This document shows, piece after piece, positions 1-33,444 of a stretch of 33,444 nt of DNA. Positions within the stretch are counted from its first letter, which is position 1, and each line of letters starts with the position of its first letter. A model generated the notes under the pieces. That model saw only the letters and a program-made list of their open reading frames with translations. It was not told where the DNA came from and searched no databases. Source of the stretch: Betaproteobacteria bacterium (GTDB taxonomy: Bacteria; Pseudomonadota; Gammaproteobacteria; Burkholderiales; Ga0077523); contig JAYTTO010000186.1 in NCBI GenBank assembly GCA_043744975.1, forward strand, positions 1 through 33,444. Reading direction: 5' to 3'. A program made the position numbers and the translations under genes.

Positions 1-8
1 CGCTTCAT
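1..8 (-). CDS. 5' end of a gene running off the window (MK, then CG = Arg); possibly type IV major pilin
   Basis: Minus strand reads AGGAG-caacac-ATG AAG CG (RBS 15-19, 6-nt spacer), downstream of a sigma54 motif. Pilin identity is inferred only from context. Confidence 0.5.
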
Positions 9-79
9 GTGTTGCTCCTGATGTGGTGGGCGGTGAAGATGACCTGGAACACGAACGGGCACTGTGCGGCGGGACTAAA

Positions 80-96
80 GGCAAGCGTTATGCCAG
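80..96 (-). promoter_or_regulatory. sigma54 (-24/-12) promoter
   Basis: Minus strand CTGGCATAACGCTTGCC has TGGCA...TTGC with exact GG-N10-GC spacing, about 70 nt upstream of the RBS/ATG at position 8. Confidence 0.75.
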
Positions 97-230
97 TGAC
101 GCGGTCCGCAACCGCAAAACTGCCTCGAAGCGTCAGGGGACGCCCTCCGTGCCAGCATCAGGACCGGCAACGGGCAGGAAAAAGTTTATGCGAGGTTTTC
201 CGGCGAAACTCAGAGGCGCACAAACCTAAC

Positions 231-243
231 TAAACAATAGATT
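231..243 (-). promoter_or_regulatory. possible IHF site
   Basis: AATCTATTGTTTA has one mismatch to WATCAANNNNTTR and lies in an AT-rich patch between the putative enhancer and the sigma54 site. Confidence 0.35.
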
Positions 244-246
244 TTG

Positions 247-283
247 TTTCGCGTCGAGTTGCCGGCGTCTTGCCGACGCGAAA
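247..283. other. inverted repeat (possible terminator-like hairpin for the HD-GYP gene, or a protein-binding site)
   Basis: tttcgcgtcg (247-256) pairs with cgacgcgaaa (274-283), about 40 nt past the HD-GYP stop. No clear U-tract on the minus strand. Confidence 0.35.
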
Positions 284-308
284 ACGCCTGCTACGCAATC
301 GGCAATTC

Positions 309-325
309 CTGACGTTTTCTGTCAG
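309..325. promoter_or_regulatory. palindrome, candidate sigma54-activator (PilR-like) enhancer
   Basis: CTGAC-N7-GTCAG perfect dyad about 215 bp upstream of the sigma54 site; overlaps the HD-GYP stop codon. Confidence 0.35.
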
Positions 326-1986
326 TCGCCGGAATACCCCGGAATTCTCGTCACATCCACCGCGTCGATCTGCTCCGGATCGAGGAACTGTTCGGCATAT
401 CGGAGGTAGACGCGCTGACTCACGAAGATGTCGAAGAGGTCGGGGTCGACGTGGCCGTTGAGCCGAAACTTGCCGAGGATATGGAGCGATTCGGTGAGCG
501 TCTTGCCCTTCTTGTACGGGCGGTCCTTGGCGGTCAGCGCCTCGAAGATGTCGGCGATGCCCATCACCCGCGCCTGGACCGACATCTGGTCGCGCGTGAG
601 TCCGCGCGGATAGCCCTTGCCGTCCATGCGCTCGTGATGGCCGCCGGCGAACTCGGGGACATGACGCAGGTGGCGCGGCCAGGGCAATGCTTCGAGCATC
701 TTGATCGTGACGTCTATGTGGTGGTTGATGATCTGCCGTTCGCCGCTGGTGAGCGTGCCGGCCCGGATGGTGAGGTTCTCGATCTCCTCCGCGGAGAAGA
801 AGTCGACATCCATTCCATCGACATTCCGCCACCGATACTTGAATGAAATCTGGTGGATGCGATCCTGGTCCTCCGGCGACATCGCCTCCGATCCGATATT
901 GCAGTGCCGCACGAAGTCCCGATCGGCATCGATCTCTTCCCCGCGTCGGCGCAGCGATTCGGCAAGCATCGCGGTCTCGGCCCCCGGCTGCCTGATCCCG
1001 GCGAGCCGACGCAGTTGCTCGATCTCGACATCGCGGCGCAGGACCTCGAACCGGGTGTCGATCAGGTGGATGCGGTCGGTGATCGTCTGCAGCTTGGTCG
1101 CCTTGTCGACCACATGGACCGGCGTGGTGACCTTGCCGCAATCGTGCAGCAGGCCGGCGATCTTGAGCTCATAGCGCTCGTTGTCGGTCATGGTCCAGTC
1201 CGCGAGCGGTCCGGACCGGTTCTGGTCGACGGCTTCGGCCAGCAGCATGGTCAGCACCGGCACCCGGTTGCAGTGGCCGCCGGTATAGGGCGACTTGTCG
1301 TCGATGGCCTGGTTGATCAGGTTCACGAACGACTCGAACAGATGCTCGAGCTGCAGGATGAGCAGGCGATTGGTCAGCGCCACGGCGGCCTGCGAAGCGA
1401 GCGACTCGGCCAGGCGCTGGTCGGCCTCGCTGAACGCCACGATCTCGCCGCTGTTGCGGTCGGTGCAATTGATCAGTTGAAGAACCCCGATGATCTCGCC
1501 TTCGTGGTTCTTCATCGGCACGGTCAGGAACGACTTCGAGCGGTAGCCGGTGCGGCTGTCGAACGCCTTGGTCCCGGAGAAATCGAAGCCCTCGGCGGTG
1601 TAGGCATCGGCGATGTTTACCGTGCGGTTGCGCAGCACGGCGTAGGCCGCCACCATCGAGGTGTTCTCGCCACCGTCGGCACTGCGCAGCGGGATCGGGC
1701 CGAACGGCACTTTCGCGCCGGTGGTACCACCCATCGCGATGCCGAGCGACGCAGTCCGGATGATCTCGAAATGCAGCTCGTCCAGGTTTTCGGGATAGCG
1801 GCGGTAGAGCGTCCCGCCGTCCGCGTTGGTGATCTTCTTGGCCGCCACCAGGATGGCCTCGAGCAGGCGGTCGAGGTCCTTTTCCTTGGACAGGGCAATG
1901 CCGACCTCGTTGAGTTCCTCGAGGCGGCGGAACAGATCCGCCGCTGGCGCCGACGTACGGGGCGCAGCCGCTTCGAGCGTGGTCAT
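322..1986 (-). CDS. GAF domain + HD-GYP cyclic dinucleotide phosphodiesterase
   Basis: GAF motif FDSRTGYRSKSFLTVPM...GVLQLIN; YTGGHCNRV, LLHDCGKV, HHERMDGKGYPRGL, DIFEALTAKDRPYK. Confidence 0.92.
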   Translation of the reverse strand: MTTLEAAAPRTSAPAADLFRRLEELNEVGIALSKEKDLDRLLEAILVAAKKITNADGGTLYRRYPENLDELHFEIIRTASLGIAMGGTTGAKVPFGPIPLRSADGGENTSMVAAYAVLRNRTVNIADAYTAEGFDFSGTKAFDSRTGYRSKSFLTVPMKNHEGEIIGVLQLINCTDRNSGEIVAFSEADQRLAESLASQAAVALTNRLLILQLEHLFESFVNLINQAIDDKSPYTGGHCNRVPVLTMLLAEAVDQNRSGPLADWTMTDNERYELKIAGLLHDCGKVTTPVHVVDKATKLQTITDRIHLIDTRFEVLRRDVEIEQLRRLAGIRQPGAETAMLAESLRRRGEEIDADRDFVRHCNIGSEAMSPEDQDRIHQISFKYRWRNVDGMDVDFFSAEEIENLTIRAGTLTSGERQIINHHIDVTIKMLEALPWPRHLRHVPEFAGGHHERMDGKGYPRGLTRDQMSVQARVMGIADIFEALTAKDRPYKKGKTLTESLHILGKFRLNGHVDPDLFDIFVSQRVYLRYAEQFLDPEQIDAVDVTRIPGYSGD

Positions 1987-2017
1987 CAGGCCGGAATCGG
2001 ACTGGAGGGGAGGCCGT

Positions 2018-4405
2018 TCACTTGATGCAGACGGCGCGGACCTGCTTCATGTCGGTGACGCCCTGGAGCACCTTCTCGATGCCGTCCTGCTTGAGGGTGC
2101 GCATGCCCTCGGCCAGGGCGGTCGCGACGATCTCGGCCACCCGGGCGTGCTCCTGGATATGCTTCTTGACCATGTCGGAGCCGACCAGCAGCTCGTGCAG
2201 GCCGACCCGGCCCTTGTAGCCGGTGCCGCTGCAGACCTCGCAGCCGACCGGCGAATTCACGGTGATCTGACCGTTCTCGTTGCCGAAGGTCTGCACCCAC
2301 TCGCGGTACACCGCTTCGTAGGCCGCCTTGGGGTCCTTCTTCCATTGCTCGGTGTTGCGCAGCTCCGAGCAGTACTCATCAAGCATGCCCTTCAACTCCT
2401 CTTTGCTGGGAACGTGCGGCGTCTTGCACTTTGCGCACAGCCGCTTGGCCAGGCGCTGGGCCAGCACGCCGAGCAGCGCGTCGGCGAAGTTGAACGGGTC
2501 CATGCCCATGTCGAGCAGGCGGATGACGGATTCCGGCGCGCTGTTGGTGTGCAGGGTGGCGAACACCAGGTGGCCGGTGAGGGAGGCCTCGATGCCGATG
2601 GCGGTGGTCTCCTTGTCGCGCATTTCGCCGACCATGATGATGTCCGGGTCGGCCCGGAGAAACGCCCGCATGGCCGTGGCGAAGTTGAGCCCGGCCTTGG
2701 GGTTCATCTGGACCTGACGCAGGCCTTTCTGGGTGATTTCGACCGGGTCCTCCGCGGTCCAGATCTTGGTTTCCGGGGTGTTGAGGTAGCCCAACACCGA
2801 GTGCAGCGTTGTGGTCTTGCCGGAACCGGTCGGGCCGCAGACGAAGAACAGGCCGTAGGGCTTGGTGACGGTGTCCTTGACGTTCTTGAAGTTGCGCGCC
2901 GACAGGCCCAGCTTCTCGAGCGGGATCGGCTCGCCTGCTGCCAGGATCCGCATCACGATGTCCTCGACGCCGCCGGCCGAGGGAACGGTAGCCACCCGCA
3001 GCTCGATGTCGAGCGGGCCGAACTTGCGGAACTTGATCTTGCCGTCCTGCGGCTTGCGCTTCTCCGAGATGTCGAGATCGCACATGATCTTCAGGCGCGC
3101 GATCAGGGCATTGCGGTACGACGCCGGCACCGAGATGTAGTGCACCAGCGTACCGTCCTTGCGGAACCGCACCTCGGTCTTGGCCTTGCCCGGGAACGGC
3201 TCGATGTGGATGTCGGAGGCGCCCTGGTGGTAGGCGTCGACGATGATCTTGTTGACCAGCTTGACCAACTCGTTGTCCTGCGCCAGCGAGACGTCGTCGG
3301 TGGAAGCGGCGCCACTCTCGTCGGTCTCGTCGTCGAGCTTGCCGAGCAGCTCGCCGATGTCGGCGCCGTCCATCTCGACGCCGTTGCCGCCGAAGAACTG
3401 GTCGAGCGTCGCGCGGAACTCGCGCAGCATGCAGACCCGGTAGCTCACCTTCGAGCGCGGGAATACGTTCGAGACCACCCGCGAGGCACGCAGCCGCTCC
3501 GGGTCGGTAGTGACCACCACGATGCCGTCCTTGTTCTCTTCCAGCGGCACCCAGCCGTTGCTTTCGACGAACTCGCGCTTCAGGTTCTTCAGCAGATCCA
3601 TCGGCTTGATGCGGTCGAGCTTGAGCGGCTCGTAGGGCACGCCGAAGAACCCTGAAAGCGCATCGCCGATCGCTTGCGGCTTGACCTGGAATTCGTCGGT
3701 GAGGACTTCCTCGATGTCGAGGCCTTTGCGGCGCGCCGACCGCGTCGCCAGCTCCATCTCCTCGCCGGACAGGACCGCATTGGCGACCAGCCCGTCGTAC
3801 TTGCCCTTGACGGCGTTCGGCGCCCGCTGCCGCTGCTTGAGCGCGATCGACAGCGTCTCGCACAGATGCGTGACGCCCTCTTCGGCCAGGGTGCCGAAAG
3901 CCTCGTCCGAATGATTGTTGATGATCTGGATGACACCGACCAGTTCGCCGGATCCGACCTCGTTCACCGGCGCGACCAGCATCTGCTTGGTGCGGTAACC
4001 GGTGCGCTTGTCGACTTCTTTGAGGAAGCGCAGCTGCGGGCTCAGGCGCTTCAACTCGGCCTCGTCGTAGACGTCGCGGATGTTGACGAGCTTGCGGGTG
4101 AACGCCACATAGCCCGCGATCGACTGCTCGTTCAGCGGCAGCTTGAGATCCTTGAACGAGGCGAGGCCGGTCTTGACCTTCGAGACAATCGACTGCTTGT
4201 CCTCGGCCAGCGCGTAGATGGTGAGCCGGTCGGCGTCGAACAGCGAGCAGATGTCCTGCGACAGTTCGAGCATGAGTTCATCGATGTTGGCCGTCGCGTG
4301 GATCTTGTTCGTGACCGCCTGCAGCTTGCGCTGGAATTCCAGCCGGCTGCTCATCTCGGCCAGGTTCTGGCTCGACTGGTGCTTTGCTTCGATCACGGAA
4401 CTCAT
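2018..4405 (-). CDS. GAF-fused PilB/GspE-family secretion/pilus ATPase
   Basis: N-terminal GAF (VDKRTGYRTKQMLVAPV); ASDIHIEP, Walker A GPTGSGKTT, Asp box EDPVE, Walker B DPDIIMVGEMRD, His box TGHLVFATLH, Zn cysteines CAKC...CEVC. Confidence 0.93.
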   Translation of the reverse strand: MSSVIEAKHQSSQNLAEMSSRLEFQRKLQAVTNKIHATANIDELMLELSQDICSLFDADRLTIYALAEDKQSIVSKVKTGLASFKDLKLPLNEQSIAGYVAFTRKLVNIRDVYDEAELKRLSPQLRFLKEVDKRTGYRTKQMLVAPVNEVGSGELVGVIQIINNHSDEAFGTLAEEGVTHLCETLSIALKQRQRAPNAVKGKYDGLVANAVLSGEEMELATRSARRKGLDIEEVLTDEFQVKPQAIGDALSGFFGVPYEPLKLDRIKPMDLLKNLKREFVESNGWVPLEENKDGIVVVTTDPERLRASRVVSNVFPRSKVSYRVCMLREFRATLDQFFGGNGVEMDGADIGELLGKLDDETDESGAASTDDVSLAQDNELVKLVNKIIVDAYHQGASDIHIEPFPGKAKTEVRFRKDGTLVHYISVPASYRNALIARLKIMCDLDISEKRKPQDGKIKFRKFGPLDIELRVATVPSAGGVEDIVMRILAAGEPIPLEKLGLSARNFKNVKDTVTKPYGLFFVCGPTGSGKTTTLHSVLGYLNTPETKIWTAEDPVEITQKGLRQVQMNPKAGLNFATAMRAFLRADPDIIMVGEMRDKETTAIGIEASLTGHLVFATLHTNSAPESVIRLLDMGMDPFNFADALLGVLAQRLAKRLCAKCKTPHVPSKEELKGMLDEYCSELRNTEQWKKDPKAAYEAVYREWVQTFGNENGQITVNSPVGCEVCSGTGYKGRVGLHELLVGSDMVKKHIQEHARVAEIVATALAEGMRTLKQDGIEKVLQGVTDMKQVRAVCIK

Positions 4406-4428
4406 GGCTTCATCCTCGGCGTAAACCC

Positions 4429-4452
4429 GGCTGCCGGACTACCCCGGCAGCC
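4429..4452. other. GC-rich hairpin in the leader of the GAF-ATPase gene
   Basis: ggctgccgg (4429-4437) pairs perfectly with ccggcagcc (4444-4452); no U-tract. Confidence 0.35.
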
Positions 4453-4533
4453 CTTGCCATCGCCGCGTCGCAGCTCTGGCCACATGATTCTAATCCCCGT
4501 CGATCCCGCCCATGCTTCCAATAGAAGGGAGTT

Positions 4534-5298
4534 TCAGAACTTGAACACGTGACCGTTGGCGAGCATGCGGGGATTGAACTGTCCGGCGCACTCTTCGACC
4601 TCGGCCATGGTGAGGGCGCCTTCGCCCGGCTTGAGATGGGTCACGAACACCCGTACCCGCCGCTCCAGCTTGGCCAGTTCGGCCGCCAAGCCGTCCGGCC
4701 AGAGGTGCTTGGACACCAGGGCCAACTCGCGTTCGGCATTGCTGAAAGCCGTCTCGATGATGAGAAAGCGCAGATTGTCGATCTTGTTGACCACGGTCCA
4801 GAGTTCATCGCAGGTGCAGGTATCACCGGTGAACACCAGGCTCGCATCGCCGCTGTCGAGCTGGTAGCCGTTGGCCGGCACCGTATGGCTGGCGGGCAGC
4901 GCGGTGATGCGGCGCCCGCCGAGATCGATGGTTTCTCCCAGCGCCATGGGTTCGAAGCGCAGAAACGGTTCGTTCTCGTTGGGGATCTGGGAGAAATCGG
5001 GCCAGATCTGCCAGTTGAAGATGTGGGCCCGGATGATGGCCAGGGTCGCGGCGGTGGAATGCACCACGATCGGCCGGTTGCGCATGCCGCCCACGGTATC
5101 GACCAGGAACGGCAGCATGGCCAGGTGGTCGAGGTGGCTGTGGGTCAGGAACACGTGATCGATAAGCTGCAGTTCCGCCAGCGTGAGGTCGCCGACGCCG
5201 GTGCCGGCGTCGATGAGCACGTCCTGGTCGAGCAGCATCGAGGTGGTCCGCAGATTGCCCCCGATGCCCCCGCTGCATCCCAACACCCGTATGAGCAT
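4534..5298 (-). CDS. metallo-beta-lactamase-fold 3',5'-cyclic nucleotide phosphodiesterase (class II, CpdP-like)
   Basis: MLIRVLGCSGGIGG start, IDAGTG, THSHLDHL, FTGDT. Start moved to ATG 5298, 2 nt after the cyclase stop. Confidence 0.85.
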   Translation of the reverse strand: MLIRVLGCSGGIGGNLRTTSMLLDQDVLIDAGTGVGDLTLAELQLIDHVFLTHSHLDHLAMLPFLVDTVGGMRNRPIVVHSTAATLAIIRAHIFNWQIWPDFSQIPNENEPFLRFEPMALGETIDLGGRRITALPASHTVPANGYQLDSGDASLVFTGDTCTCDELWTVVNKIDNLRFLIIETAFSNAERELALVSKHLWPDGLAAELAKLERRVRVFVTHLKPGEGALTMAEVEECAGQFNPRMLANGHVFKF

Positions 5299-5300
5299 GG

Positions 5301-7529
5301 CTATTTGCTGTCGAAGTCGTAGACACCGTCCCAGCCGGGCTGCGGCGGGGACGAGCGGAAGTACGCGATGCGCTCCTGGTACGCGCTGTATAGCTTCACG
5401 CCGGGCTCCATGCGCTGCAGGTTGAGCAGCTGCAGCTCGGCCTTGTCCCAATCCTGCGCGCGGTAGAACTTGAGCACTTGCTGGAACAGCTTCAACCGGT
5501 CATGAACATCCTTGCCGACCGCCGACTGCAGACCGATCGGTTCGAAGATCGCGACCGGCGCGTCCTTGCCCTTGACCCGCACGCGGTCGAGTTCGCGGAA
5601 CACGACCTCCGGCACGGCGGACTTGGTGCTTTCGGCGACGATCATGGTCACGCCATAGCGCTTGGTGATGCTCTCCAGCCGCGAGGCGAGATTCACCGCA
5701 TCGCCCATGACAGTGTAGGCCATGCGCAGCTCCGAACCCATGTTGCCGACATTCATGCGCCCACTGTTGACGCCGACGCCGATCTTGAGCGGTGGCCAGC
5801 CCCGGGCCACGAACTCTGGTTCGAGCGCCGCCAATCTGGTCTGCATCTCGAGGCCGGCCAGCACCGCGTGGCGTGCGTGATCGGGGTCGTCGATCGGGGC
5901 GCCCCAGAAGGCCATGATCGCATCGCCCATGTACTTGTCGACCGTACCGCGCTTGCCGTAGATGACCCGCGTCATCGGCGTCAGGTAGGCGTTCATCAGC
6001 TGCGACAGTGCCTTCGGTTCCAGACCTTCCGATATCGTCGTGAAGCTGCGGACATCGGAGAACAGGACCGAGAGTTCGCGGCTCTCGCCTTCCAGCGAAT
6101 ACTGGTCCGGGTTGCGGCTCATCTCCTCGGCGATCTCGGGCGGCACGTACTGGCCGAAGCGATCGGTGATCTTGCGCTTCGCCCGCGACTCGACGAAGTA
6201 GCCGTAGGACATGTTGAGGGCCCACAGGACGGCTGTCAGCAACAGGCCCGACGCCAGCGGCAGCACCAGGTTGCCATTGCTCCACACTGCCAGGTTGAGC
6301 GCGAACACCGCACCAAGCAGGGCGATGGTGGCAACGGTGGCGCGTATCGGCGACAGAAACGGCAACCCGATTGCAAGCGCCAGCCCGATCAGGCTGAGCA
6401 GTACCACTTCGGCGCCCAGCACGTAGGGCGGCTTCTGCTTGATATTGCCGTCGAGCATGCCCACGATCAGGTTGGCGTGGATCTCGACCCCGGGGTAGAG
6501 CGGCGCCACCGGGGTGGACCGCAAGTCCTGCAGCCCCGGGGCGGTGGTGCCGACCAGCACGACGCGGTCCTTGAGGATCTCCGGGGCGACGCGGTCGCGC
6601 AACACGTCGGTGGCCGACACGTATGGGAAGCTGCGCTCCGGACCGCGATACGGCACCAGGGCACGGACCTGCTCGTCGACCGGGACGCGCAGGGGGCCGA
6701 TTTCGAGCCATTCCAGGCCGGGATACCCCTTGGTGAAGACGCTATCGGTCGGATAGCCCGGCTTGACCTGAGGTGACTGCAGCAGCAGCCGCGTCACCGC
6801 CAGCGCCAGCGGTTCGTAGTAGGCCCCCTTGTACTCCGCCAGCATCGGGACGCTGCGATGGACGCCGTCGACATCGGTCGCCGGGGTGAAGTGACCGCCG
6901 CCGGCCGCCGCCGCCTGGAGCTCTGCCAGGTTGCCTCCATAGCCCGGGAAGGTGGTGAACTTGATGCTGCGGCCGCCGAAGGTGCCGGCCGGCAGGACCG
7001 GCTTCGGGATCGCGCCGATCGCCACGCCTTCGGTACCCTGGGGCGCGAGGTTGGTGAAGTAGAAACCGAGGATGACCGGCCGCCCCTTGAGTTGCTCGGC
7101 GAGCAGCCGGTCGTACTCCAGCTTCGGCGCAATGGCATCGAGGGCGGCATGAAACTGGGCATCGGCCCGCAGTTCGCCCTGTTCGAGCCCACGCAGGATG
7201 CCGAGACCCGAGCTCTCGTCGCGTTCGGCGAACACGACGTCGAAACCGAGCACGCTGATGTGGTATTTGTCGAAGAGCTTGCCCACCAGGTCGGCGATGC
7301 GATCCCGGCGCCACGGCCAGCGACCCTCCTCCGCCAAGCTCTTCTCGTCGATGTCGACGATGACCACGCGCGGGTCGACGGTGCGCGGCATGGTGAGCAG
7401 CAGCCGCGCGTCGTAGGCAAAGGCTTCGAGCCGCTCGATGAAGCCGAAGCGCGCAATGCCGGCGGCGTGCACCAGGAAGAAGGCGACGACGGCGAGGCCG
7501 AGGACGATGCGCGCAGCGTGTTTCTTCAA
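5301..7529 (-). CDS. CHASE2-domain class III adenylate cyclase with TPR-like C-terminal tail
   Basis: CHASE2 (IDEKSL...WPWRR, PGVEIHA), 3 TM helices, LFSDVRSFTTISE, DKYMGDAIMAFWGAP, YTVMGDAVNLASRLE; TTG start. Confidence 0.92.
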   Translation of the reverse strand: MKKHAARIVLGLAVVAFFLVHAAGIARFGFIERLEAFAYDARLLLTMPRTVDPRVVIVDIDEKSLAEEGRWPWRRDRIADLVGKLFDKYHISVLGFDVVFAERDESSGLGILRGLEQGELRADAQFHAALDAIAPKLEYDRLLAEQLKGRPVILGFYFTNLAPQGTEGVAIGAIPKPVLPAGTFGGRSIKFTTFPGYGGNLAELQAAAAGGGHFTPATDVDGVHRSVPMLAEYKGAYYEPLALAVTRLLLQSPQVKPGYPTDSVFTKGYPGLEWLEIGPLRVPVDEQVRALVPYRGPERSFPYVSATDVLRDRVAPEILKDRVVLVGTTAPGLQDLRSTPVAPLYPGVEIHANLIVGMLDGNIKQKPPYVLGAEVVLLSLIGLALAIGLPFLSPIRATVATIALLGAVFALNLAVWSNGNLVLPLASGLLLTAVLWALNMSYGYFVESRAKRKITDRFGQYVPPEIAEEMSRNPDQYSLEGESRELSVLFSDVRSFTTISEGLEPKALSQLMNAYLTPMTRVIYGKRGTVDKYMGDAIMAFWGAPIDDPDHARHAVLAGLEMQTRLAALEPEFVARGWPPLKIGVGVNSGRMNVGNMGSELRMAYTVMGDAVNLASRLESITKRYGVTMIVAESTKSAVPEVVFRELDRVRVKGKDAPVAIFEPIGLQSAVGKDVHDRLKLFQQVLKFYRAQDWDKAELQLLNLQRMEPGVKLYSAYQERIAYFRSSPPQPGWDGVYDFDSK

Positions 7530-7614
7530 GTAGCCCCCGTATCAGTCTCGATGCGCCGCTGCCGACGAACCCGGGCTTAAGGCGGGGGCTGTCGCGGTCG
7601 GCTTGCCCGGGAAC

Positions 7615-8403
7615 TCAGGCTGCCGGCCTGAAGAAGAACTCCATCTTCACCCCGGCGAGTTCGATCACGTCGTGATCCCTCAACTGGTGGGCCTGGCCGT
7701 CGAGCGACTGGCCGTTGAGGATCGGCATCGTGGTGCCTTCGACGTGGGTGATGAAGTAGCCTTGGGGCCGTTTGGCGATGACCGCGACCTGGACGCCGGG
7801 CTTGCCGAGGGTCGTCAGGGACTTCACGAGCGGCAGTTCCTTGCCGGCATTGGGGCCGGACAGGATCTGGATGACCCCTTGAGGTCCGGCCTGAACCGGC
7901 GGAGCCGACGGCGGCGGGGGGGGCGGGGGCATGCTTGCGCCCGCCATGTTGCGCCCCGCGTTGATCTGGGTGTCGGTGAGACGGGCGGCGGGCGGGAGGG
8001 TTCCGTTCCCGACGGCCGTGGTGGTGTCGCCAGTACGGGTCTCCGCGGCCGGGGCGCGCGGCGGCGCCCGCAGCACCATGGTCTTTTCGAAGTCGGCGGC
8101 CGTCGTGCCAGAGGATGATTCGTTGGCGTAGCGCAGCTTGTACTTGCCGATCTCGACCGTGTCGCCGTTCTGCAGGAAGTGCTTCTTGACCGGTTGTCCG
8201 TTGACCAGCGTCCCGTTGGTGCTGCCCAGATCCTCGAGGAACGAGTCGTTCAGGATGGTCACGATGGCGGCATGCTCGCCGCTGACCGCAAGGTTCTCGA
8301 TCGGGATGTCGTTGTGGGCCTTGCGGCCGATCGTGGTGCGCTCCTTGGTCAGCGTGTATTCCTTCAGCACCACACCGTCGAGCGTGAGAGTCAGCTTAGC
8401 CAT
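7615..8403 (-). CDS. FHA-domain protein (canonical N-terminal FHA, Pro-rich linker, degenerate C-terminal FHA)
   Basis: IGRKAHNDI...VSGEHA...DLGSTNGT; the second domain retains ILNG...LRDHDVIELAG but has LGK and no SxxH. Confidence 0.9.
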   Translation of the reverse strand: MAKLTLTLDGVVLKEYTLTKERTTIGRKAHNDIPIENLAVSGEHAAIVTILNDSFLEDLGSTNGTLVNGQPVKKHFLQNGDTVEIGKYKLRYANESSSGTTAADFEKTMVLRAPPRAPAAETRTGDTTTAVGNGTLPPAARLTDTQINAGRNMAGASMPPPPPPPSAPPVQAGPQGVIQILSGPNAGKELPLVKSLTTLGKPGVQVAVIAKRPQGYFITHVEGTTMPILNGQSLDGQAHQLRDHDVIELAGVKMEFFFRPAA

Positions 8404-8419
8404 AGCACCATCCCTGTAT

Positions 8420-9244
8420 TTACTTGAACCACGACAGGACCTTGCCGAGCCAGGTCTCCGCCGCCGGAAAGTCGCGAGTCACTTTCACCAGAATGACGGA
8501 CACGTTGTCGCGCCCGCCGTTGTCGTTCGCCATCTGCACGAGTTGGTTCGCGGCCAGCGGCAGGTTCGCGCCCATGGCGTTCAGGGTGAGTTCGATGTCC
8601 TCATCCTCGACCATGTCGTTCAACCCGTCCGAGCAGAGCAGGTAGAGGTCGCCCGGCCTGGCGTCGTAGGTATGGATCTCCGCCTCCACTTCGGCCTCGA
8701 TGCCGAGCGCGCGGGTGACCAGGTTCTTGTTCTGCGACCGCCGCGCCGCCTCGCGGGTGATCATGCCGGCATCGATCTGCTCCTGCAGCAGGCTGTGGTC
8801 GCGTGTGATCTGCTCGAGGCGCTCGTCGCGCAGACGGTAAAGGCGCGAATCGCCGATGTGCGCCACCGACAGGCGGTTGTCGCGGAACAGGGTGACCACC
8901 AGCGTCGTGCCCATGCCGGCGTACTGCGGTTGGCTGTTCGCGGACTGATAGATCGACGTGTTGGCCTTGGCGGTGATGCCCTTCAGCAGGCGGATCGCCT
9001 GCAGGTCACCCTCGGCCTGTTCGAGCCCGTGCAGGTTGGTGCGGGCGATCGCCTGGCGCATCTCCGAGGTGATGAGCGCGACGGCGATGCCGCTGGCGAC
9101 CTCGCCCGCGTTGTAGCCGCCCATCCCGTCGGCGAGGACGGCGAGGCCGATCTCGCCGTCGGTAGCGCACGCGTCCTCGTTGTGGGAGCGGACCATGCCG
9201 GTGTGGGTGGCGGTCGAGATTTCCAGGGCCTTGACCAGGTTCAT
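8420..9244 (-). CDS. PP2C/PPM-family Ser/Thr phosphatase (Stp1-like)
   Basis: GMVRSHNED, LADGMGG, MGTT, HIGDSRLY, LCSDGL, GGRDNVS. Confidence 0.95.
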   Translation of the reverse strand: MNLVKALEISTATHTGMVRSHNEDACATDGEIGLAVLADGMGGYNAGEVASGIAVALITSEMRQAIARTNLHGLEQAEGDLQAIRLLKGITAKANTSIYQSANSQPQYAGMGTTLVVTLFRDNRLSVAHIGDSRLYRLRDERLEQITRDHSLLQEQIDAGMITREAARRSQNKNLVTRALGIEAEVEAEIHTYDARPGDLYLLCSDGLNDMVEDEDIELTLNAMGANLPLAANQLVQMANDNGGRDNVSVILVKVTRDFPAAETWLGKVLSWFK

Positions 9245-9247
9245 GGG

Positions 9248-11788
9248 TTACAGGCTGACGTCAATGGTTGAGGACAATTGTGCCGCGCATTCGCGGATCG
9301 CCGCCGCCATTTCCTCGCCGCTACGGAAACGGTCGTCGACGTTCTTCGCCAGCGCACGGGCGATGATGCCGACCAGGCAAGGCGGCAGATCCGGGTTGAC
9401 GCTGAGGATATCGATCGGCGGTTCGTTGGCGATCTTGTACATGAGCTGGGTCATGGTCTCGCCCTGGAACGGCAGGCTGCCGCAGGCCAGCTGATAGAGC
9501 GTGACGCCGAGCGAGAACAGGTCGGACGGGCCGTCGATCTTGCGCCCGGCGAGTTGCTCCGGCGACATGAACGACGGTGTACCCAGAACCATGCCCGTCT
9601 TGGTCTTGGACGAGTCGGTGATGCGGGCGATGCCGAAGTCGGTGACCTTGACCGAGTCGCTGTCCGGGTCGTACATGATGTTCGCCGGCTTGATGTCGCG
9701 ATGCACGACGTTCTGCGCGTGCGCGTACGAAAGCGCGTCGGCCACGCGCGCGGCGATGCTCATGGTCCGGGCGAGCGGCAGCAGCTTGTCGGCCTTGACG
9801 TAGGGCACCAGGTCCTTGCCCTTGAGGAACTCCATCGCGATGTAGGCAAGGTCGTGTTCCTCGCCGGCATCGAAGATCGTCACGATGTTGGGATGATTCA
9901 GGCGCCCGGCCGTCTCCGCCTCGCGGAAGAAGCGCTGCTTGACTTCCTCGAGTTCGTCGGCCTCAAACTCCTGCGACAGCGCCATGGTCTTGATCGCCAC
10001 CACCCGGCCGATCTTCGGATCCTTGCCCAGGTAGACCACGCCCATGGCGCCCTTGCCGAGTTCCTTCTCGACCTGATAGCGCCCCAGCATCGGCTTCTCG
10101 ACCGTCCCGCCCTCGAGGATCATGGTCGACGCGTTGGCCCGGCCGCCGCCGCCGAGGATGACCGTTTCCGACATCTGCTTGGCGCGCGACAGCTTCTGCC
10201 CGAGGTCGCGGAACTTCGGATTGTGGCCGCCCATGTATTCGTACACGGACTGCGCCTTGTTGAACTGGCGCTTGCGTTCGAAATCGAGCGCCAGGTTGTA
10301 GAGGTTGTCCATCAACCCGTCGTTGAGCGGGCACTTGCGGAACTTGTCGAAGGCCATGTCGAGCTGGCCCTGACCCTGAAACGCGAGGCCGAGCATGCGG
10401 TTCGATTCCGCCGACTCGAGATCGGACTGGAGTTTGCCGCGTTCGGTGACCAGGAAGCGCTTGGTGGTCAGCGCCAGATGCCCGATGACCAGCAGGACCA
10501 CGGGCGCCATCAGCGGGATCCAGAGCAACTGCGTGGTCATCAACGCGAAGTGGGCGCCGATCAGCGCAATCGCGAGGGCGATGGTGATGATGGCCGCGGG
10601 GCCCGCCTTCAGCCGCGGCAGCAGCGCGGCGAGATAAGCCGCGATGAGGAGCAGCGCGGCGAACGACACGTACGGCGCCCAGATCGGCTGCACGAAGAAA
10701 TCTTCCTGCAGGATGCTCGAGACGGAGTGCGCGAGGATCAGCACCGGCGACATCGCAGCCGCGATCGGGGTCACAGTGGTGGTGCCGAGGCCCGCGGCGG
10801 TCGGCCCGATCAGGACGATCTTGTCGCGATACTTGTCGGCCGGGATCTTGCCGCTCAGGACGTCGTAGAACGAATCCACCTGGAACGCGGGCTTCGCTTC
10901 GCGATCACGGTAGAAATAGGTAAGCATCTGCAGGCTCGAATCGGTCCGGATCGACAGCTTGCCGAGCTTCACGCCCTCGCCGAACTTGACGGTCACGTCC
11001 TTGGTCTGGAGGTTCAGGCTGCGCGCCGCGATCATCAGCGACAACGACGGAAACATCATGTCGTAGTAGCGGACCACGAGCGGCTCGGACCGGACGCCGC
11101 CGTCGATGTCGATACCGGTGTTGAGGTGTCCGATACCGCTCGCCACGTCGCCGAGGGCCGGGATCGGCATCACGGGATTCAGCACCGAGGTCGGCAGCTC
11201 CGCGCCGGCCGTCGTCGCGGCGAGCGGGAGGACGCTGTTCTTCACATAGGGCGGCAGTTCCCCGTCCGGATTGCCGATCGGTTCGCGGTCGAACTGCTGG
11301 AACACCATCGCCAGCACCACGTTCTTGGCTGCGCCGATGCTGGCGGCGAGCTTGCGGTCGGTATTGAGGCTCTGCTCGGCTTCGCCGAGGGTGACCTCCA
11401 TTTCCGGAAGCTCCTGCTGGGCCGCCGGCGGTGCGGCCTGGAACTGCCCGATCAGCTTGGTGATGTAGATGAGGCCGGGATCGACCTGTGGCTCGGCGAA
11501 GAACACCGTGCTGGCGACGATCCGGGCCTTGGCCTGCGTCAGCAGGTCGATCATCTTGGCGTGGACATCGCGCGGCCAGGGCCAGCGGCCGATGTTGCCG
11601 ATGCTCTGGTCGTCGATGGCGATCACCGCGACACGGTCGCTGGGCGTCTCGCTCGTGGCGCGGACGCCCATGTCGTACGCGACGCGCTCGATGCCCTGGA
11701 TGGCCGACCCGTGCGACGCGATCAACACCGCAAGAGCGATCACGACTGCGACGAACCAGTCCGCCTTCCAGAATCCGAGTTTGCCCAT
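9248..11788 (-). CDS. CHASE2-domain Hanks-type Ser/Thr protein kinase
   Basis: CHASE2 (IDDQSI...WPWPR), 3 TM helices, TPR-like helices, GKGAMGVVY, VAIK, HRDIKPAN, DFG, GTPSFMSPE. Confidence 0.95.
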   Translation of the reverse strand: MGKLGFWKADWFVAVVIALAVLIASHGSAIQGIERVAYDMGVRATSETPSDRVAVIAIDDQSIGNIGRWPWPRDVHAKMIDLLTQAKARIVASTVFFAEPQVDPGLIYITKLIGQFQAAPPAAQQELPEMEVTLGEAEQSLNTDRKLAASIGAAKNVVLAMVFQQFDREPIGNPDGELPPYVKNSVLPLAATTAGAELPTSVLNPVMPIPALGDVASGIGHLNTGIDIDGGVRSEPLVVRYYDMMFPSLSLMIAARSLNLQTKDVTVKFGEGVKLGKLSIRTDSSLQMLTYFYRDREAKPAFQVDSFYDVLSGKIPADKYRDKIVLIGPTAAGLGTTTVTPIAAAMSPVLILAHSVSSILQEDFFVQPIWAPYVSFAALLLIAAYLAALLPRLKAGPAAIITIALAIALIGAHFALMTTQLLWIPLMAPVVLLVIGHLALTTKRFLVTERGKLQSDLESAESNRMLGLAFQGQGQLDMAFDKFRKCPLNDGLMDNLYNLALDFERKRQFNKAQSVYEYMGGHNPKFRDLGQKLSRAKQMSETVILGGGGRANASTMILEGGTVEKPMLGRYQVEKELGKGAMGVVYLGKDPKIGRVVAIKTMALSQEFEADELEEVKQRFFREAETAGRLNHPNIVTIFDAGEEHDLAYIAMEFLKGKDLVPYVKADKLLPLARTMSIAARVADALSYAHAQNVVHRDIKPANIMYDPDSDSVKVTDFGIARITDSSKTKTGMVLGTPSFMSPEQLAGRKIDGPSDLFSLGVTLYQLACGSLPFQGETMTQLMYKIANEPPIDILSVNPDLPPCLVGIIARALAKNVDDRFRSGEEMAAAIRECAAQLSSTIDVSL

Positions 11789-11899
11789 TCCCGTGCCTGT
11801 TTATCCGCCCTCGGTACCCGCTGCTCGCGAGCTGATCATTTGTGCCCTGCGACAACCACCGCAGGATTTTTTTGTTCTGACGTAGATAGTTACCCCCGT

Positions 11900-11929
11900 A
11901 TATTAGACATGGTACGACATTAGAGTCAA
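11900..11929 (-). promoter_or_regulatory. candidate sigma70 promoter for the kinase-led cluster
   Basis: TTGACT followed by TCTAAT (16-nt spacer) or TAATAT (18-nt spacer) in an AT-rich intergenic region. Confidence 0.45.
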
Positions 11930-11999
11930 AAGTCCATGATTTTTTACGCTTTTGGCATTCCCAGACCCGGTTGCCGAGATTGAAACGTCACCGCGGACC

Positions 12000-12287
12000 T
12001 CACATACCTTCCACGAGCACCACGTTAGATACGGCTGTCCGCAGTCTTAACGCCTTGGCCTCAGCGTAGTCGTCGCCGTGGTACCAGGTGCGCGCCGCTT
12101 CCATGCTCGGGAATTCCAGCATCACGACCCGCTTGGGCGTCCAGACGCCTTCCAGGACCTCGAATGCCCCACCTCGAACGATGAAGCGGCCGCCGGCCGC
12201 GGCGACGATCGGCGCGACCAGCTCCCGGTAGGTCTGGTAGCCGACAGGGTCGGTGACATCGATGTCGACGATCAGATAGGCGGACAT
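12000..12287 (-). CDS. DUF1330 family protein
   Basis: MSAYLIVDIDVTDP...YRELV...GGRFIVRGG...EG...LEFPS...WY, 95 aa; start reassigned to ATG 12287. Confidence 0.88.
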   Translation of the reverse strand: MSAYLIVDIDVTDPVGYQTYRELVAPIVAAAGGRFIVRGGAFEVLEGVWTPKRVVMLEFPSMEAARTWYHGDDYAEAKALRLRTAVSNVVLVEGM

Positions 12288-12404
12288 GGCGCGTTCCGGA
12301 ACGAGGTGACGCCCGGATACTAGCAACCAGCCGCGACTTCGCCAAACCGGCCCCGGCCGGGCGTGATCCGGCGACACGTTCGGGCGGGGACTGCGCCCGG
12401 CCAC

Positions 12405-13607
12405 CTACCCTGCGAAGGCGATCTCCGCGCGGGCCACCAGACCGACCAGGACGCCTTCGAGGGTATCGTGCACCTGCTCCCAGCTCACCTTCTCGGCTGC
12501 CGCTCGGGCCGCAGTGCCGAAGCGGCGCATCCGCAACGGCGTATCCACCAGGTCGGCGGCAAGGCCGACGAAGGCCTCACTGTCCCCCATGTTCGCGAGC
12601 AGCCCGGTCGCCCCGCTGCGGATGTGCTCCCGGCCGGCAGCGTAGTCGTAGGCGACCACCGCGAGACCGCTTGCCATCGCCTCCAGGGTCACGTTGCCGA
12701 ACGTCTCGGTCTGGCTGGCGAACAGGAACACATCGGCCGACGCATAGTGCGCGGCCAGGTCCGCGCCCGTGCGCATGCCGGCGAACACATGTTCCGGATA
12801 CCGGCGGACCAGTGCAGCCCGTTCCGGTCCGTCGCCGACCAGCACCAGGCGCGCCGCGGGGTTCCGGTGGCGCATCGCGGCAAACGCCTCCAGCACCACC
12901 GGCAGGTTCTTCTCCGGCGCCAGACGGCCGACGTAGATCGCTACCGGCTGGTCGCCCACGGCGCCCCAGCTCCGCCGCAGGGCGTCGCTGCGCCGGGCCG
13001 GCGAGAACAGCGCGGTATCGACGCCCCGCGCGACCACCCGGACGTTGCGATAGCCGTTGGCCAGCATGGCCTGCTGCAGTTCTCGCGTCGGGACCATCGT
13101 GACCTGCCCCTTGTTGTGGAACTTCCGCAGGTAGGCCGCGATGGGCTTCTTCAGCCAGCCCACACCGTAGTGGCTGCTGTAGCTGTGGAAGTTGGTGTGG
13201 AACTCCGACGCCGCGGGAATACGCAGGCGATGGGCAGCGGACAAGGCCGACCAGCCCAGCGGACCCTCGGTCACGACCTGGATCACGTCGGGGCGGCGAC
13301 CCTGCCAGAGACGGATCAGCCCCTGGCGCGCGGGCAGGCCCACTCGCAGACTGTCGTAGCGTGGAATCGGCACCCCGGGCTTCAGCACTTCCTCGAGGTT
13401 CCCTTGCACCAGGGCGGCATCCGCCGCGCTCTGACGGGGACGGATCAACTGGACCTGATGGTTCCGCGCCTGTAGCGCAGCGACCATCCGACCCAGGGTC
13501 ATGGCGACGCCGTTGACTTCGGGCGGATAGGTCTCGGTGACCACGGCAATCCGCAGGCTGGGGCGTTGCGCCGGCAGTTGCTGCAACAGGAAAGGGTCCT
13601 CATGCAC
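12405..13607 (-). CDS. GT4-family (GT-B) glycosyltransferase
   Basis: RIAVVTETYPPEVNGVA, VGRLAPEKN, ETFGNVTLEAMASG (EX7E). Start uncertain; GTG 13607 chosen because the ORF-track ATG lies inside the repeat. Confidence 0.88.
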   Translation of the reverse strand: MHEDPFLLQQLPAQRPSLRIAVVTETYPPEVNGVAMTLGRMVAALQARNHQVQLIRPRQSAADAALVQGNLEEVLKPGVPIPRYDSLRVGLPARQGLIRLWQGRRPDVIQVVTEGPLGWSALSAAHRLRIPAASEFHTNFHSYSSHYGVGWLKKPIAAYLRKFHNKGQVTMVPTRELQQAMLANGYRNVRVVARGVDTALFSPARRSDALRRSWGAVGDQPVAIYVGRLAPEKNLPVVLEAFAAMRHRNPAARLVLVGDGPERAALVRRYPEHVFAGMRTGADLAAHYASADVFLFASQTETFGNVTLEAMASGLAVVAYDYAAGREHIRSGATGLLANMGDSEAFVGLAADLVDTPLRMRRFGTAARAAAEKVSWEQVHDTLEGVLVGLVARAEIAFAG

Positions 13608-13700
13608 GGCGCGGACTGTCTCGCCCGCGCGCGAAAACCGCGTGACGATCGTGTGATCCTTTCGTGTCACCGCACGCCCGGCCGCTGCGAACCGCGCCGG

Positions 13701-13821
13701 CCCCATTGGGGGGTGCCGACCGCAGGAAGGCTGGGGGGATCGTCATGCGCAGCGCCGGGCCGCCCCAAGCAAGCAGCCCCCCATTGGGGGGTGCCGACCG
13801 CAGGAAGGCTGGGGGGATCGT
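13701..13821 (+). repeat. REP-like repeat, two tandem units
   Basis: ccccattggggggtgccgaccgcaggaaggctggggggatcgt is identical at 13701 and 13779 (78-bp period). Confidence 0.92.
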
Positions 13822-13832
13822 ACTCCTTACGA

Positions 13833-14222
13833 CTATCCGAAAATGACCAGCCCCCAGACGATGGCGACGTTGGCGAGCGCCAGGAGCACGGCCGCGCTGC
13901 CGATGTCCTTGGCGCGTTTGGCGAGACGATGGTTTTCGAGCGAGATGCGATCGACCGTAGCCTCGACCGCCGAGTTGAGGAGTTCGACCACGAGGACGAG
14001 GACGACGCTGCCGATCAGCAGCGCCTTGCCGATACCCGACACCTGAATGAAGCAGGCGGCCGGAATCAGGAGCGCCGCCAGCAGGACTTCCTGCCGGAAC
14101 GCATCCTCGTGCCGATACGCTGCACGCAGGCCGTCGATGGAATAGAACAACGCATTCCAGATGCGCCGGACGCCGGTCTTGCCCTTGTGCGGGCTTTCAG
14201 GCGGGAACATGTCCATGAGCAT
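13833..14222 (-). CDS. dgkA: diacylglycerol kinase
   Basis: YSIDGLRAAYRHEDAFRQE, ELLNSAVEATVDRI, AKRAKDIGSAAV. Alternative starts at 14216 and 14210. Confidence 0.95.
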   Translation of the reverse strand: MLMDMFPPESPHKGKTGVRRIWNALFYSIDGLRAAYRHEDAFRQEVLLAALLIPAACFIQVSGIGKALLIGSVVLVLVVELLNSAVEATVDRISLENHRLAKRAKDIGSAAVLLALANVAIVWGLVIFG

Positions 14223-14306
14223 TCAGGCCGGTCGGGCTGCGCGGCAAGCTGCCCACGCCAAGCCGCGCACCGTAGCGGCCGATTGCTACGGCTTCATGTC
14301 AGCGTT

Positions 14307-14370
14307 CGCCGGGCCGCCCCAAGGGCGCTGGCCCCCTGGGGGGAAGCGACCGAAGGAAGCTTCGGGGGGG
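14307..14370 (+). repeat. REP-like repeat, divergent subtype
   Basis: cgccgggccgccccaag-ggcgctgg-ccccctgggggg-aagcgaccgaaggaagctt-cggggggg has the same architecture as the other copies. Confidence 0.8.
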
Positions 14371-14373
14371 ACG

Positions 14374-14874
14374 TCACTCCAGCGCAGCCAGCGCTGCGGC
14401 GTAGTCGGGTTCGTCCGCGATCTCCGGAACGAGTTGGGAATGGGTCACCTTGTTGTCCTTGTCGAGCACCACCACGGCGCGCGCGGTCAGTCCCCGCAGC
14501 GGTCCACCGGTGATGTCGACGCCATACCGCTGGTGAAACCCGTGATCGCGGAAGGTCGAGAGGGTGACCACCTGATCGAGACCTTCGGCGCCGCAGAAGC
14601 GCGACATCGCGAACGGCAGATCGGCGGCGACCACCAGCACGACAGCATCCGCCATGGCAGATGCCTTCTCGTTGAAGACGCGGGTCGACTTCTGGCAGGT
14701 CGGCGTGTCAAGGCTCGGAACGATGTTGAGGATCTTGCGCTTGCCTGCGTAGGTCGCCAGCGAAACGTCGCCAAGGTCCTTCCCGACCAGACTGAAATCG
14801 GGCGCGGTGCTGCCAAGCGCGGGCAGGACGCCGGCGACGGGAACGGGACTGCCCTTGAGGGTAACAGTGGTCAT
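14374..14874 (-). CDS. tpx: thiol peroxidase (atypical 2-Cys peroxiredoxin)
   Basis: [31 protein letters not shown]; AGGAGA RBS before ATG 14874. Confidence 0.95.
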
Positions 14875-15012
14875 GCAGTGTCTCCTGGAGTGGTTGAAGC
14901 GAGGACGGGTACGAGGCTGTATCTGTACCACGCGGCGGCATTTGCACGAGCGATGGCAGGCCTGCCGGCCGAGTATGCCCGAGCCCAGGAAGACCCGACA
15001 ACCGGACGCGGG

Positions 15013-15387
15013 TCAGGCTCCCTGACGGGCGTAGACAGCGGCGCTCAGCAGCCCGGCGAGGCCATCCGCACGATCTGGCCGGAGCCGGAATATCCAGGTA
15101 CCCCAGGGATCCGCATTGAGCCGTTCCGGGTGCGCGGCCAATTCCGGATTGATAGCGACGACCTGGCCCGCCACCGGCGCATGAAGGTCGACAGCGGCCT
15201 TTACCGATTCGAGGACGCCGCACGCCTCGCCAGCGGCGACACGACGGCCGACAGCAGGTGCCTCGACGAACACGAGATCCCCCATCAGTTCCTGCCCCTG
15301 GTCGGTGATGCCGATGTTCACCAGGCCCGCGGCGTCGGCATGCGCCCATTCATGGTTCTCGGTGTAGCCGCGGTCAGGCGGGATCAT
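15013..15387 (-). CDS. gcvH: glycine cleavage system H protein (lipoyl carrier)
   Basis: YTENHEW, IGITD, GDLVFVE, ESVKAA (lipoyl Lys), PVAG, NADPWGTWIF. Confidence 0.9.
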   Translation of the reverse strand: MIPPDRGYTENHEWAHADAAGLVNIGITDQGQELMGDLVFVEAPAVGRRVAAGEACGVLESVKAAVDLHAPVAGQVVAINPELAAHPERLNADPWGTWIFRLRPDRADGLAGLLSAAVYARQGA

Positions 15388-15397
15388 GGCGCGTCCG

Positions 15398-16699
15398 TCA
15401 CGGATGAAACAGGTAGAGCCGGTAGCCGGTGGCGACGATGTCGGCGGTATCGAGTCGCAGCCTGACGCCGAGTTCCGCATTGGCCGCGACGCCGGGGCCG
15501 GCCGATGGGACCGACAGATACTCACCGGGACCGAAGATCTTGCGGGCGACCACCTCCTCGCGAGCGTCGGTCAGCGTGAGTTCGAGCAACGGCATGGCCT
15601 GCTCCACTGGCGCGCGGTTGCGGATCGTGGCGGTGAACGTCACCCGGTTCGGGTGCAACGGATCAAGCGCCTGGAGTTCCGATGCCTCGATGAAGAGGCG
15701 ATCGGTCAGGCGTGGCAGTGGGACCATGCACCGCAGCCAGCGGCAGGCCTGCTCGAGCGGCGTACGGAAGGCAGGTGCAGCCTCGGCGAGGGCGGCGCGC
15801 ATCAGGTAGGTCCCCTGCAGGACCAGGACCACGGATAGCAGGACGATGCCCGCGACCAGCGATGCCGGCATCCGGCCGGGCCGCGGCAGTGCAAACCGGG
15901 GGCTCGCCGGCCCCGCCCCGACAGCCGGAGCGATCGCTGCCTCGGGAACGGTCGCTTCGGCCGGGTCGGCCTCTGCGCGCGCAGGGGGTTCGGTGGCATC
16001 CTCGGGCGGGACCTGGGTCGACCGCGCCGGGGTCGGCGGCCCCTCGATATCGGACCGTGCTTCCAGAGGTTCGGGCGCCTGAACGCCGGTGGGCTGGTCC
16101 GCGGTACCATCGTCGACCACGATCTCGCGCAGTTCCTCCACCGGGAACATCGCGTCCGCGATGTCGGGGTCGTGCCAAGCGGAGGCCGTTTCGCAGTGTG
16201 CCGACAGCGGCAACGAGCCCGGCGCGTCAGCGTCAGCGTCAATGACAGGTTCCGGGCCCGACGGCGCTTCGGCCGAGATCGCTGGCTCCGCCTCCTCGTC
16301 ATCGACCGGCCGGACGATCACCACGGGCGGTTGCGGCGCCATCGTGGCCGCCGGCTCCACAGGCTCCATCGCGGCGATCGGCCCCTCAGGCGGAAAATCG
16401 ACCACCGCGGCGTCGCTCTCCGCCGGGGCAACCTCATCGTCGCCGACGCCGTCGGCGGTTTGTGCCGACGCTTCGCCTTCATGGACGTCGACCGCCGGCG
16501 CCTCCACGGCATCGACCCCATCGCCGCCTTCCGATGGCACCAGAGCAGGAAGCCGCGGATCGCGTGCACTCAGCGTCGCGAAGGCGTCGAACACTTGGTG
16601 GCATACGCCGCACCGGACCTGCCCACCCGCGAGCTGTAGCTGCGCCAGCGTGACCTGGAAGATGATCTCGCAATGCGCGCAGCGGGTGAACATGCTCAT
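15398..16699 (-). CDS. zinc-ribbon + DUF3426 membrane protein
   Basis: MFTRCAHC...GQVRCGVC zinc ribbon, long acidic Pro/Ala linker, one TM helix, C-terminal CRWLRCMVPL...IRNRA...LELTLTD; usual position after prmA. Confidence 0.85.
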   Translation of the reverse strand: MSMFTRCAHCEIIFQVTLAQLQLAGGQVRCGVCHQVFDAFATLSARDPRLPALVPSEGGDGVDAVEAPAVDVHEGEASAQTADGVGDDEVAPAESDAAVVDFPPEGPIAAMEPVEPAATMAPQPPVVIVRPVDDEEAEPAISAEAPSGPEPVIDADADAPGSLPLSAHCETASAWHDPDIADAMFPVEELREIVVDDGTADQPTGVQAPEPLEARSDIEGPPTPARSTQVPPEDATEPPARAEADPAEATVPEAAIAPAVGAGPASPRFALPRPGRMPASLVAGIVLLSVVLVLQGTYLMRAALAEAAPAFRTPLEQACRWLRCMVPLPRLTDRLFIEASELQALDPLHPNRVTFTATIRNRAPVEQAMPLLELTLTDAREEVVARKIFGPGEYLSVPSAGPGVAANAELGVRLRLDTADIVATGYRLYLFHP

Positions 16700-16709
16700 C
16701 GCCGCACTC

Positions 16710-17603
16710 TCACCGCCGGATGCCCCAGAGGCACACCCAGCCTTCGTCCTCGATGACGGGCTCGATCTCGAGCCACGGTTCGTAGGCAGCGGCAACATCC
16801 TGCCATTGTGTGGCAAGGATGCCCGAGAGGACCACCGCGCCGCCCGGTCGGCACCGGCCGCAGATCAATGGCGCCAGCACGCGCAGCGGGTTGGCGAGGA
16901 TGTTCGCGACCACGACATCGGCCGGCGCGAGGGTGGCCGCATCGTCCCCGGCGTCGAGGAACAGGGCCTCGACGCCGTTGCGTTCGGCATTCGCGCGGCT
17001 TGCCGCAACGGCCTGCGGATCGATGTCGACACCGACGACACGGCCGGCACCGAACAGCCGCGCGGCAATCGCGAGCACGCCGGAGCCGCAGCCATAGTCG
17101 ATCACCGTGGCGCCACGGGTGAGGTGGCGGTCGAGCCAGCGCAGGCACAGCCGCGTGGTGGCATGGCTGCCGGTGCCGAAGGCCAGACCGGGATCGAGAC
17201 GAATGGCGATTGCATTCGCGTCCGGCGGCTCGCACCAGGTCGGGACGATCCAGAGCCGCGGGGAAATGGGAATGGGTGCGAACTGGCCCTGCGTGTGCCG
17301 CACCCAGTCGCGCTCCGGCACGGTCTCGATATCGACCGCCGCCACCGGCCGGCCGGTGGATTCGCGGATACCGGCGACAACCGGCCCCAGATCGGCGTCG
17401 CCGGCGAACAGGCCCGCGACCAAATTGTCGTCCCAGGCCGAGTGCGGGTCGCTGCCGGGTTCTCCGAACAGGGGGCGCTCGGCTGCGGTGCCGGCATCGG
17501 CATCGGCCAGGTCGACTGCGAGAGCACCGGCCTCCAGCAACGCATCGGCGATCGCCTCGGCATCGACCGCCGCCACCCGGAGCCGCAGCCGCTGCCAGTC
17601 CAC
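16710..17603 (-). CDS. prmA: ribosomal protein L11 methyltransferase
   Basis: LDPGLAFGTGSHATTRLCL, DYGCGSGVLA, VVANILANPL; GTG start overlapping the accC stop. Confidence 0.95.
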   Translation of the reverse strand: MDWQRLRLRVAAVDAEAIADALLEAGALAVDLADADAGTAAERPLFGEPGSDPHSAWDDNLVAGLFAGDADLGPVVAGIRESTGRPVAAVDIETVPERDWVRHTQGQFAPIPISPRLWIVPTWCEPPDANAIAIRLDPGLAFGTGSHATTRLCLRWLDRHLTRGATVIDYGCGSGVLAIAARLFGAGRVVGVDIDPQAVAASRANAERNGVEALFLDAGDDAATLAPADVVVANILANPLRVLAPLICGRCRPGGAVVLSGILATQWQDVAAAYEPWLEIEPVIEDEGWVCLWGIRR

Positions 17604-18958
17604 TATTCGGCCTTGTTGGCCTGGGCGAGCTTGTGCTCGAGATAATGAATGCTGGTGCCGCCACGCAGGAACGCGCTGTCGACCATGATGTCCTGATGCA
17701 GGGCGATGTTGGTCTGGATGCCTTCGACCACCATTTCGGACAGCGCGATGCGCATGCGCGCCAACGCCTGTTCGCGCGTGTCGCCATAGGCGATCACTTT
17801 GCCCACCAGCGAGTCGTAGTAGGGCGGCACGACGTAGTTCGCGAAGGCATGCGAATCGACCCGGATGCCGGGGCCGCCCGGCGCGTGCCAGGACACGATG
17901 CGCCCGGGCGAGGGCGTGAACTTGAAGGGATGTTCCGCATTGATGCGACATTCGACAGCATGGCCACGGAACACGACATCGCGCTGGCGCATCGGCAGGC
18001 GCTCGCCGGCGGCGACCCGGATCTGCATCTGCACGATGTCGATGCCGGTGATCATTTCGGTGACCGGATGCTCCACCTGGACGCGGGTGTTCATCTCGAT
18101 GAAGTAGAACTCGCCCTTCTCGTACAGGAACTCGAAGGTGCCCGCGCCGCGGTAGCCGAGCTTGCGACAGGCGTCGGCGCAACGCTCGCCGATGCGGGTG
18201 AGTTCGCGCGGCGTGAGGCCGGGCGCCGGGGCCTCCTCCACGACCTTCTGGTGCCGCCGCTGCATCGAGCAGTCCCGCGTGCCCAGGTGCACGGCGCCCT
18301 TGTGTTCGTCGGCCAGCACCTGCACCTCGATATGGCGCGGGTTCTCCAGGAACTTCTCAAGGTACACGGTGGGATTGTTGAACGCCGCCTTGGCCTCGGT
18401 GCGCGTGGTGTTGACGGCATTGAGGAGCGCCGCCTCGGTATGCACGACACGCATGCCCCGGCCGCCGCCGCCACCCGAGGCCTTGATGATCACGGGGTAG
18501 CCGATCGACCGGGCGATCTTGACGATCTCCGCTGGTTCGTCCGGCAGCGATCCCTCAGCGCCGGGGACTACGGGCACGCCGGCCTTCAGCATCGCCGACT
18601 TGGCGCTGACCTTGTCGCCCATCAGGCGGATGGTGTCGGGGCGCGGCCCGATGAAGACGAAACCGCTCTTCTCGACCCGTTCGGCGAAGTCGGCATTCTC
18701 CGACAGGAAGCCGTAGCCGGGGTGGATCGCCTCGGCGTCGGTGACCTCGGCGGCGCTGATGATCGCGGGGATGTTGAGGTAGCTCTGGGCCGACGCGGCC
18801 GGACCAATGCAGACCGACTCGTCGGCGAGGCGGACATACTTGGCATCGGCGTCGGCCTCGGAATGCACGGCAACAGTCTTGATACCCATCTCACGGCAGG
18901 CGCGTTGCACCCGCAGGGCGATTTCGCCACGGTTGGCGATCAGGATCTTCTCGAACAC
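17603..18958 (-). CDS. accC: acetyl-CoA carboxylase biotin carboxylase subunit
   Basis: [50 protein letters not shown]. Confidence 0.97.
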
Positions 18959-19024
18959 GGGCTGCGGATGCCTCAGCCAGGGGTTCGTCGGGAGGCAATC
19001 CCGATCGGGGCCGGGTGCACAGCG

Positions 19025-19489
19025 TCAGCCGATGAGGAACAGCGGTTCGCCATACTCGACCGGCTGGCCGTTCTCCACCAGGACGGCCTTGACGACGCCA
19101 CCATGGTCCGCCTCGATCTCGTTGAGCAGCTTCATCGCTTCGATGATGCAGACCGTATCGCCCGCGGCCACGACCTGACCCACTTCGACGAACGGCTTGC
19201 CGCCGGGCGTCGACGACCGGTAGAACGATCCGACCATCGGCGACTTGACGGTGTGGCCCTCCGCTTCGGCTGCCGCGGCGGCGGCGGCCCGGGCAAGATG
19301 GTCGGCCTCGACCGCGCCGGCACCGGCGGCGCCTGCGACCGCCATCGCCACCGGCAGCGCCGTCGGTGGCGCAACCATCACGGCCCCCCGGCTGATGCGG
19401 ACCCGTTCCTCGCCTTCGCTAATCTCTAGCTCGGAAATTCCAGACTTCTCGACCAGGTCGATCAGCGCCTTCACTTTTCTCAGATCCAT
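19025..19489 (-). CDS. accB: biotin carboxyl carrier protein
   Basis: [33 protein letters not shown] biotinylation motif. Confidence 0.97.
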
Positions 19490-19494
19490 TGTTT

Positions 19495-19938
19495 TCAAGC
19501 CCCCGTGTCGGCCAAGGCGTGCTCGAGGGCAAGCTCATAGCCGAGCGGCCCAAGGCCGCAGATCAGACCGACCGCGATGTCGGTGAAGTAGGAGTGGTGC
19601 CGGAACGGCTCGCGGCCGAACACATTGGACAGATGCACTTCGATGAACCGGACCCGGCTTGCCGACAGGGCGTCCCTCAGGGCGACGCTGGTATGGGTGA
19701 ACGCGGCCGGATTGATGACGACGAAATCGACCGGATCATCCAGCAGTTGCTGGACCCGTTCGACCAGCGCCGCCTCGCTATTGCTCTGGAATGTATCGAG
19801 GATGGCGCCACTTGCCCCGGCCCGGGCCACGAGCCTGCGGTTGATGTCGTCCAGGGTGGTTGCTCCGTAGATGTGGGGCTCGCGGCGACCCAGCAGGTTC
19901 AGGTTCGGGCCGTGCAATACGAGAATCCGTCGCGCCAT
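19495..19938 (-). CDS. aroQ: type II 3-dehydroquinate dehydratase
   Basis: [35 protein letters not shown]...REPFRHHS. Confidence 0.97.
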
Positions 19939-20184
19939 TCCGGCATCCTCCGCGGCATCAAACGATCAACGCAAGACCGCCCTGCGGCCATGCTGGTCAC
20001 CAGCAATCCGCGAAGTTTGCCGGAGTTCGACGTAATTTGTCCAGCAATCGGCACAGATGACACGCAGGGGTAAGTCCATTGTCGGGCTCCATGCGATTCC
20101 CGCACCACGCCTCACTGGTCGACCTGGAACGTGCTTGCCAAACCCGCTTCAAGTGCGACAGGTTCGATGCGGGTTAAGCGAAGA

Positions 20185-20715
20185 TTACTGCAACAAGGGC
20201 TGGATCACGCTGGTGAGGTGGGCTTCGTCGACCCCACCGAGCTCGGTCTTCACGACCTTGCCGGAACGGTCGACGATCACCGTAAAGGGCAGCGCGCCGA
20301 GCTGGTTGCCGAGCGTCCGCGACAGTTCGACCGCATCGAGTTCGCCCACCAGGATCGGATAGTTGATCCCGATTTCCCTGGCGTACGGCTCGACCTTGTC
20401 CTTTTCGTCGATTGCGATGCCGACGAACTGCAAGCCGCGCGGGCCGAGCTTCCGCTGCATCCTGATGAACTCGGGAATCTCCTTCCGGCAAGGCGCACAC
20501 CAGGTCGCCCAGAAATTGATCACCAGCACCTTGCCCTTCCAGGTGCCGAGCGGCGTCTTTACCCCCTTGAGGTCCGCAAGGGCGGCATCCATCAGCCCGG
20601 GCGGCGTGGGAGGCGCGGTTGCGCTCTCGACCTCCCCGGTGCGGAAATAGAGGCCCGTGGCCAGCGCAAGCAGGGCAACGGCGGTGAGGGCAAAGAGTTG
20701 TTGCAGACGATTCAT
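20185..20715 (-). CDS. TlpA-family thiol:disulfide oxidoreductase
   Basis: N-terminal membrane anchor, INFWATWCAPCRKEIP, LPFTVIVDR; start reassigned to ATG 20715. Confidence 0.92.
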   Translation of the reverse strand: MNRLQQLFALTAVALLALATGLYFRTGEVESATAPPTPPGLMDAALADLKGVKTPLGTWKGKVLVINFWATWCAPCRKEIPEFIRMQRKLGPRGLQFVGIAIDEKDKVEPYAREIGINYPILVGELDAVELSRTLGNQLGALPFTVIVDRSGKVVKTELGGVDEAHLTSVIQPLLQ

Positions 20716-20717
20716 CA

Positions 20718-21203
20718 CTAACGCCCCTCGAGGGTGTCGAGCAGGTTGCGTGGCGCCGGGGGCATGGCTTCGGCGCCGTCCGCGGTGAGGACCAGGCGCT
20801 GGTCCTGGGGCGTGTAGCAGATCCCGGCGTCGGCGCAACCCTGCGACACGATGCGCAGCGTCAGTCGATCCGCGCCCGGTGGGAGCCGCGCCGGAATCAC
20901 GATGGCAACCTCCCCCCGGTAGGTCACGACCGTGCCGAAGAACTCGTCGTTCTTGATACTGCCATCCGGCAGGTGGGGTGCCCCGACCTGCGCGCCGGCG
21001 GGTTCGATGCTGAACCGGAGCTTGTCGCGATAGAGGTAGTAGCCGTGCGCCACGGTGAAACGCACCTGCACATCGCCCCCGGGTACCAGGCGCGCGGATA
21101 CGCGGAACGCCTTCTGGGGTTCGAGCAGGTCGGGCGAGACCGCCATCACACGCGATGGCACCAGGCAGGCGCCCGCGACACACAGCCAATGACGACGGTT
21201 CAC
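20718..21203 (-). CDS. stand-alone DsbD N-terminal (alpha) domain protein
   Basis: LLEPQKAF, GYYLYRDKL, DEFFG, SQGCADAGICY; signal-peptide-like N-terminus. Confidence 0.85.
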   Translation of the reverse strand: MNRRHWLCVAGACLVPSRVMAVSPDLLEPQKAFRVSARLVPGGDVQVRFTVAHGYYLYRDKLRFSIEPAGAQVGAPHLPDGSIKNDEFFGTVVTYRGEVAIVIPARLPPGADRLTLRIVSQGCADAGICYTPQDQRLVLTADGAEAMPPAPRNLLDTLEGR

Positions 21204-21216
21204 GCGCTCATCTCCC

Positions 21217-22113
21217 CTACTTCGCCACGCGCCCGGTCGAGGTAGTCGCCGCGGCCGGCAGGCCCTGCGCCACCGTCGGATAGCGCAGCCGAACCCGGAG
21301 CTCCAGCTTCAGCCGGTGGTTGAGCAGCCGGCGCGATTCGCGCATGAACGAGAGCAGGCTCTCGGGAACGCGGCCCTGGGCGTCGTGCCAGCTGATGCGC
21401 GGGGGCGTATCCAGCCCGAAACGGGTGGCCACCAAATCGAAGTAGTCACCCATCTTCATGCCGGAATCGTCGTTGGCGTTGTAGGTGCGTCCGGTCCGGC
21501 CGCGCGACAGCGCCGCGATCACGACGCGCGCGAGATCGTCGGCATGGATATGGTTGGTGAAGGCGTCGTCGGCGGCCGCCAGCGTCGGCGTTCGGGCGGC
21601 GAGACGTTCCAGCGGCAGGCGGTCAGCCGCGTAGATGCCCGGCACGCGCAGAACGACGATCTGGACGCCGTTGCCGCGGCCCCACGCGCGCAGTTGCCGT
21701 TCGGCGTCGGCACGGCGGCGCGCCCGGTCGCTCTGCGGACGCAACGGCCGCGTCTCCGCCACCCAGTCGCCACCGCAGTCGCCGTATACGCCGCTGGTGC
21801 TGATGTACACCAGACGCTGTGGTAGCCTCCCCTCTCTTGAGAGGCTGCGGATGAGATTGACCGTCCTGGTGTCGCGGGTTCCGGATGCGGGCGGCGGCGC
21901 GAGGTGCACCACGTCGTGCGCGAGCCCGGACAGGCGCCCCAGGGTTGCGCCGGCATCGAGATCGCCCAGGATGGGGGTGACACCGTACTCGCGCAGCACC
22001 GGGTGGCCAGGTTCCGAACGGGTCAGGGCGTACATGCGGTAGCGCCCGGCCAGGGCGGGGATCATCCGCACCGCCACGTCACCGCAGCCGACGATCAGCA
22101 GACGTTTCATCAT
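21217..22113 (-). CDS. NAD-dependent epimerase/atypical SDR oxidoreductase
   Basis: LIVGCGDVA, YISTSGVYGDCGG, LRVPGIY, NHIHADDLA. Confidence 0.88.
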   Translation of the reverse strand: MMKRLLIVGCGDVAVRMIPALAGRYRMYALTRSEPGHPVLREYGVTPILGDLDAGATLGRLSGLAHDVVHLAPPPASGTRDTRTVNLIRSLSREGRLPQRLVYISTSGVYGDCGGDWVAETRPLRPQSDRARRRADAERQLRAWGRGNGVQIVVLRVPGIYAADRLPLERLAARTPTLAAADDAFTNHIHADDLARVVIAALSRGRTGRTYNANDDSGMKMGDYFDLVATRFGLDTPPRISWHDAQGRVPESLLSFMRESRRLLNHRLKLELRVRLRYPTVAQGLPAAATTSTGRVAK

Positions 22114-22240
22114 CGCATTCTAGTCCATGCATCCGCGGCCGGGCCGCATTCACGCCGAGCGGCCGCATGCGCCAGGCGCTGTGCCGGGTCGCCGCAGGCC
22201 GCGGTCCGATCCGGCGCGCCGCGAACAAGGAAAGGTGTCC

Positions 22241-23278
22241 ATGCCATTTCAGGTAACGCTGCAGAAGACCGGTCACCGCTTCGCCGTGCCGGATGGTCAA
22301 TCGGTTCTCGCCGCCGCGAGCGCTGCCGGCTATACCCTCGCCTACGGCTGCCGCGGCGGTTCCTGCGGCGCCTGCAAGGGCAAGCTGATCGAGGGGACGG
22401 TCGATTACGGCGCACATATGCCCTACACGCTCTCGGAGATCGAGAAGAAGGCCGGCTTCGCGCTGTTCTGCACCGCCAAGCCGCTCTCCGACCTGGTGAT
22501 CGACGCGCGCGAGATCGGCGGCATGGGGGGCATCGAGGTCAAGAAGCTGCCGGTCCGGATCCTGTCGATCGACAAGCCGGCGCCGGATGTCGCCGTGCTC
22601 AGGTTGAAGCTGCCCGCCAATATCGAATGGAAGTTCCTCGCCGGCCAGTACGTCGAGTTCCTGCTGCGCGACAACCGGCGCCGCGCGTATTCGATGGCGA
22701 ATGCGCCGCACGTCGTCGAGCACCTGGAACTGCATGTCCGCCACATGCCAGGGGGCGTGTTCACCGATCCGGTGTTCACCACCATGAAAGAGAAGGACAT
22801 CCTGCGCCTGGAGGGTCCGATGGGGACCTTCTTCCTGCGCGAGGATTCGGACAAACCGATCGTGTTCGTCGCCAGCGGCACCGGCTTCGCGCCGATCAAG
22901 GCGATCATCGAGCACATGCTGCACGTGGGCATCGTCCGGCCGATGGTGCTGTACTGGGGCGGACGCCGGCCGGCCGACCTCTACATGAACGCCTTGTGCC
23001 GGCAATGGGAGGCCGGGCATGGCTGGTTCACGTACGTACCGGTGGTGTCGGACGCGACTGCCGATGACGCGTGGACGGGCCGGACCGGATTCGTGCATCG
23101 CGCCGTGATGGCGGATTTCCCCGACCTGTCGGGTCACCAGGTCTATGCGTGCGGCGCCCCCGTCGTCGTCGATTCCGCCAAGAGCGATTTGGTCGAACAG
23201 TGCGGCCTTCCCGCCGAGGAATTTTTCGCCGACTCGTTCACCCCGTCCGTGGACGTTCCCGCCACCAGCCCAACCTGA
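22241..23278 (+). CDS. 2Fe-2S/FAD/NAD(P)H reductase (CDP-6-deoxy-delta-3,4-glucoseen reductase family)
   Basis: CRGGSCGAC...C ferredoxin motif, RAYSMAN, GPMGTF, ASGTGFAPI, YACGAP; purine-rich RBS before ATG 22241. Confidence 0.9.
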   Translation: MPFQVTLQKTGHRFAVPDGQSVLAAASAAGYTLAYGCRGGSCGACKGKLIEGTVDYGAHMPYTLSEIEKKAGFALFCTAKPLSDLVIDAREIGGMGGIEVKKLPVRILSIDKPAPDVAVLRLKLPANIEWKFLAGQYVEFLLRDNRRRAYSMANAPHVVEHLELHVRHMPGGVFTDPVFTTMKEKDILRLEGPMGTFFLREDSDKPIVFVASGTGFAPIKAIIEHMLHVGIVRPMVLYWGGRRPADLYMNALCRQWEAGHGWFTYVPVVSDATADDAWTGRTGFVHRAVMADFPDLSGHQVYACGAPVVVDSAKSDLVEQCGLPAEEFFADSFTPSVDVPATSPT

Positions 23279-23280
23279 CT

Positions 23281-23363
23281 CGGGCCGCCCCAAGCAAGCT
23301 GGCCCCCCATTGGGGGGTGCCGACCGCAGGAAGGCTGGGGGGGTTCAGCTTGCGCCGGGCCGC
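23281..23363 (+). repeat. REP-like repeat, one full unit plus the start of a second
   Basis: cgggccgccccaagcaagctggccccccattggggggtgccgaccgcaggaaggctgggggggttcagcttgcgccgggccgc; near-identical to the reverse complement of the 33.1-kb copy. Confidence 0.92.
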
Positions 23364-24093
23364 GATGCCGTTGATGGTGAGGAGGATGGCGCGCTTGACC
23401 TGGTCATCGGTCTCGCCGCCGCGCCAGCACGTGAGCAGTTTCACCTGCAGGTGGTTGAACGGGTCGAGGTACGGCGACCGGTTGCGGAAACTGCGGGCGA
23501 GCGTCGGACTGCGGTCGAGCAGTTCCTTGTGGCCGGTGATGGCAAGCCGGGCATCGACGGTGCGTTGTCATTCGGACTGGAGCCGGGCGAAGACGGCGCG
23601 CCGGTTGTCCTCGTCGCCCACCAGTTCGGCATAGCGCGACGCGATCGACATGTCGCTCTTGCCGAGCACCATGTCCAGGTTCGACAGCAGGGCCCGGGTC
23701 TGCCACAGCGTGAGCACCAGGCGCCGCAGTCCGTCCTCTTTCTCGGCCAGTTCCTCGGGCGTAAGCTGCTGAGGCGAGCGATCGGTGAGCAGGCGCGCGA
23801 TCTCAAGCTGGGTATCGAGGATGCTCTTGCGCTGCACTTCGGTCGGATGCGCGGTCAGCACCGGGGAGACGGTCGCGGTCTCGAAGAAGCGGACGATGTC
23901 CGATCCGGGAATGCCGACCTCGAGCGCGCGGTCAAGCGTCAGCGACAGAGCACCTTCCTCGGAACCGGCGTCGGCGAACTGGCGCGAGTGATACCGGCGG
24001 TTGATGTTCTGGTCCTCGGCAATGTTGACCAGCAGCGAGAAGTAGCTGAATGCCCGGCTCGACGGCTGCGGAGTTGGCGCTGTTCACGTTCAT
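23358..24093 (-). pseudogene. ppc: phosphoenolpyruvate carboxylase remnant
   Basis: One frame reads RAFSYFSLLVNIAED...VLTAHPTEVQRKSIL...LWQTR|ALLSNLDMVLGKSD...SE*...RSPYLDPFNHLQV...LLTINGIAA. Large internal deletion, TGA at 23568-23570, out-of-frame ATG at 24093 and missing C-terminus. Confidence 0.92.
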
Positions 24094-24115
24094 GGCAGAT
24101 CTCCGGGTGCCGGTT

Positions 24116-25324
24116 TCAGAGGGCGCTCCGACGCCGGCCACCGCTGGTTTCTTCGAGCCGTTGCAGCGCCAGGTCGAGCGCGGCGCGACGATGCGTTTCG
24201 GATTCGTCCGGACGACCGGTCCGGGCGGCAAGCTCGGCCAGTTCGAGGTAAGCGGTATGCGAGCGCTCGACGCCAAGGCTCGCCTCGAAATAGCTGCGGG
24301 CCTTGCCCCAGAGCCTGCTGTGCGCGCACAGGCGGCCCAGCGTGAGCAGGAGCACGGCGTCGCGCGGATGCCCGGTGAGCCAGGCCTCGGCCTTCTGCAG
24401 CCGGTCACGCGTGCCGCCGTCCGGCGCCTGGGCGTAGAGCGCGACGAGTTCGGTATCCCACTGGTCATCCAGCGCCCGTTCGATCAGGCGGCTCGCCGCG
24501 CCGGGCATGCCGAGCGCCAGGAATCCGCGCGCGGCAACGACGGCGACCGCCGGGTCGCGCTTCAGCTCGCTGCCCGCGGCGTCCCACGCCGCCTGCAGTT
24601 GCGACGCGTCGGTCGAACGACGCTTCAGGCTCTCGATCGTTGCCGATCGCCGCAACTGCGTCACCACGGCCGGCTCGAACACACGCTTCTTCTCCACCCG
24701 GGGCAGTAATTCCAGCACGCGGTCCCAGTCCTTGGCCATCTGGTGCGCGCGCAACTGCAGCCGCAGTGCGGACGTGTGGCGTTCGCGGATCTGGTCGAGC
24801 ACGGCAAGGCTGTCGTGGTACCTGCGCTCGTTCAGCAGGAGTTCAGCCTGCGTGACATGGCGCAGGTAATCGTCCTCGGGCGGACAAATTTCGGCCGCCG
24901 CAAGATGCCGGTCACGCGCCTCGAACGACCGCAACTCGTGCGCCGATCGGGCCGCGATCACTGCGGCGAGCCCACGCGCCTCGCCGGCGGCGAATGCCCG
25001 CTCCGCAGCCCGTTCGGCCCGGCCGAAACGGCCTTCGAAATAGGCCCGCAATGCGTCCATGAACACCTGGCGTCCGGCGTCGCGCTGCCGGCGTTCGTGG
25101 TAGCGGCTGACCTCGGCAGGCATGCCGACCGCCAGGAACACGGCACGCAGGACAAAGTAGCCGATGATCAGCGTGGCAAGAATCGCCAGCACGGCGAGAT
25201 TGATCGACAGCTCGACGCGTCGATGCGGGAACACCAGCAGCACGTATCCGGTGTTGTAGCGCGCCGCCAGCACCAGGCCGACCGCCGCAGCGAACAGGCC
25301 CAGAACCCAGAACAGACTCTTCAT
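24116..25324 (-). CDS. hemY: heme biosynthesis-associated TPR membrane protein HemY
   Basis: Two N-terminal TM segments with NTGYVL...RVELS, EGRF, LLLTLGRLC...LWGKARSYFEASL; follows hemX. Confidence 0.9.
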   Translation of the reverse strand: MKSLFWVLGLFAAAVGLVLAARYNTGYVLLVFPHRRVELSINLAVLAILATLIIGYFVLRAVFLAVGMPAEVSRYHERRQRDAGRQVFMDALRAYFEGRFGRAERAAERAFAAGEARGLAAVIAARSAHELRSFEARDRHLAAAEICPPEDDYLRHVTQAELLLNERRYHDSLAVLDQIRERHTSALRLQLRAHQMAKDWDRVLELLPRVEKKRVFEPAVVTQLRRSATIESLKRRSTDASQLQAAWDAAGSELKRDPAVAVVAARGFLALGMPGAASRLIERALDDQWDTELVALYAQAPDGGTRDRLQKAEAWLTGHPRDAVLLLTLGRLCAHSRLWGKARSYFEASLGVERSHTAYLELAELAARTGRPDESETHRRAALDLALQRLEETSGGRRRSAL

Positions 25325-25409
25325 CCGGACCGCCCGGGATTCCGCAGGCCGCCCAAGCGGCCCGGGGCCCGATCGAGGGGTCCGGACCGCAACGAGGCAA
25401 AGACGGTTC

Positions 25410-26456
25410 TCACCGGGAGCGTTCGCGCGTGGTGCGCTGGGATTGCACGGCACGCAGGCTGTCGGCGATGTCCGGCAGGCGCATGCCGACCTCGCTGTCG
25501 CCGAGCTGCTCGAGCACGGTCAGCGCATTCGACCCGGCCTTGCCGCTGGTGTCGAACTGCTGCCCGAGCCACTTGGCGGCGAGCCGCAGGTCGGCGCGAA
25601 ATGCGGTTTCGTCGCGGGCCAGCAGCGCGAGGCGCGCCGACAGCAGCCTGAGCTTCAGGTTCTCCCTGACGAAGTAAGCCTGTTCCGGCGCCAGCAAGGG
25701 CGCTTCCGGGAGGTCGGCCACCCGGATGCGCAGCAGGTCCTTCATGTCGCGCAGCGCCTCGCCGCCGAGCCGAGCCCAGAACCCGGTCGGCGCAGCGTCC
25801 GCCTGCGGTGGCGGCGCGCTCGGGCGCTGCTCCGACGCCAGCGGCAGTGCGTCGATGGCGGCGACGAGATTGTCGAGCTTGAGCGTGAGGCCGGGCACGT
25901 CCACGGCCGGCAGGGCACGCAGGCGATCCGCGTCGCGATTGATGATCCGCCGCAGCGGAATGAGATAGGGGCGGTCGGCCCGCGCCAGCCGCTGGTCCGC
26001 CGCTTCGAGCGCGATCAGCGCCGCGCGGACATTGCCGGCCAGCTGCAGCTGCTGACTCGCGGTGACCAGGATCTGCTCGATCTCGGCCAGGACCCATTCG
26101 TCGCGGTTGCGGGCCAGTTCCTCGTACAGCGATTCGAGGGCGACGCGCTGGTTCTGGGTTTCGATCAGGCGCGCTTCGAGCATCCCCATGCGGCTCTCGA
26201 CATCGCGCAGAGAATTGCGCCCCTGCTCCGCCAGCGCGCGCGCATCGCGATTGCCGGCCTCCATTTCGCCGAGGCGGCGCGCGACATCGCCCTGCAGCAA
26301 TGTCGCTTCGCGCCGGGCATCCGCCCATTGCCAGACGGCGAGCGCCAGCGCCGCAATGGCGATCAGCATCGCCGGGCTCACCTGGCGGGCGATTCGCGTC
26401 CAGATCGGCTCGCCGGCCGGTGCCGGCGGCAGACCTTCCGGCGGCGGCTCGCTCAT
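25410..26456 (-). CDS. hemX: HemX family membrane protein
   Basis: One TM helix, coiled coil, DEWVLAEIEQIL...QQLQLAGNV, RENLKLRLLSARLALL. Confidence 0.9.
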   Translation of the reverse strand: MSEPPPEGLPPAPAGEPIWTRIARQVSPAMLIAIAALALAVWQWADARREATLLQGDVARRLGEMEAGNRDARALAEQGRNSLRDVESRMGMLEARLIETQNQRVALESLYEELARNRDEWVLAEIEQILVTASQQLQLAGNVRAALIALEAADQRLARADRPYLIPLRRIINRDADRLRALPAVDVPGLTLKLDNLVAAIDALPLASEQRPSAPPPQADAAPTGFWARLGGEALRDMKDLLRIRVADLPEAPLLAPEQAYFVRENLKLRLLSARLALLARDETAFRADLRLAAKWLGQQFDTSGKAGSNALTVLEQLGDSEVGMRLPDIADSLRAVQSQRTTRERSR

Positions 26457-27325
26457 GCCGGATTCCCCTGCGTCGCCACGCTGGCAAAATGATCGACCAT
26501 CCCGGCGATGGTTGCGCGGTCGCCGCTGCCACAGACGCGAGCGCACCCGAAGCCCAGCGACCGTGCGGTACCCGCGATGCGTTCGTGGGCAACGAACACC
26601 GGCGTGCGACGCAGCACCTCGCGCGCAGGCTCGCCAACCATCTGGAACAGGTTCAGCAGCGCTTCGCCACTGGCGGCCGTCACGGCGGCGATGTCGCCCG
26701 CGGCGAGCCGGCGCTCGAGGTGAGCCGGATCCGAGGCCGGACGCTCGCGTCGATAGCACGGCACCGTGACGACGGTCGCGCCGCGGCCGGCGAGCGCGTC
26801 GGCGAGCAGGCGTCGCCCGCCCTCGCCCGTAAAGATGACGATGCGACGTCCCGCCACCGCCGCCAGTTCCGGATGCTCCAGCAGCGACTCGGTGTCGGCC
26901 CCCGTTGGCGGAATCACGACGTTCGTGACGCCAAATGAGACCAGTGCCGCCGCGGTGCCTTCCCCTATTGCCGCCGCCCCCGCGTCCGGCGGCAGGCCGC
27001 CGGCGGCGAGCAGCGCCGGCAGCGTCAACGTCACTGCATTGGCGCTGGTAAAGATCGCCAGCCCGATTCCGTCGCGGGCGGCGACCGCCTGGGCAAGCGG
27101 GCGGGGATCGGTCGCCGGCAAGATGTCGATGGTCGGGAACAGGACCGCTTCACCCCCATCCCTGGCGATGAGGTCCGCGAGAGCCGCCGACTGATGGGCC
27201 GGGCGGGTCACGAGGATCGCGCGGCCCGCCAGGCAGGCGCTCGCACGGGAAATGGATCCGTCCCCTGCGCCGAGCGCCTTCCCGCCGAGCGGGAACCCGC
27301 CCCCCGGGAGGGCCGCCGGACTCAT
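26453..27325 (-). CDS. hemD: uroporphyrinogen-III synthase
   Basis: [30 protein letters not shown]...GA...CYRR; ATGA overlaps with hemC and hemX. Confidence 0.93.
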
Positions 27326-28293
27326 TGGCTACGGTCGAGCGCGCGCAGGATATCGAGCGCGCCGGCCCCGGCAAGCTGGACCGCCACCGCCTCGCCGAGC
27401 AGGTGGGCGGTTCCCTGGACATGGGGCGCATCGGCGACGGCGCGCACCACCTTGCTGCCGTCCGGACTGGCCACCAGCCCCCGGAGCGTTGCCCGCCCGT
27501 CGGCGATCTGCGCGAAGCCACCCAACGGCATGGTGCAACTGCCGCCGAGTCGGCGGCTCAGGGCGCGCTCGGCCAAGACGCACCAGGCTGTGTCGGCGTG
27601 GTTGAGCGACTGGAGCAGCGCGATCAGCCCGGGGCGGTCGCCGCGGCACTCGATGCCGATCGCGCCTTGCCCGACCGCGGGCAGGCTGTCTTCCGGCGCC
27701 AGCCACGCCCGGATCCGGTCGCCCAGACCAAGCCGGCGCAGGCCTGCGGCCGCCAGGATGATGGCGTCGTACTCGCCCTCGTCGAGCTTGCGCAGGCGGG
27801 TTTGCACATTGCCTCGCAGCGGTTCGATCCGCAGCGCCGGGAACCGTGCGCGCAATTGACTCTCGCGACGCAGGCTCGATGTCCCCACGACGGCGCCGGG
27901 CGGCAACTCATCGAGGGACCGGTAGCGCGCCGAGACCAGGGCGTCGCGGGGGTCTTCGCGTTCGCCGATGGCCGCGATCACGAAGCCCGGCGGCAGATTG
28001 ACCGGCACGTCCTTCATGGAATGCACGGCGATGTCCGCGCGACCATCGAGCAGGGCGTCTTCGAGTTCCTTCACGAACAAGCCCTTGCCGCCGATCTTCG
28101 CGAGCGACGAGCCCAACTGGCGGTCGCCTTCGGTGGTCATCCCGAGCAGCGACACCTCGAGCCCGGGGTGCGCCGCCGTCAGCAGCGCGCGGACATGCCC
28201 GGCCTGCCACAGGGCCAGCGCGCTTTCGCGGGTGGCGATGACCAGACGGGTGAGAGGCTTGGCGGACTCGGACACGGGGGCGAGAGAGGGCAA
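27322..28293 (-). CDS. hemC: hydroxymethylbilane synthase (porphobilinogen deaminase)
   Basis: [44 protein letters not shown]. Start is TTG 28293 or GTG 28275. Confidence 0.97.
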
Positions 28294-28339
28294 CTGCGTT
28301 CTTCGATTCTATCAGCGGCCGCGGCGCCGACGACTGAAT

Positions 28340-28861
28340 TCAGAGATCGCGCGACCCGTTGGAACGTTGCCGGGCCCGTGTGGCCTCGAACCCCGCGAAC
28401 GCCGACGGCGTCATGCAGGACACCACCGAACGGCTGATGCGCCCCGCGAACTGCTCGGCGACCACGACCGCTCCGTCGATCCGCCAGACCCATACCGCGT
28501 TGTCGAACAGCCCGCCCATGCCACCCCGCAACGGCTCCCCGTGGTCCTCGGGCTCGCCAAGTACGATGCGCAGACTCGCGGCAACCCGATCGAAAGCAGA
28601 TTCGCCGAACTGCACCTGCGCCGCAACGATCGCGCCGTTGTCGAGTTCGGCATCGGCGATCTCCACCGCCGCGCCGTGGAACCGGTGGGCGGTACCGGAC
28701 CGGAGGCGGCACACCCCGGTCGAGGCGTCCGGGTCGCAGCGATAGGCCTCCAGGCCACGATCCACAAGGCAGCCATCGTGGAGCCGCTGTCCGGGCGGGT
28801 TGGCCATCGCGACCGAGGTCACGCAAAGACAGATGGCCGCAACGGATCCGGCCGGCGTCAT
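28340..28861 (-). CDS. hypothetical exported protein
   Basis: 173 aa; ATG overlaps the algR stop (ATGA); signal-peptide-like N-terminus ending VAMA; several Cys. No family recognised. Confidence 0.55.
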   Translation of the reverse strand: MTPAGSVAAICLCVTSVAMANPPGQRLHDGCLVDRGLEAYRCDPDASTGVCRLRSGTAHRFHGAAVEIADAELDNGAIVAAQVQFGESAFDRVAASLRIVLGEPEDHGEPLRGGMGGLFDNAVWVWRIDGAVVVAEQFAGRISRSVVSCMTPSAFAGFEATRARQRSNGSRDL

Positions 28862-29631
28862 CTCGCGCCGCGTCCGAATTCGCGTACTACATGCGCCTGC
28901 CGGCGCGACACCGGCAGGCGTTCGGCGATGGCAGCGAACAGGACTTCCCACCGCGGCTCGCCGCCAGCCGCGCTGGCGCGCTCGAACCCGGCGATATGCC
29001 CCTTGGCCACCAGACAGTTGCGATGGATCCGGATGAACCGGTGCGCGTATTCCTCCTCCAGCCGGGTCAGCGATTCCTCGAGCACGAGTTCGCGGTCGCG
29101 CGTGCGCACGGTCAGGTACTTCAGCTCGGCACGGAGGAACAGGATCTCGCCGACCGGGATCAGCAGCACGCGGCCGCGCTCGGGAATCGCCAGGTGGGTG
29201 CGCGGCTCGGGCGCCGCCGCCTGGAGCACGTCGAGTCGCAGCGGCGTGATGGCGCGGACCCGCGACAGCGCGTCGAACAGGCGCCGCAGGCGGATCGGCT
29301 TGAGCAGGTAGTCCACCGCATGCAGCTCGAATGCCGCCAACGCGTGGTCGTCGAAGGCCGTGGTGAAGATCACCTTGGGCGGGTCCGGCAGCCGCAGCAG
29401 GTGGCCCGCCGCCTCGAGCCCGTCCATCTCCGGCATGCGGATGTCGAGCAGCACGACGTCGACCTCCTTGTCCTGCACCAGCTCGAGCAATTCGACACCG
29501 GTGCCGGCCTCGCCCACCAGTTCGACCGGCAGGCTGGTCGAACAGTCGTCGAGCAGGTCGCGCAGGCGGTTCCTCGCCGGCGCCTCATCGTCGGCAATGG
29601 CAACCCGCAATGCATCGGGATTTCGACTCAC
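28858..29631 (-). CDS. algR: LytTR-family response regulator
   Basis: IADDEAPAR, LLDIRMPEMDG, DYLLKP, FIRIHRNCLV, LPVSRR; AGGAGA RBS before GTG 29631; argH-fimS-algR-hemC synteny. Confidence 0.88.
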   Translation of the reverse strand: MSRNPDALRVAIADDEAPARNRLRDLLDDCSTSLPVELVGEAGTGVELLELVQDKEVDVVLLDIRMPEMDGLEAAGHLLRLPDPPKVIFTTAFDDHALAAFELHAVDYLLKPIRLRRLFDALSRVRAITPLRLDVLQAAAPEPRTHLAIPERGRVLLIPVGEILFLRAELKYLTVRTRDRELVLEESLTRLEEEYAHRFIRIHRNCLVAKGHIAGFERASAAGGEPRWEVLFAAIAERLPVSRRQAHVVREFGRGAR

Positions 29632-29687
29632 CTGCGAAAATCTCCTCGTCAGCGGCTGGCCGCGTTCGCCTTGCCCTTGCCCAGAGA

Positions 29688-30707
29688 TCACGGCTTCTCC
29701 TTCACGTACGGCACCCGGATATGGACCTGATAGGTGCTGTCGCGGACCTGCGACTCCAGCTTCGCCTCGGCATCGAAATGCAGTGCGAGGCGCTCGCGGA
29801 TGTTGCCGAGCGCCATCTTGTTGCCGGAATGATGCCCGCCGTCCCGATGATACGGATTGAGCAGCACGATGTGCACTTCGCCCCGTACCTGGTAGATGTT
29901 GATCGTGACCACGCCAGGCGCCGGCGAGGGTTCGATGCCATGGTAGACGGCGTTCTCAAGCAGGGGCTGGAGCACCAGCGGCGGCACCATGGCGTCGCGC
30001 GGCATGTTCTCGACATGCCATTCGATCTTCAGGCGGTCGCCGAGCCGCAACTGCTCCAAGTCGAGATACTGTCTGCACAGCCGCACCTCGTCAGCAAGGG
30101 GTGCCAGGTTGCGGTTGTCGGCCATCAGGACGCGGAAGAGATCCGCCATGTCCTCCAGGGCCGCCTCTGCGCGCCGCGGTTCGGCGCGCACCAGAGAGAG
30201 GACCGCGTTGATGCTGTTGAACAGGAAGTGGGGCCGGATGCGCGCCTGCAGCGCCTGCAGGCGCGCTTCGGTCAACGCCGGCGACAGGGCGCGGCTGCGC
30301 AGGAAGAAATAGAACAGCACGGTGGCGCCGGTGGCCAGCGCCACCAGCACCTGGCGCCACAGACCGCTGCCCTCCTGCAGGTACCGGTCGGTGACCCCAT
30401 AGCCGGCGGCTGCAATCAGGCCGATCGTGACCAGCACCGCGGCAACCCCGGCGCCGTACCCGCGGCGCTCGATGCGCGACAGCAGCGGCGAGAACAGGGC
30501 GAGCACGGCCAGGGACAGGACCAGCACCGGCTGCACGTGCATCGAGACAATCGCGAATTCTTCGATCACGGCGCCCGGGCCCGACGCACGCAGCAGCGTC
30601 GCGACCAGCGAGAACCAGGTCACGATCAGCATCGTGCGCAACCAGACACCGAGATTGAGAAAGTTCGGCAGCCGGTCCGGCCAGCGGTTGTGATTTATAC
30701 TCGCCAC
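29688..30707 (-). CDS. fimS: LytS-type sensor kinase FimS/AlgZ
   Basis: Four TM helices, [31 protein letters not shown]; GTG start at 30707. Confidence 0.88.
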
Positions 30708-30817
30708 CCTTCCGAGAGCCTGACATGGCGCGGCTTTGCGCCGATCGGGCGGCAGGGCCGAGGGCTCGTCCCGTTCGCAGCACATGGTCGCACAGTCCGG
30801 CAAGCCACCAGAACCCC

Positions 30818-32236
30818 ATGGCGACAGATCAATCCGTCAACAGCGCGACGCCCCCACCCCCGGCCACGGCGTGGTCCGGACGATTCAGCGAACCGGTCGA
30901 TGAGCGGGTGAAACGCTTTACCGCCTCCGTCGGTTTCGATCAGCGCCTGGCGCGCTTCGACATCCAGGGTTCGATCGCGCACGCGCGCATGCTCCGCCAC
31001 GTCAGCGTCCTCTCCGCCGCCGACGTTGCCGACATCGAGCGCGGGCTCGCGCAGATTCAGGCCGACATCGACGCGGGGCGATTCGTCTGGTCGGTCGATC
31101 TTGAGGACGTGCACCTGAACATCGAGCGACGGCTCACCGAACTCGTCGGCGATGCCGGCAAGCGACTGCATACCGGTCGCTCGCGCAACGACCAGGTCGC
31201 CACCGACCTGCGCCTGTATCTGCGCGACGCCATCGATAGCATCCGCGATCTGGTCCGCAGCCTGCGCCGGTCCCTCGTCGATCTCGCGGACGCGCACGCC
31301 GATACCGTCATGCCCGGCTTCACCCACCTGCAGGTGGCGCAGCCCGTGACCTTCGGCCATCACCTGATGGCGTACGTAGAGATGCTCAAGCGCGACGATG
31401 GCCGCCTCGCCGACGCCCGTCGCCGCACCAACCAACTGCCGCTGGGCAGCGCGGCCCTTGCCGGCACGAGCTATCCGATCGACCGCGAGCACGTGGCTCG
31501 TGCACTGGGATTCGACGGGATCTGCGCCAATTCTCTTGATGCGGTTTCCGATCGCGACTTCGCGATCGAGTTCTGCGCTGCCGCGGCGCTGCTGATGACC
31601 CACCTCTCGCGCCTGTCGGAGGAACTGATCCTCTGGATGAGCCCGCGTTTCGGCTTCATCGATCTGGCCGACCGCTTCTGCACCGGCTCCTCGATCATGC
31701 CGCAGAAGAAGAACCCGGATGTCCCCGAACTGGTCCGCGGCAAGACCGGTCGCGTCACCGGACACCTGATCGCGCTGCTCACACTGATGAAGTCGCAGCC
31801 CCTGGCCTACAACAAGGACAACCAGGAAGACAAGGAGCCGGTGTTCGACACCGTCGACACGCTGGTGGATGCCCTGGCGATCTATGCCGAGATGATGCGC
31901 GGTGTCACGGTCGACAAAGCTGCAATGCGCGCTGCGGCGATGCAGGGCTTCGCCACCGCGACCGATCTCGCCGACTATCTGGTCAAGAAGGGCCTCCCGT
32001 TCCGCGTAGCGCACGAGGCGGTCGCACGCTGCGTCCGACATGCCGCCGGATTGGGCATCGACCTGGCCCGGCTCGACCTGGAGACGATGCGGAGCTTCTC
32101 GCCGTTGATCGCCGAGGACGTATTTTCCGTGCTGACGCTGGAGGGCTCGATCGCGGCCCGCGATCATGTCGGCGGCACCGCGCCCGTGCAGGTGCGGGCG
32201 GCGATCCGCGCGGCCCGCGCCGAGCTGGGGGCGTGA
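30818..32236 (+). CDS. argH: argininosuccinate lyase
   Basis: [38 protein letters not shown]. Confidence 0.97.
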
Positions 32237-32333
32237 TGCGCCCCGGCCTGCGCAGGGTGATGACAGCGGTCGGCGCACCCGGGCCAATTCACGGCTCGCG
32301 TGCGAATCGGCCCGCGGTGGCGGATCGAATCTG

Positions 32334-33107
32334 ATGTCGCCCTCGCTCTCCGAGCTGTTTTCGCTCGCCGGACGGACCGCGGCCGTCACCGGCGCCAATT
32401 CCGGCATCGGGCGGACCATCGCGCTCGCGCTCGCGGATGCCGGCGCCAACGTCGTGCTCATCGCCCGCGACCGGGTTCGCCTCGAAGCTGTCGCGCGCGA
32501 GATCGAAGGCCGCGGCGGCGCGGCGGCCTGGTTCGATTGCGACCTTGCCGCGCGCGGCCGCCTTGCCGATGTCGCCGTCCGGGCGGCAAAAGGGTTCGGC
32601 GCTCCTGACATATTGGTAAACGCAGCCGCCATCAACCTGCGCCCCCCCATCGAGCGGCTGACCGAGCGCGAGTGGGACACCACCATGGCCCTCAATCTCG
32701 ATGCGCCGTTCTTGCTGGCGCAGGCATTGGCGCCAGCGATGGCCGCCCGCGGCTGGGGGCGCATCATCAATCTCGCGTCGCTGCAGTCGGTGCGCGCCTT
32801 CGGCAACAGCGGCGCCTACGGCGTCTCGAAAGCCGGGGTCGCACAGCTCACCCGGGTGTTGGCCGAAGGCTGGTCGCCGCGCGGCGTCAACGTCAACGCC
32901 ATCGCGCCGGGGTTCTTTCCCACGCCCCTGACGCGCGGCGTCTTCGACGATCCGGAGAAGGCGCGTGCCATGGCGGCACGGACCATGATCGGACGCAACG
33001 GCGAACTCGACGACCTGCGCGGCACCGCGGTGTTCCTTGCCTCGCGCGCGTCCGACTACATCACCGGACAGGTGCTCTTCGTCGACGGGGGCTTCTCCGC
33101 CGGTTGA
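32334..33107 (+). CDS. classical SDR oxidoreductase (gluconate 5-dehydrogenase/KduD-like)
   Basis: TGANSGIG, LVNAA, S...YGVSK, NAIAPG, VDGG. Confidence 0.9.
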   Translation: MSPSLSELFSLAGRTAAVTGANSGIGRTIALALADAGANVVLIARDRVRLEAVAREIEGRGGAAAWFDCDLAARGRLADVAVRAAKGFGAPDILVNAAAINLRPPIERLTEREWDTTMALNLDAPFLLAQALAPAMAARGWGRIINLASLQSVRAFGNSGAYGVSKAGVAQLTRVLAEGWSPRGVNVNAIAPGFFPTPLTRGVFDDPEKARAMAARTMIGRNGELDDLRGTAVFLASRASDYITGQVLFVDGGFSAG

Positions 33108-33115
33108 GAGGACAA

Positions 33116-33228
33116 CCCCCCCAGCCTTCCTGCGGTCGGCACCCCCCAATGGGGGGCCAGCTCGCTTGGGGCGGCCCGGCGCAAGCTGAACCCCCCCAGC
33201 CTGCCTCCGGTCGCCCCCCCAAATGGGG
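33116..33228 (-). repeat. REP-like repeat, two tandem units (second degenerate and truncated)
   Basis: Reverse complement of the 23281 unit, followed by a copy with several substitutions. Confidence 0.9.
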
Positions 33229-33229
33229 A

Positions 33230-33444
33230 GTTTATTTGGGGCGCTATCTGTACCGTGGGGTCATTCAAGAAAAAGACATTCTGCGCCGTGAAGACGGGCA
33301 GGTGAATTTTAGATACCGTGACGCCAAGAGCGGCAAGATGCAGCTGCGCACCCTCGACGGTGCTGCGTTTTTGTGGCTGCTGCTGCAGCATGTTTTGCCC
33401 AAGGGTTTCAGGCGAGCACGCAACTTTGGTTTTTTACACCCCAA
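33230..33444 (+). mobile_element. IS91-family (HUH Y2) transposase internal fragment
   Basis: Frame from 33230 reads VYLGRYLYRGVIQEKDILRREDGQVNFRYRDAKSGKMQLRTLDGAAFLWLLLQHVLPKGFRRARNFGFLHP (YxxxY and HVLPKGF motifs); visibly lower GC; N-terminal part absent. Confidence 0.85.

Follow-up and report, generated by a model that had tools for sequence, protein, structure and literature searches.

Results

The window analysed, a 33,444-nucleotide stretch of DNA, is an entire contig of a MAG that is 82% complete. It contains a cluster of seven ORFs, all on the minus strand at the positions first assigned to them and separated, from the kinase gene to the HD-GYP gene, by 3, 16, 85, 2, 128, and 31 bp. 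GC3 is 0.84–0.92 in six of the seven frames, and catalytic motifs are intact across the cluster enzymes. The first-pass annotation had described seven co-oriented genes with gaps of 2–128 bp, a writer, eraser, and reader logic, and CHASE2 sensors on both kinase and cyclase; the ORF coordinates and Pfam domains bear out this description. Upstream of the kinase gene, a consensus scan gave a sigma-70-like promoter match (positions 11,900–11,929, minus strand; 9 of 12 positions), which is weak because three such sites were found in the scanned region against 1.5 expected.

The first gene (9,248–11,788) encodes a Hanks-type Ser/Thr kinase of 846 amino acids, with Pfam CHASE2 (residues 17–383) and Pkinase (residues 571–820) domains and the VAIK, HRD, and DFG motifs. 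The PP2C Ser/Thr phosphatase encoded next (8,420–9,244; 274 amino acids; Pfam PP2C_2/PP2C) belongs to the NCBIfam Stp1/IreP family, scoring 247.3 bits against a cut-off of 230. The FHA protein (7,615–8,403; 262 amino acids; Pfam FHA, residues 23–86) scored 56 bits against the NCBIfam OdhI model, which is under its cut-off of 200. A consensus of 43 sequences revealed an N-terminal FHA domain followed by a conserved DFEKTMVLR motif, a variable Pro/Ala linker, and a conserved C-terminal FHA-like domain.

The class III cyclase (5,301–7,529; 742 amino acids from a TTG start; Pfam CHASE2 and Guanylate_cyc) has Cya2, Pseudomonas aeruginosa CyaB (3r5g; E = 3.8e-36, catalytic domain), and CyaC as its best PDB matches. 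Its substrate residues, Lys in DKYMGD and Thr in AYTVMGD, are those of CyaB and CyaC; the guanylyl cyclase Cya2 has Glu and Gly. Judged by these residues, the protein is an adenylyl cyclase, in agreement with the initial call. The adjoining gene (4,534–5,298) encodes a 254-residue MBL-fold phosphodiesterase resembling class II cNMP phosphodiesterases (Pfam Lactamase_B_2 and PDEase_II); the ORF as called spans 4,534–5,451, but translation probably begins at the ATG at 5,298. The PDEase_II match scored 33 bits against a cut-off of 23.7 and spans residues 44–105 only; the model matches 44 of 44 MBL homologues. The His/Asp metal ligands are invariant in the family. A PDB profile search was ambiguous (RNase Z, 3.5e-10; yeast PDE1, 4.6e-9): among solved relatives, yeast PDE1 is no closer than RNase Z and the beta-CASP nucleases.

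The sixth gene (2,018–4,405) encodes a 795-residue ATPase with GAF, N1 (PilB/GspE N-terminal), and T2SSE domains (Pfam GAF, MshEN, and T2SSE), hereafter GAF-PilB. It scored 491 bits against NCBIfam PilB, under the cut-off of 675.65, and 448 bits against GspE. The Walker A and B motifs, the His box, and four Cys residues are invariant in 41 sequences. The region of the N1 fold aligns with PilF/PilB N-domains, the Pfam MshEN match covering the C-terminal subdomain only. In ATPases of the MshE/PilB type, c-di-GMP acts as a regulator via the MshEN domain, according to Wang et al. (2016; PMC5013675). GAF-PilB resembles these proteins in being a T2SSE-family extension ATPase with an N-terminal region that would receive a nucleotide second messenger. 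In contrast, the relaxed 24-residue c-di-GMP-binding motif given there was found in none of 76 family members, whereas the positive control, an MshE-like paralogue from a related genome, contained it in tandem; the putative sensor of GAF-PilB is instead an extra cNMP-type GAF domain. Any link between the HD-GYP enzyme and the motor therefore does not run through that site. In the tree, the GAF-ATPase clade (support 100/100) is placed as sister to canonical PilB at 93/90, a position with moderate support that is not secure: the tree-building tool flagged long branches, and an AU test did not reject grouping with a GspE-like clade (p = 0.106).

The last gene (322–1,986) encodes a 554-residue GAF-HD-GYP phosphodiesterase (Pfam GAF, HD, and HD_5) with HD and HHERMDGKGYP motifs that are invariant in 41 sequences. 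Its PDB matches include PmGH (4mcw; E = 4e-28) and V-cGAP3 (5z7c). The whole enzyme resembles PmGH, a GAF-HD-GYP c-di-GMP phosphodiesterase of Persephonella marina with the same architecture and intact catalytic motifs, and its GAF domain resembles those of PDE5 and PDE2. The ATPase GAF domain matched GAF-A/B of CyaB2 (1ykd; E = 7e-24) and also GAF domains of PDE10A, PDE2A, and PDE5. The two cluster GAF domains are 35% identical over 89 amino acids and have a common pocket signature, and the pocket region DxRTGYR...P...GV.Q.IN is nearly invariant across 41–76 homologues. By sequence, both are GAF domains of the CyaB2/PDE cyclic-nucleotide type, a lineage consistent with their earlier designation as candidate cAMP readers. 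An insertion of ∼100 amino acids lies within the HD-GYP domain, as in LIC_11189, a feature linked to response-regulator fusions in PMC12943098; unlike the REC-GAF-HD-GYP proteins treated there, the cluster enzyme has no REC domain, and its gene is fixed beside a pilus ATPase.

The contig breaks 8 bases into a type IVa pilin gene, of which positions 1–8 (minus strand; ATGAAGCG, encoding M-K-R) remain. This assignment was made by alignment to the closest related locus, where a pilin ORF starts 316 bp after the HD-GYP gene; the left end of the window aligns with that locus through the first 8 nucleotides of this ORF. A pilin with identical first 8 nucleotides is present on another contig of the same genome. 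Of 57 loci, 37 have a type IVa pilin N-terminal motif within 4 kb downstream of the HD-GYP gene, 35 of them with both on one strand, so that pilin co-occurrence, proposed at the outset as a check, was found. Upstream of the pilin start lies a sigma-54-type promoter-like element, TGGCATAACGCTTGC (positions 81–95, minus strand), the only match to the consensus pattern in the whole window, where 0.11 would be expected.

All seven genes were found in 34 of 54 well-flanked related loci, every one colinear with the window. The MBL gene is the most constant neighbour of the ATPase (50/54), and PP2C and FHA genes were each present in 49 loci and together in 49 (FHA at a relaxed coverage threshold). 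The HD-GYP gene directly follows the motor gene in 49 loci, and the MBL, ATPase, and HD-GYP genes occur jointly in 47. The cyclase and kinase genes were present in 41 and 38 loci, respectively. Both CHASE2 proteins are missing from 12 of the 54, and some lineages keep the MBL and ATPase genes alone, as in G024, where the two still adjoin with the rest of the cluster gone; this makes the cyclase and kinase accessory, not obligatory. Of 80 loci, 27 have a gene for a cNMP_binding and Rhodanese protein between the MBL and ATPase genes. The seven-gene arrangement recurs in the same order in lineages labelled Gallionellaceae, Rhodocyclaceae, Nitrosomonadales, Chitinimonas, and others, with 55–90% protein identity and differing flanking genes. 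The first-pass statement that similar clusters exist in other Betaproteobacteria was thus correct, and the literature searched contained no functional characterisation of the cluster, as had been supposed.

GAF-PilB is an orphan ATPase: none of 80 loci contained a platform, secretin, or pseudopilin set belonging to it, and none of the 13 genomes checked had a T2SSF platform gene beside it. Among 401 sampled genomes of the order, 193 have the GAF N-terminus, 219 a PilB orthologue, 84 both, and 109 GAF only, with PilB absence called at a cut-off of E ≤ 1e-150; across families, GAF-PilB and canonical PilB are largely complementary. PilC adjoins PilB in four of four PilB-positive genomes, whereas in nine of nine PilB-negative genomes the PilC-like platform with the best score stands without a neighbouring ATPase. 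In the genome of the window, one contig reads CNNM-pilC-pilD-coaE with pilB missing, and PilQ and PilT are present; a complete genome of the same genus (G039) reads CNNM-pilB-pilC-pilD-coaE and also holds the seven-gene cluster. The closest relative (G345; 95% complete) yielded no PilB match either. Genomes G024 and G004 contain pilC, a 286-amino acid gene, and coaE with no pilB, leaving GAF-PilB as the sole unpaired extension-type ATPase. The genome of the window also encodes a "TfpB"-type T4P ATPase on a 1.8-kb contig (908 bits; cut-off 850) that could serve PilC; ATPases of this type are unpaired in six of the nine PilB-negative genomes.

Discussion

As a whole, the locus is best explained as a conserved signalling island built around a T4aP extension ATPase at the pilin (pilA) locus, with the cAMP, phospho-threonine, and c-di-GMP working proposed here, a reading to which we give a probability of roughly 0.55. 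The description "self-contained" was too strong because four more class III cyclase matches occur in the genome and the cluster contains no c-di-GMP writer, platform gene, or secretin.

An envelope or periplasmic cue would be sensed by the two paralogous CHASE2 domains. The cyclase would then make cAMP and the adjoining MBL protein remove it. Binding of cAMP to the ATPase GAF domain may set ATPase activity or assembly and hence pilus extension, and binding to the GAF domain of the HD-GYP enzyme would couple cAMP to c-di-GMP (or cGAMP) breakdown. In the second branch, the kinase would write and PP2C erase phospho-threonine, with the FHA protein as reader and possibly the motor as target. Ligand identity, direction of regulation, kinase substrate, and co-transcription, like direct gating of the motor by cAMP, are what we infer from sequence.

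Several known systems are partly alike. In the Pil-Chp/CyaB/Vfr system of P. aeruginosa, cAMP acts on transcription via Vfr, and CyaB carries a MASE2 sensor. Both systems tie a class IIIb adenylyl cyclase of closely similar catalytic domain to T4aP, but here the sensor is CHASE2, a motor and an HD-GYP enzyme carry the candidate receptors as fused GAF domains, and the cluster has no chp genes. PpkA/PppA/Fha1, which switches the type VI secretion system by threonine phosphorylation, likewise comprises a Hanks-type membrane kinase whose sensor is periplasmic, together with a PP2C and an FHA protein, all encoded beside a secretion or fibre machine; in the cluster that machine is T4P and the sensor is CHASE2. 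OdhI and GarA are FHA phospho-switch proteins, small and with a conserved Thr-containing motif adjoining the FHA domain. By analogy, the position of DFEKTMVLR suggests self-binding once its conserved Thr, a candidate site for a comparable intramolecular switch, is phosphorylated; in the cluster protein, however, the motif is C-terminal to the FHA domain and precedes a second, degenerate FHA-like domain, and there is no tie to 2-oxoglutarate metabolism. In Xanthomonas, RpfG-PilZ-PilT/PilU links an HD-GYP protein to pilus ATPases. A FimX-PilZ-PilB link in the same genus is described in PMC10333796. These pathways resemble the cluster in tying HD-GYP or c-di-GMP signalling to motor ATPases of T4P that have no c-di-GMP binding of their own; the cluster differs in having no PilZ or FimX, a GAF in place of a REC input, and an HD-GYP gene right after the motor gene.

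That seven widespread signalling genes happen to stand in a row here by accident, with no function in common, is very improbable. All of the domain types are frequent in Betaproteobacteria, but colinear retention of all seven genes in 34 of 54 loci, across several lineages with differing flanks and at 55–90% identity, is more than chance would give. A more substantial alternative, which we nevertheless consider unlikely, is that the module is real and its GAF domains are not cAMP receptors, binding another ligand or serving dimerisation, while the cyclase and phosphodiesterase act via the cNMP_binding-rhodanese protein or regulators of the CRP type, much as where cAMP controls pili at the transcriptional level. 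As a class, GAF domains have a wide range of ligands, and the two here could bind cGMP, another molecule, or none; no ligand is known for the GAF domain of PmGH, the closest solved GAF-HD-GYP protein. The separate cNMP_binding protein within the cluster, the sigma-54-like promoter of the pilin gene, and the loci without a cyclase also fit this alternative. Against it stand the CyaB2/PDE subfamily membership and nearly invariant pocket of both GAF domains, and the persistence of the phosphodiesterase-like gene beside the ATPase even in the stripped-down G024.

The first-pass annotation had taken the ATPase for an "alternative" pilus motor, a view that is probably wrong for this genome. An accessory motor beside canonical PilB, or one powering another fibre, secretion, or DNA uptake, with the cluster modulating a side function only, would agree with the 84 of 193 GAF-PilB genomes that also have a PilB orthologue (including seven of nine other sampled genomes of the genus), with the complete genome holding both pilBCD-coaE and the cluster, and with the TfpB-type ATPase; moreover, the genome is 82% complete, so that pilB could sit on a missing contig. 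We doubt this reading, however, given the absence of pilB from its conserved slot between the CNNM gene and pilC here, the negative result in the 95%-complete closest relative, the two genomes that offer no other candidate for an orphan PilC, the proximity of a major-pilin-type gene, and the want of an own platform, secretin, or pseudopilin set. GAF-PilB seems, and this is a new point, to be a stand-in for ordinary PilB: it most likely powers the ordinary T4aP machine, whose genes lie elsewhere (PilC-PilD, PilQ, and PilT), and is apparently a replacement for PilB in many genomes and in this one, seeming to take its place in roughly half of the carrier genomes. The cluster thus surrounds a pilus motor bearing a putative cyclic-nucleotide sensor with enzymes of cAMP, phospho-threonine, and c-di-GMP signalling, an arrangement widely conserved in betaproteobacteria.

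Organization and Surroundings of the Gene Cluster

Seven ORFs, all on the minus strand, fill positions 322-11788 of the window, which is an entire contig (C186, 33,444 bp) of an assembly that is 82% complete and divided into 532 contigs. Pfam searches identified these as genes for a CHASE2-Pkinase protein (9248-11788), a PP2C protein (8420-9244), an FHA protein (7615-8403), a CHASE2-Guanylate_cyc protein (5301-7529), an MBL protein matching Lactamase_B_2 and PDEase_II (4534-5298), an ATPase with GAF, MshEN, and T2SSE matches (2018-4405), and an HD-GYP protein matching GAF and HD/HD_5 (322-1986). The intergenic gaps are, in the same order, 3, 16, 85, 2, 128, and 31 bp. With seven minus-strand ORFs, the expected domains, and gaps of 2-128 bp, the cluster proposed in the first-pass annotation stands. 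Its description there as self-contained does not, because four further class III cyclase hits are present elsewhere in the genome and no diguanylate cyclase is encoded within the cluster.

From position 12000 on, the upstream genes have housekeeping functions (DUF1330, GT4 glycosyltransferase, DAG kinase, peroxiredoxin, DUF3426, accC, accB, and aroQ). Further along, a LytTR response regulator (Response_reg and LytTR) and a PF06580 histidine kinase are encoded at 28858-30803 (minus strand), between hemC (27322-28293) and argH (30725-32236), an arrangement that matches the synteny of algZ(fimS)-algR-hemC in Pseudomonas aeruginosa. In that organism, the algZ(fimS)-algR pair controls minor-pilin genes, so a second pilus regulator is located 17 kb from the cluster. 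At 23238-24083 (minus strand), the PEP carboxylase model, 919 positions long, is matched by a pair of adjacent small ORFs over positions 66-189 and 838-913 only. The pair represents either the remains of a ppc gene that has lost a large internal segment or an error in assembly of the MAG.

The ATPase Is PilB-like and Carries a GAF Domain of the Cyclic-nucleotide Type

The T2SSE core of the GAF-ATPase was matched by Pfam with an E-value of 8e-115. The sequences GPTGSGKT, DPDIIMVGEMRD, and TGHLV..TLHTN, together with C657/C660/C722/C725, are invariant in 41 sequences and cover the Walker A, Walker B, Asp/His box, and tetracysteine motifs, with an insertion of ∼50 aa separating the two Cys pairs. 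Among the NCBIfam models, PilB scored highest (TIGR02538; 491.3 bits, cut-off 675.65), followed by GspE (448.1 bits, cut-off 630.25), such that neither equivalog cut-off was reached. The nearest solved relatives are Thermus PilF and Myxococcus PilB. In a tree of ATPase domains (23 rows), the GAF-ATPases formed a single clade (support 100/100), with canonical PilB as its sister group (93/90), a position that carries a long-branch warning; the competing placement of this clade with the GspE-like ATPases was not rejected by the AU test (p = 0.106).

The GAF domain of the ATPase matched both GAF domains of Anabaena CyaB2 (1ykd, E 7e-24), with further matches to PDE10A (4.6e-9), PDE2A (1.5e-8), and PDE5, and that of the HD-GYP protein matched PDE5 (7.8e-13) and PDE2. 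The pocket region common to the two domains is 35% identical over 89 aa. Judged from sequence, both belong to the cyclic-nucleotide subfamily (CyaB2 and PDE2, 5, 6, and 10 type) and are candidate receptors for cAMP or cGMP. Complex prediction with ATPase residues 1-375 and the HD-GYP protein returned a score of 0.00, which is evidence neither way.

The Pfam MshEN match in the ATPase is limited to residues 254-340. Binding of c-di-GMP through this region was considered and rejected: the tandem 24-residue motif in its relaxed form, RLGxx(L/V/I)(L/V/I)xxG(L/V/I)(L/V/I)xxxxLxxxLxxQ, as defined in PMC5013675, was found in 0 of 76 members of the GAF-ATPase family, and a search of the ATPase against the PDB gave no MshE match even at E ≤ 10. 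As a positive control, a tandem match was recovered from an MshE-like ATPase at locus L090 of a related genome. Because the MshEN motif is missing, sensing of c-di-GMP by the motor through the established route is improbable. Locus L090 itself (G004:C1:577000-593000, minus strand) lies in a Nitrosomonadaceae genome and encodes this 589-aa ATPase, with a perfect tandem c-di-GMP motif, in an MSHA-like pilin cluster. In genomes of this type, a decrease in c-di-GMP brought about by a GAF-HD-GYP enzyme could affect another pilus system.

Predicted Activities of the Signaling Proteins

The cyclase aligned best with Cya2, P. aeruginosa CyaB, and Spirulina CyaC. Residue-by-residue comparison with these three proteins located all of the class IIIb residues, namely the metal-binding Asp, the transition-state Asn and Arg, and the substrate-specifying Lys (DKYMGD) and Thr (AYTVMGD). 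The latter two are those of CyaB and CyaC, in place of the Glu and Gly of the guanylyl cyclase Cya2, and the protein reads as an adenylyl cyclase.

Assignment of the MBL protein is less direct. The metal ligands H53, H55, D57, and H58 of the HxHLDH motif are invariant, and the protein scored 33 bits against Pfam PDEase_II (PF02112; threshold 23.7), a threshold also passed by 44 of 44 homologues (best E 5.7e-18), with the window protein matching only ∼62 of 340 profile positions. The score against the NCBIfam cyclic-nucleotide phosphodiesterase model NF041851 was 38.8 bits, under the cut-off of 400. In a profile search of the PDB, RNase Z (3.5e-10), Cas14 (3.2e-9), and yeast PDE1 (4.6e-9) were matched, with a beta-CASP protein ranked beside yeast PDE1, and the MBL protein was not nearer to solved class II phosphodiesterases than to other MBL nucleases. 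Given the short PDEase_II match and the ranking of RNase Z and a beta-CASP protein alongside yeast PDE1, identity as a class II 3′,5′-cyclic-nucleotide phosphodiesterase is plausible but not settled.

Catalytic or phosphothreonine-binding motifs are present in all three proteins of the Hanks kinase, PP2C, and FHA set. The kinase (Pkinase E 7e-55) contains VAIK, HRD, and DFG, the PP2C protein scored above the NCBIfam Stp1 cut-off, and the FHA domain retains GR, SxxH, and NG. In the FHA family, the sequence DFEKTMVLR is strictly conserved directly after the FHA domain and a C-terminal FHA-like domain is also conserved, features from which one may speculate that the protein is an OdhI/GarA-like self-binding switch.

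The HD-GYP motifs LLHDCGK and HHERMDGKGYP are invariant in 41 sequences, and overall the protein resembles the GAF-HD-GYP enzyme PmGH (4mcw, E 4e-28). An insertion of ∼100 residues, at about 300-405, interrupts its HD-GYP domain (Pfam HD 237-306 and HD_5 400-517, with a gap relative to PmGH). A 2026 paper (PMC12943098) ties such an insertion to REC-GAF-HD-GYP response regulators; in the window's protein, no REC domain accompanies it.

Conservation of the Cluster

In a scan of one genome per species, relatives of the ATPase were encoded in 595 stretches, from which the 80 best loci were retained. Labels of these loci include Gallionella, Sideroxydans, Nitrosomonadales, Rhodocyclaceae, Sulfuricella, Methyloversatilis, Chitinimonas, and Pelomicrobium. 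The 80 loci were searched by tblastn with the seven window proteins, and 54 were counted after removal of 26 with <8.5 kb upstream or <2 kb downstream of the ATPase match. The MBL gene was detected in 50 of the 54, the PP2C, FHA, and HD-GYP genes in 49 each, the cyclase gene in 41, and the kinase gene in 38, counts that, like those that follow, are biased upwards because the set of 80 consists of the loci nearest to the query. All seven genes were found in 34/54 loci, each colinear with the window, and the combination of MBL, ATPase, and HD-GYP genes in 47/54. Kinase and cyclase genes were present together in 37 loci and both absent from 12, with the kinase alone in 1 and the cyclase alone in 4. 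Constancy beside the ATPase is greatest for the MBL protein, followed by the HD-GYP protein and the PP2C-FHA pair, and least for the two CHASE2 proteins. Flanking genes vary among lineages, so the borders of the island are sharp.

Individual loci depart from this arrangement. In G024, a PilB-negative genome, the MBL gene is the sole remaining cluster partner of the ATPase gene. A 360-aa protein with cNMP_binding and Rhodanese domains is encoded between the MBL and ATPase genes in 27 of the 80 loci and is absent from the window. At L043 and L049 (labeled Methylotenera/Methylophilaceae), the GAF-ATPase gene is solitary, the other six genes being absent within 10 kb on either side.

Linkage to a Pilin Gene

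Clustering of ORFs from the 80 loci revealed proteins of ∼150 aa with a classic type IVa prepilin N terminus encoded directly 3′ of the HD-GYP gene (50 ORFs in 40 loci), often followed by genes for O-antigen-ligase-like (Wzy_C) or TPR-glycosyltransferase proteins. In a motif search of the 57 loci that contain an HD-GYP gene and at least 1.5 kb beyond it, a pilin start was located ≤4 kb past the HD-GYP gene in 37, on the same strand in 35. The first-pass annotation mentioned similar clusters in other Betaproteobacteria, in agreement with the seven-gene co-occurrence; the pilin and the cNMP_binding-Rhodanese protein are two additional members that were not visible to it.

In the window, the HD-GYP gene is followed by a gap of 313 bp and then by the first 8 bases of a pilin gene cut by the contig end (bases 1-8; minus strand, ATGAAGCG). 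In G345, the closest relative, the seven cluster proteins are 85-97% identical to those of the window, and a pilin gene starts 316 bp after the HD-GYP gene; the end of the window aligns to this pilin through exactly bases 1-8. A sigma-54-type element is located at 81-95 of the window (one match versus 0.11 expected), and transcription of the pilin gene is therefore probably driven by a separate promoter.

A full type IVa pilin, 68% identical to that of a relative, is encoded on another contig of the same genome (C6:175-597, locus L093) and is followed by large TPR/glycosyltransferase-like ORFs. This was rejected as the direct continuation of the window: the first 8 nucleotides are the same, but the upstream sequence is different. 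It is probably a second tandem copy, the repeat having broken the assembly. Two pilin copies are present at each of loci L007 and L008.

Platform Genes and the Missing pilB

Positions of T2SSE ATPase and T2SSF platform genes were compared in 13 genomes. A platform gene adjoined the GAF-ATPase gene in none of these (0/13), nor in any of the 80 loci; rather than lying beside pilC and pilD, the GAF-ATPase gene adjoins pilA. In the four PilB-positive genomes (G039, G053, G340, and G370), the gene for the top-scoring PilC-like platform adjoins that for PilB in every case. In all nine PilB-negative genomes (G004, G024, G179, G363, G018, G020, G025, G034, and G011), by contrast, this platform gene has no adjacent ATPase gene. 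The operon in G024 and G004 consists of pilC, a gene for a 286-aa protein, and coaE, with unrelated genes at the expected place of pilB, and every extension-type ATPase other than the GAF-ATPase has a platform in these two genomes. The same applies to G025 except for one weak hit.

The remaining six PilB-negative genomes contain an additional unpaired ATPase of about 600-680 aa, which tree analysis assigns to a distinct clade designated “TfpB.” This type (NCBIfam NF053534, 908 bits) also occurs alongside PilB and the GAF-ATPase in two closed genomes, G053 and G039, the latter from the window's genus, and no platform gene adjoins it in either (C1:1049167 and C1:1333956, respectively).

On contig C461 of the window's genome, a CNNM transporter gene is followed by pilC (87% identical to that of G039), pilD, and coaE, with no pilB intervening. 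The corresponding genes in G039 are CNNM-pilB-pilC-pilD-coaE, and G039 also has the full seven-gene cluster. PilQ is present in the window's genome, which also encodes a “TfpB”-type T4P ATPase (C292), a 750-aa GspE-like protein (C185), a GspD-GspE pair (C203), and PilT (C12). The C292 protein was rejected as the canonical PilB of this genome, being 45% identical to the PilB of the same genus and falling in a separate clade of the tree; contig C292 (locus L001) is 1.8 kb in length, too short to include neighbors. The GspE-like ATPase (C185:7529-9781, minus strand; locus L092) has an N-terminal extension of ∼250 aa without a Pfam domain, clusters with a secretin-like gene and prepilin-type (pseudopilin) genes, and groups in the tree with platform-adjacent GspE-like ATPases. 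In the window's genome, PilB seems to have been replaced, although the evidence falls short of proof.

Phyletic Distribution of the Two Motors

An even sample of the order (401 genomes) was searched with the N-terminal 370 residues of the ATPase (GAF and N1, the PilB/GspE N-terminal domain). The GAF-N1 combination was present in 193/401 genomes, 161/350 high-quality genomes, and 71/167 genera. PilB orthologues, defined by the arbitrary cut-off of a match to G039 PilB at E ≤ 1e-150, were present in 219/401. Both motors were found in 84 genomes, the GAF-ATPase only in 109, PilB only in 135, and neither in 73, where related genomes are not independent observations. Four genomes flagged as unpublished contribute to these counts (G210, G299, and G384 to the GAF-ATPase and G031 to PilB).

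The GAF-ATPase was found in every sampled genome, and PilB in none, in families f14 and f16 (10/10 and 0/10 each), f21 and f30 (9/9 and 0/9 each), and f7 (6/6 and 0/6), with similar values for f20 (8/9 and 0/9) and f29 (8/9 and 1/9). The reverse was observed for f13 (0/10 and 10/10) and f2 (0/3 and 3/3). Families f17, f19, f28, and f1, the last being that of the window, contain both. The distributions of the GAF-ATPase and PilB are largely complementary across families. A search of 200 genomes from the class's other families, outside the order, gave only distant look-alikes (27-33% identity), in 6 of them.

Discussion

The best-supported picture is that of a T4aP extension motor that relocated to the pilin locus, acquired a GAF domain of the cyclic-nucleotide type, and took the place of PilB in many lineages, with a variable signaling island gathered around it. 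Sensing by CHASE2 would lead to cAMP production, and cAMP would in turn be bound by two GAF domains, one in the motor and the other in the HD-GYP enzyme; a separate phosphothreonine branch would have the FHA protein as its reader. Such a scheme would be in keeping with the component proteins. A more complete proposal, to which we give a probability of roughly one in three, is that across a large part of the Betaproteobacteria (families labeled Gallionellaceae, Nitrosomonadales, and Rhodocyclaceae, and others) the T4aP has lost canonical PilB and is extended by the GAF-ATPase, which cAMP would switch by acting directly on the protein. A dedicated CHASE2 cyclase and an MBL phosphodiesterase would set the cAMP concentration, the same cAMP would drive c-di-GMP breakdown via the GAF-HD-GYP enzyme, and the CHASE2 kinase, PP2C, and FHA proteins would form a second, independent gate on the motor.

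T4P motors are known to take c-di-GMP input through MshEN or through PilZ/FimX adaptors, and in Xanthomonas HD-GYP or PilZ proteins are linked to pilus ATPases. Pili are also under cAMP control via Vfr/CRP transcription, and kinase/PP2C/FHA switches are known from T6SS. In contrast to the Vfr/CRP route, control through a GAF domain of a PilB-type motor itself would be post-translational, fast, and local. For motors of the PilB/MshE type, second-messenger control is known for c-di-GMP (PMC5013675). The first-pass annotation named no functional characterization of such a cluster, and a full-text literature search likewise found no description of it or of a GAF-bearing PilB; most subscription journals and supplements, such as the MshEN architecture tables of PMC5013675, which might list the architecture, lie outside the scope of that search. 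If the proposal is true, a cAMP receptor built into a pilus motor would be without precedent, and the cluster would be a hard-wired node of cAMP/c-di-GMP cross-talk.

The comparative pattern gives clean, testable predictions, with natural contrasts provided by lineages with no candidate extension motor besides the GAF-ATPase, those with both motors, and those with the MBL protein and ATPase only. Carriers include environmentally important iron oxidizers, nitrifiers, and wastewater Rhodocyclaceae, in which pili underlie attachment, twitching, DNA uptake, and aggregation. The cluster would also represent a natural case of cAMP, phosphothreonine, and c-di-GMP signaling wired to one machine.

Follow-up and report, generated by a model that had tools for sequence, protein, structure and literature searches.

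It is still debated what activates the extension motors of type IV pili. According to a 2024 review (PMC11656802), PilB is controlled by c-di-GMP, by PilZ/FimX, by inhibitor peptides and, at the transcriptional level, by cAMP-Vfr; a word search has found no occurrence of "GAF" in the text of this review. The same source offers a precedent for a pilus machine with more than one extension motor, since in A. baylyi both PilB and TfpB drive it. On the side of the sensors, the cAMP contacts of the CyaB2 GAF-B domain have been assigned to R291, T293, I308, T309, D356 and N359 (PMC4411481), and in the GAF-HD-GYP protein Tlr0485 cAMP is required at the GAF domain (bioRxiv 10.1101/2021.11.05.467447).

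In titles and abstract openings of the literature we have found no description of a PilB/GspE-type ATPase that bears a GAF domain, and supplementary architecture tables, such as that of PMC5013675, may list it. A Ramlibacter genome paper names "three PilB paralogs", and gives no domains for them. As far as the searched literature goes, the direct switching of a pilus motor by cAMP may be undescribed. It would differ both from the c-di-GMP control of MshE and some PilB proteins and from the transcriptional Vfr control in Pseudomonas.

In this work we have analysed a protein of this kind, hereafter the GAF-ATPase, encoded in a window (the whole stretch of DNA analysed) of 33,444 nucleotides (Table 1). 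A motor with its own cAMP-type sensor would link cAMP directly to the machine, and among the cAMP effectors of bacteria it would form a class of its own that is new. An earlier reading made from the sequence only had already spoken of a new type of cAMP effector. As a prediction we keep this, while the word "new" should be qualified, since the domain architecture is widespread and appears in databases under names such as "GAF domain-containing protein".

Table 1 Features of the locus, with coordinates in the window. Counts of loci refer to related loci.
Feature	Coordinates	Strand	Basis or remark
GAF/GSPII (MshEN-like) N1/PilB-GspE-type ATPase (P0001), 795 aa	2018..4405	minus	ORF and Pfam
GAF domain, aa 41-189, CyaB2/PDE-like	3839..4285	minus	Pfam, PDB sequence, Foldseek
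GAF pocket residues R60, T62, V77, D132, T135, T139 (GAF-ATPase numbering)
N1 (GSPII/MshEN-like) domain, aa ~200-340, without c-di-GMP motifs	3386..3808	minus
T2SSE ATPase core, aa 375-789	2039..3283	minus	Pfam and motif reading
GAF-HD-GYP protein (P0002), 554 aa	322..1986	minus	31 bp downstream of the GAF-ATPase
MBL-fold phosphodiesterase-like protein, 255 aa (ATG at 5301)	4534..5301	minus	HSHLDH motif
CHASE2/class III nucleotide cyclase, 742 aa	5301..7529	minus	PF00211 (Guanylate_cyc), E 3.1e-19
FHA-domain protein, 262 aa	7615..8403	minus	found in 51/62 loci
PP2C Ser/Thr phosphatase, 274 aa	8420..9244	minus	found in 54/60 loci
CHASE2/Ser-Thr protein kinase, 846 aa	9248..11788	minus	found in 35/52 loci

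The GAF domain and its putative ligand pocket

The sequence-only reading was concerned with positions 3620-4405, i.e., aa 1-262 of the GAF-ATPase. The features that it had observed in the reading frame are real, and all four strings quoted there are present in the translation: VDKRTGYRTKQMLVAPV at aa 131-147, GVIQIINN at aa 157-164, KYDGLVANAVLSGEEMELA at aa 202-220, and DIEEVLTDEFQVKPQAIGDAL at aa 230-250. In Pfam, the protein matches GAF (E 3e-7, 31.5 bits, cut-off 22.4), MshEN/T2SSE_N (PF05157, aa 254-340; E 5.2e-11, 42.8 bits, cut-off 23.1) and T2SSE (PF00437; E 8e-115, 383.8 bits, gathering score 24.9).

When the GAF is searched against PDB sequences, the best match is the tandem GAF of CyaB2 (1YKD, E 8.1e-24, with both its GAFs), followed by PmGH (a GAF-HD-GYP protein), PDE10A and PDE2A. 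Modelled with AlphaFold, aa 1-345 reach a mean pLDDT of 85.4, and the top Foldseek matches are 4MCW, 1YKD, PDE5/6/2/10 and the Lcd1 GAF with cAMP. By sequence and predicted fold, the domain is closest to the GAFs that bind cyclic nucleotides, and both searches support the cNMP-type assignment of the sequence-only reading.

In the alignment with 1YKD, the six contacts of CyaB2 GAF-B fall on R60, T62, V77, K78, D132 and T135. The counterparts of R291, T293 and D356 are identical, that of I308 is a conservative change, and N359 is replaced by Thr, which is also found at this position in CyaB2 GAF-A. Among 43 aligned family members, the Arg is kept in 40, the Thr in 41, the hydrophobic residue and the Asp in all, and the residue at the T135 position in 37. 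As judged from the alignment, this GAF retains the adenine-contacting residues of Anabaena CyaB2. The position of PDE2A D439, the Asp that contacts cGMP, is occupied by Thr79.

An alternative is that the protein is a pilus extension ATPase whose GAF does not read cAMP, and instead senses cGMP or another small molecule, or serves for dimerisation or for docking, e.g., of the FHA protein. We consider this unlikely in view of the conserved Arg, Thr and Asp just described and of the operon genes treated below, but several observations are in its favour. The NKFDE motif, already called imperfect from the sequence alone, is degenerate, with 2 of 5 residues identical when aligned to PDE2A (N163, N164, L173, A174, E175), and in the family N163 occurs in 43 and E175 in 31 of the 43 members. 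According to PMC4411481, this motif is conserved in most characterised cNMP-binding GAFs, GAF domains as a whole bind ligands of many kinds, and the isolated CyaB2 GAF-B binds cGMP too, so the pocket residues alone leave the specificity between cAMP and cGMP unfixed. Furthermore, the GAF of PmGH, the second-best match, has no known ligand, and the linker between GAF and N1 falls below a pLDDT of 50 at aa 195-198 in the AlphaFold model, which argues against a continuous signalling helix.

The signalling operon

The gene of the GAF-ATPase lies in an operon of seven genes that is conserved in betaproteobacteria and encodes a CHASE2 kinase, a PP2C phosphatase, an FHA protein, a cyclase, an MBL-fold protein, the GAF-ATPase and a GAF-HD-GYP protein. 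In an alignment of the cyclase with P. aeruginosa CyaB (3R5G, E 4e-36), both proteins have K (vdKymGD) and T (aYTvmGd), a substrate pair that marks adenylate cyclases, while E and G stand at these positions in Synechocystis Cya2 (2W01), a guanylate cyclase. By its residues the operon enzyme belongs to class III and has the K/T specificity pair of the adenylate type, which speaks against a GAF that reads no cAMP. On the other hand, of the 65 related loci whose flanks reach far enough, 47 contain the cyclase and 18 lack it, and this absence fits such a GAF. A further point against it comes from one locus (L040), in which a gene for a CAP-type cNMP_binding plus rhodanese protein is inserted between the MBL gene and the GAF-ATPase. 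Gaps of at least 400 bp at this place exist in 29 loci, and this gene has been seen in L040 only; in the gap of another locus (L028), the ORF picked has no family match.

The start of the MBL gene overlaps the stop of the cyclase by one base. Of the 71 related loci with a sufficient flank, 63 have the MBL gene upstream of the GAF-ATPase. Its product is only weakly similar to any named family. RNase Z gives 64.9 bits, and the RNase Z models score above NF041851 ("cyclic nucleotide-degrading phosphodiesterase"), for which the 38.8 bits compare with a cut-off of 400. The match to Pfam PDEase_II (32.1 bits, cut-off 23.7) is confined to the metal motif (profile positions 81-143 of 340). The match to yeast PDE1 has E 0.002. 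Overall, from its gene content, the operon looks built for the production and removal of cAMP, and its cyclase, its MBL gene and a second putative GAF effector, the GAF-HD-GYP protein, strengthen the sequence-only reading beyond the features cited there.

The GAF-HD-GYP protein contains the HD and HHExxDGxGYP motifs (HD_5, E 6.8e-40; GAF, E 3e-16). Its gene follows that of the GAF-ATPase on the downstream side in 61 of the 69 related loci that have a sufficient flank. Its GAF has Gly at the position of CyaB2 R291, and thus the two GAFs of the operon may read different ligands.

Kinship and distribution of the ATPase

That the ATPase is intact, as the sequence-only reading had stated, is confirmed by GPTGSGKT, EDPVE, DPDIIMVGEMRD, TGHLVFATLHTN and CAKC...CEVC, all of which can be read in the translation and which we take to be Walker A, the Asp box, Walker B with the catalytic Glu, the His box and the tetracysteine site, respectively. 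Between the Cys pairs there are ~50 extra residues, an insertion common to a sister clade of ~790-aa proteins. The best full-length PDB matches are M. xanthus PilB 3JC8 and Thermus PilF 6F8L (E ~1e-106). In a tree of 39 ATPases (quick search, midpoint-rooted), the GAF clade of 8 rows has a support of 100 and, together with the sister long clade, joins canonical PilB with an SH-aLRT of 94. In this sequence tree, the catalytic domain groups with canonical PilB with moderate support. We have also considered a hidden GAF in the sister clade, and rejected it as there is no N-terminal similarity.

This placement argues against a second alternative, in which the protein is regulated by a cyclic nucleotide but is no type IVa pilus motor, and works either in another type IV filament or secretion system or as a platform-free signalling ATPase, e.g., for exopolysaccharide. 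This, too, is a minor possibility in our view, although it has its own evidence. No platform (T2SSF) or pilin gene has been found beside the GAF-ATPase. On the PilB equivalog model TIGR02538, the protein obtains 491.3 bits, under the cut-off of 675.65, while canonical PilB proteins of its relatives obtain 814-849 bits. A role of PilB in EPS regulation is mentioned in PMC6957770.

The distribution over genomes is informative here. We have drawn 120 high-quality genomes evenly from the order and counted with family-specific models. The GAF-ATPase is present in 55 genomes and in 37 of 83 genera of the order, PilC in 100 genomes, canonical PilB above the TIGR02538 cut-off in 67, and TfpB in 52, often alongside the GAF-ATPase. 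PilC is encoded in every one of the 55 carriers, and the 20 genomes that lack PilC are all devoid of the GAF-ATPase. Moreover, among the 33 genomes with PilC but without canonical PilB, 32 encode the GAF-ATPase; as the genomes compared are relatives, these 32 are not independent events, and by hand count they belong to 19 genus codes in 15 family codes. TfpB is also missing in 15 of the 32, and no genome with PilC and TfpB and without PilB lacks the GAF-ATPase. Both patterns, the restriction to PilC-bearing genomes and the 32 of 33, count against a role outside the pilus. In favour of such a role, canonical PilB is also present in 23 of the 55 carriers; considering this and the coexistence with TfpB in 32 of the 55, the GAF-ATPase is not necessarily the principal motor.

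The case is clearest in one complete genome (G019), which has two PilB/GspE-type ATPases only, namely the GAF-ATPase and one whose gene adjoins a platform gene of its own. Besides PilT-type ATPases, this genome has a pilC-pilD-coaE locus that is an orphan, and with the GAF-ATPase as the only unpaired assembly ATPase this again weighs against a non-pilus role. In this strongest case for a PilB role, the MBL gene is the only operon gene kept next to the GAF-ATPase. As for a canonical pilB-pilC-pilD locus in the window's own genome, the pilC-pilD part is there, as CNNM-pilC-pilD-coaE on another contig, and a pilB beside pilC is absent; Pelomicrobium has the same arrangement without pilB. One contig (C203) of the window's own genome, considered as a pilB fragment, turned out to be gspD-gspE.

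A stronger idea, that wherever pilB is missing beside pilC the GAF-ATPase alone is unpaired, was rejected, since an orphan class of ~600 aa proved to be TfpB (NCBIfam), and the argument by elimination is therefore limited to the 15 genomes without TfpB, G019 included. In these 15, the GAF-ATPase is the only candidate extension motor for a complete-looking pilC-pilD system, so the annotation "GspE family" would hide a pilus motor. By their database labels, the carriers of the family include iron-oxidisers, nitrifiers and methylotrophs. Since cultured carriers exist (labelled Chitinimonas viridis, Parachitinimonas caeni and Pelomicrobium sp.), the idea is directly testable.

The N1 domain aligns to the GSPII domains of Thermus PilF and to the N-terminus of M. 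xanthus PilB. As the sequence-only reading had noticed in its helical repeats, it has the MshEN spacing without the RLG, G and Q residues. The 24-residue MshEN motif described by Wang et al. 2016 (PMC5013675) was searched for as a regular expression in a strict and in a relaxed form. Neither occurs anywhere in the GAF-ATPase, and there is no match in 79 family ORFs or 18 distant members of the family. Among the ATPases of related genomes that served as positive controls, those of L098 and L100 show two motifs each at a spacing of 29 residues, and that of L099 shows one. The directly contacting R, G, G and Q of each 24-mer are all absent from the GAF-ATPase N1. That N1 still binds c-di-GMP in a non-canonical way, with the GAF as an accessory, is hardly credible given these absent contacts and the missing relaxed matches, despite the preserved helical spacing and hydrophobic pattern, the c-di-GMP phosphodiesterase encoded in the operon, and one half-motif in the sister ~790-aa clade, which alone among the closest relatives keeps it.

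The sequence-only reading had further proposed that a GAF was swapped in for c-di-GMP sensing. This part is not supported, as the canonical PilB of relatives, which apart from the long forms is the nearest clade of paralogues, also lacks the motif (0 of 2 sequences). In PMC10333796, the PilB proteins of Xanthomonas and P. aeruginosa are given as not binding c-di-GMP. On both grounds, no ancestor that bound c-di-GMP is established.

Proposed switch and comparison with known systems

From the observed domain make-up, pocket residues, operon conservation and genome distribution, we infer a ligand, a direction of effect and a partner platform. The best reading, for which we see the chances as about evenly balanced, is that the GAF-ATPase is a PilB-type extension motor of the type IVa pilus gated by cAMP through its N-terminal GAF. 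Judging from gene content, the circuit would start with a periplasmic signal that acts on the CHASE2 domains of the operon adenylate cyclase and Ser/Thr kinase. The cyclase would make cAMP and the MBL phosphodiesterase-like protein would remove it. Bound to the GAF of the GAF-ATPase, cAMP would alter the ATPase activity or the engagement with the PilC platform, i.e., the pilus motor would be switched post-translationally. Bound to the GAF of the HD-GYP enzyme, it would lower c-di-GMP, and the GAF-HD-GYP protein and the GAF-ATPase would possibly respond to one cAMP signal. The kinase, PP2C and FHA proteins could add a phospho-threonine input.

A wider statement is more speculative, and we would rather doubt it than rely on it: in about one third of betaproteobacterial type IVa pilus systems, PilB may have been lost and the cAMP-switched GAF-ATPase may be the motor, with kinase, PP2C and FHA as second control and the GAF-HD-GYP protein lowering c-di-GMP. 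If true, this would be a self-contained switch of surface behaviour without a described counterpart.

Compared with canonical PilB, the GAF-ATPase has the same N1 (GSPII), N2 and C-terminal domains, all catalytic motifs and the tetracysteine site; canonical PilB is its nearest named paralogue clade, and it is confined to PilC-bearing genomes. It differs in ~200 extra N-terminal residues (the GAF), in the insertion between the Cys pairs, in the score below the equivalog cut-off, and in its place in a signalling operon away from pilC-pilD. V. cholerae MshE (PMC5013675) has a homologous N1 (PF05157) ahead of the same type of ATPase, and in both cases the N-terminus of the assembly ATPase is the proposed site of action of a second messenger. 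In contrast to MshE, the GAF-ATPase lacks both 24-residue motifs, and the messenger proposed for it is cAMP, acting at a separate GAF.

With the GAFs of CyaB2 (1YKD) and Tlr0485, the GAF-ATPase shares the pocket residues R-x-T, the hydrophobic residue, D and TGYRT, and the downstream operon gene has the same GAF-HD-GYP architecture as Tlr0485. On the other hand, the output here is a hexameric motor ATPase instead of a cyclase or phosphodiesterase, and the GAF is single instead of tandem, has the degenerate NKFDE motif and is joined to the next domain by a flexible linker. TfpB (NF053534; PMC8213720 and PMC11656802) is likewise an additional paralogue of PilB whose gene is not located at pilC, and serves the same pilus machine. 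However, the GAF-ATPase forms a separate clade, and TfpB has no GAF and is never the sole candidate motor in the sampled genomes.

The P. aeruginosa Pil-Chp/CyaB/cAMP/Vfr system (PMC11656802) also connects a CyaB-like class III cyclase and cAMP to type IV pili, but there cAMP acts via a transcription factor, whereas in the GAF-ATPase the motor itself carries the putative receptor domain. The input of the operon also differs from that of Pil-Chp, consisting of CHASE2 domains and Ser/Thr phosphorylation rather than a chemosensory array. The trio of kinase, PP2C and FHA proteins, encoded together with a component of a secretion-type machine, has its likeness in PpkA/PppA/Fha1. These three switch the H1 type VI secretion system by threonine phosphorylation. 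Unlike that system, the operon kinase carries CHASE2, and phosphorylation of a target here is a prediction from the genes.

The GAF-ATPase and its operon

We have located the GAF-ATPase in an open reading frame of 795 codons, the 5' third of which (3620-4405) contains all the peptides quoted by the sequence-only reading. Walker A and B, the Asp box, the His box and the tetracysteine site are legible in the translation, so the ATPase motifs are intact, as that reading had stated. Among solved structures, Thermus PilF and M. xanthus PilB come closest to the full-length protein (E about 1e-106). With the NCBIfam PilB model it scores 491 bits, short of the cut-off of 675.65, and the alignment begins at aa 206. 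Residues ~200-340 are therefore the usual N1 (GSPII) domain of assembly ATPases, and the GAF domain is an addition ahead of it.

Features of the operon, the GAF-ATPase and related loci (L, fetched loci; G, sampled genomes; C, contigs). The last column gives loci with a tblastn match among those of the 80 fetched loci having enough flank
Feature	Location	Strand	Remark	Loci
CHASE2 Ser/Thr kinase	9248-11788	-	CHASE2 at aa 17-383	35/52
PP2C	8420-9244	-		54/60
FHA protein	7615-8403	-		51/62
CHASE2 class III cyclase	5301-7529	-	CHASE2 at aa 17-383	47/65
MBL-fold protein	4534-5301	-	start overlaps cyclase stop	63/71
GAF-ATPase	2018-4405	-		
GAF domain	aa 41-189		Pfam	
MshEN/T2SSE_N domain	aa 254-340		Pfam	
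T2SSE domain	aa 375-789		Pfam, E 8e-115	
GAF-HD-GYP (P0002)	322-1986	-	HD and GYP motifs intact	61/69
DUF1330 gene, GT4 glycosyltransferase, zinc-ribbon/DUF3426 protein	12000-13706, 15398-16816		5' of operon; GT4 gene adjoins operon in L006 also	
Gap gene	L040:8836-9939		CAP-type cNMP_binding fused to rhodanese	
pilC-pilD-coaE without pilB	G000:C461 (L103:1365-4288)		own genome	
pilC-pilD-coaE without pilB	G003:C99 (L101)		Pelomicrobium	
pilC-pilD-coaE without pilB	G019:C1 (L133)			
Sister-clade ATPase	G025:C1:471000-475400 (L113:426-2813)		~780-795 aa, PilB-like	
Sister-clade ATPase	G082:C1:186500-191000 (L126:1568-3907)		~780-795 aa, PilB-like	

The seven operon genes are closely spaced on one strand, and the remaining genes of the window are housekeeping (accC, hemCDXY, argH and others). 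The nearest relative of the cyclase is P. aeruginosa CyaB. At the two substrate-specifying sites both have Lys and Thr, while the guanylate cyclase Cya2 has Glu and Gly; a Lys/Thr pair marks adenylate cyclases. Since the cyclase and the kinase have CHASE2 in common, a single periplasmic signal may drive both cAMP synthesis and threonine phosphorylation. The MBL-fold protein bears an HSHLDH metal motif and its family matches are weak and ambiguous; we regard it as a candidate cNMP phosphodiesterase and no more.

The gene order is conserved in relatives, where the operon genes lie on the strand of the GAF-ATPase at the expected position (query coverage at least 50%, with a further minimum of 40% identity for the two CHASE2 proteins). 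In 29 of the 66 loci with an MBL match, the gap from MBL to ATPase is at least 400 bp, mostly 1.1-1.4 kb; its content was confirmed for one locus only, L040, a Gallionellales MAG. The GAF-ATPase belongs to a large family: identity is 77-97% in the 120 best-ranking clusters, and 596 matching stretches are confirmed in the species-representative genome collection. The first 345 residues of the protein match 262 half-identity clusters at E <= 1e-30, one distant cluster having Nitrospirota record names (Thermodesulfovibrionales, Candidatus Nitrobium versatile). Among 20 distant members scanned, GAF plus T2SSE is present in 17 and GAF plus MshEN plus T2SSE in 15, and some have two or three GAF regions.

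The GAF domain and its predicted pocket

When searched on their own against solved structures, residues 1-202 match both tandem GAF domains of Anabaena CyaB2 (1YKD, E 8.1e-24), followed by the PmGH GAF (4MCW), also from an HD-GYP protein, PDE10A GAF-B (cAMP), PDE2A GAF-B (cGMP), PDE5 and PDE6. An AlphaFold model of residues 1-345, built from a family alignment of 43 rows, has a mean pLDDT of 85.4, and its top Foldseek ranks are these proteins again together with the Lcd1 GAF-cAMP complex. Sequence and model therefore both point to a GAF of the cNMP type, in line with the earlier proposal.

According to PMC4411481, the contacts of CyaB2 GAF-B to cAMP are R291, T293, I308, T309, D356 and N359. 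With the chain-to-residue offset set to 57 through L270 in a primer from that paper, the alignment places them at R60, T62, V77, K78, D132 and T135. Most of these sites are conserved in the family alignment: R60 in 40/43 rows, T62 in 41/43, a hydrophobic residue at V77 in 43/43, D132 in 43/43 and T135 in 37/43. T139, in the TGYRT element, is T in 40/43 and S in 3/43. The GAF of P0002 has D.RTGYR(T/S)K and GV(I/L)Q(I/L)IN in common with that of the ATPase; at the site of the adenine-contacting R291 it has Gly (ADGGT) against ADRLT in the ATPase.

The NKFDE positions read N-N-L-A-E, so the earlier caution about an imperfect motif and an uncertain ligand still applies. A GAF with another ligand, or with none, is accordingly an alternative to be weighed; set against the conserved contacts, we consider it unlikely.

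Distribution with the pilus machinery

No platform or pilin gene was found near the GAF-ATPase, and it might drive another machine or have a signalling role. In the window's own genome (82% complete), pilC and pilD are present with no adjacent pilB; here and in Pelomicrobium sp. the order is CNNM-pilC-pilD-coaE, with a CNNM/CorC transporter gene upstream of pilC in the place of pilB. Two genomes of the window's genus (G034, G086) have pilB immediately 5' of pilC. The complete single-contig genome G019 has two PilB/GspE-type ATPases, one beside its own platform gene and the other the GAF-ATPase, besides an orphan pilC-pilD-coaE and PilT-type ATPases.

In a sample of 120 high-quality genomes, spread evenly over the order, PilC is found in 100, canonical PilB above the cut-off in 67, the GAF-ATPase in 55 (57 matches less G073 and G116, matched in the GAF part only) and TfpB, the second pilus extension ATPase, in 52, one of these 52 at 848 bits, just below the cut-off of 850. 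All 55 genomes with the GAF-ATPase have PilC, and none of the 20 without PilC has the GAF-ATPase. It is present in 32 of the 33 genomes that have PilC and lack canonical PilB, the sole exception (G068) being 92% complete with congeners that carry it. TfpB is also absent from 15 of these 32, and in no sampled genome is it the only PilB-like candidate. The unpublished G026 is counted among the 24 genomes with PilC and PilB and with neither TfpB nor GAF-ATPase. TfpB-type ATPases (NF053534) are frequent in the order, including the own genome (G000:C292, L001), and are encoded apart from the platform gene in all genomes inspected. Since the sampled genomes are akin (the 32 fall into 15 family and 19 genus codes by hand count), the association is suggestive and not a statistical proof. 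Overall, another machine or a signalling role appears rather improbable.

The N1 domain, the proposed mechanism and known systems

The N1 domain comprises two helical hairpins in the hydrophobic register of MshEN, but the strict and relaxed c-di-GMP motifs, as given by Wang et al. 2016 (PMC5013675), have no match anywhere in the GAF-ATPase, in 79 family ORFs of related loci or in 18 distant members, while the same expression detects tandem motifs at proper spacing in other ATPases of those genomes; residual c-di-GMP binding is thus very improbable. This agrees with the repeats described from sequence. The further claim that c-di-GMP sensing was swapped for the GAF goes too far: neither of the two canonical PilB proteins of relatives examined has the motif, and PMC10333796 classes Xanthomonas and Pseudomonas PilB as non-binding. 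Therefore, absence of the motifs is established, and replacement by the GAF is not.

In a quick-search, midpoint-rooted tree of 39 ATPases, the GAF clade (support 100) joins a sister clade of ~790-aa proteins (100), and then canonical PilB (SH-aLRT 94). Over the ATPase domain the sister proteins are 51% identical to the GAF-ATPase, whose extra segment between the Cys pairs they share; they also retain one MshEN half-motif. Their ~200-aa N-terminus matched no Pfam family and may be another sensor on the same motor lineage.

The most likely reading, to which we give about an even chance, is that the protein drives extension of a type IVa pilus and senses, through its N-terminal GAF, cAMP from the operon's CHASE2 cyclase. 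Removal of cAMP would fall to the MBL enzyme, and kinase, PP2C and FHA protein would form a second input. Since the linker between GAF and N1 (aa 195-198, pLDDT <50) is predicted to be flexible, we expect the GAFs to exert control by docking or dimerising on the hexamer, and not through a rigid helix. GAF-HD-GYP may act as a parallel output that lowers c-di-GMP, by analogy with Tlr0485.

Judged by title and beginning of abstract, the literature searched holds no description of a GAF-bearing PilB/GspE ATPase, and the word GAF is absent from the text of a 2024 review of PilB regulation (PMC11656802). The architecture is already visible in databases under generic names, and its part in pilus biology may be large. 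What is new is the joining of a PilB-type motor and a cNMP-type GAF, each of a known kind.
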